Below are positions 1-64,000 of a stretch of DNA of 64,000 bases, one piece after another. Within the stretch, counting starts at the first letter, position 1; the number at the start of each line of letters is the position of its first letter. The notes below the pieces were generated by a model. That model was not told where the DNA came from, did not search any database, and saw nothing but the letters and a program-made list of their open reading frames with translations. A program made the position numbers and the translations under genes. This stretch comes from Deltaproteobacteria bacterium (GTDB lineage Bacteria; Acidobacteriota; Thermoanaerobaculia; Multivoradales; JAHZIX01): assembly GCA_022601195.1 (NCBI GenBank), contig JAHZIX010000045.1, positions 628,884 to 692,883 of the forward strand. The letters run 5' to 3'.

Positions 1-132
1 TCCAGCCTCATCTTAGGCTCGGGCTGCGGTCCGGGTCGCCCAGCGGAGGAGCCGACGCTACCGAGAAGGCATCTGAACCTACCGGGAACCGAGCCAGAGA
101 CGCTCTTCCCGCACCTCCAGAAGGAGGGACAG

Positions 133-918
133 ATGGAGCATAGCGGGGTTTTCTCTCCAGACCAGAAGCAATTCCTGTTCACCACCTCGGATCCCGAATA
201 CCAACAGTTCACGGTTCAGGTCGTGGAGTGGAGCGACATGGGTTGGTCCAAGCCCCGAAAGGCTCATTTCTCTGCACAGTATTCCGACCATGGCACTTCT
301 TTTTCGAGGGATGGGAAGAGGGTTTTCTTCGCGTCCTTGAGACCGGCAGAGGGAGCGGCTGATACTTCAGATTGGCATCTCTGGACAGCGACACGGGGCT
401 CTCGGGGTTGGGGTGAGGCGAACCTGGTGAACCTACCTGGTTGGGGCGCTCATTGGCAGTCGCACCCGGTCCAAGCTGCTGATGGTTCGTTGTACTTCCA
501 TCAATTCTCGGCCCGAAACGATCGGGATTTTGACCTGCTGAGAGCCGTTTGGGAGGGAGACCGGTATGGCAAACCAGCCCCTCTTGGGCCGGCCATCAAC
601 ACGCCCGGGGTCGAAATTTCGCCCTACCTCTCGCCGGATCAGAGCTATCTGCTGTTCGCTGCCTACGATCGCCCCGACGGATTTGGAGGAGGCGACCTCT
701 ACCTCAGCCGTCGAGGTCAGGACGGGGAATGGAGCCCAGCGGAAAACCTTGGGCCGTCCATCAACACCGCCTATGAAGAAAGCAACCCCACGATCACTCC
801 CGACGGCCAGTTCTTGATCTTCTCCAGCTCTCGACCCCAAGGAGGCGAAACCACCGGAGAGGGCTCGCTACTCCATCTCTACTGGGTGAGCACGGAAGCT
901 CTTTCCAGGAGGGGCTAG
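133..918 (+). CDS. TolB-like / PD40 beta-propeller repeat protein
   Basis: Repeated PD40-like motifs (SPDQKQFLFTT, SRDGKRVFFAS, SPDQSYLLFAA, TPDGQFLIFSS). Strong SD (GAAGGAGGG) 5 nt upstream of ATG 133. No in-frame stop between position 1 and 133, so an upstream start outside the window cannot be excluded. Confidence 0.6.
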   Translation: MEHSGVFSPDQKQFLFTTSDPEYQQFTVQVVEWSDMGWSKPRKAHFSAQYSDHGTSFSRDGKRVFFASLRPAEGAADTSDWHLWTATRGSRGWGEANLVNLPGWGAHWQSHPVQAADGSLYFHQFSARNDRDFDLLRAVWEGDRYGKPAPLGPAINTPGVEISPYLSPDQSYLLFAAYDRPDGFGGGDLYLSRRGQDGEWSPAENLGPSINTAYEESNPTITPDGQFLIFSSSRPQGGETTGEGSLLHLYWVSTEALSRRG

Positions 919-1700
919 CCCAAGATCGCTGGGTCCAGGTCCACGCTCACCGGGCAATGGTCGGAGCCCAGGTCGTCCGGGTGGATGGCAGCACCACGCA
1001 GGAACGGCATGGCTCCCTCGGAGGCGAGCACCATATCCAAGCGCCAACCGATGTTCTTCGCGCGCACACCAAAACGCTGACTCCACCAGCTGTAATGATC
1101 GCCTTCTGAAGTGTAGTGGCGAAAGGTATCGGTCCAGCCGGAATCGATCCATCTGTCCAGCTCTTCTCGTTCCTCGGGGCGGAAGCCACTGGTTTTCACA
1201 TTCTGCTTTGGACGGGCCAGATCGATCTCCCGGTGGGCGGTATTGAAGTCCCCCATCACCAAAATGGGTGTGCTTCGCTCCCGGGCCGGCTCTAGGAGCT
1301 CGAAAAGGCAGCGGTAGAAGTCCAATTTGTAGGGAATGCGGGAAAGGTCTCGGTTCTTGCCATTGCCGTTGGGAAAATAGCAGTTGGCTATCAGGAGGCG
1401 ACCGTAGCGAGCCAATTGGAAGCGCCCCTCGACATCGAAACGATCCTCTCCCATGGAGGTCTCGACGGCATCTGGTTCCTGACGAGACAGCAATCCTACG
1501 CCGCTATAGCCCGGGCGTTCCGCGGCTGCCCAATGGCTCGACCAACCTTCCGGGGCTTTGATCTCGGCGGTGAGCTGTTCCTCTTTGGCACGCACCTCCT
1601 GAAGTCCCACGATGTTGCCTTCGCAGCTGCCGAGCCACTCCAGGAAACCCTTTTTGGCGCAGGCCCGAATACCATTGACGTTCCACGAAATGATGCGCAT
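915..1700 (-). CDS. xthA: exodeoxyribonuclease III (AP endonuclease, Xth family)
   Basis: Full-length match to the ExoIII/APE1 fold: MRIISWNVNGIRA, LQEVRAKEEQL, PILVMGDFNTAHREIDL, and C-terminal SDHCPV. Confidence 0.9.
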   Translation of the reverse strand: MRIISWNVNGIRACAKKGFLEWLGSCEGNIVGLQEVRAKEEQLTAEIKAPEGWSSHWAAAERPGYSGVGLLSRQEPDAVETSMGEDRFDVEGRFQLARYGRLLIANCYFPNGNGKNRDLSRIPYKLDFYRCLFELLEPARERSTPILVMGDFNTAHREIDLARPKQNVKTSGFRPEEREELDRWIDSGWTDTFRHYTSEGDHYSWWSQRFGVRAKNIGWRLDMVLASEGAMPFLRGAAIHPDDLGSDHCPVSVDLDPAILG

Positions 1701-1943
1701 TGGGATGCCCTCTTGCTCTACGGATGTTGAGGATGAATGAAGCGCCGCCTATTCTACCCAGCCCCGGGAGGAGAGCGTCATCGTTTCCCTTCCCCGAAAC
1801 TCTGAAGTGTAGAGGGCAGAGCGACAGCTTCCCCGGTTGGGAAGCCCTTGCCCTAGGATGCACTTGAATTTGGTTGAGTTAGGTGGAGCGATCGTTGGGG
1901 TGAGGAGGGCCCTTCCAGAGCGGATCTTGGTAGCGACTCTTGC

Positions 1944-2840
1944 TCAGTCGAAGGCCTTCAAGATCTCCTCCGCCAGCCATCCACCGGACTCCTGAACGAA
2001 ATGACCCGACTCAGCGATCTCCAGGGGGGGCGGGCAGCCCTGAATGACCTTGCGCAGAGCTTGCATGACCGGAGGGCCCAGTACCGGGTCTTCCATGCCG
2101 ATGGCCATGAGGGTGGGGCCCGCCCACTGAGCCGACCACCACCTAGCTGCTCGCCGGGAAAGGGCGGCACCCGGTGCGTCCGGATGGTCCGGAACCAGGT
2201 CTGGAAACCGCCGCACTCCGGCTTTGTAGCGAATGTCCGGAAAGGGTGCATCGTAAGCGGCGAGCTCCCGAGCAGAAAGATCGGGGCAGGATCGTCCCAT
2301 GAGGCGTCCGATGGCCATGTCCGGGTTTTTGGCACTCCAGGCTCGCCAAGCCAAGAAGGCCGGCGGCAAGGCAGTTTCTCCGGTGGCGAGAGAGGTGTTC
2401 ATCACCACCAATCTGGAGTAGCGCTGGGCATCATCCATGGGGATCGTCAAGCCGAGGAGTCCTCCCCAATCCTGAGCCACCAAAGTGATGTTAGAGAGGC
2501 CCAGTCGCTCGACGAAGGTGATCAGCGAGGCACGGTGAAACTCGAAGGTGTAGACGCTTTCATCAGTGGGCTTATCGGAGCGTCCGAAGCCGAAGAAATC
2601 GGGAGCCACCACCCGATGTCCAGCGGCGGTAAAAACCGGCAGCATCTTGCGGTAGAGGTAGCTCCAGGTGGGTTGGCCGTGCAAACAGAGAAACACCGTC
2701 TCGGCATCTCTGGGCCCCTCGTCCAAGTAGTGCATTCGCAGCCCATCGAAACCCGGCAGGTCCTCCAGGTAGTGAGGTTCGAAAGGAAAATCCGGCAGGT
2801 CCGAAAAGAAATTCTCGGGGGTTCTCAAAATCTCATTCAC
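1944..2840 (-). CDS. haloalkane dehalogenase-like alpha/beta hydrolase
   Basis: N-terminal FPFEPHYLE...GLRMHYLDEGP, nucleophile elbow VAQDWGG, 298 aa. GTG start at 2838-2840 overlaps the stop of the upstream giant gene (GTGAATGA). Confidence 0.75.
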   Translation of the reverse strand: MNEILRTPENFFSDLPDFPFEPHYLEDLPGFDGLRMHYLDEGPRDAETVFLCLHGQPTWSYLYRKMLPVFTAAGHRVVAPDFFGFGRSDKPTDESVYTFEFHRASLITFVERLGLSNITLVAQDWGGLLGLTIPMDDAQRYSRLVVMNTSLATGETALPPAFLAWRAWSAKNPDMAIGRLMGRSCPDLSARELAAYDAPFPDIRYKAGVRRFPDLVPDHPDAPGAALSRRAARWWSAQWAGPTLMAIGMEDPVLGPPVMQALRKVIQGCPPPLEIAESGHFVQESGGWLAEEILKAFD

Positions 2841-5800
2841 GAGGAGTCCTTTCGTTGACTGCCGTGGCGGGAAGAGTGGTTCGGAGGTCGATCTTTCGGA
2901 GAGCGCCCACCAGGTCTCTGAGTTGGTCGAGATGTTTCAAGGTGCCATCTAGCTGGTCGCTGAGCAGGCGGTCCTTTTTGGCCTCCGAGCCCTGAACGCG
3001 GCGTCCGAGGCTCCTCACAGCAGGAATGAGTGCCTCTTCGATGGCTCCCACCAAGCGACCCATGAGGTCGTGAACTCCGGGGCCGAGGGTTTGGACGATC
3101 TCTCGGCCTCGAGGCGCCTCGGCGAGGGTGGCCAGTGTCTTGGAGAGGCTTTCCAAATAAGGGGAAAAATCCTGCGCCGGAGCGGCTGCCAGGTTCGTTG
3201 CCAGCCCTGTAGTCGCCGACGGGTCGACGGCGGGGACTCGGTTCTTGAGCTCCGCAGCTGCTCCGGAGAGGACCCGAACGACCTTCTCCATTCCCTTCGA
3301 CAGCGAAGCCAAATGGTGGTCGAGTTTCTGGAGGGCTTCCCCGCCAGCGAGCTCTTCCCCTGTTGAGGATTCTCGAGACAGGGCCAGGCTGGCTTGGATC
3401 TGTTCCAAGATCGGCGTTAAGGTCGCTGCCAGTTCCTCGGTACCCCTATCTTCTGCATCACTCTCTTCCGAACGAGCCGTCTCGCGGGTCGATTCTGCTA
3501 CCTCCTTCAGCTGGGAGCCGATCTCGCCCAAGCGGTCCGACATCAGGCCCAGCTGACCCACCACTCGTGTCGAAGGATCGTCTTCAGCTCCGCCCATGGA
3601 GAGCACGCGGGCAAAGCCCCGCTTGATCTCCGCCCACCGCGCTTGCTCCTCCGGGGTCAGGCGTCCGCGCAACTCCGCTAGCTTGAGGAGGTTGTGCTCC
3701 GCCCCCGTGGTCAGAGTTTGGGCTTCCCCCAAGTAGTGATTGTCGAGAAGGACCTCGAGCTCGTCGTCGTTCATCACCGGCACGATCTTCTCCGCCAACT
3801 TGTTCATGTTGCGGTAGCTGCCCTGGAGTTGAAAGGGAGGCTCGGTGCGAAAAGCCGGATCTTGAGCTGCAGAGAGAATGTACTGGCGATTGACTTCCAG
3901 AAGCACCTGCTGGACGGCTAGGAACTTCCTCAGGACGGCGAGAATCTCCCCCACTTCCGCCGCGGAGTATCCATGGGAAAGTTGATCCGCCTGTATCTGT
4001 TCTCCCTGGGCCATGCGCACCAGCAAGTAGGTATCCTGCGGATCCCGGGTTCCCAGGGGAGCCGTCACCGGGTTGGAGGTGAGAGCATTCTCTAGGTAGC
4101 TGAGGGCGAAAGTCTCCTCCTTGCCTTCCAGAATGTCACCCAGATTGTAGACATCCGCTCGGTTTGCCAACATGTCCGGGACCTGGAACTTATCTCCCGA
4201 TTCCGTGTAGGGGTTGCCGGCCATACAAACAGCGAAGCGCTTTCCCCTCAGGTCATAGGCCTTGGTTTGCCCTTGCCAGACTCCCTCCACCTTACGCTGA
4301 GCGTCGCACAGGGAGATGAACTTCTGTAGCAACTCCGGATGGGTATGCTGAATGTCATCCAAGTAGAGCAACACGTTGTTGCCCATCTCGAAAGAGAGAT
4401 TCATCTTCTCCACCTCGCGCCGGGCAGTCGCATTGGGAGCTTCCGCAGGGTCGAGGGAATGGACGCCGTGCCCAAGGGCCGGGCCGTTGATCTTCATGAA
4501 GACCAACCCCAGGCGATTGGCAACGTACTCCATCAAAGTTGTCTTGCCGTATCCCGGGGGAGAAATGAGCAGCAACAGGCCCATCTGATCGGTTCGCTTG
4601 TCGTCTCCAAGGGCACCCATCTGCTTGGCCAGGTTGTCCCCGACTAGTGGTAGGTAGACCTCGTTCAAAAGACGATTGCGAACGAAGGCGCTCATCACCC
4701 GAGGGCGGTACTCTTCGAGTCGCAATTGTCGGCGGTTCTCTTCCAGCGCTTGGTGTCGGCATTCCTGAAAACGCCGGAAGGCAGGAACTTGCGAGTGGCG
4801 GAAAGCCCCGAGGCGCGCCAGGAATTCATCGAGGCGAAGGGTCATCTTACGCTGAGAGATGCGCCCATGTTGGCCCAGGAGGCCCTCCACTTCGCCCTGT
4901 AGCAGGGCGCTCGAGGGTTCCCGAGACAGGAGGCCTTCGGTGAGAATCAGCGCCACCGCACCATCGACTTCCGCTGCTAGACCCAAGGGGACGTCCTTAG
5001 CCGCTGGCTTAGTCTCGTCGTTGGGACTCTTGGTGGAAGTGCCAGAAACTTGGTGCCTTTGATCCAAATAGGCTTCGATCCAGGCCTTGGCGAGGGAGTA
5101 GCGCTGGGGCAGGTGATCCACCAGCTCGCTCATATCCGCTTGAAACTCTCTCCAAGATCCGGTCTTTTCGAGGTGTACTTCGAAGCTTCGCCGCAGATCC
5201 TGGGCTCCTGCGCTGAGCACGAAAGTAGAGGATTCCTGGCAAATCTCTTCGAAGAGATATTGCCCTGCGGAGCGCTGGTCTTCAGGGTCCAAATGGAAAC
5301 CCAGCTGCTCGGAAAAAGTGCCGATGGCCGTGGCGAGCTCGGAACAGAAACGGACGATCTCCGGACTGTGGGCGAAGGCTCGACGGAGGCGCGCCAGGCT
5401 TTGAGCCCTTCGTTGCCAACGCTTTTTGGCCAGCTCATCTTTGAAACAGGCCCAAAACAGAACCGCGGCAGCTCTCGGTTTCGGCGCAAAGCGGAGAAGC
5501 CCGGCGGTAGCGTAGAGACCGAGGAGCTTGGATAGGATAAGGGTCGCGTCCGCATCGTGGAGGCCTCTTTCATAGCCTTCGTCATAGCGCTCCGCGGAGA
5601 ACCTTCGGACTCGTTCCAAAAGGCTCTCCTGGGACAATGCTGCCTGTTGCAGAACCTGCGGAGACAGCCCTTCGGACTCTTCTTCAGCTGCCGCCAGGAG
5701 GCAAGCCGCCAAATACTCTCCTCGGTAGACCTGGGGGTTCTCAGAGACCAGGTGCTGATCCCACAGTGGCCGCAACTCTTCGAGCTGGGAGTCTTCCAGA

Positions 5801-8550
5801 GGTTGATGGAAGTCCGTGCCCGTGAGGTGAAGCTCTAGATGACCTTCACGGGGAATCAGGGTCAAGTCCAGGTTCTGGGTGTTGACGCTGAAACGATGAC
5901 GCCCCAATTTGAGAACATCTGTGCCCTCTTCGAAGATGTCCTGGCGGTCCCGTAGGGAGCGAACCGCCTCCTGCCGGGCGCCTTTGAGGCGCGCATCTAC
6001 CTCGTCCGCTCGCACGCTGTCGCCCAATTCCCGAAGCCGGGAGGAGAGGTCTCGCAATCGGCTCACCATAGCGTCCGCAGCGAAGTAGCTGTTGAGCTCG
6101 TCACCTTCCGAAAGCGTCGCCGCTCGCCGGGCGATGCCTCCGAGAATGCGCTCCGCTGCTTGCATCAAATGGTTGGCTCGGCGTTGACGTTCGTCCAGCA
6201 GGCGTTGCTTCTTGGCGCTGAAAGCCTCGTAGACGTCTTCCCGCTTGGCTCCCAGCTGCTCCAGGTATTCCTCGAACTCACTGAAGCGACTCTCTAACTC
6301 CTCCAACTGCAGCATGAGCTTCGAAAGTTGCTCGTCACAGGCTTCCGGGGTGTCGCCGAGACTCAGGGCGCCGGCAACGCTCTGGTTGAAGAGTTGAAAC
6401 TGGACCGCGAACTCGGCGACCATTTCATGGGAGAGGAGCTCTTTGCGTCGCGCTTCTTGGAGGGCTCGGCACCGGTTGAGGCCACCGAGAACTTCCGACA
6501 CCCCCTCTAGAATGCCGGTCCGCACGGTGGCGTCGTCGATATCGAGGCCACTTACCACTTCTGCCAGCAGGTCAAACCCGGAGCTAAGGCTGTCGATGGA
6601 TTCTCGAAGCGGTCGGGCCTCGCTGACCTTCTGAACCACCTCTATCTCTTGCTCTAGCTCTTTGAGTCGCCGGTGAAAGGGAGCAAAGGCGTCCTTCTCG
6701 ACCAGGAAAGAAACCGTCGCCTGGCTGACTTGGTCGAACCGATCCGAGACCTGCTCCTCTAGGGAATCGAGGCGCGACGGGTCGGCGTAGCGCAACTCTC
6801 GCAGTGAAATTAGCCTCCCTCTCTGCTGGCGCAACTGGCTCAGGCCTTCCACAAAGGGTTCGATGGCACTCCAATCTTTGGGGCGCATCTGGCCCAATAG
6901 GGTCTCCACCTCGACAGCTGCCTGGTCCACCGCTTCCGTGGCCTGACTGCGGATGGCTTCGACCTTCTCGAATTCATCGACGATCAACTCGGCGGTGGTA
7001 CGTACCTCCTTGAGCTGGTCCAGAGGCTGGCCCACCTCCGGGCTACCGAGCCAGAAGTAGCTGTCGATGACTCGGTTGGCGGAGGCGATGAGATCTTCGT
7101 AGACGAGGCGACTCGCCTGCTGCTCTTCCACCATGCGGCACAGGCTCAGGAGGTCCGAGATTCCCCGAACCAGATCGGCGTTGCCAACCTTCTCTAGATA
7201 GGAACCGGAAGAGGGAGCTGCCGCAGCGTGCTCGGCGCTGGAAAAGGGAGTCTGCCAAACCTGCATGGGGTGGACTCGGGTCGGCTCCTCCGAGAGACAG
7301 CGAAAAATGACCATCTTGCCGTCGTCGAAGAAAGTGAACCCATGGCATTCAACGGGGTTTGACACCTCTTTGCGGATCACGTTGTAGGGCAGCATGACGG
7401 TCCGTCCCTGCTCCCGGTGGTGAAAGAGGTACAACACATCTTCCCCATTGGGGGAGCGCAGGGCGTGTTTGAACTCCAGCTGCGCCACTTTCGCGTCGAA
7501 GGTTCGAGTCTCGCCGCTCTGAAGGTAAAAGCCTCCGGGAAAAATGATGCCGTGGTCCTCCGGCAGCTGCACACAGGCCTGACCGATGGCATCGATGCGC
7601 TGAACCTGCTTGGTGCGGGTATTAAAGACCAGATAGCGCCAGGTTTCCTCCCGGTAGGGCTTCACCTTGAGGAGGATTAGAACCCCCACCTGGGCGTAGT
7701 GAATCTCTGCATCGTCGAGACTCTGGTCGGCATCGTCCACCGGTTCCCGGTAGATTCCCAAACCGTCTTCTGTGTTGTTCTCGATCTTGATGGTGAGATC
7801 GCCGCCTACGGTCTCTACAAAAACCTCATCGAGAATCGTCACGTGGGGGTGCCGGCCGGACACAAAGTGATCCCGGGTGGTTGGAGTCCATTCGAAGTCG
7901 TGAGAAGGTGGGAACTGGTGATCCCGCTCTCCCCGATTGTCGATGTAAGTGATTCGACCGTCCGGTGCAATGGCCCAGCGAAAGACCTTGATGTCACCGA
8001 GGGTCGAACCAGCCTGAAAGACCGCTAGCAAACGATCCTCGACCCGGCGCAGCTGGAGCAACCGAGCCGACTTGTAGTACTGGTAGAGTTCCTCGAATTC
8101 CCGCAGGAAGGTCGGGTCGGCAAGAAAATCGGGTTGAGCGCCATCCTTCAGAGGGGTGAGAGAAAAGCCTTCCTGGGTCGCTTCGAAGGTGTGCAGGCTG
8201 AAGACGTCCCTGACCGTGGTCTGGTGGCGAAGACCTATGAAGACGTTGTAGCCAAACAGCAGCCGATCGCCCACCGCGGCGATGTCTCGGGGCACACAAT
8301 TGTTCTGCGTGCGGATCCGTTCCGAACCGACCACGGACATCTCGGTGCTGCCAAACAGCTCCAAGCGCTCTGTGTTGAGGCGATTCGCCGCAGTCTTGAG
8401 GTTTCCCGCTTGCTCCAGCAGCCGATCGCGGACAACTTCATAGGTGCCCTGCTCCAGGGTCGAGGTTTCGCTCATAGGCTCCCCCATCGCCCGCCGGGCT
8501 CCAAGAAGTTTTTCGGCCAGGAAGTACCTCTCCTCCCGAACCCGGGCCAT
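2833..8550 (-). CDS. giant (1905 aa) protein with a single MoxR/AAA_5-type AAA+ ATPase module; function unknown
   Basis: Walker A LISPPGYGKTT (+ strand ~4541-4570), Walker B VLLYLDDIQH (~4345-4380), AAA_5-like AGNPYTESGDKFQVPDMLANRADVY (~4150-4230). Beta-rich N-terminal region, ~800 aa predicted coiled coil (E/L/R/Q-rich heptads), alpha-helical C-terminus. GGGGGAG SD before ATG 8550. Confidence 0.6.
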   Translation of the reverse strand: MARVREERYFLAEKLLGARRAMGEPMSETSTLEQGTYEVVRDRLLEQAGNLKTAANRLNTERLELFGSTEMSVVGSERIRTQNNCVPRDIAAVGDRLLFGYNVFIGLRHQTTVRDVFSLHTFEATQEGFSLTPLKDGAQPDFLADPTFLREFEELYQYYKSARLLQLRRVEDRLLAVFQAGSTLGDIKVFRWAIAPDGRITYIDNRGERDHQFPPSHDFEWTPTTRDHFVSGRHPHVTILDEVFVETVGGDLTIKIENNTEDGLGIYREPVDDADQSLDDAEIHYAQVGVLILLKVKPYREETWRYLVFNTRTKQVQRIDAIGQACVQLPEDHGIIFPGGFYLQSGETRTFDAKVAQLEFKHALRSPNGEDVLYLFHHREQGRTVMLPYNVIRKEVSNPVECHGFTFFDDGKMVIFRCLSEEPTRVHPMQVWQTPFSSAEHAAAAPSSGSYLEKVGNADLVRGISDLLSLCRMVEEQQASRLVYEDLIASANRVIDSYFWLGSPEVGQPLDQLKEVRTTAELIVDEFEKVEAIRSQATEAVDQAAVEVETLLGQMRPKDWSAIEPFVEGLSQLRQQRGRLISLRELRYADPSRLDSLEEQVSDRFDQVSQATVSFLVEKDAFAPFHRRLKELEQEIEVVQKVSEARPLRESIDSLSSGFDLLAEVVSGLDIDDATVRTGILEGVSEVLGGLNRCRALQEARRKELLSHEMVAEFAVQFQLFNQSVAGALSLGDTPEACDEQLSKLMLQLEELESRFSEFEEYLEQLGAKREDVYEAFSAKKQRLLDERQRRANHLMQAAERILGGIARRAATLSEGDELNSYFAADAMVSRLRDLSSRLRELGDSVRADEVDARLKGARQEAVRSLRDRQDIFEEGTDVLKLGRHRFSVNTQNLDLTLIPREGHLELHLTGTDFHQPLEDSQLEELRPLWDQHLVSENPQVYRGEYLAACLLAAAEEESEGLSPQVLQQAALSQESLLERVRRFSAERYDEGYERGLHDADATLILSKLLGLYATAGLLRFAPKPRAAAVLFWACFKDELAKKRWQRRAQSLARLRRAFAHSPEIVRFCSELATAIGTFSEQLGFHLDPEDQRSAGQYLFEEICQESSTFVLSAGAQDLRRSFEVHLEKTGSWREFQADMSELVDHLPQRYSLAKAWIEAYLDQRHQVSGTSTKSPNDETKPAAKDVPLGLAAEVDGAVALILTEGLLSREPSSALLQGEVEGLLGQHGRISQRKMTLRLDEFLARLGAFRHSQVPAFRRFQECRHQALEENRRQLRLEEYRPRVMSAFVRNRLLNEVYLPLVGDNLAKQMGALGDDKRTDQMGLLLLISPPGYGKTTLMEYVANRLGLVFMKINGPALGHGVHSLDPAEAPNATARREVEKMNLSFEMGNNVLLYLDDIQHTHPELLQKFISLCDAQRKVEGVWQGQTKAYDLRGKRFAVCMAGNPYTESGDKFQVPDMLANRADVYNLGDILEGKEETFALSYLENALTSNPVTAPLGTRDPQDTYLLVRMAQGEQIQADQLSHGYSAAEVGEILAVLRKFLAVQQVLLEVNRQYILSAAQDPAFRTEPPFQLQGSYRNMNKLAEKIVPVMNDDELEVLLDNHYLGEAQTLTTGAEHNLLKLAELRGRLTPEEQARWAEIKRGFARVLSMGGAEDDPSTRVVGQLGLMSDRLGEIGSQLKEVAESTRETARSEESDAEDRGTEELAATLTPILEQIQASLALSRESSTGEELAGGEALQKLDHHLASLSKGMEKVVRVLSGAAAELKNRVPAVDPSATTGLATNLAAAPAQDFSPYLESLSKTLATLAEAPRGREIVQTLGPGVHDLMGRLVGAIEEALIPAVRSLGRRVQGSEAKKDRLLSDQLDGTLKHLDQLRDLVGALRKIDLRTTLPATAVNERTPRE

Positions 8551-8609
8551 CCCAACCGGGCTCGGAAAGAGGTTCGGATTCCGGAAGAGCGGGATTTTCT
8601 AGAGAGGAA

Positions 8610-8669
8610 TGGGCGCCCCTCGGTTTCCTCGACAGCCTTCCGGTGATGGATCCAAACTGGGCGCCCCTC
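8610..8669. promoter_or_regulatory. two copies of the palindrome-containing motif TGGGCGCCCCTC (8610-8621 and 8658-8669) between flotillin and the giant ATPase gene
   Basis: Exact 12-nt direct repeat, 48 bp apart, each containing the perfect palindrome GGGCGCCC. Lies in the 145-bp spacer upstream of the giant gene start. Confidence 0.25.
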
Positions 8670-8695
8670 TTGCTTGTTTAGCGACCCCGCCCCCA

Positions 8696-10741
8696 TCACG
8701 CCTTGAGATCCTCAATCCCCATTTCCCGGGCGACTTCCACGAGCCGGCTCAACTTAGCCTTGCCGTCACCTTCGAGGCCCGAGCCGAGACGTGCCAGGAG
8801 CCCGGCCAGGGTCAAGTCCTTGAGATCTCCGGAAGTCAAGGCCGGTCGGGAAAGAACCTCCTTGATATCTTCCGGGAGGCTGGCATCGCCTTCCAGGTAG
8901 TCCTTGAACAGATTCTGAGTCTGCTCACTGCGTCCCACAAAACCATCCACAGCCTTGCCCATGGAGATGGCGCCCACCAATTTGTCGAGGAAAGCGCCGT
9001 CGCCGCCGACGATATCGATGCGGGCGTTGCTCAAAGCCTCGGCGAGTACCTTGGCTTGAGCCTCGGCGACCTCTCGGCGAGCTTGGATACCTTCCAAACC
9101 GAGTACTCGTTCGTTCTCCAGCTGCAAGCGGTATTCCTCGTGACCTCGGCCTGCCTCGTCCAGAGCCTCCATGGCCGCGGCTTTTGCCGACAAGCCTTGG
9201 GCCTCGGCGCTGAGCCTCGCCTCGATCGCTTCCGCTTCCGCGGTTCCTTTTTGGCGAACCACGGCGGCTTCCGCGGTGCCGTATTTTTCGGTCGCCTCGG
9301 CGTCGACCTCTTTGATCCGCGCCTCGGCCAAGCCCACCTTCTCGATGGCGATGGCGTCCGCCTCTTTGACGGTGACCTGAGCCAACCCGGAAGCGGCTTC
9401 TTCCGCTTTGACGCCTTCCGCCAAACGAATTTTTGCCTGCGCCTCCTTGTCGGCGATCTCCAAGTCCGCCTGGGCCAAGGTCAGTTGTTCGCGGGCCTTA
9501 TGTTCCGCGGCAGCTTCCGCAGCTTCTGCAGCCTTGATGTCTTTGACCAATAGCTCCTGGGCCTCGCCTTCGGCCGTAATGACCGCGGCCTGCTTGGTGC
9601 GCTCAGCATCCTCGACCACTCGCAGTGTCTTGATGCTCTCCTCTTCTTCCGCCACGGTCTTGTCCACCACGACTCGTTCGCGGACCACCATGGCGATTTC
9701 CTTGCGTTCCACCTCGAGCTCTTTCTCCTTGGAGATACGAGACAGCTCCACTTCTCTCTCTCGGACGATGGCTTCCAGGGCCCGGTCTTTTTCCACCCGC
9801 TCCGCCTCTACGCTGACCACTCGCTCCCGGTTTTTCTGGGCAACTTCTACTTGTCGCAGCTTATTTTCCTCAGCGATGGCCAGCTCTTCATCGGTCCTGA
9901 TGCGAGCGGATTCGGAGCGCAGGCTTTCTTCCGCCTGGATCTTCAGAATCTCGGCCTGCTCTCGAGCCTTGACGGTTTCGATTTCCCGTTCTTGTTTGGC
10001 CTCGGCGTCCGCTTGCTGTCGCTCGAGCTCGAGGATCGCCTCCTGGGCTTCGACATCCTGTTTCTTGATCTTCTTGCGCTCATCGTTCTGAAACTCGTTG
10101 GTGCGAACGTGCTCCACGGCGGTCAGCTCGGTGATTTTGCGAATGCCCTGGGCGTCGAGGATATTGTCCGGATCCAGGGACGATAGGGGGGTTTGCTCCA
10201 GGTAGTCGATGGCGGCGTCTTCCAACACGTAGCCATTGAGGTCCCGGCCGATCACCCCGATGATCTGGTCGCGGAACTCTTCTCGCTTGGTGTAGAGGTC
10301 GACGAAATCTAACTGCTTACCGACGGTTTTCAAGGCCTCCGAAAACTTGGCGCTGAAGAGCTCTTCCAGAGTCTTCTGGTCCGAGGCCCGGGCACAGCCA
10401 ATGGCCTGAGCCACCTTGATGACGTCTTCGCGAGTCTTGTTGACCCGAACAAAGAAGGTCACCTTGATGTCTCCACGGATATTGTCCTGGCAGATCAATC
10501 CATCTTTTCCGCGTCGGTCGATCTCGATGGTCTTGACGGAAATGTCCATCGCTTCCGCTTTGTGGATCACCGGGATCACCAAGTCGCCGGTGAAAGTCAC
10601 CTTCGGCTCAGCCCCTAATTTATTGACAATGAGTGCTCTACCCTGCTCCACCTTGCGGTAGAGCCGGGCTACCAGCAAGCCCGCTCCGAGTAGAAAGAAA
10701 ATGAGGATGAGACCAACGACTACGGGAAAAATTAGATCCAT
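8696..10741 (-). CDS. flotillin (SPFH/band-7 domain protein, FloT/YqiK-like)
   Basis: N-terminal membrane hairpin (MDLIFPVVVGLILIFFLLGAGLLVA), an SPFH domain, then a long EA/EAE-repeat coiled coil typical of bacterial flotillins. AAGGAGGG SD upstream. Confidence 0.85.
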   Translation of the reverse strand: MDLIFPVVVGLILIFFLLGAGLLVARLYRKVEQGRALIVNKLGAEPKVTFTGDLVIPVIHKAEAMDISVKTIEIDRRGKDGLICQDNIRGDIKVTFFVRVNKTREDVIKVAQAIGCARASDQKTLEELFSAKFSEALKTVGKQLDFVDLYTKREEFRDQIIGVIGRDLNGYVLEDAAIDYLEQTPLSSLDPDNILDAQGIRKITELTAVEHVRTNEFQNDERKKIKKQDVEAQEAILELERQQADAEAKQEREIETVKAREQAEILKIQAEESLRSESARIRTDEELAIAEENKLRQVEVAQKNRERVVSVEAERVEKDRALEAIVREREVELSRISKEKELEVERKEIAMVVRERVVVDKTVAEEEESIKTLRVVEDAERTKQAAVITAEGEAQELLVKDIKAAEAAEAAAEHKAREQLTLAQADLEIADKEAQAKIRLAEGVKAEEAASGLAQVTVKEADAIAIEKVGLAEARIKEVDAEATEKYGTAEAAVVRQKGTAEAEAIEARLSAEAQGLSAKAAAMEALDEAGRGHEEYRLQLENERVLGLEGIQARREVAEAQAKVLAEALSNARIDIVGGDGAFLDKLVGAISMGKAVDGFVGRSEQTQNLFKDYLEGDASLPEDIKEVLSRPALTSGDLKDLTLAGLLARLGSGLEGDGKAKLSRLVEVAREMGIEDLKA

Positions 10742-10823
10742 CGCAACCCTCCTTGGTTCGTCGTGAAAAGTCGAAGACGCGAGCCGCCGTTCTCGGCAGC
10801 TTGCCCAGCCGGTCTATAGAGCC

Positions 10824-11519
10824 CTAAGTCAAAGCTTCGGCTACAGGGGTGACCAGGTACGTCTCTTTGTGGGCGTCGTACTTGAAAATCAGAGCTTTGG
10901 AGCCGCGGGTCAGAACGTTGGCTTCCAAACAACGAATGGGAACGAGCAGGCCGGCGCCGCCATCTTCGATCTCTGCCTGGCCGAACTCCAGGTCGACCCG
11001 CAAGGTGGTCACCGTACAGAGCTCGCCGACAAAGGCTTGGCGTTTGGGGGCTAGGTGAGAGACCAGCATTTTTCGAAGCGGGCGGGCACTCAAGGCGGCG
11101 GCACCGAGCCCCAATCCCAAAGCACCAGCTCCTACGAGGATCGCGGCCCAAGTCGCTTTCGACCCGCCCTCGATCGCGTCCATTCCGAGGTAGCTAGCCA
11201 TCCAGCCTACGAAGGTGAGAGTCGTTAGGGAGATCGTCAAAGGCACTCCCGAGAGGCCAAGAAGCTGTAGCAGGCCACCGGAAGTCGCCGAATTACCATC
11301 CGCTCCATCCCCACCCCCTTCACCGACGCCTTCCCCAATACCGTCCGCCGCTTCGAGAGCAGCTTCGGAACCTCCCTCCAGGAGGCCGTCCAGATCCAGT
11401 ATGTCGACGTCCAAGATTCCGGCAATGACAAACAGCCAATACACCAGCAGAACGCCTAAGGGAACAGTGAATAACACCGTCGGAAAGGCCAGGATTGCGT
11501 CTAGAAATTCGGTCATCAT
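10824..11519 (-). CDS. NfeD/YqiJ-like membrane protein (flotillin-associated, OB-fold C-terminus)
   Basis: N-terminus MMTEFLDAILAFPTVLFTVPLGVLLVYWLFV resembles YqiJ. It has multiple TM segments, a Gly/Asp-rich linker and a C-terminal beta-rich region. AAGGAA SD before ATGATG at 11519; the track ORF extends to 11552. Sits 82 nt upstream of flotillin, as in yqiJ-yqiK. Confidence 0.55.
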   Translation of the reverse strand: MMTEFLDAILAFPTVLFTVPLGVLLVYWLFVIAGILDVDILDLDGLLEGGSEAALEAADGIGEGVGEGGGDGADGNSATSGGLLQLLGLSGVPLTISLTTLTFVGWMASYLGMDAIEGGSKATWAAILVGAGALGLGLGAAALSARPLRKMLVSHLAPKRQAFVGELCTVTTLRVDLEFGQAEIEDGGAGLLVPIRCLEANVLTRGSKALIFKYDAHKETYLVTPVAEALT

Positions 11520-11928
11520 TTCCTTTTTTGTTCCAAATACAACGAGATACACCTAGCAGCATTATACCATCTCGAGATTCTTTTGCCGGGCGCGGCTGTT
11601 GTATTTGGTCCTGAATAGCAGGAAAGGGTTTAGTTTTTCTAGGAGTAGGTGGGGGAAGGGGGCGCTCTGGCTTGCGGCCAAAGGCTGGGAAAATTTGAGT
11701 CAAGGGGACCGTTGAACTGGCAGCTCGCCAGGCTGGCCGAAGTTCCTGTCTGACGTCGACAGAGCACATCGACCTCTTTAGCCCCGTGGACTCCTCCTCC
11801 AATCGAGTTCAGTGGGTAGGTCGACAAGCCGCATAGCTGGCTGACGGCTTGGCCATCCTCCCCTGACTCTTTTGGTGTCGGCTCGTCGATGGAAGAACGG
11901 ATAGAGCCAAATCTGGAGGTGAACTCGA

Positions 11929-12270
11929 TGGAACATCGCTATAACGCCGTCTTTGCACAGATAGGCGACCTTCGGATGGGCTTGCGGAAGAGGTTCCCGG
12001 TGCGAATAGGCAGGGCGAGAGCCTCGAAGAGGCCCGGGAAAACTTGAAGGAAGCGATTCAGCTGACCCTCGAGGCGAATCGAGACATTGCCCGCCGGCGC
12101 AGCGAAGGTCATACCGTCGTGCGCGAAGAGCTCCTGGTCTCGGTGGCAGGAAGTGTCGCCAGCTCCTCAAACATCTAAAGAAACACGGCTGTGAGCTGCT
12201 ACGAGAAGGTGGTCGCTTCGCACGTGCTCTCTTCGACTCACAAATAGGCCCAGCGTTTTCCGGAGAGTCA
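11929..12270 (+). pseudogene. degenerate hicB-hicA-like type II toxin-antitoxin remnant (frameshifted)
   Basis: Frame 1 from ATG 11929 reads MEHRYNAVFAQIGD. An overlapping frame reads DGLAEEVPGANRQGESLEEARENLKEAIQLTLEANRD (HicB/UPF0150-like). A third frame reads KCRQLLKHLKKHGCELLREGG, then the HicA catalytic GSHH is split between frames (GGRFARALF / ASHVLSSTHK*). At least two frameshifts and no start codon for the HicA part. Confidence 0.4.
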
Positions 12271-12328
12271 AGTCAGGCGAGGCAGAAAGGCGGCCCCCCG
12301 AAGGAGGGGCCGCCGGAAAGGTCGAGAC

Positions 12329-14395
12329 CTAGTGACTTTCGCGAATAGGGGGCGCGAGGAGGTCTTCGATGCCGATAGAGGGCTGGTTTTCCAGCCTCAC
12401 CGGTTCCAGCTCCTTGAAGGGGTCTTCCGGTAGTTTTCCGGTTTCTTCCAGGGCCGTAAGAACGTGGTGACGGTTGAAGGGGCGGAACTTGAAGCACTTC
12501 ATCTTGGCCACGGCCTTGATGTCAGCTTCACGGCGTTCCAGGTCGTCGAAATCCCGCAGTTTCGGTGCGCCGGCCCCGGTGTAGACCGGATCCGCGACGG
12601 TGATTCCGGTCAGGAAGCCGGAAAGGGCAGCCGGTAGCCCTGGGGTAGCCGGGTCGACATGGACGAATACCGTATCCGTCTCGCGAGCATGGCAACCGTT
12701 ACAGGCGGCGACTCCAACCTGGCTTCGCAGGTCCGAGTGGGCCATGTTGTTGGCCCCGTCTAGGGGAAGCGGCCCGTTCCAATGGAAGGGTGGTGGCGGG
12801 GCACCAGGAACCTTGGGATTGGCGGCTAGGAAGTTCAGGTTGTTGAAAATGAGCGGCACCGGCCGGGGGCCGAAGAGAACGTAGTTCGAGAAATCCACCG
12901 TGTTGTTGAAGCCCAGGTCCGGCGTGTCCGCAGCGGTGGTTTCATGAAGCGTATCCCAGGGGATTTGCATCAGACGGAACTCTCGTAGCTCCCATGGGAA
13001 CTCCTGGCCGATCTCGTTGGTGCGCAGCTGGCCGAGGGCGCTGCCATTGGGCCTGGTGGGGTTGGCGTTGCGACGCACGAAGGTATTGGTGAGTCGGTTG
13101 AGAGTCGCATTGTAGCTTGCCGAAGGGAAGGGCAGGTTGGCGAGGCGAACCCACGCTTTGGCCCAGTCCCGGACATCTTCGCACTCACATTTCGGAACCC
13201 GATACTCAAAGATCACCGAGAAGGCGAGGCCTCGGCAGCCACCACCCAGGTTGACGAGAGTTGGTTGGAAGAAAGGGCTGGCGTCGTAGCTCGGAGGCAG
13301 AACCACGCCGAATACGAAGCGGGCTTCACCAGCGTCGAGGAATTTACCGGTGCTGCTACCCAGGTAACCACCGCTGGTTCCCGTGGTGGAGCGCAGGTCG
13401 ACTCTGGAGACGATGGCCAGCAGCCGGAAGGGTGCGATGGAAAGGTCCAAGTCACCGCCGCCACTGGCAGCCCGCCAGTCAGCGATGAGAGAAGCCATGG
13501 CTGCTCGGGCAGGAACGTTGAAGCTATTGACGTTTTGGGCGGTGCCCCACTGCTTCAGCCACTCTTCGGTCATGAAACTGGGGTCGATACCGGTCGCCGG
13601 TTCGTTAGCCATTTCTCTCATCAGGTGACCAAACGTCCACTGCCCCATGGGGGCTCCGGTGCTAGTGCAGGGATCCCAGGTGCGAGCTGGATCCGTCACC
13701 ACACTGACATCGGTGATCATCAGGGAGCGGTCTTGGAAGATATTGGTGCCAGGAGTGAAGGCGTTGGCGACAACGGAGTCGAGGTGCTCACCTTGCTGGC
13801 CCTGGCCAGTTGCGGCGCTCAGGGGGTTGCCCGCCGCCGGAGCCGGCTCTTCGGTGGCCAGCAGGTTCGATGTGAGGGCTCGGCCAAAAGCGACCCGCTC
13901 TCCGGCGAGAAATTTGTTGGCATCGAAGGGAGTCGTCGCCTTGGTACCGACCCGGACCCGACCATCGAAAACCGGGGCCAGTTTGGCTCCTCGGTCGGAT
14001 TCACCGCGGTCATTCTCTCCACGCTCAATGAGCTCGGAGTCGTCAATAGAGATTCGGCCGGTGAAGACTCCATCCCCGTGGCGGTCATCATCCCCCTTGC
14101 CATCGTCGCGGAGCAGCAAGCTCTGGGAGTCGTCACCTACGATAAGAAAGGTCTTTTCACCGGTCACTTTGGCTAGAGCTGTGACCCCTTCATTGTCCAG
14201 AGTGACGAAGATCCGAGCGTTGCCCTGGCCTCCTTCATCGTCAGCTTTCTGAATCGAAACCGACTCCGGTGGTGGTACGAAGGTGGTGAGCTCCCTCGCC
14301 AAGCTCGGCATGGCCACCAAGCTGGTCAGGCTTAGGGCCAGAATCCACGGGATCCCTCTCTGTTTCTTAGGTTTTGCCACGTTTGTTCCCTCCAT
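12329..14395 (-). CDS. secreted hypothetical protein (688 aa) with a single CXXCH motif
   Basis: Signal-peptide-like N-terminus (ILALSLTSLVAMPSLA). No recognisable catalytic domain. C-terminal CNGCH (possible c-type heme site). Confidence 0.5.
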   Translation of the reverse strand: MEGTNVAKPKKQRGIPWILALSLTSLVAMPSLARELTTFVPPPESVSIQKADDEGGQGNARIFVTLDNEGVTALAKVTGEKTFLIVGDDSQSLLLRDDGKGDDDRHGDGVFTGRISIDDSELIERGENDRGESDRGAKLAPVFDGRVRVGTKATTPFDANKFLAGERVAFGRALTSNLLATEEPAPAAGNPLSAATGQGQQGEHLDSVVANAFTPGTNIFQDRSLMITDVSVVTDPARTWDPCTSTGAPMGQWTFGHLMREMANEPATGIDPSFMTEEWLKQWGTAQNVNSFNVPARAAMASLIADWRAASGGGDLDLSIAPFRLLAIVSRVDLRSTTGTSGGYLGSSTGKFLDAGEARFVFGVVLPPSYDASPFFQPTLVNLGGGCRGLAFSVIFEYRVPKCECEDVRDWAKAWVRLANLPFPSASYNATLNRLTNTFVRRNANPTRPNGSALGQLRTNEIGQEFPWELREFRLMQIPWDTLHETTAADTPDLGFNNTVDFSNYVLFGPRPVPLIFNNLNFLAANPKVPGAPPPPFHWNGPLPLDGANNMAHSDLRSQVGVAACNGCHARETDTVFVHVDPATPGLPAALSGFLTGITVADPVYTGAGAPKLRDFDDLERREADIKAVAKMKCFKFRPFNRHHVLTALEETGKLPEDPFKELEPVRLENQPSIGIEDLLAPPIRESH

Positions 14396-14764
14396 ATTTA
14401 CAAAATGAGACGTCGTGATGACGCCTCTATACTCGTAATTATGAGTGTGAAATTTCTAAAAAACGGGACAAGACTTCATGTCAATGCTGCAATAGGCGAG
14501 GGGACGGTAGGGAGTATGCGGGAAGGCGGTGAGGACGATCTAAGGGGGGACCAAGAATCCACTTGGAACCTTCCGGCCCTTGTCGTTGGCGGCCTTCTTT
14601 GCCGAAAGTCGCAGTCGCGTCGAGCTTTGAAATCGCTCGCTCGGGTCGGTGCAAGCATGGATCGGCACCCGATCAAACAGACCCCAAACCTTCCGCCTGT
14701 AGTCTAGCCAGACCCTGGCGGTGTCGAGCCCACGACTCAATCAAAGTCGGACATGGGATGGATT

Positions 14765-15010
14765 TCAGGTCTCTTGCGCTTCCGTGTCGTCGAGGCCCTG
14801 GACGATCTGTGTCACTTCTACTTCCGCTTTGCGGATCTTGCCTCGACAGAGCTCGAGGAGGGCTGCCCCTCGCTGCAGCTCGGTCGCTAGCTGATCGATG
14901 TCGATCTCTTCGCCTTCGATGCGGCGTAGGATCTCTTCAAGGCTCTCCAAGGCCTCACCGAAGCTAAGCTGTTCGTCGGTCCCGTCATCTGACGCCTTTT
15001 TCTCAGTCAA
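14765..15010 (-). CDS. xseB: exodeoxyribonuclease VII small subunit
   Basis: 81 aa, LSFGEALESLEEILRRIE...LLELCRGKIRKAE, typical of XseB. Start overlaps the xseA stop. Confidence 0.85.
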   Translation of the reverse strand: MTEKKASDDGTDEQLSFGEALESLEEILRRIEGEEIDIDQLATELQRGAALLELCRGKIRKAEVEVTQIVQGLDDTEAQET

Positions 15011-16383
15011 ATCGATTCCTCCACACGGCTTTGGATAGTGCCCTGTCCGAGCTCGGTAGTAATGCGGCTTCCCGAGGCGACTTGTTGCGCTTGCCTCAAA
15101 GCCTTGCCGGTTGGGTCTCTGGTAATGCTGAATCCTCGAGCGAGAGTTTTGGCTGGGGACAGCTGCTCGCAGAGCCGCGCCAACCCGTCGAGGGTTGCAT
15201 GAGCATGGGCGAGGCGCCCCCGAGCAAGCGCTGCAATCTGCCGCTGAGTCTCCTGAGGTTTTCTGCGACGGGACTCCAGGAAGCGCGGGCCTTCGTGGGC
15301 GAGGTTTCGGCTCAGATGATCACATTGCTCACGAGCACGGCGCAGGCGAGCTTCGGAAACGAGAGCGAGTAGTCGGGCAGTCTCCCGGAGTCGAGCCGAT
15401 GCGGCTGTCAATCTAGCTTCTGCAACTTTCAGGGCACTCTCGCATCGATTCACGGCTTCGGTCGCGCGCCGTAGGGGTTCGCGGGCCTCCCTTACCAAGC
15501 GGCGGTGGTATTCATGAGCTTCCGCTTCTGCTGTCGCCAAACGCTCTACTAGGAACTCAGCCACTTTGGTCGGCGTCTTGAGGCTGGTGTGGGCGACTCG
15601 GTCAGCGATGCTGGTGTCGATCTCGTGACCTAGACCGGTGAGCACGGGAAAGGGAGTCCTGGCTACCGCTTCGGCGACCTTTCGGGAGTCGAATACGGCG
15701 AGATCGCTCCGCGAGCCACCCCCGCGAATGAGCACCGCTGCCTCTACCGGTCGCTGCAGTGAGGCCAGGGCTTTGAGGGCGGAAGCGATCTCGCCTTCCG
15801 CGGACCGCCCCTGCACCGAGGCGTGAACAAAGACGAGACGAAAGCCGTAGCCGCTCTCCTGGAGCGTGCTGAGGAAGTCGTGAAAGGCGGCGCTACCGTG
15901 GGAGGTGACCAGGCCTAGCCGCAGCGGTAATTCCGGTAGGGCCTGGCGGCGGTTGCGATCCAAAAGCCCGGCGGTTTCCAGAGCTGCCAGGGTTTGTCGT
16001 CGGCGCTGCTCCAGGAGACCTAGGGTGAAAACCGGATCGACCTCCCGAACGACCACTTGCAGGCGGCCACCGGGCGGCCAGAAATCCACCTGTACGCGGC
16101 AGCGAATCTCCAGGCCTTCGGTGATGCTTTGGTCTACCGCCGACATGCTCCGCCGAATCCTGGCGAAGTCGCCGCGCCAGATCACCGCGTCAATCTTGGC
16201 AACGATGCCGTCTGCGGAGTCCTTTTCGATGAGCTCGAAGTAGAAATGACCGCGCTGGCTGGCTCTCGCCCGCTGCACTTCTCCAACCACCCAAATGGAC
16301 GGAAATGCGGAGCTCAAGAGGTCTCGGATCTCTCCACAAAGATCCGAGACTTTATAGGTTGGTTCCCCAGGAAGTCCGTTCAA
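15007..16383 (-). CDS. xseA: exodeoxyribonuclease VII large subunit
   Basis: OB-fold N-terminus (VSDLCGEIRDLL...VWVVGEVQ), catalytic core, C-terminal coiled coil; 458 aa. Confidence 0.9.
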   Translation of the reverse strand: MNGLPGEPTYKVSDLCGEIRDLLSSAFPSIWVVGEVQRARASQRGHFYFELIEKDSADGIVAKIDAVIWRGDFARIRRSMSAVDQSITEGLEIRCRVQVDFWPPGGRLQVVVREVDPVFTLGLLEQRRRQTLAALETAGLLDRNRRQALPELPLRLGLVTSHGSAAFHDFLSTLQESGYGFRLVFVHASVQGRSAEGEIASALKALASLQRPVEAAVLIRGGGSRSDLAVFDSRKVAEAVARTPFPVLTGLGHEIDTSIADRVAHTSLKTPTKVAEFLVERLATAEAEAHEYHRRLVREAREPLRRATEAVNRCESALKVAEARLTAASARLRETARLLALVSEARLRRAREQCDHLSRNLAHEGPRFLESRRRKPQETQRQIAALARGRLAHAHATLDGLARLCEQLSPAKTLARGFSITRDPTGKALRQAQQVASGSRITTELGQGTIQSRVEESI

Positions 16384-16407
16384 AACCAGGTCAAAGTAGC
16401 GATTGGA

Positions 16408-16959
16408 TCAGTGGTAAGACTTGAGCTCCTGGGAGGTCGCCAAGGGTAGGGCTTCCACCCATTCCATGGATTCCTCGTCGCCCATGGTGAGTTTGTCGAG
16501 GAACTCTCGAGCCTCATCGCGTTCGAAGAACAGGCGCCAGATGAAAGTGTGACCAGCGGGCGCAGTGAAATAAGTGTATTTCTTGGCCCCATCGCCACTC
16601 AGATCGAATCCCAAGTTACTTTCGCCGTTGACGCCGACACAGGCCATGCCGATGGCTCGATAGGCCAGTGCGAGGGCTTTGAGGGCGTCATCAAACTCCC
16701 CTAACTCTTCTCTGGACAGAGGGGAGTGGAGCAGTCCGAGCCTAGAGCCGTCCTCTTGGGCGAGGAGGTTGTAGGCAACATCGTTGCGATCCATGGCATC
16801 TTTGGACTCGCTGGTGGTGACGAAGACGTCCTCGGTGCCAGCAACCTTGTAGGTGATGGCGGTAGCCTCCCGGTCGATGCGGGCAAAGGCCTCTGCAAGG
16901 ATGCCTTCATCCTCAATGGTGAAATAGTAGAGCTGGTTCATTAAGCGTCGAGCGCGCAT
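16408..16959 (-). CDS. hypothetical protein (183 aa), 25 nt upstream of xseA
   Basis: Long ORF co-oriented with xseAB. No motif recognised. Confidence 0.4.
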   Translation of the reverse strand: MRARRLMNQLYYFTIEDEGILAEAFARIDREATAITYKVAGTEDVFVTTSESKDAMDRNDVAYNLLAQEDGSRLGLLHSPLSREELGEFDDALKALALAYRAIGMACVGVNGESNLGFDLSGDGAKKYTYFTAPAGHTFIWRLFFERDEAREFLDKLTMGDEESMEWVEALPLATSQELKSYH

Positions 16960-17388
16960 CTTCGGAAATCCTCCAACCGTTCATTGCCTGGCCCTTCGCG
17001 AAGGGGGCTGAATTTCTGGTGTCGCAAAGGCTCTCGGGTGGTTCCGAGCTGATAGAGCCATCGGGCTCCGATCTCGTCCCATGCTTCCAGGGGACCTACT
17101 CGTGGAGATCAGCTGTCTCTTCGATAGCCAGGAAGGAGCCCCGAAACAGGACTCAGGCTGGATTGTAACAAAAAGCGGTTCTCCAATCACCAAAAGAACT
17201 AGAGGGGCGAGTCAGAGTACAATGGTAGAGCGATGTACTCAGAGGCCGATAGTTCTTTTGATCTAGAACTTCATGGCGGTCGCATTTTCTGAGTACATGT
17301 TAGCTGCTAAATGTAGCTGTGAATCTAGAGGTCGATTCGCCGACCCTGTTGACTGGCGATTTTTGGAGCCAATGGAAATACCTTTTCG

Positions 17389-20300
17389 ATGTCTCAAGCC
17401 CCTCAAATACCTTTGAACCTTCCGGCAGTTCTGATCTTTCTCTGGTCTGTCAATGAGGAAGAAGTCCCCCTGAAGGCGCAGAGTCTGAGTGTCGAAATTT
17501 TCCCCGGAGTCCACCGATTGGGACCCCGCTTGATCGCTCTACTGCCCATCGGCGGTGACGCAGCTGAGGTGGATCTTGGGATTCATCTTGCCATCAAGAT
17601 TCAACAGGAGCTGTCGGTCGGCACCCTCGTTCTTCCTGGAGAAGTTCAGCATAGTCTCGAGGGAGTTTCCTCGATCGCTGATCCGTTGCTGCAGGATCTG
17701 GAGCGCCAGCCACCCTCGGTAGATCCCGAGTCTGTCTATTTGACCGGCTACGCGGCGGGCCGTTTGGGTACAGGTTGGACTCTGGAATCCGCGGGTGAAT
17801 ACGGTGGCAAGCTGGTCTCCAAGGTAACGCTGTTACGGGTTGCGGGCCAGGTCGCGTCGCGGGAGCCCTGGCACAATCTGCAACTCCTGGGCAAAGTTAC
17901 CGACTATGTATCTCGGTCCGAATTGGAGCAGGCTCTCCTGAGCCAGGGGTCAAGTCCGGTATTGCGGGTGCAAGGTCCCATTGGTTGCGGCAAATCGCGA
18001 CTGGTGTGGAACACCTTGGGGCCGGGAGCTCGCCCGTTGCATGGTTTGCCAAGCCCTCCCCCTACCAGTGTCTGGCTCAATCTCCAGCCGCCTCGCTACG
18101 AGAGTCGACCATTGAGCTGGGAGCTCCTGAGAGCACTTTGCCAACTATTTGTTGACGAGTCCAAGGCGGACAGCCTGGACGACGCTGCGCAACGGCTTGG
18201 TTTGGAGGATGCTGCTGGTTGGGTACTGGGAGACTCGCCTCCGCCCACATCGAAGGAACTCGGGGAGATCGTGCTTTCGGCCTTTGCTGCCTGTGCCGGT
18301 GCCATCTCTAGGGGATTGCGCATCGTCTTCGACAACCTTCACTGTGCGCCAGCGGAAAGCCTAGAGTTTCTAGACTTCATCCTTCGTCACCGGGGGCCGG
18401 TCCGGGAGCTTCGCCTAGTCCTGATCAATCGCCTTGGAAATCCCTGGCCGGAAGCGGCTTCGAGTGCTCCCATGGTGCCGGTTTCTTCCATGACGGCCGA
18501 GCACTTCCTGAGTTTGGCAAAAAGTCTATTCGAAGGGCTTTCTCTCCCCAAGGGCGTCGAAGATCGCTTGCTCGAAGCCACCGGTGGATTGCCCTTAGCG
18601 CTGGAAGAAGGGCTGGTCAATCTCATTCACCGCAGACTCCTACGTCGTATCTATGGAAGTTTCTTCTTCAACGGCGGCAAGGATACGGACTATGCCCCTT
18701 CGGCTCGTTGGACTCAGCTCGTCGAGGCCGAGGCTCGTCGCCTAGGGGGCTCGGACGCGATGCGCCTACTGGCCCTTAGCGGTTTCGCTCTACCTCCTGG
18801 TGAGCTGGAGTCCGCAGCTTCTCTACTGGCGGTAAAAGTGAGTCCGAAATGGGAGAACCCCTATCTAGAGGCCGGTTGGGTACACCGTGCGTCCTCCCCC
18901 TGGGGAATGGGCCTCTATCCCGTTAGCGCGGCCATCCGGATGCCCCTTGCCGTTTCCGTAGAACCGAACGCAGCGAAAATCGCGCGTCGAACCATCGGCG
19001 AGATACTCGCCCATTCCAGTGACAGCCCGCAGGCTCGGTGGCAGGCCTACAACCTACTATCGGGCACGGAGGCGGCGGTACCTCCGATTCTGGAGCTGGC
19101 TCGTAGTCACGGTGTTGGCCCCGGCTCCGAAGAGCTGCTGGGAGGGATCGCCAAAGAGCTCGAAGCGCACCGCTCCCGGGGAGGAGATGCAGGGGTCGAG
19201 CTACAGCTTCTCTGGGTCCTACTCCCGATGGCCCGGCGTCTCAATCGCTTGGAGGATTTCGAGCAAGATCTCGAGCGGGCTCTGGAGATCAGTGCCGAGA
19301 GTCCGAAGAAACACCTGGCCTTTGCTAGCCTCAAAACCGAGGTCGACTTGCAGAAGGGGCGGTTAGCTCAAGGGGAGAGGACTCTTCGAAGTGCCTTGGA
19401 GCTGGTGGTAGAGGAAGATTCGGGTCGCCAGGCCCTCCTTCTTCTGCAGCTCGGCAGGCTGCAGATCCGCCAGGGCCGTTACGGCGAAGCGAGAGCTCTC
19501 ATGGAGCAACTCTTGCCAGTGCTCGAAAAACGCAAAGCGGTGGCGCAGATCGCATCTTGCCGGTTCCACCTGGGCAATATCGCTCTTCACGAGGACCGCC
19601 TAGAGGAGGCCTTCCAGCTGCATCGGGAAGCTCTCGAAGACCGGCGAAGAGAGGACAATTTCAAGGCTCTGGGGAGCTCTCTTTCAGCCCTTGGAGCGGT
19701 CACGACCGCGATGGGCAGCTACTCGAAAGCTCTGGGTTTCTACCGCAAAGCTCGGGAAGTTCTCGAGGAGCACGGCGAGCCTGGAGAAGTGAGCTTCGCT
19801 CTTCTCGGGAGTGGCCGGGTGCTGCAGCGCCTGGGCGACTACACAGGAGCTTCCCAGCCCCTGCGTCGAGCGTTGGCCCTGCGCAGTGCCGGGTCCGATC
19901 CTGTCGGCGAAGCCATTTCCCGCATGTTCCTGGCCTTCAATTGCCTCGAATTGGGTCAGTTGGATGAGGCTCTGACAGAAACTCGCCGGGCTAGCTTCAA
20001 TTTGAGGCTAGGCCCCGAAGTTTCGCAGCTCGGAGACGCCGAGCAGCTCCTGGGTCGTATCCGCATTCGAATGCGACAACTTCAGCAGGGGCAGGAGCAC
20101 CTAGAGGCGGCGCACGAAATTCATCGGCGTCAACGAGATGCAAGCCGGGCACTCGTGGATCTCAGCTGGCAGCTCAAGGTGGCTCTTCTGGAGGAGAACG
20201 TCGAAGAGATTCTTCGCCTCTACCGAAGGGTGGCCGCTGAGCGCCAAGATCTCAAGCCCTCCGAGCGCGAGGAGACGGTCGACTTTCTCCTTTTTGAAGC

Positions 20301-20490
20301 GGCGGATTGGCTACGGGACAAGGCCATGGCCATCAACGGAGATCCGGTCATCCATCTCCGGCAGGCTTACCAGGAGCTTTCCCGCAAGGCGATGTTATTG
20401 AACACGGAATTACGCCATCGGTTTCTCTTCCAGGTCCCCGCCAACGCGGCCATCGTTCAAGCGGCAACAGAGAGAAATCTAACTCTGTAG
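17389..20490 (+). CDS. STAND-type signalling NTPase with a degenerate cyclase-like N-terminal region and C-terminal TPR repeats
   Basis: P-loop VQGPIGCGKSRLVWN. The N-terminal ~150 aa are weakly class-III-cyclase-like (IGGDAAEV...LSVGTLVLPGEV). The C-terminal third is TPR-like (LGNIALHEDRLEEAFQLHREALE, LGSGRVLQRLGDYTGA). Confidence 0.5.
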   Translation: MSQAPQIPLNLPAVLIFLWSVNEEEVPLKAQSLSVEIFPGVHRLGPRLIALLPIGGDAAEVDLGIHLAIKIQQELSVGTLVLPGEVQHSLEGVSSIADPLLQDLERQPPSVDPESVYLTGYAAGRLGTGWTLESAGEYGGKLVSKVTLLRVAGQVASREPWHNLQLLGKVTDYVSRSELEQALLSQGSSPVLRVQGPIGCGKSRLVWNTLGPGARPLHGLPSPPPTSVWLNLQPPRYESRPLSWELLRALCQLFVDESKADSLDDAAQRLGLEDAAGWVLGDSPPPTSKELGEIVLSAFAACAGAISRGLRIVFDNLHCAPAESLEFLDFILRHRGPVRELRLVLINRLGNPWPEAASSAPMVPVSSMTAEHFLSLAKSLFEGLSLPKGVEDRLLEATGGLPLALEEGLVNLIHRRLLRRIYGSFFFNGGKDTDYAPSARWTQLVEAEARRLGGSDAMRLLALSGFALPPGELESAASLLAVKVSPKWENPYLEAGWVHRASSPWGMGLYPVSAAIRMPLAVSVEPNAAKIARRTIGEILAHSSDSPQARWQAYNLLSGTEAAVPPILELARSHGVGPGSEELLGGIAKELEAHRSRGGDAGVELQLLWVLLPMARRLNRLEDFEQDLERALEISAESPKKHLAFASLKTEVDLQKGRLAQGERTLRSALELVVEEDSGRQALLLLQLGRLQIRQGRYGEARALMEQLLPVLEKRKAVAQIASCRFHLGNIALHEDRLEEAFQLHREALEDRRREDNFKALGSSLSALGAVTTAMGSYSKALGFYRKAREVLEEHGEPGEVSFALLGSGRVLQRLGDYTGASQPLRRALALRSAGSDPVGEAISRMFLAFNCLELGQLDEALTETRRASFNLRLGPEVSQLGDAEQLLGRIRIRMRQLQQGQEHLEAAHEIHRRQRDASRALVDLSWQLKVALLEENVEEILRLYRRVAAERQDLKPSEREETVDFLLFEAADWLRDKAMAINGDPVIHLRQAYQELSRKAMLLNTELRHRFLFQVPANAAIVQAATERNLTL

Positions 20491-20614
20491 CAGGCTGCTG
20501 ACAAAGTCACTCCCTGCAGCTCAGAACCTTCCAGGTGAGGCTTGGGTAGGCTGTCCAACCCTTTCGGGGCAAGAGTGAAGAGCTCTTGGCGCTCCGCCTC
20601 AAGTATCGCGTTGC

Positions 20615-21292
20615 CTACCTTTTGAGGTCGATTTGTTTTAGGAGCTCCAGGGCTTCCGTGAGGTGGCGCATCTGCTGTTTTCGGTCCTGCACTTCGGTGC
20701 GCAGCCCTTCCAGAGTATCTGTGAGTTCCTCGAGCTGACGGCCTCGCACGGCCAGCTGCTCGTCCCGTGCTTGTTTTTCCGCTTCTGCCCTCGCCTGAGC
20801 GTCGGTCGCCACTGCCAGATCTCTGCGCAGGGTGGCTACCATCTCCTGGCTTTTTTCCATCTCTCGGCTCAATTCCCCGACTCTTCTCTCTAAGTAGAAG
20901 GCGTAGGCCACTAAAGAGGCAAAGGGGCTTCCCGGGTCCTCTTCTACCAGGCGGTCAAAAGTGCTGCGAGCCGCTTCGGGGTCATGAGCTTTGCTCTCCG
21001 GAGAGAGATACATCAGCGCCAGGCGGAAGAGGATCTTGGCTTTGTGGGGACTCGAAGGGTTAGAGGCCAAGTAGGCTTCATAGGCCTGGGCAGCCTGCGG
21101 AAAAGACTTGGCTTCGAAGGCCCGATCGGCATCTGTAAAGGCGGTACTGCAGGCGGTGGTGATCCAGCCGAGGCCAAGGAGAAGGCAGACGGAGAGGTAC
21201 CCTGAGGTACGCCGCGTTCTCCACCACCGCAAAGCTAGGCACAGGGTCTGGCGTTGGGGTGAGGAGCCTCGTCGACTCTGCGGGCTCTCCAT
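20615..21292 (-). CDS. hypothetical TPR-like/coiled-coil protein, possible lipoprotein
   Basis: Hydrophobic stretch ending in TTAC. TPR-like AAQAYEAYLASNPSSPHKAKILFRLALMYL. C-terminal coiled coil. Confidence 0.4.
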   Translation of the reverse strand: MESPQSRRGSSPQRQTLCLALRWWRTRRTSGYLSVCLLLGLGWITTACSTAFTDADRAFEAKSFPQAAQAYEAYLASNPSSPHKAKILFRLALMYLSPESKAHDPEAARSTFDRLVEEDPGSPFASLVAYAFYLERRVGELSREMEKSQEMVATLRRDLAVATDAQARAEAEKQARDEQLAVRGRQLEELTDTLEGLRTEVQDRKQQMRHLTEALELLKQIDLKR

Positions 21293-21501
21293 GGTTCCGC
21301 GACTCTATTACACCCGAGGGAGAAAGCTAAGTCCGTTGGTGGTCCTGCCGGCATTTCTGTCGGCAGCTCTCTCGGGCTCGGGCCGGAGCCCGTTGGGTTG
21401 CCTTGGAGCAGGGGGCCTTCTAGATGGATTGGCTTGCCAGCGCCTTCTTGTCCATCTCGGCCATCGTCTCCATCTCGTCATAGCTATTCTGCTACAGCCT
21501 G

Positions 21502-22158
21502 CTATCTCGCCAGATAGGCCTCTAGCTGTTGCCGGTCTTGGGCTGTCAGGAGGTCGTCGGAAAGTAGGAAATTCTCCCCTTCCTCCGGTAGTGGTACGGC
21601 GGCTTCCGCCAGGGAACGTTCCAACTCGGAGCAGCCAAACCCCAAGGGAATGAGCATGGAGAAGCGCTTGCAGGTTTCGACGAGAGAGGTGGCTAGGCGG
21701 CTTCGAATTTTCAGTTTGATCTCCGCTGGTAACTCGACGACCGTAACCTCGTAACCCTTGTCAACTCTCTGCAATCGGATCTGTCCTTCGAGAAATAGGG
21801 TCTGGTGCGGGAGTTGGACGTCGTCTTCTAAGTCCGTTGAGACTCCCGAGATAATCAGATCTGCCTCCAACTGGCCTTCACCGGCCACCTCGAGGGTCAA
21901 AAAGGCGCGGTGTACGCCTCCATCCAAGGGTTGGAGGTTCAACTGATGGCTCATGAGCTCGACTTCGTTGGAGGGGGAGCGCAACTGGATCGTCACCAGG
22001 CCCCTTCGGACGGGAGCGATGTCCGGGTTGGGGTTGTTGTAGACGCCATTGATGAGATCGAAGTGAAAATCTTCTCCCTCCTCGGCGGCGACTACCGGCC
22101 AGCCGAGGAGAATGAAAAAGAAGGTGGCGGCGGCCACCGATAGGACGGTCCACTTCAT
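21502..22158 (-). CDS. secreted hypothetical protein
   Basis: Signal peptide MKWTVLSVAAATFFFILLGWPVVAAEE. Its start overlaps the stop of the VWA gene. Confidence 0.45.
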   Translation of the reverse strand: MKWTVLSVAAATFFFILLGWPVVAAEEGEDFHFDLINGVYNNPNPDIAPVRRGLVTIQLRSPSNEVELMSHQLNLQPLDGGVHRAFLTLEVAGEGQLEADLIISGVSTDLEDDVQLPHQTLFLEGQIRLQRVDKGYEVTVVELPAEIKLKIRSRLATSLVETCKRFSMLIPLGFGCSELERSLAEAAVPLPEEGENFLLSDDLLTAQDRQQLEAYLAR

Positions 22159-24668
22159 TCGTAATACCCTCTCGTAGTGCGGGCCTTGAGGCCTCTTTTC
22201 TTCGTCTTGACCTCCACCGTGCGGTAAGTGCCAGGCTCCGCCTGATTCTTGGAAGCATAGGCGATCAAATACTGGCTGCGCAGTTCTGCTTCGATCGCTT
22301 CGTATACTCCTGCCAGCTCGTCGGCTTTCTTGATCAAGAAGGACTGCCCTCCGGTCTCGGCCGCGAGGCTTTTCAATTTATCGCGAATTCCCAGATCCAG
22401 CCCGCTGACTCCCAGACCGATGGTGTAGATCGCCACTCCGGAACGTCGAGCGTACTCCAGAGCGTCCCGAAACGAGATATGACTCGCTGTGTCGTCCCCA
22501 TCGGAAAGAACCACCAGGGCACGTCTTCCTCGCACTCCCCGAAAGTAGTAGAGGCTGTGAATGACCGCATCGTGAAGGGAGGTAAAGCCGGCAGCTAGAA
22601 GGCCCTCCAGGCTTCTCGACACCGCCTCGGAGTCGTTGGTGGGCGGCATGAGTAGTACCGGACGATCGGCGAAGCTGATGGCGAAGGCTTTGTCTCGACG
22701 GGTGAGGATGTTATCCACGAACCCGATGGCCGCCTGTTGCGCCTCGTAGATGGAATTTGCCATGGAGCCCGAGGTATCTATGGTGAGGCCAACGGTGAGA
22801 GGGAGATTTTCTACCAGCTCGAATTTTGAGATCACCTGCTTTTTTCCCTCTTCCAAGACTTCGAAGTCTTCCATGGCAAGCCCTGGCACCAGGCGACCCT
22901 CCCGATTGGTGACCGTGGTAAACAGCTCCACCAAGCTGACGTCGACTTCCTCCAGATAGTCAGGGCTGTTGAGGAACCGGACGTCCTCCGCACGGCTTTC
23001 GTCATCCAAGTAGGCAACGACGGTGAGGTAGGAGAGCTCGCTGACATCCGGAACGGTGATGGTCGATTCCCAAGGAGGAGACTCCAGAGTCGTGATCAAA
23101 GCATCGTTGACCAGGAACTCGACTCTCTCGACTCGTCTCTCCTCCGGCACGACGACCTCTGCTCGGGCAGTGATGGTGCCCGAGGAGGTGACTCCTCGCT
23201 TGGGCTCTAGGATTCTCGTTCGTAGAGCGCCCCTGGGCTGATTGAGAACCACCTCGTCGGTTAGCACCAGCTCACCGGCTGCGTCGTAGCCTTCGATCCG
23301 AATGACCTGTTCCGTGGGGAATTTGGTCAGCCTGACTTCCGCGGTAAACGGAGGTCGAGTACGGGTGAGTTGGACTTTGTCGTCGACCACGAAAACCACT
23401 TTGGTGATTCTCTCCCCCGCCACCAACGCTTCCGCTCTCCAAAGGCCCACCACAACATCGCTCTCCGGCGGCACCAAGACCAAGGCATCGGCTCCCGCCA
23501 GGCGCTCCATAGAGATCTGTTGGCCAACCGCCGCCACAACGTCATCGGCTCCCAGCTCGCTGCTCAAGTCCTCCGCTTCGGCGGGCACCGTAAAGCTGCG
23601 GTTGAGCCGAGCCTCGGTTCCCGCCACTTCGTCGGAGACCTTGAGCCGCAGTAGGAAGGAGCGATCCGGACGAAGGGCCCGTTCGACCACCAAGGCTACC
23701 GGTGCTGGTTCCTCCGGCGGGTTCAAGGTAAAGCGCACCCGAAAGGTGTCGAAAACCTTGCCATCCTGTTCCACGGACCCCTCCACCGACAGATCCAGCT
23801 CGTCTTCGTCCCCTTCCGTGGCGACTTCAAGGTTGGCGCTGTCCGGCAGGTTGACCGTCACCCGAGTCAACATACGTGGCCCTTTCAGCTTCGGGTATTG
23901 GATCTTGACGTCACCGATCTCCAGTATTCTCGGGACCTTCGGTTCCTCCTCGCTCAGAGCTTTGCTCGCCCAGGCACTGAGATCCGCTGGTGGGTCCAGG
24001 AATCGGGTCATGTCTCGGTCCAGAGGGCGATCTTCCATAAAGCCCGTAAGGCCCCTCACGCCGGTAACTTTGTCGAGAAATTTGGCTCTCTTGCAGAGTT
24101 GGTAGTCGAATCGTTTTCCAGTGATGTACTTCCGAAGCTCTTCCCATTGGTCGAGGAAGTACTCCATCTCCTGGGTGTAGAGAACTCGCTTCGAATCGGT
24201 AGGGACCCACAGGCGAAAGGGCTCATCCGGTCCTGGTTGGTAGATCACCAGGTAGGCAGGATTCTCCTCCGTACCGTAGTTCCATAGCTCCATGGGTCTG
24301 TAGACCAGGCCGCATTCGATCACTTCTCGCGATGGCGGTGGTCCCTGCAAGAACAACAACTGACTGCGGATCTCGCTGGGAGGCAAGTCGTTCGAGGTCA
24401 CGAGTAGTTGCCGTCGGCGAATGGCCTCCTTGAGGCCGCCGTCAGTGGCGGGAATCCGCTCCAAGAAGGAGTCGATGAAGAGCTCTCTTCCGACCTCGTC
24501 GAGACTAGCGAAGGCCTCCCGCTCTTCAGGATCGAGAAGAGATGCTGGGCCGTCCTGGTAGAAAGATCTCTGGGCTTCGGGCCACAGCACCGGATCTTCG
24601 GCGGCTACGAGCGGCGCTAGGGCCAGTAGCACCCAGAAAACCGCAGATATTCTGAAGGGCTGGTACAT
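22155..24668 (-). CDS. secreted von Willebrand factor A domain protein (acidobacterial VWFA-related type)
   Basis: Signal peptide. C-terminal VWA with MIDAS-like TIDTSGSM...SDGDDT...TIGLG. Confidence 0.65.
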   Translation of the reverse strand: MYQPFRISAVFWVLLALAPLVAAEDPVLWPEAQRSFYQDGPASLLDPEEREAFASLDEVGRELFIDSFLERIPATDGGLKEAIRRRQLLVTSNDLPPSEIRSQLLFLQGPPPSREVIECGLVYRPMELWNYGTEENPAYLVIYQPGPDEPFRLWVPTDSKRVLYTQEMEYFLDQWEELRKYITGKRFDYQLCKRAKFLDKVTGVRGLTGFMEDRPLDRDMTRFLDPPADLSAWASKALSEEEPKVPRILEIGDVKIQYPKLKGPRMLTRVTVNLPDSANLEVATEGDEDELDLSVEGSVEQDGKVFDTFRVRFTLNPPEEPAPVALVVERALRPDRSFLLRLKVSDEVAGTEARLNRSFTVPAEAEDLSSELGADDVVAAVGQQISMERLAGADALVLVPPESDVVVGLWRAEALVAGERITKVVFVVDDKVQLTRTRPPFTAEVRLTKFPTEQVIRIEGYDAAGELVLTDEVVLNQPRGALRTRILEPKRGVTSSGTITARAEVVVPEERRVERVEFLVNDALITTLESPPWESTITVPDVSELSYLTVVAYLDDESRAEDVRFLNSPDYLEEVDVSLVELFTTVTNREGRLVPGLAMEDFEVLEEGKKQVISKFELVENLPLTVGLTIDTSGSMANSIYEAQQAAIGFVDNILTRRDKAFAISFADRPVLLMPPTNDSEAVSRSLEGLLAAGFTSLHDAVIHSLYYFRGVRGRRALVVLSDGDDTASHISFRDALEYARRSGVAIYTIGLGVSGLDLGIRDKLKSLAAETGGQSFLIKKADELAGVYEAIEAELRSQYLIAYASKNQAEPGTYRTVEVKTKKRGLKARTTRGYYE

Positions 24669-24872
24669 GAGTCATCTCCTCGGGCGCCACAGGGTGTCCA
24701 TGGACATTTTCTACGGGGCAGGTCTTGCAAAAGTCTCGTTTCGGCCAACTAGGGTCGAAATTTCATGCACGGACGATGCCATGTTTCACGGCTGCTCACC
24801 TGTGCTGGAGTGCATACGGTGCCCCTTGGCAGTGGTCGCCCCGAGCACTACTATTGCGGAAAAGGAGGCGCC

Positions 24873-25883
24873 ATGCCTGAGGTTGAGCACAACACAAGGA
24901 TCAGTTCCTGGCAAGAGGGAGACCACGTTCAGGGCTTTGCTTTTCTGGCGAAGAAAGAACGCCGCCAGGATCGCAACGGCAAGGATTACCTGGACCTCGA
25001 GCTCGCCGATGACACGGGCTCCATGGTTGGAAAGGTCTGGGGTGGAAGCCCGGCTATCACTGCCGAGTTCGAGGCCCACCAGTTCGTTGCCTTCCGCGGC
25101 TCGGTGCGAAGTTACCGGGATCAGCTCCAGCTCAATGTGGACCATTGCCGTATCGCTACGGACGATGATCGCAAATATGGCTTCGATGAAAAGCTCCTCA
25201 TCCCGTCCACACGGGAGGACATCGATGATCTACAGACGCGACTACACGGGGTGCTCGAGAAAGTCGAGCGGCCCGTTCTGCGCCGTCTCGTCAAAGAGAC
25301 TCTGGAAGTGCACGGAGAGGCCCTGCGGGTGCACCCTGCGGCCAAGATGATGCACCACGCCTATTTGGGTGGCCTGCTGGAGCACACGGTATCCATGGCC
25401 GAGCTGGCCGCCAATATCTGCTCCCACTATCGCTACTTGGACCAGGATCTGATCCTGGTTGGAATCCTCTTTCATGATTTAGGGAAGATCCACGAGCTGG
25501 GAGCGATGCCGGCCAACGACTACACCAAAGCCGGCCGCCTCGTGGGCCATGTGGTCATCGGTTGGGACCTACTTCGGGAGCGTTGCAAGGCCATCGAAGA
25601 CTTTCCCGAGGACTTACAGCTTCATCTCGAGCATTTGGTGCTGTCCCACCAGGGCAAGAAAGAGTACAGCGCCGCCGTGGAGCCCATGACCGCCGAAGCC
25701 CTGGCCCTCCACTTCATCGACGACCTAGATTCCAAGCTGGCCCAGGTGATTCAGGCACGGGAGAAGGACGAGCCGATGCAGTTTCTCAAGGGCTTGGGAC
25801 GTTACTTCTTTGTCTCCGAGGGTCTCGAGGCCGCAGCAGGGCCGGAGTCCGAGGAAACTTCCGATTCGACTACGGATCCGTAG
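24873..25883 (+). CDS. YhaM-like 3'-5' exonuclease (OB-fold + HD domain)
   Basis: OB-fold (GDHVQGFAFLAKKERRQDRNGKDYLDLELADDTG), HD motif (HHAYLGGLLEHT...LFHDLGK). AAAGGAGG SD before ATG 24873; the track ORF starts at 24765. Confidence 0.75.
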   Translation: MPEVEHNTRISSWQEGDHVQGFAFLAKKERRQDRNGKDYLDLELADDTGSMVGKVWGGSPAITAEFEAHQFVAFRGSVRSYRDQLQLNVDHCRIATDDDRKYGFDEKLLIPSTREDIDDLQTRLHGVLEKVERPVLRRLVKETLEVHGEALRVHPAAKMMHHAYLGGLLEHTVSMAELAANICSHYRYLDQDLILVGILFHDLGKIHELGAMPANDYTKAGRLVGHVVIGWDLLRERCKAIEDFPEDLQLHLEHLVLSHQGKKEYSAAVEPMTAEALALHFIDDLDSKLAQVIQAREKDEPMQFLKGLGRYFFVSEGLEAAAGPESEETSDSTTDP

Positions 25884-25932
25884 CTGTCTCCGTCCCCATC
25901 TTGAGTCCGTCCCTCTCGGGCGCCTTACCAAC

Positions 25933-26979
25933 CTAGCTCGCTGGGTGAATCCCGCCGCGCAGACTTCCAGCCAAGGTCTGACCAAAGCTGCCGGAAAAAC
26001 TTTGCGGTAGTGGTCGGCTGTTGGGCACCGAAAGCCAGATGCGCAGGAGGAGGCGGTGCCGGGCAGGGTCGTCATGGTTCTCGAAAGCCCCTCTGGAATG
26101 GAAGTTGGTGAAATTGTTCACAAACAGCATGTCTCCGGGCTCTTGAGTGAAGGAGTAGTGAAAGGAAGGGTCCGTGCACAGGGCATCCAGGGTGTCCAGG
26201 GCCTTTTTCTGCTGCCTGGTCATGTCAGGAAGCTCCGGAAGTTGGTAAGCGCGGTCGATGAGGACCCGCAGAATGTAGCTGACGAACCGACCCTCGACTT
26301 GGGCAAATACGGGCTGAAAACACCAAAGGTCGTCGTTGGCGAGATCCACGTTGTGGGTCTTGTAGTACCAGCTCTGGTACAGCAAGGCGAGGAGGTCCGG
26401 GTGGTGACGGAGCATTTCGTTGTGGATGGCGGGAGAACTCACTAGATAGCTCTCACCACCCTTCTTCGCTTGGTGAATGCACAGGAAGCCGATGACATCG
26501 CAGCGGTCGCAATGAAAGTTCAGGGCACGCCGGGTGTTGGGGCCTCGTACCCGCGAGTCACCTTTCGACAAGCCCGCATCTTGGACGTGGAAGATTTTCT
26601 CGCCCTGGGCGCTTTGGGAAATTGGGGTCCCCAGATACTGAGAGAGCCCCCAGAAGACCCGACGATTCCCCTCCAGAGTGTGCTCTCCCACCGGCCAGCC
26701 GCGCATCAAGAAGCTCCCACACCCGTGCTCAAGGCTGTTCTGTGCTGCACCAAGTTGCCCTGCCAAGGTAGGTAGGAGGAAGTTCTTCACCGTGATGTCT
26801 TGGAGGGGCACTTCGTCTCGCTGGGTGCTCTCCAAGGCTGCCCGAATCTCCTGGCATTCCCCTTCAGATAGTGTGTGTTGCCAGTCGGATCGCTCAGCGA
26901 GCTCTCCGCCTCGCCACAGAGCGGGGCCTTCAAATGGCTGGATGGGCGATGGAGAGGCCGGTTCTTTGTTTGTGCTCAT
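25933..26979 (-). CDS. TauD/TfdA-family Fe(II)/2-oxoglutarate dioxygenase
   Basis: HxD facial triad context (LNFHCDRCD), distal His (FTNFHSRGAF), 348 aa. Confidence 0.7.
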   Translation of the reverse strand: MSTNKEPASPSPIQPFEGPALWRGGELAERSDWQHTLSEGECQEIRAALESTQRDEVPLQDITVKNFLLPTLAGQLGAAQNSLEHGCGSFLMRGWPVGEHTLEGNRRVFWGLSQYLGTPISQSAQGEKIFHVQDAGLSKGDSRVRGPNTRRALNFHCDRCDVIGFLCIHQAKKGGESYLVSSPAIHNEMLRHHPDLLALLYQSWYYKTHNVDLANDDLWCFQPVFAQVEGRFVSYILRVLIDRAYQLPELPDMTRQQKKALDTLDALCTDPSFHYSFTQEPGDMLFVNNFTNFHSRGAFENHDDPARHRLLLRIWLSVPNSRPLPQSFSGSFGQTLAGSLRGGIHPAS

Positions 26980-27177
26980 GAGGCAATTCTAGGCGTTGGG
27001 GCAGTCCGGCTGCCAACACAGGATACGGGGGTCGACAGAAACCGGGGAAAGGCTCTGGTATGGTCGCCGTCCAGTCCCGATCATCTAGTCCCGATCATCG
27101 GGCCTGCCGTGTAGCGCGGCGGTAGAACGATCCGTTTGCCGTTGAACCTCTCGACCCAACATTCATCAGAGGCACCC

Positions 27178-28344
27178 ATGATTCTCGACCACTTTCCGCC
27201 TATGGGCGTCTACGAGACGCTGTTCCGCTTCGCAGACGCTGTTGGCAAGTACATGGGAGACCCGGGAACCCACCCGTGGGCTCAGGGCTACCCCATCACC
27301 ACACCTGTACCCGGCGGGCCGGCTCTGCCGGACACCATTGCGATCACTGCCGGCGACCGCATGTATCCCAAAGCCGACGGTCAGCCTCCCCTTCGCGAAG
27401 CCATCGCCAACTATTACAACGAGTTCTATGGAGCGGGTATTACCCCGGATCACGTGGCGGTGTTCGCTGGAGGTCGCCCGGCAATTTTCGCCATCCTGGC
27501 CTTTCTCAAGAAAGGAGTGAAGGTGGCTGTGGAAGAGACCGAGTACACCCCCTATTGGGATGTTCTCGAGCTCCTCGGGCGCGACTACACGCTAATTCCC
27601 AGCAATCTGGACAATCGCTTTCGGCCCAAGTTGGAGGATCACCCGGACGAAGAGCAGGTGCTGCTCCTCAAGAGCAACCCTTGCAACCCAACGGGGGTGG
27701 CCACGTCCGGAGAGGAGCTTCGTGCGCTGGTGCAGCACTACAGCCAGCCTGGGCGGGGCGCTCTCTTGGATGAGGCCTACGAGTTCTACGGCGATCCCGA
27801 ACCGGAAAGCGCTTTGCGCTACATCGAGGACATAGATGCCACAGACCTTTTCGTGGTTGGTGCAGCTACCAAGGGGCTTCAGGTTCCCGGTATGCGGGTG
27901 GGCTGGGTGGTCGCCGCTCGGGAACACATCGAGCTCTTCCGCAACTACTCCTCTCTCGGCATGGGCGGCGTTTCTCGCGCTTCCCAGCTCTACGTGACCG
28001 ACTTGCTCGAGTTGAAGAGAGTGACCCAAGCCCGCAAAGCCATTTCCGCCTTTTTCACCTCCCAGCGGCAGCGCTACGGCGAGGGCCTGGCTCGGTTGGG
28101 CGTCGAGCTCTTCACCGGCGACGGCGGCTTTTACCATTGGGGCCGGCTACCTCAGGGGCTGGACGGTGACTCCTTCAACGAGCGCCTCTTTGAGTACCAG
28201 GCTGGAATCCTTCCGGGCCGTCTTTGCGATATGGCTCGTAGGGGAAACGAGGGCCCCATGGGCTCGCTGATCCGTTTCTCCTTCGGACCCTTGTCGGCGG
28301 ATTCCTTCCCGTCGGATATGGAGATACTCGAGAAGTGCTTATAG
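27178..28344 (+). CDS. PLP-dependent aminotransferase (class I/II fold)
   Basis: LLLKSNPCNPTGV, lysine region VVGAATKGLQVPGMRVGW. ATG 27178 chosen over the TTG at 27136 used by the track. Confidence 0.7.
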   Translation: MILDHFPPMGVYETLFRFADAVGKYMGDPGTHPWAQGYPITTPVPGGPALPDTIAITAGDRMYPKADGQPPLREAIANYYNEFYGAGITPDHVAVFAGGRPAIFAILAFLKKGVKVAVEETEYTPYWDVLELLGRDYTLIPSNLDNRFRPKLEDHPDEEQVLLLKSNPCNPTGVATSGEELRALVQHYSQPGRGALLDEAYEFYGDPEPESALRYIEDIDATDLFVVGAATKGLQVPGMRVGWVVAAREHIELFRNYSSLGMGGVSRASQLYVTDLLELKRVTQARKAISAFFTSQRQRYGEGLARLGVELFTGDGGFYHWGRLPQGLDGDSFNERLFEYQAGILPGRLCDMARRGNEGPMGSLIRFSFGPLSADSFPSDMEILEKCL

Positions 28345-28481
28345 GGCCTTCCGTGCACCAAGGTAGATCGATTCACCTCGCTCTAGAAGATGAGCGACTC
28401 TCATTTAGGGGCCCGTGATGAATAGGCCCACGAGTAAGCTCGGTTCCTAGGCAGCAGATTCCGGGGCTATCGGAGGAAGAC

Positions 28482-28922
28482 ATGATTCGGGAGTATCGAA
28501 GTCAGGATCTCGAGGATCTCATGGCGGCTTGGGAGGCGGCTTCTGCGTTGGCGCATTCCTTTCTGAGCGAGGAGTTTCAGGCTCAGGTTCGAGAGGATAT
28601 CCCCAAGCTGTACCTGCCCAATTCAGAGACTTGGGTTGCTGAGCAGGATGGCCGAGTGGTGGGATTCATTTCTCTGCTGGGCAACGAAGTCGGAGCGATC
28701 TTCCTACAACCCAATTGCCATGGAAAAGGTCTCGGCCGGGCGCTCATGGACAAGGCGCGAGAGCTGAGGGGAGAGTTGGAGGTAGAGGTCTTTACAGCCA
28801 ATGAAATCGGCCGGGCATTCTACGCAAAATATGGCTTCGAGCTGGTGGAAAAGAAGGCTCATCCACCGACGGGACTGGAGCTCCTGCGCTTGCGTCTCGC
28901 GGCGGAGTCGAAAGCGGGTTGA
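28482..28922 (+). CDS. GNAT family N-acetyltransferase
   Basis: Acetyl-CoA motif QPNCHGKGLGRALM; 146 aa. Confidence 0.8.
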   Translation: MIREYRSQDLEDLMAAWEAASALAHSFLSEEFQAQVREDIPKLYLPNSETWVAEQDGRVVGFISLLGNEVGAIFLQPNCHGKGLGRALMDKARELRGELEVEVFTANEIGRAFYAKYGFELVEKKAHPPTGLELLRLRLAAESKAG

Positions 28923-30304
28923 GGCTCTTGAGGGAATCGCCAGCCAAAGGAGCCTTGGGCCATCTGCACGCTTCAGATCTTCGGGCTTTGGTTCAGCTCG
29001 CCGCTCAGGCCACGAGCGGCGTGAGTCGAGTTGTCGAAGGGGTGCATCAATCGGTTTGGAGCACTCTGGGAGCTCCCGGTGGAGACGAGCCGGGGCAGGC
29101 CCGGGGCGTTACCGGTGGGGTGTACCGAGGTATTCAAGGAATCACAAAGCTGGTCGGACGCGTTACGGACGAGCTCTTGGAGAAACTCGAGCCTCTTCTG
29201 AGTGGAATGCAGAGGGGAGAAATCGAGAGGCCGCAACGAGAAGTTGTACTGGCGGCGCTCAACGGGGTGATGGGGGATCGTCTCGTGGAGAGTGGCAACT
29301 CCTTCGCTGTTCCCATGAGCCTTCGCTATCGAGGTGCGGCTCTAGATTGGCAGGCGATGCCGCCGGTTTCATCGGTGTCGAGCAAAGTTCTGTTGCTGGT
29401 TCATGGTTTGTGCTCCAGTGACCGTCACTGGCGAAGAGAGCACGAAGGTCGCGAAGTGGATCATGGCCAGGCCCTGGCCTCGGCAATGGGGGCCACGCCA
29501 CTGTATTTGCGCTACAACACCGGGCTACATATCTCCGTGAACGGTCGCGAGCTAGCAGCTCAGCTAGAGCAGCTAGTGCGCACCTGGCCCGTTCCTTTGG
29601 AGGAGCTCACGGTGGTGTCCTACAGCATGGGGGGACTGGTGACTCGGAGCGCCGCCCACATAGGTCACCAAGAGGGTCAGAGTTGGTTTGGCAGATTGAA
29701 GAGCCTGGTTTTTCTGGGTACCCCTCATCACGGCGCACCCTTGGAGAGGATCGGTAGTTGGCTGGACGAGGTTCTCGGCAGCCTGGCCTACACGGCTCCT
29801 TTTTCCCGGTTGAGCCAGCTTCGCAGTGCCGGCATCACCGATCTACGCTTTGGCCATGTAGTGGACGAAGATTGGCAGGGGCGGGACCGATTCCTTCGCC
29901 ACTCGGACCGCCGCCAGCCGGTGCCGTTGCCGAGTGGAGTGGCCAGCTACGCCATCGCTGCGAGCTTAGCTAGCCAAGACGCTAGGCCGATCCAGAGCGC
30001 TTTGGCAGAGTGCTTTGTTGGAGACGGCCTTGTTCCCCTCCACAGTGCTTTGGGGACCAGTGCTTTAGGGGCCAGTGCTCTAGGGACCAGTGCTCTAGGA
30101 ACCAGCGCCCTAAGAGGGCCTGACGAGGCCGAGCGAAGGCTGCAGTTCCCCAAAGAGGCACAATGGATCGCCAAGGGCATGAATCACCTGGAGTTGTTGA
30201 GCCGCCCCGAGGTGACTCGGCAGCTACTGAGGTGGTTGGCGCCTGAGTCGGGGCAGAGCCTCGTCTCGGATGAAAGCGGCGAGGTTGGACCATCACTTCA
30301 CTAG
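28919..30304 (+). CDS. alpha/beta-hydrolase fold protein (lipase/esterase-like) with a C-terminal (SALGT)n repeat
   Basis: Nucleophile elbow VSYSMGG, LGTPHHGAP. Confidence 0.6.
   Translation: MRLLRESPAKGALGHLHASDLRALVQLAAQATSGVSRVVEGVHQSVWSTLGAPGGDEPGQARGVTGGVYRGIQGITKLVGRVTDELLEKLEPLLSGMQRGEIERPQREVVLAALNGVMGDRLVESGNSFAVPMSLRYRGAALDWQAMPPVSSVSSKVLLLVHGLCSSDRHWRREHEGREVDHGQALASAMGATPLYLRYNTGLHISVNGRELAAQLEQLVRTWPVPLEELTVVSYSMGGLVTRSAAHIGHQEGQSWFGRLKSLVFLGTPHHGAPLERIGSWLDEVLGSLAYTAPFSRLSQLRSAGITDLRFGHVVDEDWQGRDRFLRHSDRRQPVPLPSGVASYAIAASLASQDARPIQSALAECFVGDGLVPLHSALGTSALGASALGTSALGTSALRGPDEAERRLQFPKEAQWIAKGMNHLELLSRPEVTRQLLRWLAPESGQSLVSDESGEVGPSLH
30043..30118. repeat. 15-bp imperfect tandem repeat (agtgctttggggacc x ~4.5) encoding SALGT/SALGA units
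   Basis: Read directly: agtgctttggggacc agtgctttaggggcc agtgctctagggacc agtgctctaggaacc agcgccctaaga. Confidence 0.8.
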
Positions 30305-30354
30305 CCCCTAGGGGCTTTGAGGTCGACGTCCTGCTACTTCACTCCTGGTCAAAT

Positions 30355-30903
30355 TCACCTTTCTGAATGTTTCAGGGTCAGCTCCATCTGGCTCCCGACT
30401 CCCCCGGATTGGGAAGCTTCCAAGTCCAGTAACAACCTCTTGGCCTCTAGCCCCCCGCCAAAGCCGGTGAGGGAGCCGTTGGAGCCCACCACGCGATGGC
30501 AAGGTACGACGATGGATATCGGGTTGGCACCGTTGGCACCTCCCACGGCGCGACTGGCAGAAGGATTACCGATCTGTTGGGAAAGGATGCCGTAGCTCGT
30601 CGTTTCGCCGTAGGGAATCTGCACCAGGCGGTCCCAGACGCTCTTTTGGAATGGAGTCCCCTGGGCGTTGAGCTCTAGCTCGAAGGCGGTGCGGTCACCG
30701 GCAAAGTATTCGTCCAACTGGAGTCGCAAGTGGGCGAGGCGGTCCGGCGCTTCCTCGAGATCGTCTTCCTGTTCTGCATCGAGGCGAATTTTCTGGGCGC
30801 TTCGGCCTTTTGGGAAGTCGATCCGAACCACGGCGCCTGCTTCGTCGACGACCAGTAGAAGAGGCCCACAGGGTGAGTCCATTAGGTCCCAATAACAATT
30901 CAT
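30355..30903 (-). CDS. ogt: methylated-DNA--protein-cysteine methyltransferase
   Basis: Active site PCHRVVGSNGSLTGFGGG. N-terminal DSPCGPLLLVVDEAG. ATGA overlap with the upstream ada-alkA gene. Confidence 0.85.
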   Translation of the reverse strand: MNCYWDLMDSPCGPLLLVVDEAGAVVRIDFPKGRSAQKIRLDAEQEDDLEEAPDRLAHLRLQLDEYFAGDRTAFELELNAQGTPFQKSVWDRLVQIPYGETTSYGILSQQIGNPSASRAVGGANGANPISIVVPCHRVVGSNGSLTGFGGGLEAKRLLLDLEASQSGGVGSQMELTLKHSER

Positions 30904-32348
30904 GGTTCTACCTCCTTAGCCAAAGATTGCCACAGGTGAAAGGTTGCGAGGCTGCGATGAGGAGAAAAAGGGCGCATCAATTTTTCAGTCACTTCACCTC
31001 GCGGCCGCTCCTCGAGGTTGAAAAAGCGCCACAACCCCTGAGTCAGCCCCGTGTCCCCCAGTGGCAGACAATCCTCGAAACCGAAGGCTCGCATCATCAG
31101 GTAGTTGGCAGACCAGGGGCCGATGCCGCGCACCGCCTTGAGGGTTTGTTCGGTAGCGGTGGCACTTCCCATGGCGAGATCTTCCAGACAAAGCTTGCCC
31201 TGGGCTACCAATGTTGCGGTGTCGATGAGGTACTCCGCCTTGCGGCCGGAAAACTGTTGGGCGGTCAGCTCGGAAATCTCGATGGCAGCGACGGCTTCCG
31301 GGGTCGGTGGCGCAAACAGGCCTTCGCCCACCGGTTGCCCAGCCCGCTCCACCAGGCGGCGAAACAGGGTCAGGGCAAAAGCGAGGTTGATCTGTTGACC
31401 GAGGATCGTCCAGGCGAGCCCTTCGAAGAAGGTGGCGGTTTGAGGAATGCGTAGCCCTCGACGCCCCTCAACGAGTGGCGCGAGGGCTGGGGAGCGAGAG
31501 ACATGGCGCTCGAAAGGAGCCGGGTCGATGGTCAGCCCGAGGATCCGCAGGACGATCCCTTGGGCCGCGATGGCGGCGGTCTCCGGCAGAGCCTTCTTGG
31601 AAACCAAGTCGCAGGTAGCCCTAGAGTCACCTAGGTCTACACGAAGCAGGGTCGGGGTTCCCTCCAAGCAAACTCCCATCTGCAAAGAATCGCCTTGGAT
31701 CTGCTGCACCGGGCTCTGGGGATCTCTTCCCAAGTAGGTGAGGATTCTTCGGCGGTGCCAGTTTTCGGGCAAGCGCACCTCGAAGCGTTTCGCTCCCGGC
31801 AAGCTGCGGTAGTCCGTGGGTTGGGTAGCGGAGAGCCGGAGGAAGCTCTCGTTGAAGGAGGAGAGGCTTTCGAAGCCGACATCGCAGGCAATTTGCGAGA
31901 GGGGCCGATCCGTTTCTGTCAGCAGCCGCTGGGCTGCTGGGATGCGAGCCCGAGTTAGGAGCGCTGCCGGGGTGTTGTGAAAATGCCGCTGAAACAGCTG
32001 GTTGAGCTGCGATGTGCCAAGGCCTGCCGATTTCGCCAGATCTTTAGCATGGCGAAAATTCTCCGGAGCCTGCCGAAGTTCTTTCACCAACTGCAGGACT
32101 CGGTCCTGGTCCGGGTCGTATTGGCGGTAAAAGTGATCGGGTCGGCAGCGACGGCAAGCTCTCAGGCCTTTCTTTTGGGCAGCTTGGGGATCTGTGAAAA
32201 ACCTCACGTCTTCGGGTTTAGGTTTGCAAGCTTGGCAGGAGGGCAGACAGTAGATACCAGTACCCACCACTCCAGCCAGGAAGCGGCCGTCATAGGTCGC
32301 GTCGCGGGCCAGCATTCGATCGATCTTCTGCTCTCTACTGAGGTCCAT
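30900..32348 (-). CDS. Ada-type regulatory methyltransferase / AraC HTH / DNA-3-methyladenine glycosylase II (AlkA) fusion
   Basis: Ada Zn site (GRFLAGVVGTGIYCLPSC...CRRCRP), AraC-type HTH (LARLRRAFAHSPE region), HhH-GPD with catalytic Asp (VRGIGPWSANYLMMRAFGFEDCLPLGDTGL). Start set at MDLSREQ (32348); the track ORF extends to 32465. Confidence 0.75.
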   Translation of the reverse strand: MDLSREQKIDRMLARDATYDGRFLAGVVGTGIYCLPSCQACKPKPEDVRFFTDPQAAQKKGLRACRRCRPDHFYRQYDPDQDRVLQLVKELRQAPENFRHAKDLAKSAGLGTSQLNQLFQRHFHNTPAALLTRARIPAAQRLLTETDRPLSQIACDVGFESLSSFNESFLRLSATQPTDYRSLPGAKRFEVRLPENWHRRRILTYLGRDPQSPVQQIQGDSLQMGVCLEGTPTLLRVDLGDSRATCDLVSKKALPETAAIAAQGIVLRILGLTIDPAPFERHVSRSPALAPLVEGRRGLRIPQTATFFEGLAWTILGQQINLAFALTLFRRLVERAGQPVGEGLFAPPTPEAVAAIEISELTAQQFSGRKAEYLIDTATLVAQGKLCLEDLAMGSATATEQTLKAVRGIGPWSANYLMMRAFGFEDCLPLGDTGLTQGLWRFFNLEERPRGEVTEKLMRPFSPHRSLATFHLWQSLAKEVEP

Positions 32349-32454
32349 GGTCAGACTATAGCGAGGGCCCTTCCATCCTGGCCACCGGATTTCTCCGCGG
32401 GAATCAATCCTCGACTTCATTCGAGATAGGATCACGAAGGAGCTTGGCCCAACG

Positions 32455-33207
32455 ATGATCGACACCCCAACAAGAACTTCACCACCCGTTTCGGTAGCCG
32501 TTGCTGCGGCTGGAGCTCTACTGGCCCTCGGTGCCGTCGTCGCAGCGCGGTTGGGCTGGGCCGCTCCCTACAGTGCCTTTCGAGTCTTCGGCTTGGCGAT
32601 TTTTACCGGCGGTTTCTTAGGCCTGGGAACCGGTCTCTTCGCCCTCTCCCGAACTTGGAACGACGAGTCTCCTGTCCAGCGGAGGACTGCCTGGGCGGGA
32701 ACCCTCATGGGTGCTGCCATGATCTTCTCCTTGGCCATGGCGGGGTCTTCAGCAGCCAAGGTGCCGCCGATTCACGACTTGACCACGGATCTCGAAGATC
32801 CTCCGGTTTTCGTCCAGGCTGCGGATCTACCAGCCAATCGAAGTCGAGATTTGAGCTATCCCCACGGTGACCCGGAAACGCCGAGTCGCCAGGGAGACGC
32901 CTATCCGGACCTGCACCCCATTCGGCTTTGGCTAGAGCCGCAAGAGGCCTACGAGGCGTGTCACCAAGTGCTGGAGCAGGTCGGGTGGACGCTGACTGGA
33001 ACGGACGAGTCGTTGGGGTTCTTGGAAGCTACCGAGACCTCTCGGATCTTTCGATTTGTCGACGACATCGTCATCCGAATCCGTCCTCACTCGAACGGTG
33101 GCTCCGTCATCGACTTGCGTTCGACTTCCCGGGACGGAATTAGCGATCTGGGGGTCAACGCCGAACGCATCCGTCTCTTTAGAGACACTCTGAAGGCAGG
33201 CCAGTAA
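32455..33207 (+). CDS. DUF1499 family membrane protein
   Basis: IHDLTTDLEDPPVF, YPDLHPIRL, IFRFVDDIVIRIRP...VIDLRSTSRDGISDLGVNAERIR. Confidence 0.65.
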   Translation: MIDTPTRTSPPVSVAVAAAGALLALGAVVAARLGWAAPYSAFRVFGLAIFTGGFLGLGTGLFALSRTWNDESPVQRRTAWAGTLMGAAMIFSLAMAGSSAAKVPPIHDLTTDLEDPPVFVQAADLPANRSRDLSYPHGDPETPSRQGDAYPDLHPIRLWLEPQEAYEACHQVLEQVGWTLTGTDESLGFLEATETSRIFRFVDDIVIRIRPHSNGGSVIDLRSTSRDGISDLGVNAERIRLFRDTLKAGQ

Positions 33208-33274
33208 TGGCTCGGTGAAGGCAACCCCGGAACCCAGCTCATAGAGAAATCCAATCCATGAAAAAGACCAGTCC

Positions 33275-33784
33275 ATGAAAAGGGAGGCACCCCCTTTCCA
33301 AGGAAGATATCTCCAGGCCGCCTGCGCTTATGCAGCCCTCGGCTCAGTCGTCATGGCGATTACCGTAGCTTCCCCCGGTATGTTAACGGCAGAGAGGCGG
33401 GTCGACCTGGCTCATCTGTTGGCTGCCCTTCCTTTCTTTCTCGCTGCTGGGGCGCTCATTGCTTGGGGGCATCAGTGGTTTGCCGGCCTCGCTCGGTTGT
33501 TTGGGGTGGGGTCTGAGAAAGCGGCCCGAATGGGGGCCGGGGTGCGAGAGAAGGTCGTGATGTTGCTCACTCTCTCGGCTCTGGGCCGAGTGACGGTCTT
33601 TGCTGCCAACGCCTTGGGGTGGCGCTTGCGGCTCGGCGGTGGGGCTGGAGGTGTCAGTTGGGAGTCGGTGCCGGCGAAACCCCGAATGTTCGTGGCGGCT
33701 TTGCTCATGATCGTGATCGCCACTCTTTTGGCTCGGGCTTCGTGGGTCCCTTTTTTGACTCGTCGCCGCAATCGAACACAATAA
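33275..33784 (+). CDS. hypothetical membrane protein
   Basis: Four predicted TM segments. No motif recognised. Confidence 0.35.
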   Translation: MKREAPPFQGRYLQAACAYAALGSVVMAITVASPGMLTAERRVDLAHLLAALPFFLAAGALIAWGHQWFAGLARLFGVGSEKAARMGAGVREKVVMLLTLSALGRVTVFAANALGWRLRLGGGAGGVSWESVPAKPRMFVAALLMIVIATLLARASWVPFLTRRRNRTQ

Positions 33785-33863
33785 TGAGTGTCGTCAAGAT
33801 TGGCCCTTCGTACCCATGCGACGGATCCAAGTCAAACTAGGACGCTAGCCAAGAAGGATCTTC

Positions 33864-35141
33864 ATGACCAGCCTCAACACGACTGAACCGAGCCCCTTCC
33901 CAGCCGCCGCTCTGACGGATTCCTTCCGTCCTTCTCTGGTTTCCTGGAATCTCACCAAGAGATGCAACCTACGTTGCCCCCACTGCTACCTGAGCGCTGG
34001 AAAAAAGGCAGAGGAAGAGCTCACCACGGAGGAGTGTTTTGCCCTCATCGACGAGATGAAGGAGCTCGGCACCGAGATGGTGATTCTCACCGGCGGGGAA
34101 CCGCTGCTGCGCAAGGACATCTTCGATCTGGCTCAGCGTTGTGCCGAAAAAGGGTTGTGGGTGGTGATGGGCACCAACGGAGTCCTGATCAACGACCGGG
34201 TGGCGGCAAAGATGGTGGAGTGCGGCATCAAGGGCGTCGGCATCAGCATCGACTCGATACACCCGGAAAAGCACAATAGCTTTCGCGGTGGGCCCAACTC
34301 TTGGGAGCACTCCGTGAGGGCCTTGGAGATCTGCCGATCCCATGGCCTCGAAGTCTTGGTTCAGTCCACGGTCATGGCCGACAACTTCGAGGAAGTGCCC
34401 CAGCTGATCGAATTCGCTCGCGATAAGGGAGCTTGGTCTTTCAATCTCTACTTCCTGGTGCAGACCGGCCGTGGTCAACTCATGAACGACCTATCGGCGC
34501 CGCAGACCGAAGCCATTCTCGGGCAGTTGGTCGAATCCCAGGAGGCCTATCGGCCGATGCTGGTCCGTTCCAAATGTGCACCTCACTTCAAGCGCTTGGC
34601 CTATGAGCAGGGGTTGGGGGGTCTCGAGAGCGGGGGCTGTATGGCGGGCACTCAGTACTGCCGCATCACCCCGGAGGGTGAGGTCACCCCCTGCCCTTAC
34701 ATGGATCTTTCCGCGGGCAATGTTCGGGACTCCAGTTTCACGGAGATCTGGCAGGGCTCGACCCTTCTCCAGGAACTTCGAGATGTCGCCAAGTTAGGAG
34801 GCCGGTGCGGCGACTGTGAGTTCAACGAGCTTTGCGGTGGTTGTCGATGTCGTGCCTATGCTGCCTACGAAGACCCTCTCGCCGAGGACCCCGCTTGCAC
34901 TTACCAGCCGACGGGAAAGCCTTTGGACAACCAGGAGGTCTTGTGGGATTCGGAGGCGCGCGCTCGGCTGGACCGCATTCCCATCGCATTCATCCGCAAC
35001 AAGGTGCGCTCCGGCCTCGAGAGCTTTGCCCGTCGTAAGTCTTTGACTCTGATTACCGCGGAGGTGATGAAACAAGGACTGCAGGGGGGCGCCAGGCCGA
35101 GGGCCTTTCCTGGCATGCCGCCTTTCGGGCCCCCGAAGTAG
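33864..35141 (+). CDS. radical SAM / SPASM-domain protein, AhbD/NirJ-like (candidate O2-independent coproheme decarboxylase)
   Basis: CNLRCPHCY radical-SAM cluster site. C-terminal Cys-rich SPASM (CGDCEFNELCGGCRCRAY). AAGAAGGA SD. Followed within 1 kb by hemQ-hemH-hemY. Confidence 0.6.
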   Translation: MTSLNTTEPSPFPAAALTDSFRPSLVSWNLTKRCNLRCPHCYLSAGKKAEEELTTEECFALIDEMKELGTEMVILTGGEPLLRKDIFDLAQRCAEKGLWVVMGTNGVLINDRVAAKMVECGIKGVGISIDSIHPEKHNSFRGGPNSWEHSVRALEICRSHGLEVLVQSTVMADNFEEVPQLIEFARDKGAWSFNLYFLVQTGRGQLMNDLSAPQTEAILGQLVESQEAYRPMLVRSKCAPHFKRLAYEQGLGGLESGGCMAGTQYCRITPEGEVTPCPYMDLSAGNVRDSSFTEIWQGSTLLQELRDVAKLGGRCGDCEFNELCGGCRCRAYAAYEDPLAEDPACTYQPTGKPLDNQEVLWDSEARARLDRIPIAFIRNKVRSGLESFARRKSLTLITAEVMKQGLQGGARPRAFPGMPPFGPPK

Positions 35142-35164
35142 GGGAGCCCTTAGCAATGGAGCCT

Positions 35165-35908
35165 TCACCCTCCGAAGCGCTGCACCAGGTGATACCGCGC
35201 TTCGCGCTTCCACCATCCCCAATCGTGGGCGACGTCGTGGCCCCAGATATCCCTCTGGTGGCTGATTCCTTTCGATTCCAGGATGTCTGCGAGGGCCTGA
35301 GTTTCTTCGATACAGCCCTCTTCCCAGGCACCTTGACCGCAAACCAACGCCAAGTGAGCATGCTTCCTGACTCGCTCCAAGTGCTGCCCTTCCAGATTGG
35401 AGGCGTAAGCGAGGGGATTGTTGAAATAGACGTCGAGGTTGGAGAAACCACCGGTGAACCCAGTGATGTCGTAGCGGCCGCTCATGCACAAGGCATAGTG
35501 AAAGATCTCAGGAAACTTTAGGGCGAAGTTGGCGGCGTAATAGCCGCCAAGGCTACACCCGGTCGCTCCAATGCGGATCTCCGGAGCCTGGCAGTCTCGA
35601 CGAATGAAAGGCACCAGCTCCGAAATAACGTATTCCTCGAAAGCCTGGTGGCGCTTGATTCTCCATTCCGGAGGGTTTTGTTGCCGAGTCCAAGCCTCTG
35701 CGACGTTGCTTTCACAGCAATAGAGCTTGATACGGCCCTCTTGGATCAGATCGCTGAGGGTGCTGACCATGCCTTGGGCATCCCACTCGTGGGCCATGCC
35801 CGCTGCCGAGGGAAAGACCAGAATCGGTACTCCCCAGTGGCCGTAGCACCACACATGCATCCTGCGGCCCATCACCTGGCTCGGAATCAATTCATGTCGC
35901 CGTTTCAC
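35165..35908 (-). CDS. esterase-family alpha/beta hydrolase (putative esterase)
   Basis: GATGCSLGGYYA nucleophile motif; 247 aa. Confidence 0.65.
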   Translation of the reverse strand: MKRRHELIPSQVMGRRMHVWCYGHWGVPILVFPSAAGMAHEWDAQGMVSTLSDLIQEGRIKLYCCESNVAEAWTRQQNPPEWRIKRHQAFEEYVISELVPFIRRDCQAPEIRIGATGCSLGGYYAANFALKFPEIFHYALCMSGRYDITGFTGGFSNLDVYFNNPLAYASNLEGQHLERVRKHAHLALVCGQGAWEEGCIEETQALADILESKGISHQRDIWGHDVAHDWGWWKREARYHLVQRFGG

Positions 35909-36134
35909 GGTATGAGAGCTCCTCCCTGGAGAGTTTGAGGGGAACGACTGAGCAACGCTGCTGCTTTCGCCCCCGTGCTAGCATCAAAGCTCCGTGCCGG
36001 GGCTCGGAGGCTTGCTGAAAACGCTCGTTTCTTCGCCGAGTGACGCCCGGGCAGCGGCCGAGTTCTCGGCGCTCCGAACGCGCTGAGGAAAATCGTTCGA
36101 AGTCGTTTCACGAGAGTACTATGGGAAGGTATCC

Positions 36135-36872
36135 TTGGCTAGAAAAGAGCTAGAAAACAAACCAGTGGTGTCCTCGGGAGAGGAGCCGGTCTTGAGTCGT
36201 CGGACCCTCAACCATTTTGCCTTTTTCCGCTTTCGGAAAGCTCACGAGACGATGGCTGCGGAGGATCGGGCCCAGTTTCACCGACGTTGGCTGGAGGCTC
36301 TTCGCAGCGCCGCAGCTCAAGTGGAGGTTTACCAGGTCTTCCCGACTCGCGCAGATGCAGATATTTTGGTCTGGAGTGCACTGCCTTACGAGGACGACCA
36401 GACCCCTCGCCATTTCTTTGAGGCTTTCGCCAAGGCGACCCTTCCTTTCCGCCGCTATGTGAAGAGTACCGAGATCCTGTGGGGGATGACGCGGCCTTCG
36501 CCCTATGTGGGTGGCAAGAAGCCCCGCGGTATGGACCCTATTGAAGGCAAGAGGCAGAGTTATCTGACCCTCTACCCCTTCGTGAAGACCGCCGAGTGGT
36601 ACGGCATGGGTCGAGAGGCTCGTCAAGGAATGATGAATGAGCACATTCGCATCGGGCGGCAGTTTCCCGAAGTCGATCAACTGCTGCTCTACTCCTTCGG
36701 TCTTCAGGACCAGGAGTTCGTCGTGGTCTACGAGATGGAAGACCTGCCTCGCTACTCGGAGCTCGTTTCGCAGTTAAGAGGTTGTGATGGTCGCCCCTTT
36801 ACGGAGCGAGATACACCGATCTACACGGCGGTGCATCACGCTGCCGAAGACACTCTGGCACTATGGGAATAG
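36135..36872 (+). CDS. chdC: coproheme decarboxylase (HemQ / chlorite-dismutase family)
   Basis: RTLNHFAFFRF...YLTLYPFVKTAEWY typical of HemQ. Start uncertain: TTG at 36135 or GTG at ~36165. Confidence 0.75.
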   Translation: MARKELENKPVVSSGEEPVLSRRTLNHFAFFRFRKAHETMAAEDRAQFHRRWLEALRSAAAQVEVYQVFPTRADADILVWSALPYEDDQTPRHFFEAFAKATLPFRRYVKSTEILWGMTRPSPYVGGKKPRGMDPIEGKRQSYLTLYPFVKTAEWYGMGREARQGMMNEHIRIGRQFPEVDQLLLYSFGLQDQEFVVVYEMEDLPRYSELVSQLRGCDGRPFTERDTPIYTAVHHAAEDTLALWE

Positions 36873-36876
36873 AGCT

Positions 36877-37845
36877 GTGGAGGTAAAGGACTCACAAGCT
36901 TTGGATCCAGGACCTTCGGACACCGCTTCCTGGGCTGTCCTGCTGATGGCCTATGGGGGGCCGGACTCTCTGGCCGATGTAGAGCCCTTCCTGCTGGATA
37001 TCCGCGGTGGCCGGCCAACTTCCCAGGATCTCATCGACGAAATAAAGAGTCGTTACGAACAGATCGGTGGTCGGTCGCCCCTGCTCGAGATCTCTCGGGC
37101 ACAGGCAGCAGCCCTCGAGGAGTTGCTCCAGTCTGGTGATCATCCTGAGACATTTCAGGTGTATCTCGGCATGCGTCATTGGCATCCTTATATTTCCCAA
37201 GCGGTTCGCCAAATTGTCGCGGACGGCCACCGTCGCATCATCGCCCTCTGTCTGGCACCTCACTTCTCACGGATGAGCGTCGGGGCCTATTTTAGGAAGG
37301 TCGAGGAGGCCATTGCTGAGGTCGGGGCTGAGGTCGAGGTACGGTGGGTGCGGGGCTATGGTGATCACCCCCTCTTTCAGGAGTCTCTGGCTTATCGGGC
37401 CAAGCTGGGCCTACAGAAGTTCCCTGTTGACGAACCCGAGGAGGTGCGGGTTCTCTTTACCGCTCACAGCCTCCCGGCGAGGATTTTGGCGGAAGGAGAC
37501 CCTTACGATGCCCAATTGCGAGCGACGGCGAGAGGGGTCGCGGATTTGTTGGGGGACGAGGTTTGGGAGATGTGCTACCAAAGCGCCGCAGCGGGAGCCG
37601 TCGATTGGTTGGGGCCCCATTTGGACCAGCGCATTGGTGAATTGGCCGCGGAGGGTTGTCGCAACGTGCTGGTCGCCCCCATCGGTTTCATCTCCGACCA
37701 CGTAGAAATTCTCTTCGACATTGACATCGAAGCCCGAGCGCTGGCAGAACAAGCCGGGATCCGTCTGGAAAGAACCGAGTCCCTAAATACCGCTCCCGGT
37801 CTCATCGAAGCCATGGCCGACATCGTCCAACGCATCGCCTCCTGA
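36877..37845 (+). CDS. cpfC: coproporphyrin ferrochelatase
   Basis: WAVLLMAYGGPDSLADVEPFL, HSLP, LVAPIGFISDHVEILFDIDIE. GTG 36877 chosen, 4 nt after the hemQ stop. Confidence 0.75.
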   Translation: MEVKDSQALDPGPSDTASWAVLLMAYGGPDSLADVEPFLLDIRGGRPTSQDLIDEIKSRYEQIGGRSPLLEISRAQAAALEELLQSGDHPETFQVYLGMRHWHPYISQAVRQIVADGHRRIIALCLAPHFSRMSVGAYFRKVEEAIAEVGAEVEVRWVRGYGDHPLFQESLAYRAKLGLQKFPVDEPEEVRVLFTAHSLPARILAEGDPYDAQLRATARGVADLLGDEVWEMCYQSAAAGAVDWLGPHLDQRIGELAAEGCRNVLVAPIGFISDHVEILFDIDIEARALAEQAGIRLERTESLNTAPGLIEAMADIVQRIAS

Positions 37846-37887
37846 TCTCGGATCGAACTTCTAAGGCCGCCTCTTGAGCTCTCCCCG

Positions 37888-39342
37888 ATGACTGCGGAAA
37901 AAACGTCGCCGAAGGAGCGAGGCAGGCCTCGAGTGGTGATCGTCGGTGGTGGTCTCACCGGGCTCACCGCTGCCTATGCCTTGCAGATGCGAGCCGCAGA
38001 GACCGGCGAGACGATCCCTTTCACCGTGCTGGAGAGCGGTTCCCGATGGGGGGGCAACCTGGTCACGGAAGAGGTCGATGGCTTCCTGGTTGAAGGGGGG
38101 GCGGACTCTTTCATCGCGCGCAAGCCTTGGGCCATGGAGTTGGCGCGCGAGTTGGGGCTGGAGGGGGAGATCATTCGTACTCCGGCTGCCCATGGGCGAG
38201 TCTACGTCCTGCGACGGGGCCGGCTGGTGCCCTTGCCAACAGGAATGCGCTTCGTAGTTCCTACTCAGATTCGACCGCTCCTGGCTTCGCCGCTCCTCTC
38301 CTGGCCCGGGAAGCTGCGCATGGCGCTGGAGCGATGGGTTCCCAAGAAGAGGGTCGATGTTTCCGGGGGAAGCGACGAGAGCCTCGCGAGTTTCATTCGA
38401 CGTCGGTTCGGTCGGGAGGCTCTGGAGGTGATAGGAGAACCTCTCATGGCAGGCATCCACGCTGCCGACCCGGAGCATCTGAGCCTAGAAGCCGCCTTCC
38501 CCGATGTCGCCGTCCTGGAACAACGTTTCGGTAGCCTGATCCGCGGTATGAAGGCGGTTCACAGCTCGCTGCCGAGGCGAGGGCAGACGGAGAACTCCTC
38601 CCGAGTCACCCTTCGCGGTGGAGTGCAGCAACTGGTGACCGGCCTGGTGGAGCGAATCGATCCGGCATCCTTGCGACTGCGGTCATCGGTGAGGAACCTG
38701 CGGCGCCAGGGAGCCGGCATCGAGATCGAGCTGGAGGCCGGGGAGCGTCTCCATGCCGAGGCGGTGATCCTTGCGACGTCTGCCTTTGTTGCAGCGAAGT
38801 TGGTAGGCGAGCTGGATGGGGCCCTAGGGGAGGGGCTCGGGGCGATTCCCTACATCTCCTCGGCGACCGTTTCCCTCGGTTTTCGAGAAGAACACGTCGG
38901 GAGGGCCATGGACGCCCTGGGCTTCGTCATTCCTGGTAGCGAGCCGAGCCGCCTGCAGGCTTGCACCTGGAGCTCCGCCAAGTTTGACGGTCGGGCACCA
39001 GCGGGCCACGTCTTGATGAGGGCTTTCGTCGGTGGTGCTCGCAACGAAGAGTTAGTCGAGTGGAGCGATGACGATTTGAAATCTTTGGTTCTGGCAGAGC
39101 TGGGCCCCCTCATGAGGCTTTCGGGAGATCCTGTCCTAGTTCGCATTCATAGATGGCGAAAGGGAATACCCCAATACCATCTCGGCCACTCGGAGCGTCT
39201 CGCCCGCATCGAAGCCCACGACGTGAATGGCCTGTTTCTGGCCGGCAACGCCTACCGTGGTGTGGGACTGCCCGATTGCATCCACAGTGGCCGCCAGGCG
39301 GCCGATGAGGTGGTAGATTTCCTCGGCAGGAGGGTCGAGTGA
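37888..39342 (+). CDS. cgoX: coproporphyrinogen III / protoporphyrinogen oxidase (HemY family)
   Basis: FAD dinucleotide fold VVIVGGGLTGLTAAYAL; 484 aa HemY-like. Confidence 0.8.
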   Translation: MTAEKTSPKERGRPRVVIVGGGLTGLTAAYALQMRAAETGETIPFTVLESGSRWGGNLVTEEVDGFLVEGGADSFIARKPWAMELARELGLEGEIIRTPAAHGRVYVLRRGRLVPLPTGMRFVVPTQIRPLLASPLLSWPGKLRMALERWVPKKRVDVSGGSDESLASFIRRRFGREALEVIGEPLMAGIHAADPEHLSLEAAFPDVAVLEQRFGSLIRGMKAVHSSLPRRGQTENSSRVTLRGGVQQLVTGLVERIDPASLRLRSSVRNLRRQGAGIEIELEAGERLHAEAVILATSAFVAAKLVGELDGALGEGLGAIPYISSATVSLGFREEHVGRAMDALGFVIPGSEPSRLQACTWSSAKFDGRAPAGHVLMRAFVGGARNEELVEWSDDDLKSLVLAELGPLMRLSGDPVLVRIHRWRKGIPQYHLGHSERLARIEAHDVNGLFLAGNAYRGVGLPDCIHSGRQAADEVVDFLGRRVE

Positions 39343-39559
39343 ATCTTGAGCCATTTTTCACCTCCGGCCTCCAAGGGCAAAGATCCTGCAACTTACCCAC
39401 AGGTGAAATTCTGTTGGCTTTCGATGCCGTGTGATCGAAGGAAAGCCCTATCCAACAAGGGGTTCGCGGGCTTTTGTCGTCGCTCCCAGGGCTCCGATTG
39501 GGGCGCTTCAACAATGGGAAGGCTGTTGACCGACTAACAACCCTATGCTAAATACCTGA

Positions 39560-41053
39560 GTGAATTTCCGACTATGCCAGTTTCGCGAGGCGAAAGAGAG
39601 CATGCAAGCTGTTGCCGACATTGATCCGGTAGAAGGTCGTCCCGCGCTTATCGCAGGCGACCCCGACTTTCATTCCATCACCGAGACCGTAGCGGCTCCC
39701 ATGGAATGGACCCCTCCCAGGGGTTGGTACATCGCCCTGGGTGTTTCTCTATTGATGCTGTCCATGCTCGGTGTGAGCATCGGCTGGCTCTTCTGGGAAG
39801 GGGTTGGAATTTGGGGAAACAACCAGCCGGTAGCGTGGGGTTGGCCAATCGTCAATTTCGTGTTCTGGGTGGGTATCGGCCATGCCGGTACGTTGATCTC
39901 CGCGGTCCTGTTCCTGTTTCGCCAGAAATGGCGAACCTCGATCAACCGAACAGCGGAGGCCATGACCATTTTTGCGGTCATGTGCGCTCTGATCTTCCCC
40001 GGGATCCACATCGGTCGTCCTTGGCTGCCCTATTGGATGATGCCGGTGCCCAATTCGATGGACATGTGGCCTCAATTCCGCAGTCCTCTCATGTGGGATG
40101 TCTTCGCAGTCAGCATCTATGGAACGGTCTCTTTACTGTTCTGGTACCTCGGCCTCATTCCCGATCTCGCCACCATGCGCGATCGGGCCAAGACCAAGGT
40201 TCGCCGCATCGCTTACGGCGTCTTCTCCATGGGCTGGCGGGGCTCTCAGCGCCAATGGCACCACTATGAGAAGGCCTACCTATTGCTGGCAGGTTTGGCG
40301 ACGCCTCTGGTGCTTTCCGTGCACTCGGTGGTGTCCTTCGATTTCGCCACCTCCCAGCTGCCCGGCTGGCACACGACGATTTTCCCGCCGTACTTCGTAG
40401 CGGGAGCCATTTTTTCGGGCATCGCCATGGTGGTGACCCTGATGGTCATCTGTCGAGTGCTCTTCAAGCTCGAGTCGATCGTCAATCTGTTGCATTTCGA
40501 CCGCATGGCGAAACTTCTGTTGGTGACCGGCAGCATCGTCGGCTACGCCTACAGCATCGAGTTCTTCATCGCCTGGTATAGCGGCAACCCTTACGAAGGT
40601 TTCACCTTTTTGAATCGCGCCTTTGGCCCCTACGCCTGGGCCTACTGGATCATGGTGAGTTGCAACGTCATCACGCCGCAGATCTTCTGGTTCAAGAAGG
40701 CGCGCACCAATATGACGATCTTGTTCATCGCTTCGATCTTCATCAACATCGGCATGTGGTTCGAGCGTTTCGTCATCGTAGTGACCTCCCTGCACCGAGA
40801 CTTCCTTCCCTCCAGTTGGGGCTATTTCCGCCCGACTTTTTGGGATATCGCCACTTTCGTTGGCAGCTTTGGCCTGTTCTTCACCATGTTCTGCCTTTTC
40901 GTTCGCTTCTTGCCGATGGTTGCCATGGCGGAGGTCAAGGGAGTTCTTCCAGAAGCGCACGGACGGCCGCCGGAGCCGGAGACAGATATGCCTGCAATCG
41001 ACGTGTCTGCGACCGAAACGGCGCAGGTCGCTGGGACGGCTAGGGTGCCATGA
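39560..41053 (+). CDS. actC: NrfD/PsrC-family membrane subunit, alternative-complex-III ActC-like
   Basis: Ten predicted TM helices, NrfD-like [26 protein letters not shown] 39560 or ATG 39602 as start. Confidence 0.7.
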
Positions 41054-41595
41054 GCGGTCAAGCAGCATCGACGGAATACGGCTTGCTGGCCGAATTCCAG
41101 ACGCCGGAGCACCTCTATCAAGCCTGCGAGAAGGTGAGGGATGCGGGTTTCTCCCATTGGGATGCCCATTCACCGTTCCCCATTCACGGGCTGGACAAAG
41201 CCATGGGACTCAAGAAGTCTCCAGTGTCCCTCTTCGTGCTCGTTTTAGGACTCAGCGGCGCTACCATTGGCATGTTGATGCAGTGGTGGGTGGCCACCAA
41301 GGCGTACCCACTGGTGATCAGTGGCAAGCCCCTGTTCAGCTGGCCCGCGTTCATTCCCATCGCCTTCGAGTGCGGTATTCTCGGCGGGGCTGTTGGTGCC
41401 TTGTTGGGGTTCCTGAGCCAAGCTCGGCTACCCAGGCCTCACCATGCGCTCTTCAACGCTTCTCGCCTCGAGCGGGTCACGGATGATGCGTTTTTCATCT
41501 CCATCGAAACGGCGGACCCCAATTTTGATCGCGAATCGACAGCACAGTTGCTGAAGGATCTCGGAGCGACCCACGTAGAGGCCGTTGCCGCCTAG
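41050..41595 (+). CDS. actD: ActD-like (DUF3341) alternative-complex-III subunit
   Basis: [50 protein letters not shown] overlap with actC. Confidence 0.7.
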
Positions 41596-41615
41596 GAAAG
41601 AGGGCTGAAGAAACC

Positions 41616-42824
41616 ATGCATCACGAGCCCATAACTGTGCCCACGGCATCAGTCACACTGCCGGAGGGCAATTCTTGGGGGCGTCTGTCCAGGATCAGCG
41701 CGGTCGTCGGGGTGGTGGCCCTGCTGGCTACCTTCGCGCTCTATTTCAAGGATGGCCACACTTTCTTTCCGTCTTATCTGGTGGCCTTTCTCTTCTGGTT
41801 GAGCATCGCTCTGGGTGGATTGATTTTCGTTCTCATCCAGTACGCCACCCGCGCCGGTTGGAGCGTGGCTGTGAGGCGCCTGGCAGAGCACGTGATGGGG
41901 ACCCTGCCGGTTTTTGGGCTGCTATTTCTGCCCCTCCTGCTGGGAATTCACGATCTCTACCATTGGAGCCACCACGAAGCTGTGGAGGCGGATCGTCTCC
42001 TCGAACACAAGAGCGCGTTTCTCAACTCCTTCGGCTTTTCCACCCGGTCCGTCGTCTACCTGGTCATTTGGTCTCTGCTGGCCTGGTGGTTTCGCCGTCA
42101 GTCCATTGCCCAGGATCAGAGTAAGGACCCGCAGGTCACTCGTCGTCTTCAGGCTCGCAGCGCACCCGCCATTTTGGTGTTTGCCCTTACAGTGACCTTC
42201 GCCTCCTTCGACTGGATCATGTCCCTAGATCCCCATTGGTACTCCACCGTATTCGGTGTCTACCTCTTCGCCGGCTGTTTCCTAGCGATTCACGCGGTGC
42301 TGGCTCTGCTGTGTTTGAGGCTCCAGAACCAGAAGTTACTGGCCGGGGTGGTGAGCTTCGAGCACTACCACGATCTGGGCAAAATGCTTTTCGCGATGGT
42401 GGTGTTCTGGGCCTACATAGGCTTTTCCCAGTACATGCTGATTTGGTACGCCAATATTCCCGAGGAGACGGCGTTCTTCCAGGAGCGCTTGACCCACGGC
42501 TGGAAGGGCATCACGGTGGCATTGGTCTTGGGCCATTTCGTCCTGCCCTTTCTCTTCCTGCTCCTCCGAGGAGTGAAGAGGCGTAGAGCAACACTTCGGT
42601 TTGCGGCCCTTTGGCTACTAGCGGTCCACTGGTTAGACCTCTATTGGCTGGTCATGCCGCCTCTGAATCACGATGGACCGCATTTCAGCTTTGCTGACGT
42701 GACGGCCTTTGTCGGGATCGGTGGTTTGTTTTTGGCTGTTTTGGCGACTCTGATGCAAAAGAGTGCCTTAGTTCCGATAGGTGATCCGCGACTCACGGAG
42801 TCCCTATCGTTCGAGAATGTCTAG
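41616..42824 (+). CDS. actF: ActF-like NrfD-family membrane subunit (quinol:cytochrome c oxidoreductase membrane subunit 2)
   Basis: Polytopic membrane protein with NrfD-like topology, immediately after actD. Confidence 0.65.
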   Translation: MHHEPITVPTASVTLPEGNSWGRLSRISAVVGVVALLATFALYFKDGHTFFPSYLVAFLFWLSIALGGLIFVLIQYATRAGWSVAVRRLAEHVMGTLPVFGLLFLPLLLGIHDLYHWSHHEAVEADRLLEHKSAFLNSFGFSTRSVVYLVIWSLLAWWFRRQSIAQDQSKDPQVTRRLQARSAPAILVFALTVTFASFDWIMSLDPHWYSTVFGVYLFAGCFLAIHAVLALLCLRLQNQKLLAGVVSFEHYHDLGKMLFAMVVFWAYIGFSQYMLIWYANIPEETAFFQERLTHGWKGITVALVLGHFVLPFLFLLLRGVKRRRATLRFAALWLLAVHWLDLYWLVMPPLNHDGPHFSFADVTAFVGIGGLFLAVLATLMQKSALVPIGDPRLTESLSFENV

Positions 42825-43028
42825 ATCTGTTGAGGTTGGTACGATTCAGGCACTGCTGAGGGACCGGGAACGAATAGAATCTTGAGACGCGATCTTTGGA
42901 GTCGCAATTCTTTGGAGCCAAGATCTCCAAAGGAGGCGTTTCTAGAGACGCTGTCGGAAGTAACATCAGCTCCCCTCGGTGGAACCCAGAAAACCTACGA
43001 CTCATCCCCTATGAAGGAGAGAGAGCCC

Positions 43029-43751
43029 ATGCTTCGCAATCAAAGAAACCTAGTCCTCGCCGCCGTATTGTTGGCGGCTGGAAGTCTGCTCATGGCCTCC
43101 GTCGCGCAGGCCGGCTCGGTGACCGGGAAAGTGACCTATGACGACCGGGTACCCAAGCTGAAGCCCATCAGCATGGGGGCCGACCCCAGCTGTGCCTCCA
43201 AGCACGATGGGCCCGTCTATCCCGAGGTTTTGGTGATCGGCGACAACAATGCCCTCGCCAATGTTTTCGTGCAGGTCAAGAACCCGCCGGCCGGCAACCA
43301 TTCCACTCCCAGCAAGCCTGTGGTCATCGACCAGAAGGGCTGCCTCTACGAGCCTCATGTGGCCGGCGTTATGGTTGGGCAGCCAATCCAGTTTCGTAAC
43401 TCCGACGGAATTCTTCACAACGTCCACGGGCTTCCCAAGGAGAACCGAGAGTTCAACATTGGCATGCCTCCGACCTTGAAAGAGAAGGACCAGGTGCTCA
43501 ACAAGCCCGAACCTTTCTTCAAGGTCAAGTGTGACGTTCATCCCTGGATGAATTCCTACGTCGCGGTCATGACCCATCCGTACTTTTCAGTCAGCGGCAA
43601 AGACGGGAGCTTCAACATCCCGGATCTACCTGCCGGTACCTATGAGATCGAGGCCTGGCACGAGAAGCTCGGTACCAAGAAGGCCAGCATCACGGTTGCT
43701 GCGAGCGGCGCCGCCAGCACGGATTTCTCGTTTACGATTCCGAAGAAATAA
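43029..43751 (+). CDS. secreted cupredoxin-like (type-1 copper) protein
   Basis: Signal peptide MLRNQRNLVLAAVLLAAGSLLMASVAQA. Candidate T1Cu ligands HNVHG ... CDVHPWM (C-x2-H-x2-M). GGAGAGAGAG SD before ATG 43029. Confidence 0.55.
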   Translation: MLRNQRNLVLAAVLLAAGSLLMASVAQAGSVTGKVTYDDRVPKLKPISMGADPSCASKHDGPVYPEVLVIGDNNALANVFVQVKNPPAGNHSTPSKPVVIDQKGCLYEPHVAGVMVGQPIQFRNSDGILHNVHGLPKENREFNIGMPPTLKEKDQVLNKPEPFFKVKCDVHPWMNSYVAVMTHPYFSVSGKDGSFNIPDLPAGTYEIEAWHEKLGTKKASITVAASGAASTDFSFTIPKK

Positions 43752-43825
43752 GACCCAACCGAGGCGGCAAGCCTAGGCCCGAGTCAGCAAGGATAGAGAT
43801 CTCAAGGAAGTAGAAGGAAACGCCC

Positions 43826-45598
43826 ATGGAAGAAACTCACCACGACGACCATCACCACGAAGAGCTGGGCTTCTGGAGGAAGTACGTCTTCTCCGTGGAC
43901 CATAAGGTGATCGGCATTCAATATGCCATCACCGGATTGGTGTTCCTCTTCTTCGGCTTCTGTCTGATGATGCTGATGCGGTGGCAGATTGCCTACCCGG
44001 GCCGCGCCTTGCCGATCATCGGAGGCCTGCTCGGAGATACCCGCATGCCTGGTGGTGTCATGCTGCCGGAGTTCTACAACCAGCTGGGAGCGATGCACGG
44101 CACTATCATGGTGTTCCTCGGCGTCGTTCCCCTGGGTGTCGGCGGCTTCGGGAATTTCGTCGTACCGCTGCAAATCGGCGCTCCGGATATGGCTTTCCCA
44201 CGACTCAACATGGCGAGCTATTGGTCGTTCTTGGTTGGCGGCGTGATCATGTGTCTGAGCTTCTTCGCCCCTGGTGGAGCCGCTCAGGCCGGTTGGACTT
44301 CCTATCCGCCCCTTTCCGAGATCACTCCGGTCGCCGGCCAGGTGATGTGGTTGGTGGGCATGGTGTTCTTGATCACCTCGTCCTTGCTCGGTTCGGTGAA
44401 TTTCATCGTCACGATCATTCAGCTGCGGGCCAAGGGCTTGAGTTTCATGCGACTGCCCTTCTTCGTGTGGGCGCAGTTCGTGACCTCCTTTCTCTTGCTG
44501 CTCGCTTTTCCGCCCCTGGAAGCCGCGGGCTTCATGCAGCTCATGGACAGGCTCCTGGACACGAGTTTCTTTCTCCCCAGTGGCCTGGTGGTAAGTGGAG
44601 AAGTTCTAGCGGTGAGTGGCGGAGGTAGCCCCATTCTCTGGCAGCATCTTTTCTGGTTCCTGGCTCATCCAGAGGTCTACGTGTTGATTCTGCCAGCCTT
44701 GGGAATCGTCGCAGAGATCGTTGCCAACAACACCCGCAAGCCTCTCTGGGGCTATAAGTCGCTGGTCTACTCGGTGATCTTCCTCGGTTTCATGTCCTTT
44801 GTCGTGTGGGCTCACCACATGTTCATCACTGGCATGGGTACCGTGATGTCGGCCTTCTTCCAGACCACCACGATGATCATCTCGATTCCATCGGTAGTTA
44901 TCTTGACGGTATTGATCCTGTCTCTGTGGGGAGGCTCGATACGATTCAACACGCCGATGCTCTTCGCCTTGGCCTTTCTTCCGATGTTCGCGATCGGAGG
45001 TCTAACGGGCCTGCCGCTGGGCTTTTCGTCGACGGATATTCATCTTCACGATACCTACTACGTCATCGGTCACTTTCACTACGTGGTGGCACCGGGAACC
45101 ATCTTTGCTCTCTTTGCAGGGATCTACTATTGGTATCCAAAGGCGACCGGGCGAAAAATGAACGAGACTCTGGGCAAATTACATTTTTGGCCCAGTTTTA
45201 TCTGCATGAACCTGATCTTCTTCCCCATGTTGATGCAGGGTCTTGCCGGTCTCAACCGCCGAATGTACGACGGTGGTGAGATCTATGCTCATGCCCAGCC
45301 GGTGATTCACTTGAACGAAGTGATTTCCATAGCTGCTTGGGTGATGGCCTTGGCGCAGATCTTTTTTATCGTTAACTTCTTCCTGAGTCTCAAGACCGGA
45401 GAGAAGATTGGCGAGAACCCGTGGCGAGCTACGACCCTGGAGTGGGCCGCGCCGTCGCCGCCACCCCACGGAAACTTTCTCACCGAGCCGGTGGTTTACC
45501 GGGGCCCCTATGAATACAGTGTGCCGGGAGCTAGCGAAGACTTCTCCCCCCAATTCGATGAGGCTGCAGCGCCCAACAGCGAGCCTGTAACAGCTTAG
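43826..45598 (+). CDS. ctaD: cytochrome c oxidase subunit I (heme-copper oxidase)
   Basis: Twelve-TM HCO subunit I: WFFGHPEVY-like WFLAHPEVYVLILPALG, HH motif region. 590 aa. Confidence 0.9.
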   Translation: MEETHHDDHHHEELGFWRKYVFSVDHKVIGIQYAITGLVFLFFGFCLMMLMRWQIAYPGRALPIIGGLLGDTRMPGGVMLPEFYNQLGAMHGTIMVFLGVVPLGVGGFGNFVVPLQIGAPDMAFPRLNMASYWSFLVGGVIMCLSFFAPGGAAQAGWTSYPPLSEITPVAGQVMWLVGMVFLITSSLLGSVNFIVTIIQLRAKGLSFMRLPFFVWAQFVTSFLLLLAFPPLEAAGFMQLMDRLLDTSFFLPSGLVVSGEVLAVSGGGSPILWQHLFWFLAHPEVYVLILPALGIVAEIVANNTRKPLWGYKSLVYSVIFLGFMSFVVWAHHMFITGMGTVMSAFFQTTTMIISIPSVVILTVLILSLWGGSIRFNTPMLFALAFLPMFAIGGLTGLPLGFSSTDIHLHDTYYVIGHFHYVVAPGTIFALFAGIYYWYPKATGRKMNETLGKLHFWPSFICMNLIFFPMLMQGLAGLNRRMYDGGEIYAHAQPVIHLNEVISIAAWVMALAQIFFIVNFFLSLKTGEKIGENPWRATTLEWAAPSPPPHGNFLTEPVVYRGPYEYSVPGASEDFSPQFDEAAAPNSEPVTA

Positions 45599-45629
45599 TC
45601 GGAACGAGAGACCGAGGAGATCTGAGACT

Positions 45630-46229
45630 ATGTCAGCAACCGAAATTCCCTATACCGTAGAGGCTCGGCCCGACACTGGCCTGAATAATGTCAAGATCGG
45701 CATCTGGCTCTTTCTAGCCTCCGAGGTAATGCTCTTTGGTGCGCTCTTTGCCAGCTACATCATGTTGCGGGTCGGAGCCGCAGAATGGCCCCATGGCTCG
45801 CACTACTTGAGTGTTCCCTGGGCGACCCTCAATACCGTCGTCCTGATCAGCTCCAGTGTCTCTATGGTCATGGCCTGGGCTTCTTTGATCCGTAAGGATT
45901 TCGGTAAGTACCGGCTCTACATGGGACTGACGATTCTGGCTGCCTTTGGCTTCCTGGGTATCAAATTCATCGAGTACTCGTCGAAGTTTGCCCACGGCTA
46001 CTTGCCGGAGACGAATACCTTCTTAGCGATCTACTTCACGCTGACCGGTCTTCACGGCCTTCACGTTATTGGTGGCATGCTCTACAACCTCTATCTCTGG
46101 GGACCTGGAGCGAAGATGTGGAAGACCAACCCGCAGCAGTTCATCAACCGGGTCGAGGTTTCTGGCCTCTTCTGGCATTTCGTCGACTTGGTGTGGATCT
46201 TCCTCTTTCCGATTTTGTATCTTCTGTAG
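45630..46229 (+). CDS. ctaE: cytochrome c oxidase subunit III
   Basis: LFLASEVMLFGALFASY, HVIGGMLYNLYLWG; 199 aa. Confidence 0.85.
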   Translation: MSATEIPYTVEARPDTGLNNVKIGIWLFLASEVMLFGALFASYIMLRVGAAEWPHGSHYLSVPWATLNTVVLISSSVSMVMAWASLIRKDFGKYRLYMGLTILAAFGFLGIKFIEYSSKFAHGYLPETNTFLAIYFTLTGLHGLHVIGGMLYNLYLWGPGAKMWKTNPQQFINRVEVSGLFWHFVDLVWIFLFPILYLL

Positions 46230-46285
46230 CTCCAAGGACTGTCGAGGGTATCGAAAAGAAGTTGTTGGAGAGAAAGGGAAAGCCA

Positions 46286-46581
46286 TGAGTCACGAACAAG
46301 ACATCGACAAACACGTCCGCACCTACATCAAGGTGTTTGGGGCCCTCTTGGTACTGACGGTGGTCACCGTAGCCGTTTCATATCTTCATTTGTCTACGGG
46401 CGCAGCTATCGCCCTCGCTTTGGTGGTGGCTACGGTGAAGGGGTCGCTGGTAGCGTGCTACTTCATGCATCTGCTGGATGAACGGAAGTTGATTCTTTCG
46501 GTCCTCTTGCTGACTGTGCTCTTCTTCTTCTTTGTTCTCATTGGCCCCTGGGCCACTGAGTTGAACCCCATCGTCCTCTAG
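46286..46581 (+). CDS. cytochrome c oxidase subunit IV (prokaryotic caa3-type subunit IV family)
   Basis: 98 aa, three TM, YIKVFGALLVLTVVTVAVS...VKGSLVACYFMHL. ATG 46286 with AAAGGGAAAG SD. The track ORF starts spuriously upstream. Confidence 0.65.
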
Positions 46582-46594
46582 AGAGCTAAAGAAG

Positions 46595-46801
46595 ATGTCC
46601 CTCAAGACACTGCACGTAGTCTTCGTGATCTCTTCGACCCTGTTGTCACTGGGTTTTGGAGTCTGGTCGTGGACCCATCACCAGAATGGTGCCGGGGCGG
46701 GCTATCTCTGGGCAGCCATAGCCGCCTTTCTCGCGGCGATCATGCTGGTGGTCTATGGCAAGTGGTTTCTCAACAAGTTGAAGGATGTGAGCTTTCTATG
46801 A
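46595..46801 (+). CDS. small membrane protein (68 aa) in the oxidase operon
   Basis: Two predicted TM helices. Stop overlaps the next ORF start (ATGA). Confidence 0.35.
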   Translation: MSLKTLHVVFVISSTLLSLGFGVWSWTHHQNGAGAGYLWAAIAAFLAAIMLVVYGKWFLNKLKDVSFL

Positions 46802-47043
46802 GAAGGCGAACGTTGGCCCTGTCAGCCGCTGTCGCGGTGTGCCTACTGTTGATTTGTGGCGATGCCTTTGGTTGCCCGGTCTGCTATGGCGAATCCGACG
46901 ATGAGATTCTTCGCGGCGCGGAGCTTTCCGTGCTGTTCATGGTAGGCCTGACCTACATGCTATTGGTGGGCGGCGGAGTTCTGTCGTTCTTCCTCTATCG
47001 CCGTCACGTTCGTCGCAGCTCCGCAGCGCTGGAGACGGGTTAG
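46799..47043 (+). CDS. small membrane protein (81 aa) with a CPVC motif, in the oxidase operon
   Basis: N-terminal TM plus GCPVCYGESDDE, second TM. Translationally coupled to the previous ORF. Confidence 0.35.
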
Positions 47044-47066
47044 TTGGTAAAGGAGCTCTTCGAGCT

Positions 47067-47876
47067 ATGAATGAATTCCTCGGACTTCCGCAAGTTGCCT
47101 CCGCTCACGGCGGAGCCCTCGACTCGCTAAACAGCCTGGTGCACTGGATGATGTTCATCATCTTCATCGGATGGGGTCTTCTCTTTCTCTACATGCTGTT
47201 TCGGTTCAGCGCGAAGCGAAATCCCAAAGCGGACTACCATGGGTTGAAGAGTCGTGCCTCTACCTATGGTGAAGTGGCCGTGGCCTTGGTCGAGGCTATT
47301 CTCCTCATTGGCTTTTCGATTCCTCTCTGGTCGGACCGGGTAGATGACTTTCCAGACCCCAGCGCCGCGGTGCAAGTACGAGTTGTCGCTGAGCAATTTG
47401 CCTGGAACATGCATTATCCAGGGCCTGACGGCACTTTTGGACGAACCGCAGTGGATTTGGTGGATGCGGAGACGAATCCCCTTGGGTTGGATTCAGAAGA
47501 CCCGGCGGCGGCGGACGACATCACGACCATCAACCAGCTTCACCTACCGGTAGACAAACCTGCGCTCATCTATGTGAGCTCCAAGGATGTGATCCACAGC
47601 TTCACTCTCAATCGCATGAGGGTGAAGCAAGACACCATCCCCGGGCTCGAGACACCGGTTTGGTTTACCCCCACGGTCACCACTGCTGAGATGGCAGAGC
47701 TGGAGGGGGCAGGCGACGACTTTAGCTATGAGATCTCCTGTTCTCAGCTCTGTGGGCTCGGTCACTACCGCATGCGTGGATTCTTGAAGATTCACACCCA
47801 GGAAGACTTCGATACCTGGCTGGTGGAGAACGCTCCCAGCGAAGATGCTGGCGACGAAGACGACTTCTGGAACTAG
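47067..47876 (+). CDS. ctaC: cytochrome c oxidase subunit II (CuA-containing, no fused cytochrome c domain)
   Basis: CuA ligands VIHSF ... CSQLCGLGHYRM. Two N-terminal TM helices. 269 aa. Confidence 0.85.
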   Translation: MNEFLGLPQVASAHGGALDSLNSLVHWMMFIIFIGWGLLFLYMLFRFSAKRNPKADYHGLKSRASTYGEVAVALVEAILLIGFSIPLWSDRVDDFPDPSAAVQVRVVAEQFAWNMHYPGPDGTFGRTAVDLVDAETNPLGLDSEDPAAADDITTINQLHLPVDKPALIYVSSKDVIHSFTLNRMRVKQDTIPGLETPVWFTPTVTTAEMAELEGAGDDFSYEISCSQLCGLGHYRMRGFLKIHTQEDFDTWLVENAPSEDAGDEDDFWN

Positions 47877-47948
47877 CGCCTTCTCTTCTTAGATGGAGTC
47901 GCTTTCGACCGGGAGTTGATGCGGTCGATCTTGCAGAAGGTTCCCTAG

Positions 47949-47975
47949 GCCTCAGCTGCTAGGCGCAGCTGAGGC
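47949..47975. terminator. perfect 11-bp inverted repeat hairpin (gcctcagctgc-taggc-gcagctgaggc) between convergent genes
   Basis: Read directly. No U-tract follows, so its terminator function is uncertain. Confidence 0.3.
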
Positions 47976-48052
47976 TCTATCCCAATCTGGACACACCACC
48001 CTACCGCCATGGTCAACAGGCCTTGGGTTCCGCTCCTCAGGCTTCAGCCCAT

Positions 48053-48820
48053 TCAACGGCCGGCGGGTACTTTGAGTACCTGGCCTGGCCGGATGGTATT
48101 GGAGCGAAGGCCATTGTCTGCCTTGAGGCGATGCACCGTCGTTCTGTGACGCTGGGCGATCCTCCAAAGCGTATCCCCGGGGGAGACTCGATAGTTGCCG
48201 GTTCCGGGCGCAGAGGCCTTTCGTTTTAGGTAGGCTGAGTATTGCTGCGGAAATAGCGCTACATGATAGTGCGGTGGGAAGCGCTCATAATTTGCCTCGA
48301 GCACGCCCTTTCCTTCAAGGGAAAGCAGGACCCCCTCGAGCCAGCGCCGGCAAGCGCGGCGGCGGCTACGGCGTAAATCCAGAGCCATCCCAGTTGGGTG
48401 AACGGAGCGAGGAGAAGCGTTCCGGGGCTGGTGGGATCTGGGCCGGGTCAAGCTGGTTACCACCAGCTTTTCACCGCATGCACCTTGGTACTGCCGGGCG
48501 AGCCGCTGGACAAAAGTCCGGACCTCGGGCCGAGCGTAGGGAAATGAAACTCCAGCCAAGTCGAAATGGCTATTTGCCTTCACGGGTACCAACCAGCCCT
48601 TCCGGACGAATCGCCGCACCGCGGTTGGGTTAGACAGGTAAGTGAAATCGTGCACCTTCGCTGCTCGAGCCTGGCGATCCATGGATCCTCGCCCGCCTCG
48701 CAAGCTCGTAGAAGCCAGCAGGTCTCCTCCAAGAAAGACTGAGATCACTAAGATGCAGAGGATTCGGAAAGGATGGGGTCGAGAGTGCTCGAAGGATTTC
48801 TTTGACAGAGAAAAGGGCAC
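48053..48820 (-). CDS. LysM-domain peptidoglycan-binding protein with an M15-like (Hedgehog/DD-peptidase) region
   Basis: C-terminal LysM (YRVSPGDTLWRIAQRHRTTVHRLKADNGL). SVHPTGMALDL resembles the M15 zinc-ligand context. Confidence 0.5.
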   Translation of the reverse strand: MPFSLSKKSFEHSRPHPFRILCILVISVFLGGDLLASTSLRGGRGSMDRQARAAKVHDFTYLSNPTAVRRFVRKGWLVPVKANSHFDLAGVSFPYARPEVRTFVQRLARQYQGACGEKLVVTSLTRPRSHQPRNASPRSVHPTGMALDLRRSRRRACRRWLEGVLLSLEGKGVLEANYERFPPHYHVALFPQQYSAYLKRKASAPGTGNYRVSPGDTLWRIAQRHRTTVHRLKADNGLRSNTIRPGQVLKVPAGR

Positions 48821-49045
48821 GATAGTGACTCGATGGAAATCTCGGGCAGCTCGTCCAGCTCATTCATAGGGCCGCTAAACCATTCAGAATCTATAGTTTC
48901 CAACAATCAGGCAGAACTTGTCAATCCTTCTAGCCATGGGTTGCTGTTTCCAAAGGCCTCACGGTGGGAGGTACAGCAGTAAGAAACGCGTAACGTTCTA
49001 CGCGGTCGTGTACTACTTTTCAAACCGAGATCAGGTTCTGTTGGT

Positions 49046-49954
49046 CTAGGAGCCCTCGAGGATGGGATAGCCTTCCGTGGCTACCCGCTTACGGAAGAGC
49101 TCCGTTAGCTGGCCGGTAAGATCACCAGGGGTGCCGAGACCAATCTTTCTACCGTCAACCTCTGTTACGGCGGCCAACTCACCCATGGTTCCGGTACAGA
49201 ACATTTCTTCGGCTCGATAGATCTCGGTCAAAGAGAGATCACGTATCTGGTGCTCTATCTCGTTGGCCTGGCAAATTTCGAGCACAGTGGCTCGAGTGAT
49301 GCCCTCCGGGCAGGCGTGGGTAAAGCCGGTCACGACCTTCTTTCCTTCGACGATAAACACGTGGGTAGCATTCGTTTCCGCAACGAAACCTCGTAGATCG
49401 AGCATCAGGGCATCGTCGGCACCGGCGGCGTTGGCTTGAATCTTAGCCAATATCGATTGAAGGAGGTTGGCGTGGTGGATCTTCGGGTCGAGGCAATCGG
49501 GGGGAAACCGTCGCATGGCGCTGGTTGCCAACTTCAAGCCTGCCGTCGAATAAACCGGAGCCTTGAACTCCGGGAGAACAATCAGAGTCGGGCCCGCCTG
49601 ATTGAGACGAGGATCCATGCCGGAGGTAATCTTCTCTCCTCGAGTCAGAGTGAGCCGGAGATGAACGCCGTCCTCCATCTCGTTGGCCTCGAGAGTTCGC
49701 CGAATCTCATCGGTGAGCTGCTCGTGGCTCGGAATTTCCGTAAAGGCCAGTGCCTTTGCCGAGTCCCGTAGTCGGTCCAGGTGCTCGATGAGCTTGAAGA
49801 TACGGCCCCGGTACAGGCGGAGGCCTTCCCAGACCGCATCCCCTCCTTGGACTGAGCTATCGAAAGGGCTAACTCTGGCTTGGTCCCGGTGGACCAACTC
49901 TCCATTGACGTTGACGATCAGGTGACGATTTCGGGCATCGAATTTCTGTAGCAT
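49046..49954 (-). CDS. class IV aminotransferase (branched-chain / D-amino-acid aminotransferase family)
   Basis: IFKLIEHLDRLRDSAK, EMFCTGTMGELAAVTEVDGRKIG. 302 aa. Confidence 0.75.
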   Translation of the reverse strand: MLQKFDARNRHLIVNVNGELVHRDQARVSPFDSSVQGGDAVWEGLRLYRGRIFKLIEHLDRLRDSAKALAFTEIPSHEQLTDEIRRTLEANEMEDGVHLRLTLTRGEKITSGMDPRLNQAGPTLIVLPEFKAPVYSTAGLKLATSAMRRFPPDCLDPKIHHANLLQSILAKIQANAAGADDALMLDLRGFVAETNATHVFIVEGKKVVTGFTHACPEGITRATVLEICQANEIEHQIRDLSLTEIYRAEEMFCTGTMGELAAVTEVDGRKIGLGTPGDLTGQLTELFRKRVATEGYPILEGS

Positions 49955-49966
49955 GTCGCTCGTCTT

Positions 49967-50719
49967 TCAGGCGTTGAGGAGGCGATGAGAATGGAGTTTC
50001 TGGTAGTACTCAACGCACTGCCGGTGAACCTCTTTCAACGGTTCCGGAAGAGACAGGTCTTTGGGGACGAAGGGTTTGAAGCCGGAAGACTGCGCCACCG
50101 TGGAGTACCAATGCTTAGCCCAGACTCCATCGGTATCCCGGGGGCCTGGTTTCCAAGACAGCATGGATTCCCGAAACGGCACTCCTAGGCTTTCACAGAG
50201 CCTAGTCAACATGCCGTGAGGGTTCTCCAGGATATCTTTGGAGTCAAGAACCGGCGGCGGGCTACCGGTGGTTCGACGAACTCGCTCAAACAGCTCCCAT
50301 TGTTGAGGGAGGCCCGTGTCTGAAAGCTCAGGCCGTGGGGTTACCTGCATGAGAGAAGTCAGCATTTCCAGAGGGTCCCGGATCAGGAAGCAATGGCTGA
50401 GGGAACTCAACCACTCTCTACCAACCTCCGGGAGGAGGTGATGGGCCATGTGTTTCTGGTAGAAGATGCTCTTGCCCTGGGGAATCGGCCCTAGCAGCCA
50501 TTGAGCTACGACTCTCCAGTCCTGTTCATGGGCGGCGAGAACTTCGTCTCGGCCGGGATGATCCAGCTGGGTCTCCCGAAGATAGTGAGCATAGAGTGGC
50601 TCATCGCAGACGAAGGTGTCACTTCTAGCTCCCCAGGACCGCATCATCGCCGTGGAGATATTTCGAGGACCGGACCACATGGCGATGCGTATCTCACTGG
50701 GTGTGCTCGTTGGAGGCAT
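49967..50719 (-). CDS. sulfotransferase-family protein
   Basis: 5'-PSB-like IAMWSGPRNISTAMMRSW; 250 aa. Confidence 0.5.
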   Translation of the reverse strand: MPPTSTPSEIRIAMWSGPRNISTAMMRSWGARSDTFVCDEPLYAHYLRETQLDHPGRDEVLAAHEQDWRVVAQWLLGPIPQGKSIFYQKHMAHHLLPEVGREWLSSLSHCFLIRDPLEMLTSLMQVTPRPELSDTGLPQQWELFERVRRTTGSPPPVLDSKDILENPHGMLTRLCESLGVPFRESMLSWKPGPRDTDGVWAKHWYSTVAQSSGFKPFVPKDLSLPEPLKEVHRQCVEYYQKLHSHRLLNA

Positions 50720-51055
50720 GAGCCTGGATTCTCCTAGTCTAGTTTTGTCGGTAGGAGTCTATCGTCTGCGATTCAACGGCCGAGGGAAAAACGGACTCTG
50801 TCTCCGAAGGGGCCCCAGGTTGCAGCTTTCTGTTGGAGTAGCCCAGGCCACCTCGGGGTTGCTGGCGGTTCTTTACTTTGATCCACCAGCAAATCTGCCC
50901 TTTCTGGTCCAGGAGCAACCTTCACCACCCTCCAAAGAGTGAGCTGATGACTGCTTCGGTACGTCCAGGCCCGTCACCATCTAGATGGGTGGGAGCGACG
51001 GCCACTCACCTTCCCAGGCTGCCGGGCAAAAAAGCATCTGCCGAGGCGCTGGATC

Positions 51056-52252
51056 TCAGGACTCGGAATGCCACCCTTGCAGCCAGGGCAAGAGCATCTC
51101 ACGGGCCATTGGGCGGGAGATCAAGTAGCCCTGAACCTCATCACAGCCGAGTTGAGCTGCCAGCACCCAATCCTGCTGGGTCTCGACTCCTTCGGCAACC
51201 ACCCTCATTTCCAACTTGTGGGCTAACTCCACGCTCGAGCTGAGAATTGCCCTGGCGCCAGTCCCTTCCACGGCCCCGCGAATGAAGCTGCGATCTAGCT
51301 TCAGCTCCCCGAAAGGGATTCGCTCGAGCTGTTGAAGGGTCGAGTAGCCGGTGCCAAAGTCGTCGATAGAAAGGCCGAATCCCTTCAAGCGGAACCGGGT
51401 CAAGATATCCAAAGCTCGAATCGGTTCCTGGGCTAGGCTGCTCTCCGTAATCTCGACGGTGAACTGGCTCGGCGCTACGCCATGGGTAAGGGCCAGGGCG
51501 GTCAATTCGTCTGGGAGAGCCAGGTGGTGCAGGGATTGAACGGAGAAATTTACCGAAACTCCCATCTCCTGGCCAGCTTTCTTCCATTGGCCACAATCTT
51601 CAAAGGCCCGTTCGAAGACCAGCTGAGTCAGCTCGTCGATGAGCCCCAGCTTCTCTACCTGCGCAATGAATGCCCCCGCGGTGAGGAGGCCAAGGTCAGG
51701 ATGGTTCATCCTCGCTAGAGCTTCCACTCCACAGACTCGGCGGGAGCTCAGGTGGACCTTCGGTTGGTAGTGAACATCGATCGCTCCTTCGTTGACCGCG
51801 CGACGCACTTCCTCGTCCGACAGTTGTGGAATCGGAGTCTGGGGGGTTGGCAAAGAGGTTCGCCGGGAGGCCTGGAGGAACTTTCGGAGCTCCGTGGGGT
51901 GAAATGGCTTGGTGAGCGATCCGACGACCCTCAACCCCCGCTCTCGGGCAATTTTCTCTGCCGCCTTGATCAACCGCTTATCGACTCCACTGACTAGAAT
52001 CAGCCCGGCTTGACACTCTTCTGCCGCCAGGAAGCGAATGATCTCCACGCCGTCGACTCTCGGCAGGTGTAAATCGAGAATGACGACGCTGTAGGAGGCC
52101 AGATTTTCCCCATGAAGGGTCTCGAAATCGGCTGAGATGGCAGTCTCAAAGCCACATTTTTCGGCGATGCGGCCAATGAGAGCGCCAATCTCGGGATCGT
52201 CTTCGACAATGAGCAGTCGCTCCCGCAGCTCTGGTCCCGGACTACTGTCCAC
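51056..52252 (-). CDS. response regulator receiver + EAL domain protein (c-di-GMP phosphodiesterase)
   Basis: REC (LLIVEDDPEIG...ILDLHLPRVDG). EAL with EALAR (GVEALARM), DDFGTGYS, and EGVE of the EAL catalytic motifs. Start likely GTG at ~52252 (VDSSPGPELRERLLIVEDD) rather than the track's 52441. Confidence 0.75.
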   Translation of the reverse strand: MDSSPGPELRERLLIVEDDPEIGALIGRIAEKCGFETAISADFETLHGENLASYSVVILDLHLPRVDGVEIIRFLAAEECQAGLILVSGVDKRLIKAAEKIARERGLRVVGSLTKPFHPTELRKFLQASRRTSLPTPQTPIPQLSDEEVRRAVNEGAIDVHYQPKVHLSSRRVCGVEALARMNHPDLGLLTAGAFIAQVEKLGLIDELTQLVFERAFEDCGQWKKAGQEMGVSVNFSVQSLHHLALPDELTALALTHGVAPSQFTVEITESSLAQEPIRALDILTRFRLKGFGLSIDDFGTGYSTLQQLERIPFGELKLDRSFIRGAVEGTGARAILSSSVELAHKLEMRVVAEGVETQQDWVLAAQLGCDEVQGYLISRPMAREMLLPWLQGWHSES

Positions 52253-52332
52253 AGGCCAACTCGTCGACTCGAGCTCGCCTACACCTCCCTGAGCCTCTGT
52301 CTTCCGTTTCGGCTCGTCGCCGGTGGGAGTAG

Positions 52333-55300
52333 TCAATGGACCTCCTGTCGAGATTCGACGGGTCGTTGATCCAGGGCTTGGCGGACCAGCTTGCCCAATT
52401 CGTGTACGACGAAAGGTTTTTGCATAGAGAAGTCTACGCACTCGGAAGAGACAGAACCAGTCAAGAAGCCGCTGACGACAATGACCGGTATCTTTGGGTT
52501 AGCGACCTTGGCTGCTTGAGCGAGTTCCGTTCCGGAAACTCCAGGCATGGTCTGATCTGTGATCAACAGATCATAGCCCATGGGCGAGTCTCGGAACGCC
52601 TGAAGGGCTTCAGTACCACTTGTCAGAACCTTCACATTGTAGCCAAGGCCTTCCAGTACCACCCCGAGCATTTCAGCGATATCTTCTTCGTCATCCACCA
52701 CCAGTATCCGCTCCCGGCCAGACAGGGCAACTTCTTCCGAAGAGGTTTCCTCTTCCAGGTCAGCCGTGCAGCAGGGAAGATAAACCTTGAATTCGGACCC
52801 CGCTCCAACTTCCGAGGAGACGAAAACCTTGCCGCCGATACCTTTGACGATACCGTGGACCACAGATAGCCCCAAGCCGGTACCGCTACCCACTTTTCGG
52901 GTGGTGAAGAAGGGGTCGAATATCTTGTCCAGCATCGACCGCTCCATCCCTTGGCCGGTGTCGCGAACGGTTAATCGAGCATTCTGCCCCACGGACAGCT
53001 CCGGATTGGCTTTCCGGTCGTTGGCCGTGAGGCATACCATCTCGAGGACGATCGTGAGCTTGCCCGGTTGTCCATCCATCGCTTGGTAGGCGTTAGTGCA
53101 GAGATTCATGATGACTTGGTGAACCTGGGTTGGGTCCGCCAAGACGGGAAGGCAATCAGGCTGAATGCTCTCTTGAATCTCAATGTTGGACGGTAGGGAA
53201 GGTCTCAACAATTCCAAGGCCTCCGCTACCACTGCCTGAACATGGATGGGGCGATGCTCCTGCTTCTCTTGATGACTAAAGGTAAGAATGTGACCAATGA
53301 GTTTCTTGGCTCTCTCCCCGGCCTTGATGACTCTTCGGAGGTAGTCGGAGGTTTCCGAGTGAGCCGGCAGAGTCTCCAGGGAAATGATCGTGTAGCCGAG
53401 AATGGACTGAAGGATGTTGTTGAAATCGTGGGCGATGCCTCCCGCCAAGGTGCCTATGGCATCCATTTTCTGGCTTAGGTAGAGCTGCTTCTCCAACTGT
53501 CTGACCTGAGTGATGTCGGTTCCGGAGCTAATCACACTGGCTTCAGAGCCTTCCTCGGTCGGTAGAGTACTGGTGTGCCAGGCTACGACTCTTCGACTTT
53601 GGTCGCAGGTGATCAACGAGTGTTCGGAGTATTCGTCCTCCTCGCAGTTCAGCATTCGGCGCCGAGCTTCTTCGCGGTCTTTCTCGGGAACAAAGTTGTC
53701 AAACCAGTCTTTTCCGATGATCTCGTGGTCTGAATACCCCAGCACTCGACAGCCCTTGCGGTTGATAGCGGCGACGGTGCCAGAGGGAGTCAAGGCCACC
53801 ATGAGTGTTTCAACCACCTCAAAGTAGGTCTGTGCTCTTTCCTTCTCCTGGTTCAGGGCCCGTTCTTTGGCGAGCCGTTCGGCCATCTCTCCCTTCAGAG
53901 CTTCGTTGGTACGGTTGAGCTCCGAGGCCCAACGCAGTTTTCTCGCTTGGGAGCGAAGTAGTAGAGCGACAGCAGCACCGATGGCCAGGCTGTAGAAGAG
54001 ATAGGCCCACTTCGTCTGCCAGGGTGCGGCTAGAGCTTCGACCTGAATACTGAGGCCGTCTTCATTCCACAGGCCGTCATTGTTGGAGGCCTTGACGCGG
54101 AACAAGTATTGGCCGGCGTCCAGATTGGTGTAGGTGGCCCTACGGCGGGTGCCCGCATCGACCCAATCCGGGTCGAATCCCTCCAGCTTGTGCATGTAGC
54201 GATTCTTCTCCGGTGCGGTGTAGTCGAGGGCCGAGAATTCGAACGCCACCACCCGGTCTTGGTGCGTCAGAGTTACCTCTCGGAGGTCCACGAGAGCTCC
54301 CTCCGGGGCGACCGCTTGGTTGAGTTTCAGAAATGCCGTGAGCACCACCGGAGGAGGGTGCTGATTGCCGCGGATCTCCGCTGGGAAAAAAGAGTTGAAG
54401 CCGTTGATGCCGCCAAAGAACATCTCTCCATTTCCCGCCCGAAAGACAGCAGCAAAGTTGAATTCGCCGCTTTGCAGGCCATGGCTCGCGTCGTAATTGA
54501 CCACAGTCCGCGTAGCCGGGTCCAGCTTTGAAAGCCCTCCATTGGTGCTGACCCAAAGAGCTCCGGAATCGTCCCAGAGAGTTGCGTTGACGATTCCGCT
54601 GGGGAGCCCGTCCCGCTTGGTGAAGTGGCTAAATCGAACCGTTCCTTGTTCAAAGTCCTTTCTGTCCCACCGATTGAGGCCCCCTCCCTGAGTACCGAGC
54701 CAGAGGTTCCCGGCAGGGTCTTCATCCAGGCTCCAGATGTTGTCGCTACTCAGGCTCAAGGGGTCATCGGGGTCATGGCGATAGGAGGTGAAGGTCTTTG
54801 TTTCCGGATGAAAACGGTTGAGGCCTCCCCCGTCTGTACCCACCCAGAGGTGACCTCGGCGGTCTTCCAAGAGTGTGAGGACACGATCGCTGCCCAAGCT
54901 GCTGGAGTCCCCTGGGTCGTGCCGAAACCTCTCAAAGGTCCCGGAAGGGCTGTCCATACGGTTGAGGCCCCCTCGATAGGTGCCGACCCAGAGATGTTCT
55001 GAGCTGTCCTCGAATACCACCGTCACCGCGTTGGAAGATAGGCTTCGAGGATTCGATGGATCGTTTTGGAAGCGGTCGAAGCTCTGGCCGTCCTCCGCCA
55101 ACCTATTCAAGCCACCACTGATCGTGCCGGCCCAAAGGGTGCCCCCACGATCCGAAAACAAGGACATGACACGGTCGTCGCTGAGGCTGCGTGGGTCGGA
55201 AGCCTGATGACGGAAGTGTTTGAAGGTCCCGTCCGCAGGGTCCATGAGATTGAGGCCACCTCCATGGGTACCGATCCAGATCTTCCCGTCGAGGGCCTCG

Positions 55301-56634
55301 CTGAAGGAAGTCACGTAGTTATTGCTCAGTCCCTTCAGGTTTCCTGGCCAGCTGCGAACATGGCGAAAAGTCGGGTTAAAGGTGTTCCACTTGTTGAGGC
55401 CGCCAAATGTGCCCACCCAGAGAACGCCACCGGCATCCTGAAACAAAGAAAGCACCGTGTTGTGACTCAGAGTGAAGGAGTCGACGGGGTTGTGCTGATA
55501 TCGCACGAAGCTTTCCGTATCGGGGCGCCACTCGAGGAGCCCTTCGTCGGTGCCTATCCATAGGATCCCCTGTCGATCCTGAAAGATCGACCGGACGCCG
55601 TTTGCGGGCAGGCAGGTGGGATCATCGGGTTTGGCCCTGAAAGTGTCGAAGGTCCCCGTTTTCCGGTCTAAGCGGGACAGTCCGCTTTCGTAGGTCCCAA
55701 CCCAGAGAGTCTGGGAACTGTCTTCGAACACCGCCCTTACTTTGTTTCCACTCAGGGAGGTGGGGTCCTCAGGGTGGTGACGAAAGTGGGTGAAGGTTTC
55801 GCTGTCGGCTTCGAAGCGATCCAGGCCTCCCCCTTCGGAGCCGATCCAAAGTGTGCCCTCGCGGTCTCGGAAGATGCTTCGAATAGCATTGTGCCCAAGA
55901 CTCGAGGGGTCGTCGGGATGGTGAACAAATCGTTGGAACCGACCTGTTTCAGGGTCAAAGCGATTGAGGCCGCCACCGTCCGTGCCGACCCAGAACTGGC
56001 CTAGGCCATCGAGGTGTAGGGCTCTGACGCGGTTGTCGCTAAGGCTCGTTGGGTCAGAGGGATCGTGTTGAAATCGGGTGAAGCTTCCGGTAGCTCTATC
56101 CAGCAGATTCAAGCCACCGCCATCGGTGCCGACCCAGAGGCGGCCTTCTTGATCCACGAGTACAGCCTTGATCGAGTCATGAGCTAGGGAAGACGGGTCT
56201 CTGGGGTCGTGGAGGAAGGTGTGGAACTCATAGCCATCATAGCGATTGAGGCCTTCCTGGGTTCCGAACCACATAAAGCCGTCGTGGTCCTGAGTCGTGC
56301 TAGTGACAAAAGCTTGGGAAAGACCACTTTCGAGCGAAATTCTCTGAAAGCGGAGGCTCTTCCCTGGTTCCTCCGAGGCGGTCGCCCCAAAACCTAGGGA
56401 GAGAGCCAACGAGATAGAGAGAGCGATAGGAAGGGATCCTCTGGTCCACCTAGAAGGTTCTTTCACCTTTCCCTGTGGGAATCGCTTCGGCCTCGCTCCG
56501 CCCCACGGCTTGGTAGAAATCGCTTCCCGGTGGGGTCCAGCTGTCGGTCGAATATTGCCAAAGGCGTAGGGAAGCATAGGGTATTTCTGGACTTGAGTGG
56601 GGCTAGGAGCCATTCCAGACCGCGGAGTCTCCAA
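52333..56634 (-). CDS. hybrid sensor histidine kinase with a large periplasmic two-component-regulator beta-propeller (Reg_prop/Y_Y_Y) sensor, PAS, HisKA, HATPase and C-terminal receiver
   Basis: About 14 repeats of ~45 aa ending L(W/F)(V/I)GT..GGL.R(F/L). One TM (WAYLFYSLAIGAAVALLL). H-box AHDFNN. G-box GTGLGLS. REC ILVVDDEEDI...D. Confidence 0.8.
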   Translation of the reverse strand: METPRSGMAPSPTQVQKYPMLPYAFGNIRPTAGPHREAISTKPWGGARPKRFPQGKVKEPSRWTRGSLPIALSISLALSLGFGATASEEPGKSLRFQRISLESGLSQAFVTSTTQDHDGFMWFGTQEGLNRYDGYEFHTFLHDPRDPSSLAHDSIKAVLVDQEGRLWVGTDGGGLNLLDRATGSFTRFQHDPSDPTSLSDNRVRALHLDGLGQFWVGTDGGGLNRFDPETGRFQRFVHHPDDPSSLGHNAIRSIFRDREGTLWIGSEGGGLDRFEADSETFTHFRHHPEDPTSLSGNKVRAVFEDSSQTLWVGTYESGLSRLDRKTGTFDTFRAKPDDPTCLPANGVRSIFQDRQGILWIGTDEGLLEWRPDTESFVRYQHNPVDSFTLSHNTVLSLFQDAGGVLWVGTFGGLNKWNTFNPTFRHVRSWPGNLKGLSNNYVTSFSEALDGKIWIGTHGGGLNLMDPADGTFKHFRHQASDPRSLSDDRVMSLFSDRGGTLWAGTISGGLNRLAEDGQSFDRFQNDPSNPRSLSSNAVTVVFEDSSEHLWVGTYRGGLNRMDSPSGTFERFRHDPGDSSSLGSDRVLTLLEDRRGHLWVGTDGGGLNRFHPETKTFTSYRHDPDDPLSLSSDNIWSLDEDPAGNLWLGTQGGGLNRWDRKDFEQGTVRFSHFTKRDGLPSGIVNATLWDDSGALWVSTNGGLSKLDPATRTVVNYDASHGLQSGEFNFAAVFRAGNGEMFFGGINGFNSFFPAEIRGNQHPPPVVLTAFLKLNQAVAPEGALVDLREVTLTHQDRVVAFEFSALDYTAPEKNRYMHKLEGFDPDWVDAGTRRRATYTNLDAGQYLFRVKASNNDGLWNEDGLSIQVEALAAPWQTKWAYLFYSLAIGAAVALLLRSQARKLRWASELNRTNEALKGEMAERLAKERALNQEKERAQTYFEVVETLMVALTPSGTVAAINRKGCRVLGYSDHEIIGKDWFDNFVPEKDREEARRRMLNCEEDEYSEHSLITCDQSRRVVAWHTSTLPTEEGSEASVISSGTDITQVRQLEKQLYLSQKMDAIGTLAGGIAHDFNNILQSILGYTIISLETLPAHSETSDYLRRVIKAGERAKKLIGHILTFSHQEKQEHRPIHVQAVVAEALELLRPSLPSNIEIQESIQPDCLPVLADPTQVHQVIMNLCTNAYQAMDGQPGKLTIVLEMVCLTANDRKANPELSVGQNARLTVRDTGQGMERSMLDKIFDPFFTTRKVGSGTGLGLSVVHGIVKGIGGKVFVSSEVGAGSEFKVYLPCCTADLEEETSSEEVALSGRERILVVDDEEDIAEMLGVVLEGLGYNVKVLTSGTEALQAFRDSPMGYDLLITDQTMPGVSGTELAQAAKVANPKIPVIVVSGFLTGSVSSECVDFSMQKPFVVHELGKLVRQALDQRPVESRQEVH

Positions 56635-56774
56635 AGCCTGTCCACAGGCGGTGGATTTCCTAAACTCATTCCTTCCTCTTGAGTCATGCCGGGTAGCACA
56701 AGAGCCTCATTCTTCCACGGTTGTAGGCTTTTCGAGAAATCCGCAATCCTCGATTTTCTTTAAGCGAAGAGACG

Positions 56775-58400
56775 CTATTCCGGGTCGACCCAATGGCCCA
56801 CCCTGGAGCTCTCCGAGAGAGCTTCGCTCCATGCTTCAGAGCCATTCCAAGCGAAAGCCCCGTTCCAGGCAAACGCCCCATTCCAAGCGAAGGCCCCGTT
56901 CCATGCGAAGGCGCCATTCCATGCGAAGGCTCCATTCCAAGCAAAGGCCCCGTTCCAAGCGAAGGCTCCATTCCAGGCGAAGGCATCGACACCTTCCAGG
57001 TAGAAGCTACCGTCTTCAGCTTCTCTAGCCAGGCCGACGAAGTGCTGCTCTCCAAGGAGCTCCTCTTCGATGTCGAGACCGGTGTTTGCGCAGCCATACT
57101 GCTCCGACTGAACCGCATCGAAGGCATCTGCAACCCCTGCTCCTTGTTGAAAAATGCTGTAGCCCAACGTCCCATCTTCCTTGAGGGCTGGCCGGGCAGA
57201 AGACATGAGACGGCATTTGACATCATTCGGGCTCAAGCTCGGCTCGGCCTCCAACATCAGGGCAGCGATACCGGAGGTCACGGCAGCGGCCTGCGAAGTC
57301 CCCGACATCTCGAAAAAGCTTCCGCTGGCCCAGAACTCTGGGTGTTCAGAAGCGAGTTGTGCGTGATCCGGCATGTAGGCGAGGATATGGCCGCCCGGAG
57401 CCACTAGGTCTGGTTTCACAAAGCCCTCGGCTGTCGGTCCGGCGGCTGAGAAAGTGGTGAGTTTGTCGTCTGATAGATCCTCGGGAGTGTAGGAATCCGT
57501 CATAGCGCCCACCGAGATGACATAGGGCACGTTACCGGGAGCACCTATGGTCACCGGGTCCGGTCCTCCATTACCCGCCGCGGCCACCACCACAATGCCG
57601 CTCTGCCAGGCCTTCATGACAGCTAAGTTCATCGGGTCATCCCAATAGGCGGAGCGAGGAGTGGCGCTGAAAGACAGATTGACGATGCGGATGCCATAGG
57701 CTTCCTTATTTGAAACGACCCAGTCGAGGGCTCGAATGACGTCCGCATAGGTACCCCGCCCATCGCTGTCAAAGGCTTTCACGGAGACGAGATCCGCGTT
57801 GGGCGCGATGCCGTTGAATTCTCCGGAATCCAGACCCACGGCACTGCTCAGGCTGGCGCCAACGATATGAGTACCGTGGCCGTTGTCGTCATCGGAGGTG
57901 TAGTACACCTCTCGGTCGTCAATGGCATTGTATTGCGCTAGGAGCCGAGTCCGATTTCTCGTGTTCCTGGTGAGGGACTTGTGGGCACTGATTCCAGTAT
58001 CAATGAAGGCAATCGTGACCCCTGAGCCCGTTAGACCTTCATCGTGAACCTCATCAGCTCGAATCAGGCTGGGGAAATTTGTCGAGGGGCAGCTTTCGCC
58101 GTGGCCTGCAGATTTCACGGGACTATTCACGAAAATACGGAGGTTACCTGGCATCTCCTGCAGGGCCACGCGCTGCCTCTCGGTAACGACCGCCGCCACT
58201 GAATGGATAATGCCTAGCTCATGGGTCGTCGTGCCCCCCACGGCTGCGACGGCCAGGCGAGCTTGGGCTACATCCTGTGCCTGGACGAGAATGGCAATGG
58301 GCGTTGGATCGACTCGAGGGGCACTCGAGGGAGAGCCTGCTATCCAAGAGGCCAGGAGTAGCAAGAGCACGGACAAGAGAGAGTTGTTTCTGAACCACAT
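56775..58400 (-). CDS. secreted subtilisin-like serine protease (S8) with C-terminal (AFAWNG)x8 repeat
   Basis: Signal peptide. Catalytic D (AFIDTGI), H (HGTHIVG), S (GTSQAAAVTSG). Confidence 0.8.
   Translation of the reverse strand: MWFRNNSLLSVLLLLLASWIAGSPSSAPRVDPTPIAILVQAQDVAQARLAVAAVGGTTTHELGIIHSVAAVVTERQRVALQEMPGNLRIFVNSPVKSAGHGESCPSTNFPSLIRADEVHDEGLTGSGVTIAFIDTGISAHKSLTRNTRNRTRLLAQYNAIDDREVYYTSDDDNGHGTHIVGASLSSAVGLDSGEFNGIAPNADLVSVKAFDSDGRGTYADVIRALDWVVSNKEAYGIRIVNLSFSATPRSAYWDDPMNLAVMKAWQSGIVVVAAAGNGGPDPVTIGAPGNVPYVISVGAMTDSYTPEDLSDDKLTTFSAAGPTAEGFVKPDLVAPGGHILAYMPDHAQLASEHPEFWASGSFFEMSGTSQAAAVTSGIAALMLEAEPSLSPNDVKCRLMSSARPALKEDGTLGYSIFQQGAGVADAFDAVQSEQYGCANTGLDIEEELLGEQHFVGLAREAEDGSFYLEGVDAFAWNGAFAWNGAFAWNGAFAWNGAFAWNGAFAWNGAFAWNGAFAWNGSEAWSEALSESSRVGHWVDPE
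56845..56990. repeat. eight tandem 18-bp units encoding AFAWNG; DNA units differ at synonymous sites while the peptide is invariant
   Basis: Read directly on the minus-strand coding sequence: units such as gccattccaagcgaaagc / cccgttccaggcaaacgc / cccattccaagcgaaggc ... Confidence 0.85.
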
Positions 58401-58715
58401 AGCGGGCTCCTATTCGGTATTCACAAATAATGACAGCCAAATGCAGGAAGAACAACTATCGCAAGTTGTATTCCATCGATCTCCTACTATTTCCGTAAGT
58501 GAGAGTGTTGCTGTAAGGAAGACGAATTCTGAGAGAAATCAATAGGAGACGAGGAAAAACGAACCTGCCAGGGAGCTAGGTGATCTGGCTTTGTCTTTGG
58601 AGAGAATTGTGCCCCATTGAGGGAGGAAGTGGAGGTGGGAGTTAGCCTCAATGGGGTTGCAAAAAATTGGTGTTTCCGGTTGTCGTTTTGGGTAGTTGAC
58701 AAAAAATCGGTGCCT

Positions 58716-59126
58716 CTACATGCCAAATTTTCCCCGCGCCTGCTCCAAAACGCTTTCGTCGACCACGCCATGGCCATTCGTCTGAGCGAAATGTTCGACT
58801 CCCTGTTTAGCCATGGGACGGACGAAATCAGGAATGTTCTCCAGACGAGCCAGAGCTTCCGGTGTCCAGGCGATTCCCTCGGAGGGTGTCGCCTCCATCT
58901 GAGCGACCACATCGGAGAAGGGGCATTTTCCTGGGGTGTTATCCGCGGCTGGGCCAATCTTGACTCCGAGGGATTGGACCATCTGGGTCTCGGAGGGGTT
59001 TGTCAGCATGGCGATTTGAGAGGAGCAGATCGGGCATTGGAAAACGGCGCTCAAGGTACCACTCTGCGGCGTTTCCGTCGCCTGTAGTTTCATTGCTTCG
59101 TCGCACTGCACACAGAGAAATTTCAT
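58716..59126 (-). CDS. zinc-ribbon + PCP_red-domain protein (136 aa)
   Basis: CxxC...CxxC (CVQCDE...CPICSS). C-terminal WTPEALARLENIPDFVRPMAKQGVEHFAQTNGHGVVD resembles the C-terminal domain of protochlorophyllide reductase subunit B. Confidence 0.5.
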   Translation of the reverse strand: MKFLCVQCDEAMKLQATETPQSGTLSAVFQCPICSSQIAMLTNPSETQMVQSLGVKIGPAADNTPGKCPFSDVVAQMEATPSEGIAWTPEALARLENIPDFVRPMAKQGVEHFAQTNGHGVVDESVLEQARGKFGM

Positions 59127-59995
59127 GATCGTCTTCCTTCCAGAGCTAGAACCAGGTTTTGAGCGACCGCCTCGATAGCCTGCGCGGAGGGGCGGTCTTG
59201 GCTTTCGGCCTCGGGCCAGCCGCGATCGCAGAGCTCGGCTAGGGCCGGATCAAAGGGAATCCGTCCTAAAAGAGGCAATGGAATCGGCGTCGTGGCAGCG
59301 GGAAAAAGAGGCTTGATTTCATCGCAATCTTGGCAATAGTAGCCGGCCATGTTCTCTACGTAGCCGACCATGTCTGCGCCCGCAGCTTCCAGCGCCGCGA
59401 CAGAACGAGCCACCACCCCTCGAGCGACATCCGAGGGAACCGTAACCAGGGCAAACAGCGTATCGGCAGGCAGAAAGTCCGCGAACTGAACACTCCGCTC
59501 TGCTCCGGGTGGTAGATCGAAGAGCAGATAGTCGAGAGACCCCCAATCTAGGCTTCCCATGAGCTGGCCTAGAAAGGCAAACTCCTTGGTGGAGCGCCAA
59601 ACGTGCTCGTCCCCTTGTGAGACTGTCTCCAAGGAAACTGGCCGGTCGGCAGGGACCAGGCTGCCCATGGAGACGACCCCGATTCCATCCGGCCGACGAG
59701 GCACTGACAAGCCACGGGCACCAGGAACCCAGGGCGCTGCCGTGAGACCGGCGAGGTGAGCTTGGCAGGGCCCATTGAAGTCCGCATCGAGGATCGCCAC
59801 GGTAGCTCCACCGGCTCGTAGGGCCTGAGCGAGGGCCATGGTCACTGTGCTCTTGCCGACTCCCCCTTTGCCAGATCCTACGGCAACCCGGAAACGAACG
59901 CCCGCCAGGGCGCTCTGAATCGCTTCCAGTTGGGCTTCAACTTGGGCTACGACGTTGGAACCGCCGTCTCCCTGAATATCGAAATAGCTCTTCAT
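59123..59995 (-). CDS. Mrp/NBP35-family P-loop ATPase (iron-sulfur cluster carrier, ApbC-like)
   Basis: Deviant Walker A VGSGKGGVGKST, Mrp C-terminal CxxC (YYCQDCDE). ATG at 59995 (MKSYFDIQGD) preferred; the track ORF extends to 60058. Confidence 0.8.
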   Translation of the reverse strand: MKSYFDIQGDGGSNVVAQVEAQLEAIQSALAGVRFRVAVGSGKGGVGKSTVTMALAQALRAGGATVAILDADFNGPCQAHLAGLTAAPWVPGARGLSVPRRPDGIGVVSMGSLVPADRPVSLETVSQGDEHVWRSTKEFAFLGQLMGSLDWGSLDYLLFDLPPGAERSVQFADFLPADTLFALVTVPSDVARGVVARSVAALEAAGADMVGYVENMAGYYCQDCDEIKPLFPAATTPIPLPLLGRIPFDPALAELCDRGWPEAESQDRPSAQAIEAVAQNLVLALEGRRS

Positions 59996-60094
59996 GGTGT
60001 GGTCATCACGGATTTGTCTTCTGTCTCTCGTTTCTCTTCTGCCCACTCCCTCCCCCATCGCCGTGATGCCGGGTATGTTGGCGGTGGGCTAGGC

Positions 60095-60955
60095 TCAGAG
60101 GGGCGTCGCAGTCGCTTCGAGTCGATCATACTTGGCCTGAGGTTCAAATCCCAGGTTCGCCAGAACCTCAGTATCCATTTCCCCAGGGAGCAGGCGAGGG
60201 ATTCGCAGTGGCAAATTGCCGATGCTTGCCAGGTGGCCGACCAGGATGCCGAGAAGTAGCTCGCTCCGGCTTGGATCCCGGCACCCGGAAGCGAGAATGT
60301 CGATCACTTCGTCCGGCGGGTCAGCGGTGCGAAACAGAACGAAGGCTTCGGTTTGCTCCGGGGAAGCGATACAAAGGCCTTGCAGGCTTTCCTCTCGATT
60401 CAGGAGGGTCTGGAGGGTGCGCTCCCAGGCTGCTCCGGATGGTGGCTGCAGGAGTCCTTGATCGACCAACTCCGCCACGGTAGTGGGCAGAAGAAGACCC
60501 TCCGGGGCTGGAGTTCCCGGCGTCCGAGGCCGTTGGTAGTCGGTCAGGGGTTCCCCGGCTCGGGAGTAGCCTGCTGAGGCGAATAGCGAATTCACCTCGG
60601 GGCGATCCAAGGGGATCTCGGCAATCAGTCGCTCCGGTCCTAGGACAGCTAATTTTTGACTCAGGGAGGTCAGCATGTGTCGAGCGTGGCCTCGTCGCTG
60701 GTAGTCCTGCCGCACGCCAACGAGGTGAATCAACACCTCTTCTGGACGCTTGGTCCCCATCATGATGCCAATAGGCTCCTTGCCCTCCGTGGCCACCATG
60801 GCGTTGCTGACCCAGACATTGAGCTCTTTTACTTTGGTTCGCAGGCCGTCGACGGTCAGGGGGAGCGTACCGGGAAGATGAACATTGAAACATTCATTGA
60901 CCGCTTGGCACAGGAGGGGCATGTCGTCCGGGCGGCAAAAGCGATAGGAAACCAT
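60095..60955 (-). CDS. GNAT-family acetyltransferase-like protein
   Basis: LVGVRQDYQRRGHARHML acetyl-CoA-binding-like motif. Start at MVSYRF (60955). The track's N-terminal extension overlaps the upstream gene and is Arg/Pro-rich junk. Confidence 0.5.
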   Translation of the reverse strand: MVSYRFCRPDDMPLLCQAVNECFNVHLPGTLPLTVDGLRTKVKELNVWVSNAMVATEGKEPIGIMMGTKRPEEVLIHLVGVRQDYQRRGHARHMLTSLSQKLAVLGPERLIAEIPLDRPEVNSLFASAGYSRAGEPLTDYQRPRTPGTPAPEGLLLPTTVAELVDQGLLQPPSGAAWERTLQTLLNREESLQGLCIASPEQTEAFVLFRTADPPDEVIDILASGCRDPSRSELLLGILVGHLASIGNLPLRIPRLLPGEMDTEVLANLGFEPQAKYDRLEATATPL

Positions 60956-61034
60956 AATGAAGGAGCCCCGACGGCTGGTCTCGCCATCGGGGCCCGTAAT
61001 TCTCTCTTGGTCAGTCCAGTCTTGGGTCCTGGAT

Positions 61035-63122
61035 CTAGTTCTCGTTGAGCTCGCGTCGTTTCTTTTCCATCGCGGACATGAGGCCGACCTCATTGAGGGC
61101 CGGGCCAGGAGAGGAGTCCGCCGCATCGACGGGACAGGATTCCTCCGCCGGGGTCTCCGGGGCCGCTTCCGCGGCTGGCTTGGTAGCTTCCCCGCCGCCG
61201 TATTGGCCAAGCATTTCGGCCATCATTTGCTTGCCGTATTCGATGCCATCTTCTACCAGGGCGAGATCGATCTCGACGGCCCCTCTTTCCTCGGCAACCT
61301 CCTCGATACGGCTCTGGGTGCGGTCCCGCATGAAGCCCGAAGGGACGCGCAAGACTCTCTCGATGGCACCCTCTGTCCAGTCAAAGGCTGAAATCAGAGG
61401 AACATTCTTGGAATCTCGAGCGAGGATACGTAGCTCCGGATCTTCCTCGAGGGAGGTCGCCGTTACCGGTTCCGGGCTCGCGATGGAGTTGTCATCTGAC
61501 TCTGCGATCTCCGGGCGCACTGGAGGGGTGTAGAGAACGCCAGTCTCTTCCTCCACGAAGCGTTGGGCAAAGTCGAGGGTGATGGGATCGAGCTTCTTGA
61601 CCCGGGCTGATTTTTCGATCCGGGCTTTGGCTCGACGTCGCTGGTATTTGTCTTCGATGGAGCGTAGGGCGCCTCGGGCGTCCTTGGTCCAACGCAGCTT
61701 GCGGCCATCGTAGGTGATTTCTTCTTCGATACCCCCTTCGGACCGGGCGATCTTCTCGAGAATCTCCTGAGACACCGTTTCGAAGTCTTCTGCGTTGCAA
61801 ACGGTGCACTTGGCGGGATCTGGAACGCGGGCGGCAACGCCGCACTGCTTGCAGATTGCCACCGGCTCCCGGCTCGCTTTGTCGAGGGCTAGAGCCTCCG
61901 CCAGCTTGGTGGTGGATTTGCCGGTTTGCTTCGGCATAAAGCGCTCCATAGCCTCTGTCACCAAGTCACTGGTCACGACGCTATGCCCTTTTTCTAGAGC
62001 GAGTCGGAGAATTGCGGTCTTAGCGATACCGAGCACCATTTCTGGAACCCGCACCATGCGTGCCTCCGCCTCTTCCGTCCAATGGATGCTCTCTTCCGCC
62101 TTGAGATCGATTTCCGGGGTGACTTCAGAGGTGGTCAGCAGTACGTCGCAAGGGCTGAAGCGAAGCAGGTTCTCGGTATTGCTGCCCAAGCCTTCGTAGC
62201 CATCTTCCCGGTGTACGCCGGTCCGGCCCATGATCATGAGCCAGGGGTTGGTTTTGCGGGCATGATCGAGGACCTTCTGGAAGGCCTTGCCATCCAGAAG
62301 GGTCTTGGTGACTTCCAAGCCTTCCTCTCGCACCATGGTCTCAGCTACGTTGAGGTGGCTTTGGTAGATCTCCGCCAGACCGGTATCGATAATCTCTTCG
62401 TGGAGCTGGTTTTGCTCTTCGAAGCGGAAAATCTTCGCAGCCTTGTCCGTCAAGACCTCGACGATTCCCTTGAACACGGCATAGTGCAAATAGGGATCGT
62501 AGACGCCGATGACTTCGACCTTCTTGTTGAAGCGCTTGGCCATCTCGACGCCCGTCATCAGAGACCCAAAGGATTGGGGACTACCGTCGACACAAACCAG
62601 AATCGTGTCGCTTTCAACTTCCCCCTTCTTGGGAAGATTCTTGACCACCCAGACGTCTCGATCCGCTTCCTGGGCGACGCTGCGGCAGACGGCACCCAAC
62701 TGGCTATCTTTCGTCCGGCCGATGCCGACAGCTCCAAGAACCACCAGGTCGTAGCTGCTCTCGCCGATGTCCTTGAGGATCTCGACGGTGTGCTTGCCGT
62801 CCATCATCTTGCGCTCGCACTCGAGGCCGTTTTTCTGGCACTGCTCATCCATAGACTGCAGGTAGCAGTCGGAAATCAGCTCCAGTCCCATGGTGATCAG
62901 GCTGTCGTGAATCTTTCGCTGGCGATGGAGCTCATTCTCTACCAGATACTCTTCCGGCAGGGTGAACTCCATCTGGCGAAAACGATAGTCGTGCATTTTG
63001 GCGGCGTAGACATGGCAGCCAACCAGCTTCGATTGGTACTCCTTACCCAGGCGCACGGCGCAATCGATGGCACGATTGGAATGGGGCGAATTGTCGACCG
63101 GAACATAAATCGTTTCGTACAT
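61035..63122 (-). CDS. tandem universal-stress-protein (UspA x2) domains fused to PCP_red - zinc ribbon - PCP_red
   Basis: Two Usp-like modules (IYVPVDNSPHS...; ILVCVDGSPQS...), each followed by VVLGAVG / MIMGRTG. PCP_red-like IHWTEEAEARMVRVPEMVLGIAKTAILRLALEKGHSVV and FDWTEGAIERVLRVPSGFMRDRTQSRIEEVAEERGAVEI flank CKQCG...CTVCN. Confidence 0.6.
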   Translation of the reverse strand: MYETIYVPVDNSPHSNRAIDCAVRLGKEYQSKLVGCHVYAAKMHDYRFRQMEFTLPEEYLVENELHRQRKIHDSLITMGLELISDCYLQSMDEQCQKNGLECERKMMDGKHTVEILKDIGESSYDLVVLGAVGIGRTKDSQLGAVCRSVAQEADRDVWVVKNLPKKGEVESDTILVCVDGSPQSFGSLMTGVEMAKRFNKKVEVIGVYDPYLHYAVFKGIVEVLTDKAAKIFRFEEQNQLHEEIIDTGLAEIYQSHLNVAETMVREEGLEVTKTLLDGKAFQKVLDHARKTNPWLMIMGRTGVHREDGYEGLGSNTENLLRFSPCDVLLTTSEVTPEIDLKAEESIHWTEEAEARMVRVPEMVLGIAKTAILRLALEKGHSVVTSDLVTEAMERFMPKQTGKSTTKLAEALALDKASREPVAICKQCGVAARVPDPAKCTVCNAEDFETVSQEILEKIARSEGGIEEEITYDGRKLRWTKDARGALRSIEDKYQRRRAKARIEKSARVKKLDPITLDFAQRFVEEETGVLYTPPVRPEIAESDDNSIASPEPVTATSLEEDPELRILARDSKNVPLISAFDWTEGAIERVLRVPSGFMRDRTQSRIEEVAEERGAVEIDLALVEDGIEYGKQMMAEMLGQYGGGEATKPAAEAAPETPAEESCPVDAADSSPGPALNEVGLMSAMEKKRRELNEN

Positions 63123-63172
63123 TGATGCTCTCCAAAGAGGCTGCTCTCGAGCGGTCAGGCGGACCTGCCTGG

Positions 63173-64000
63173 CTACGCTCTCGCCGCCTCCGATTTCTTC
63201 TTCCTACGTACCCAGCCGATGATGAGTAGCTCGAGGGCGAGAACGCCTAGGCCCGCCTTGACCATAGGGGCCACGGGGGACGGAGCTTCTCGCGGTTTCA
63301 GATAGACGTTGTACCAGGGAGTCAGCGCGCGCTTGTTGCCGCGCTCCCGATTGAAGCCGTTCCAGACCGAAAAGGCAACCGGCAGGAAGACTCCTTCTTC
63401 GAAAGTCATGCTCGACCCGCTCCGAAGCTTGCGCTTGAAGATCACGGACCACTGGCCTTCCTCATAGCTGGCGACCATCTCCGGAGCCTTGGATTCCGAT
63501 TCCACGACACTGACGCTGCCTCGCGCCTCGTAGAGCTTGGAGCGTTGGTCGGCGAGGTCTGCGTACCAGAGCTCAACCGGCAACTCGGTGTCACCAAAGA
63601 GAAAGTAGGGCTTGCGAATCCCCTCGGGGCTCGTTTTTGGGAATTGGAGGGCGACCGCATCGGAGAACTCGCTGGTGGAGGATGCTGCCGAGGCGTCGGC
63701 CGTGTCATCGTCATCCCCCCAAAAGCTGTCGTCGCCTCCCGCGTCGTCAGCTGCCTCTTCCTCGCCCCAGAAGTCCTCGCTGCTATCTTCCTCTGCCTCT
63801 TCCTCGTCCCCCCAAAAGCCGCCGCCATCTTCCTCTTCTTCGTCCGCCACGGAGGCGCCTTCCGGTTGGTCTTCCTCCCAAAGAGGGATCGCCAACTCGG
63901 GGCCATTGAGGCCGGTGGTCTCCGCCGCCATATCGTTCCAGGTGACCTGGAAGGCGATCTCTTCGCGGCTATGAATAGCTCGCACCGAGATGGACGTGGC
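63173..64000 (-). CDS. partial (N-terminus beyond window) membrane-anchored protein with an ethylbenzene-dehydrogenase-like heme-binding domain and an acidic FWG(D/E) repeat insert
   Basis: C-terminal LPVAFSVWNGFNRERGNKRALTPWYNVYL resembles EB_dh/DMSO-reductase heme-b-subunit-like domains. C-terminal TM anchor. The reading frame stays open to the window edge. Confidence 0.35.
   Translation of the reverse strand, partial: ATSISVRAIHSREEIAFQVTWNDMAAETTGLNGPELAIPLWEEDQPEGASVADEEEEDGGGFWGDEEEAEEDSSEDFWGEEEAADDAGGDDSFWGDDDDTADASAASSTSEFSDAVALQFPKTSPEGIRKPYFLFGDTELPVELWYADLADQRSKLYEARGSVSVVESESKAPEMVASYEEGQWSVIFKRKLRSGSSMTFEEGVFLPVAFSVWNGFNRERGNKRALTPWYNVYLKPREAPSPVAPMVKAGLGVLALELLIIGWVRRKKKSEAARA

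What the first reader, a model, noticed from the sequence alone, without database searches (positions are those of the whole stretch)
58716..63122. Cluster of PCP_red-domain proteins around an Mrp/NBP35 ATPase, one fused to tandem Usp domains
Three adjacent minus-strand genes make up the cluster. The first is a 695-aa protein: Usp-Usp-PCP_red-Zn ribbon-PCP_red. A GNAT-like gene follows. Then comes an Mrp/NBP35 P-loop ATPase with its C-terminal CxxC. Last, overlapping by 4 nt, is a small Zn-ribbon + PCP_red protein. PCP_red is the C-terminal domain of protochlorophyllide reductase subunit B (ChlB/BchB). In that enzyme the B subunit docks the ATP-dependent reductase component L, a NifH-like ATPase of the same SIMIBI class as Mrp/MinD. 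Three PCP_red modules next to an Mrp ATPase therefore suggest an uncharacterised ATP-driven FeS/electron-delivery or docking system, possibly stress-regulated through the Usp domains.
Basis: partly seen in the sequence, partly recalled or inferred. Interest (0 to 1): 0.65.

Follow-up and report, generated by a model that had tools for sequence, protein, structure and literature searches.

The report
Haem-linked helper genes beside bd-like oxidase
Four neighbouring genes (a stress-protein fusion, an acetyltransferase, an Mrp-type ATPase and a small cysteine-rich protein) share a chlorophyll-enzyme domain and form a conserved, undescribed helper set that sits beside poorly understood respiratory oxidases in many bacterial phyla; they most likely supply or insert haem, and do not act as an electron-delivery machine.

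Summary
Four minus-strand genes (58716-63122) encode Usp-Usp-PCP_red-4Cys-PCP_red-PCP_red (695 aa), a GNAT (286 aa), an Mrp/NBP35 ATPase with CxxC (290 aa), and a 4-Cys + PCP_red protein (136 aa) whose start overlaps the Mrp stop by ATGA. The array is not free-standing. It is the tail of a cytochrome bd-like (OR-N2-type) operon: CydA-like, three cytochromes c, EbdC-like haem b subunit. That operon's last gene runs off the window at 63173.

The order bd-like operon > Usp-PCP_red > GNAT > Mrp > small recurs in at least 9 phyla, with rearrangements that keep the genes close. A fifth partner recurs too: an AhbD/NirJ-like radical SAM enzyme with its own C-terminal PCP_red. In this window it lies at 33864-35141, next to ChdC, ferrochelatase and CgoX. 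A haem-copper oxidase operon usually flanks the island and is present here at 43826-47876. Where the island is split, Usp-PCP_red stays with the bd-like operon and Mrp-small goes with the haem-copper oxidase.

Best reading: a cytoplasmic haem-cofactor maturation and regulation module for terminal oxidases. No description of the module was found in the searchable literature.

The parts
63173..64000 (-). C-terminal part of a cytochrome c - cytochrome c - EbdC-like (EB_dh) haem b subunit. It is the last gene of the bd-like (OR-N2-type) operon. The gene is 606 aa and continues about 1 kb past the window end.
   Evidence: Pfam EB_dh 46.8 bits; NCBIfam DMSO_red_II_gam 78 bits. The organism's own contig L086 shows the full 606-aa gene preceded by two cytochrome c genes and a CydA-like gene.
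61035..63122 (-). 695-aa tandem-Usp protein fused to PCP_red (348-391), a 4-Cys knuckle (424-442), PCP_red (478-518), PCP_red (582-625), a disordered tail with a Cys-Pro motif (C663-P664) and a conserved terminal helix.
   Evidence: Pfam. Family alignment A2, with long invariant stretches. AlphaFold2 model pLDDT 74.7. The N-terminal half matches the tandem Usp proteins Rv2623 and TTHA0350. More than 4,000 homolog clusters.
60095..60955 (-). 286-aa GNAT-family acetyltransferase-like protein (N-terminal GNAT, uncharacterised C-terminal half).
   Evidence: PF00583 25.4 bits against a 20.7 cut-off. Gene call on own contig. Syntenic in Acidobacteriota, Myxococcota-type, Binatia and Opitutales loci; absent from Bacteroidota, Latescibacterota and Methylomirabilota versions.
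59123..59995 (-). 290-aa Mrp/NBP35-family P-loop ATPase: Walker A GKGGVGKST, DLPPG, CxxC (C-Q-D-C), and a subfamily-specific N-terminal Y-x-D-I-x-GDGGS motif.
   Evidence: PF10609 165.9 bits. Below the ApbC and MrpORP equivalog cut-offs. Aligns with 3KB1/6OBY, 8ZKC and Cfd1 6G2G. Conservation measured in 66 orthologs.
58716..59126 (-). 136-aa protein: 4-Cys ribbon (C5, C8, C31, C34), a disordered linker with an invariant Cys-Pro-Phe (C68), and a C-terminal PCP_red three-helix domain. Translationally coupled to Mrp through an ATGA overlap.
   Evidence: PCP_red 58.6 bits. More than 5,000 homolog clusters. Alignment A1. 4 Cys in 77/77 and CP[hydrophobic] in 70/77 orthologs. Fold matches 2KRU, 2L09 and 2YNM_D. 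Overlap read directly from sequence.
33864..35141 (+). Distant partner in the same window: 425-aa radical SAM - SPASM - PCP_red protein of the AhbD/NirJ (haem side-chain) family.
   Evidence: Pfam Radical_SAM 116, SPASM 46, PCP_red 47 bits. NCBIfam NirJ2 347 bits and AhbD 302 bits, both below cut-offs. AhbD-type auxiliary motif CX2CX5CX2CX17C in 40/40 orthologs. Orthologs lie inside the island in about 45 loci.
36135..39342 (+). Context: coproporphyrin-dependent haem synthesis genes. ChdC/HemQ-like 36135-36872, ferrochelatase 36784-37845, CgoX/HemY-type oxidase 37888-39342.
   Evidence: Pfam Chlor_dismutase 133 bits, Ferrochelatase 288 bits, Amino_oxidase 213 bits. NCBIfam hemH 242 bits (cut-off 124.6) and proto_IX_ox 297 bits (cut-off 97.85).
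43826..47876 (+). Context: haem-copper oxidase operon (COX1 43826-45598, COX3 45636-46226, COX2-like 47067-47876). It is the same type that flanks the island in other phyla.
   Evidence: Pfam COX1 452 bits, COX2 34 bits. tblastn gives 74% / 66% / 65% identity to the L001 operon. Homologous operons lie 1-5 kb from the small gene in at least 15 loci.

Best explanation
The four genes are the cytoplasmic accessory module of a conserved respiratory island. The membrane part of that island is a cytochrome bd-like (OR-N2-type) complex made of a CydA-like protein, three c-type cytochromes and an EbdC-like haem b subunit. A haem-copper oxidase operon usually lies beside it.

The PCP_red domain is the common thread. 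Outside this island it is known only as the C-terminal end of the tetrapyrrole enzyme BchB/ChlB. Within the island it is carried by the Usp fusion (three copies), by the small 4-Cys protein, and by an AhbD/NirJ-like radical SAM enzyme.

My best reading is that the set makes and/or hands over haem to the oxidase apoproteins under low oxygen:
- The radical SAM partner carries out O2-independent side-chain chemistry on an iron tetrapyrrole. The most economical candidate is coproheme to haem b, because this genome uses the coproporphyrin pathway.
- The PCP_red modules either hold the tetrapyrrole or dock the partners onto each other.
- The Mrp-type ATPase and its translationally coupled 4-Cys/Cys-Pro partner act as an ATP-driven chaperone pair. 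They either load Fe-S clusters onto the radical SAM enzyme or drive cofactor hand-off, much as the Mrp-type HypB works with zinc-ribbon HypA for nickel.
- The ATP-type tandem Usp and the GNAT tune the process to energy and acetyl-CoA status.

Shown: domain content, motifs, fold, and conserved synteny across phyla. Inferred: every biochemical role.
For: 1. Synteny. CydA-like > cyt c > cyt c > cyt c/EbdC > Usp-PCP_red > GNAT > Mrp > small occurs on the organism's own contig and in about 25 loci from Acidobacteriota, Myxococcota-type, Binatia, Bacteroidota/Rhodothermales, Latescibacterota, Opitutales, Methylomirabilota, Gemmatimonadota and Entotheonella. Gene order is rearranged but proximity is kept. 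Of 37 loci with at least 9.5 kb on both sides: Usp-PCP_red in 30, GNAT in 24, rSAM in 20, EbdC in at least 23, CydA-like in at least 21.
2. The operon composition matches the published description of OR-N2 operons: several cytochromes c plus an EbdC homolog (supplement of bioRxiv 10.1101/2021.01.16.426971).
3. The rSAM-SPASM-PCP_red partner scores best against NirJ2, AhbD, NirJ and AhbC. It has the AhbD auxiliary-cluster motif in 40/40 orthologs (motif from PMC10114771). The AhbD model ends before the PCP_red extension.
4. Further haem links:
- in the window the rSAM lies 1 kb from ChdC, ferrochelatase and CgoX;
- in L078 haem o synthase directly follows the small gene, and in L081 a protoporphyrinogen-oxidase-family gene lies two genes upstream;
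- CtaB and COX operons lie beside the module in many loci and in the window;
- one PCP_red protein is fused to a haem-oxygenase-like domain.
5. Where the island is split (a 12-Mb genome), Usp-PCP_red stays with the bd-like operon and Mrp-small sits next to the COX operon.
6. An invariant Cys-Pro-Phe lies in the disordered linker of the small protein, in 70/77 orthologs. It has the form of a haem regulatory motif (own knowledge).
7. Precedents:
- the Mrp-type HypB (3VX3, 5AUN) is among the structural relatives;
- Usp proteins flanking respiratory operons rise at low O2 in Nitrospira marina (PMC8115632).
Against: - No experiment bears on any of these proteins.
- PCP_red has no demonstrated ligand. 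I could not verify what the last 55 residues of BchB contact in DPOR.
- Myxococcota- and Bacteroidota-type hosts are expected to use the protoporphyrin pathway (own knowledge). Coproheme would then not be available, so the rSAM may do different chemistry.
- The bd-like complex has no obvious Fe-S subunit, so an Fe-S role for Mrp must concern the rSAM, which is absent from about half of the fully flanked loci.
- 7 of 66 Mrp orthologs lack the CxxC.
- The Cys-Pro motif in the Usp tail is lineage-restricted.
- High cross-phylum identities (Usp 52-83%, COX1 69-82%) fit transfer of the island as a unit, which by itself preserves linkage.
- All statistics are conditional on presence of the small gene. 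The reverse frequency, bd-like operons that carry the module, was not measured.
Confidence: 0.45

Rival explanations
1. This is a DPOR-like, ATP-driven electron-delivery or docking system: the Mrp dimer carries a bridging [4Fe-4S] cluster, docks on PCP_red modules as BchL docks on BchNB, and passes electrons or clusters to a client, under stress control by Usp.
For: Mrp and the small PCP_red gene are almost always adjacent and are translationally coupled. The CxxC is kept in 59/66 orthologs. Mrp and BchL are both SIMIBI ATPases (own knowledge). In 20 of 104 PCP_red proteins the 4-Cys unit scores as a rubredoxin-like domain, so a redox role for it is conceivable. AhbD-type enzymes need an electron acceptor.
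Against: No nitrogenase-like catalytic partner is present. BchB/ChlB models match only the last ~55 residues. No source I could read says PCP_red contacts the L protein. No PCP_red-ParA/Mrp fusion occurs in the 104 sampled architectures. The CxxC is lost in 7 orthologs, including one inside a complete island (L015). Mrp/NBP35 proteins are cluster carriers, not known reductases (PMC6345978 title and abstract).
Confidence: 0.15
2. A purely regulatory or positioning module. Usp and GNAT sense energy state and modify oxidase subunits or each other. PCP_red is only a protein-protein interaction module. The Mrp-like ATPase acts like ParA/MinD to place or gate the oxidase complexes in the membrane. 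No cofactor is handled.
For: The tandem Usp resembles Rv2623 and TTHA0350 and retains the G-2x-G-9x-G-[ST]-type ATP motif in domain 1. A mycobacterial GNAT acetylates a Usp (own knowledge). Loss of CxxC in some orthologs. Usp stays with the bd-like operon when the island splits.
Against: The ATPase scores far better against Mrp/NBP35 (166 bits) than against MinD, ParA or MipZ (26-49 bits). Repeated linkage to an AhbD/NirJ-like enzyme and to haem synthesis genes is unexplained by pure regulation. GNAT is missing in several phyla while the rest persists.
Confidence: 0.2
3. A metal (Cu or Fe) chaperone pair for the oxidases. The 4-Cys plus Cys-Pro small protein binds a metal ion and the Mrp-type ATPase drives its insertion, as HypB-HypA, CooC or UreG do. 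PCP_red only targets the pair to its client.
For: The Mrp-small pair travels with the haem-copper oxidase operon when separated from the bd-like operon. The Mrp-type HypB is a structural relative. Five conserved cysteines in the small protein. A CopD-like gene lies in the Latescibacterota islands.
Against: Oxidase copper sites are loaded from the periplasmic side (own knowledge), whereas these proteins have no signal peptides or membrane segments. This model does not explain PCP_red on a haem radical SAM enzyme.
Confidence: 0.1
4. No functional unit: unrelated genes carried together on a horizontally transferred respiratory island.
For: High cross-phylum identities suggest transfer of the island as a block.
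Against: Proximity survives several independent rearrangements and insertions (Opitutales, Bacteroidota, Methylomirabilota, Multivoradales). The Mrp-small overlap is conserved. Three different proteins of the island share one rare domain: only 1,697 representative proteins among 1.84 billion score E<=0.001.
Confidence: 0.05

Closest known systems
C-terminal PCP_red domain of DPOR subunit B (BchB/ChlB; PDB 2YNM_D, 3AEK_B; isolated domains 2KRU, 2L09)
   Same: Same ~50-residue three-helix domain by sequence (E 6e-9 to 5e-4) and by predicted fold (rmsd 1.1-2.1 A). In both settings it is appended to, or accompanies, an enzyme that acts on a tetrapyrrole.
   Different: No nitrogenase-like core, no BchN or BchL partners, no photosynthesis genes. 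Here the domain is free-standing or fused to Usp, 4-Cys or radical SAM modules and is repeated up to three times.
Mrp/NBP35/ApbC Fe-S cluster carrier ATPases (A. fulgidus 3KB1/6OBY, 8ZKC, Cfd1-Nbp35 6G2G; MrpORP of Desulfovibrio, PMC6345978)
   Same: PF10609 fold, deviant Walker A, and a CxxC at the position of the cluster-bridging cysteines.
   Different: Scores far below the ApbC and MrpORP equivalog cut-offs (106 vs 348; 150 vs 450). Has its own N-terminal GDGGS motif and GAER in place of GTGD after DLPPG. CxxC is lost in ~10% of orthologs. Always paired with a PCP_red protein.
HypB(Mrp-type)-HypA nickel chaperone pair of Thermococcus (PDB 3VX3, 5AUN-5AUQ)
   Same: An Mrp/MinD-type ATPase working with a small zinc-ribbon protein encoded beside it. 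A plausible working analogy for the Mrp-small pair (3VX3 hit; mechanism from own knowledge).
   Different: No HypA homology beyond a Cys4 knuckle, no hydrogenase genes, and the partner carries PCP_red and a Cys-Pro motif instead of a Ni site.
AhbD (haem b synthase) and NirJ radical SAM enzymes; HemW radical SAM haem chaperone
   Same: The island's rSAM partner has CX3CX2C and the AhbD auxiliary motif CX2CX5CX2CX17C, and scores best against NirJ2 and AhbD. HemW is a precedent for a radical SAM protein delivering haem to a respiratory membrane enzyme.
   Different: Below all equivalog cut-offs (302-347 vs 500). Has an extra C-terminal PCP_red. Found in aerobes with oxidase operons rather than in sirohaem-pathway anaerobes. 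Activity unknown.
Cytochrome bd-like 'OR-N2' operons (Murali, Gennis & Hemp; bd-like oxidases of Nitrospira/Nitrospina; TO_1 of Ca. Manganitrophus)
   Same: The upstream operon has the published make-up: a CydA-like subunit without the quinol site, several cytochromes c and an EbdC homolog.
   Different: Those papers do not mention the Usp-PCP_red, GNAT, Mrp, small or rSAM genes (no occurrences in text or supplements). I did not run their classifier on the CydA-like protein.
NifB-NifX / NafY cofactor hand-off in nitrogenase maturation
   Same: A working analogy: a radical SAM enzyme with a C-terminal carrier domain, plus free-standing copies of that domain that shuttle the product (PMC13474568).
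   Different: Unrelated domains and cofactor. This is analogy only.

Membership tests
PCP_red (PF08369) | HMM score at or above the gathering score (32.5 bits) | tested here: met
   Small protein 58.6 bits. 695-aa protein 65.1 bits overall; its segments score 39.1 bits (met), 29.9 and 21.2 bits (below the cut-off on their own, E 5.6e-7 and 3e-4). rSAM 46.9 bits.
PCP_red (PF08369) | Three-helix fold of the solved domains 2KRU and 2L09 | tested here: met
   AlphaFold2 model of the small protein (C-terminal part pLDDT ~87) aligns to 2KRU (TMt 0.79, rmsd 1.1), 2L09 (TMt 0.68) and ChlB 2YNM_D (rmsd 1.2).
DPOR subunit B (BchB/ChlB) | Nitrogenase-like catalytic core; full-length equivalog score | tested here: not met
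   NCBIfam DPOR_BchB models match only profile positions ~457-535, at 34-38 bits against cut-offs of 490-509.
Mrp/NBP35 Fe-S carrier ATPases | PF10609 match and deviant Walker A GKGGxGK[ST] | tested here: met
   165.9 bits against 27.1. GKGGVGKST is conserved (>=95% per column) in the 66-sequence ortholog alignment.
Mrp/NBP35 Fe-S carrier ATPases | C-terminal CxxC that bridges a [4Fe-4S] cluster | tested here: met
   C-Q-D-C aligns with the CPNC/CSNC of 3KB1 and 8ZKC. Present in 59/66 orthologs and lost in 7.
Mrp/NBP35 Fe-S carrier ATPases | Binds and transfers an Fe-S cluster | not testable with these tools
   Needs reconstitution and transfer assays.
ApbC / MrpORP equivalogs | Score above the curated equivalog cut-off | tested here: not met
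   ApbC 105.9 vs 348; MrpORP 150 vs 450. This is a distinct subfamily.
Universal stress protein, tandem ATP-binding type | Two Usp domains; fold of Rv2623/TTHA0350; G-2x-G-9x-G-[ST] motif | tested here: met
   PF00582 64.7 bits for each half. Foldseek E 2e-16 to 3CIS and 3AB8. Domain 1 has G130-x2-G133-x9-G143-[SA]. Domain 2 has one extra residue in the spacer (alignment A2). Nucleotide binding itself was not tested.
GNAT acetyltransferases | PF00583 above its cut-off | tested here: met
   25.4 bits against 20.7, marginal. Related GNAT models fall below their cut-offs. Substrate unknown.
AhbD/NirJ tetrapyrrole radical SAM enzymes (partner at 33864-35141) | CX3CX2C plus the auxiliary motif CX2CX5CX2CX17C | tested here: met
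   39/40 and 40/40 full-length orthologs respectively. Motif as given in PMC10114771.
AhbD/NirJ tetrapyrrole radical SAM enzymes (partner at 33864-35141) | Equivalog-level score; activity on coproheme or didecarboxysirohaem | tested here: not met
   NirJ2 347 and AhbD 302 bits against a cut-off of 500. Activity is not testable here. Treated as a paralogous subfamily.
OR-N2 cytochrome bd-like operon | CydA-like subunit with several cytochromes c and an EbdC homolog in one operon | tested here: met
   Own contig L086 and L082, compared with the description. Subfamily assignment with the authors' HMMs was not tested. A crude hydropathy count gives ~12 segments against the published 14 helices.
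Haem regulatory (Cys-Pro) motif proteins | Cys-Pro followed by a hydrophobic residue in a flexible region; binds haem | tested here: inconclusive
   The sequence motif CPF is invariant in A1, present in 70/77 orthologs, and lies in a segment with pLDDT <50. Haem binding is not testable here.

The most novel reading that the evidence does not exclude
PCP_red is a dedicated tetrapyrrole hand-off domain. The island then encodes a self-contained, O2-independent line that makes haem b, or a side-chain-modified haem, with an AhbD/NirJ-like enzyme and delivers it, with an Mrp-type ATPase and its Cys-Pro partner, into cytochrome bd-like and haem-copper oxidases. That would be the first dedicated haem synthesis-and-insertion machinery described for terminal oxidases. 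It would also be a route to finding out what cofactors the enigmatic bd-like enzymes carry.
Probability: 0.2. Interest if true: 0.85.

Novelty: new variant of a known kind. Interest (0 to 1): 0.66.

Why it matters
Cytochrome bd-like (OR-N) enzymes are widespread, occurring in nitrifiers, manganese oxidisers, Acidobacteriota, Myxococcota and others. Their function, cofactors and assembly are unknown, and the literature calls them enigmatic (PMC3578206).

A conserved set of cytoplasmic partners gives concrete experimental handles. The set comprises an AhbD/NirJ-like haem enzyme, three kinds of protein carrying a domain otherwise known only from a chlorophyll enzyme, and a distinct Mrp-type ATPase. 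The handles are haem-binding tests, knock-outs and co-purification.

The finding also proposes a function for PF08369 outside photosynthesis, and for thousands of proteins now annotated only as 'universal stress protein', 'Mrp/NBP35 family ATP-binding protein' or 'PCP reductase family protein'. Finally, it suggests that many aerobes keep an oxygen-independent haem step tied to their oxidases.

Tried and rejected
- Literature searches for PF08369/PCP_red, 'PCP reductase', orange-protein-complex genes, AhbD/NirJ with bd-like, and bd-like with Usp/Mrp/radical SAM found nothing describing this module. My recollection that Desulfovibrio DVU2107 carries PCP_red could not be checked and is not used.
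- I tried to learn what the PCP_red part of BchB contacts in DPOR. I found only a remark about a C-terminal helix covering the pigment cavity. The key PNAS paper is not held.
- The ~5-kb inserts between Usp/GNAT and Mrp in some loci hold variable, unrelated genes, so they are not part of the module.
- Loci without Mrp (Methylomirabilota/Rokubacteria L044-L052): naive ORF calling in very high-GC DNA was unreliable. Left unresolved.
- The Cys-Pro motif in the Usp tail looked general in close homologs but is restricted to Acidobacteriota-type sequences, so it was down-weighted.
- The Nitrospira marina proteome paper gives only a general Usp / low-O2 precedent, nothing on a Usp-PCP_red.
- Promoter and terminator scans of the region were at chance level.
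- A complex prediction (Mrp with the small protein) was not possible with the single-chain tool and its caps.

Full report
**Observation**

The region 58716-63122 holds four co-directional minus-strand genes.

- **Usp fusion (61035-63122, 695 aa).** Pfam finds two Usp domains and three PCP_red stretches, at residues 348-391, 478-518 and 582-625 (39.1, 21.2 and 29.9 bits when scanned separately). A 4-Cys knuckle lies between the first two.
- **GNAT (60095-60955, 286 aa).** The match is weak but above threshold.
- **Mrp/NBP35 ATPase (59123-59995, 290 aa).** PF10609 scores 166 bits.
- **Small protein (58716-59126, 136 aa).** It has a 4-Cys ribbon and a strong PCP_red (58.6 bits).

The gene starts for the GNAT and the Mrp come from the calls on the organism's own contig. 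The Mrp stop and the small gene's start share ATGA. The Mrp CxxC aligns with the cluster-binding cysteines of solved Fe-S carriers.

The predicted C-terminal fold of the small protein superposes on solved PCP_red domains and on ChlB. The N-terminal half of the large protein superposes on the tandem Usp proteins Rv2623 and TTHA0350.

**What surrounds it**

The gene just upstream (63173 to beyond the window end) is an EB_dh/EbdC-like haem b protein. The organism's own 27-kb contig shows that this gene is 606 aa, with two cytochrome c domains. It is preceded by two more cytochrome c genes and a CydA-like gene. The same holds in an Acidobacteriota chromosome.

[quoted passage not shown] The function of such bd-like proteins is regarded as unsettled (PMC3578206; PMC9040806). 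None of these papers mentions the four genes.

**Conservation**

The small protein belongs to a family of more than 5,000 clusters, and the Usp fusion to one of more than 4,000. Both are very strongly conserved.

A scan of one genome per species returned 78 loci. Mrp lies directly upstream of the small gene in 64 of the 71 loci that have enough flank. Among the 37 loci with at least 9.5 kb on both sides:

| Gene | Loci |
|---|---|
| Usp-PCP_red | 30 |
| GNAT | 24 |
| rSAM partner | 20 |
| EbdC-like | at least 23 |
| CydA-like | at least 21 |

The hosts are labelled Acidobacteriota, delta-proteobacterium/Polyangiaceae, Binatia, Bacteroidota/Rhodothermales, Latescibacterota, Opitutales, Methylomirabilota, Gemmatimonadota, Entotheonella and Nitrospirota. 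Gene order differs between phyla and insertions occur, yet the genes stay close. That argues for functional coupling and not only for shared descent or block transfer.

**A fifth partner, and the haem link**

About 45 loci also hold a radical SAM-SPASM protein with a C-terminal PCP_red. It lies either directly after the small gene or between the EbdC and Usp genes. Its best family matches are NirJ2, AhbD (haem b synthase), NirJ and AhbC, all below equivalog cut-offs. All 40 full-length orthologs carry the AhbD auxiliary-cluster motif CX2CX5CX2CX17C (motif from PMC10114771). The AhbD model ends before the PCP_red extension.

The window has its own copy at 33864-35141. It is 64-72% identical to the in-island copies of Latescibacterota and Bacteroidota. 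It lies 1 kb upstream of ChdC/HemQ, ferrochelatase and a CgoX/HemY-type oxidase, that is, the coproporphyrin-dependent haem genes.

Further links point the same way:

- A haem o synthase gene directly follows the small gene in a Gemmatimonadota locus, and a protoporphyrinogen-oxidase-family gene lies next to small-Usp-rSAM in a gammaproteobacterial locus.
- A haem-copper oxidase operon, often with CtaB, lies within a few kb in at least 15 loci. It is present in the window at 43826-47876.
- In a 12-Mb genome the island is split. Usp-PCP_red stays at the end of the bd-like operon, while Mrp-small sits beside the haem-copper oxidase operon.

**What PCP_red associates with in general**

A profile of the five window PCP_red modules found only 1,697 representative proteins (E<=0.001) among 1.84 billion. 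Of the 104 best hits of at least 240 aa:

- 49 carry Usp;
- 20 carry a rubredoxin-like 4-Cys domain;
- 2-3 carry radical SAM/SPASM;
- one carries a haem-oxygenase-like domain;
- none carries a ParA/Mrp domain.

Together with BchB/ChlB, the domain is thus appended to two unrelated classes of tetrapyrrole enzyme.

**Features of the Mrp and the small protein**

In 66 Mrp orthologs the Walker A and DLPPG motifs are essentially invariant, and a subfamily-specific N-terminal Y-x-D-I-x-GDGGS motif appears. The CxxC is present in 59 and lost in 7, including one ortholog inside a complete island.

The small protein has four invariant ribbon cysteines (77/77) and a Cys-Pro-hydrophobic motif (70/77) in a linker predicted to be disordered. 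The motif has the form of a haem regulatory motif (own knowledge). A similar Cys-Pro in the Usp tail is confined to Acidobacteriota-type sequences.

**Interpretation**

The best-supported statement is contextual. These genes are the cytoplasmic accessory module of a bd-like plus haem-copper oxidase island, and they are tied to haem chemistry through the shared PCP_red domain and the AhbD/NirJ-like partner.

The most likely mechanism (inference, confidence about 0.45) has four parts:

1. The radical SAM enzyme performs O2-independent haem side-chain chemistry. Coproheme to haem b is the simplest case here.
2. The PCP_red modules bind the tetrapyrrole or dock the partners together.
3. The Mrp and its coupled small protein form an ATP-driven chaperone pair. 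They load Fe-S clusters onto the radical SAM enzyme or drive cofactor hand-off. HypB-HypA and HemW are working precedents.
4. Usp and GNAT regulate the process.

They are listed above with their evidence.

The Mrp-PCP_red coupling is real. However, the rationale that PCP_red docks an L-like ATPase could not be substantiated, and the oxidase and haem context was missed.

**Novelty and limits**

Public annotation is generic: 'universal stress protein', 'Mrp/NBP35 family ATP-binding protein', 'GNAT family N-acetyltransferase', 'radical SAM protein', from a MAG labelled Deltaproteobacteria. No paper in the searchable library describes the module.

All functional statements are inferences. The statistics are conditional on presence of the small gene. 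I could not measure how many bd-like operons carry the module, model complexes, or inspect DPOR coordinates.

Noticed in passing
window 33864-39342 (+): An AhbD/NirJ-like radical SAM-SPASM-PCP_red gene lies 1 kb upstream of ChdC/HemQ, ferrochelatase and CgoX/HemY. The genome therefore encodes both an H2O2-dependent and a putative O2-independent last step of the coproporphyrin haem pathway.
   Followed up: yes
window 43826-47876 (+): Haem-copper oxidase operon in the order COX1, COX3, COX4_pro, two small ORFs, and a weak COX2-like gene last. COX1 is 69-82% identical across loci from very different phyla, and the operon accompanies the island there too.
   Followed up: partly
window 56775-58400 (-): An S8 subtilase whose C-terminus carries eight perfect tandem copies of the hexapeptide AFAWNG.
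   Followed up: no
window 60963-60995 (-): A 13-bp stem (10 G-C pairs) ends 8 nt before the GNAT start codon, in the 79-nt Usp-GNAT spacer. It could be a processing or attenuation element. The terminator scan as a whole was at chance level.
   Followed up: no
window 62082-63125 (+): A 347-aa antisense ORF lies inside the Usp gene. It is almost certainly a spurious high-GC ORF, given the strong conservation of the minus-strand protein.
   Followed up: partly
window 51056-56634 (-): Directly downstream of the cluster (after the subtilase) lie a 1,414-aa hybrid histidine kinase with Reg_prop/Y_Y_Y beta-propeller repeats and PAS domains, and a response regulator-EAL protein. No link to the cluster was seen in other loci.
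   Followed up: no
L009, L015, L037, L038 (both Cys) and L054, L060, L064 (second Cys): The Mrp orthologs of these loci have lost the CxxC while keeping Walker A, DLPPG and the adjacent small gene.
   Followed up: partly
L030 1-17966: This Binatia contig is a perfect inverted duplication of the whole array (cEB-Usp-GNAT-Mrp-small-rSAM, then the mirror image). It is probably an assembly artefact.
   Followed up: no
L087 363-6636; L089 89-6325: Upstream of the CydA-like gene lie a multihaem cytochrome c and a ~1,020-aa Fer4/molybdopterin-like protein resembling ActA/ActB of alternative complex III. The 'bd-like' complex may therefore be an ACIII/bd hybrid. The window has an NrfD-like gene at 39560-41053.
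   Followed up: no
L078 10001-11644; L081 3030-8582: In a Gemmatimonadota locus the small gene is followed directly by haem o synthase and has no Mrp. A gammaproteobacterial locus has a protoporphyrinogen-oxidase-family gene, a small membrane ORF, then small, Usp-PCP_red and rSAM-PCP_red, also without Mrp.
   Followed up: partly
literature: PMC3578206: The NXR gene clusters of Nitrospina, Kuenenia and Nitrospira that hold a bd-like oxidase are said to include 'one putative zinc finger' protein. Whether it is related to the small 4-Cys/PCP_red protein was not checked.
   Followed up: no
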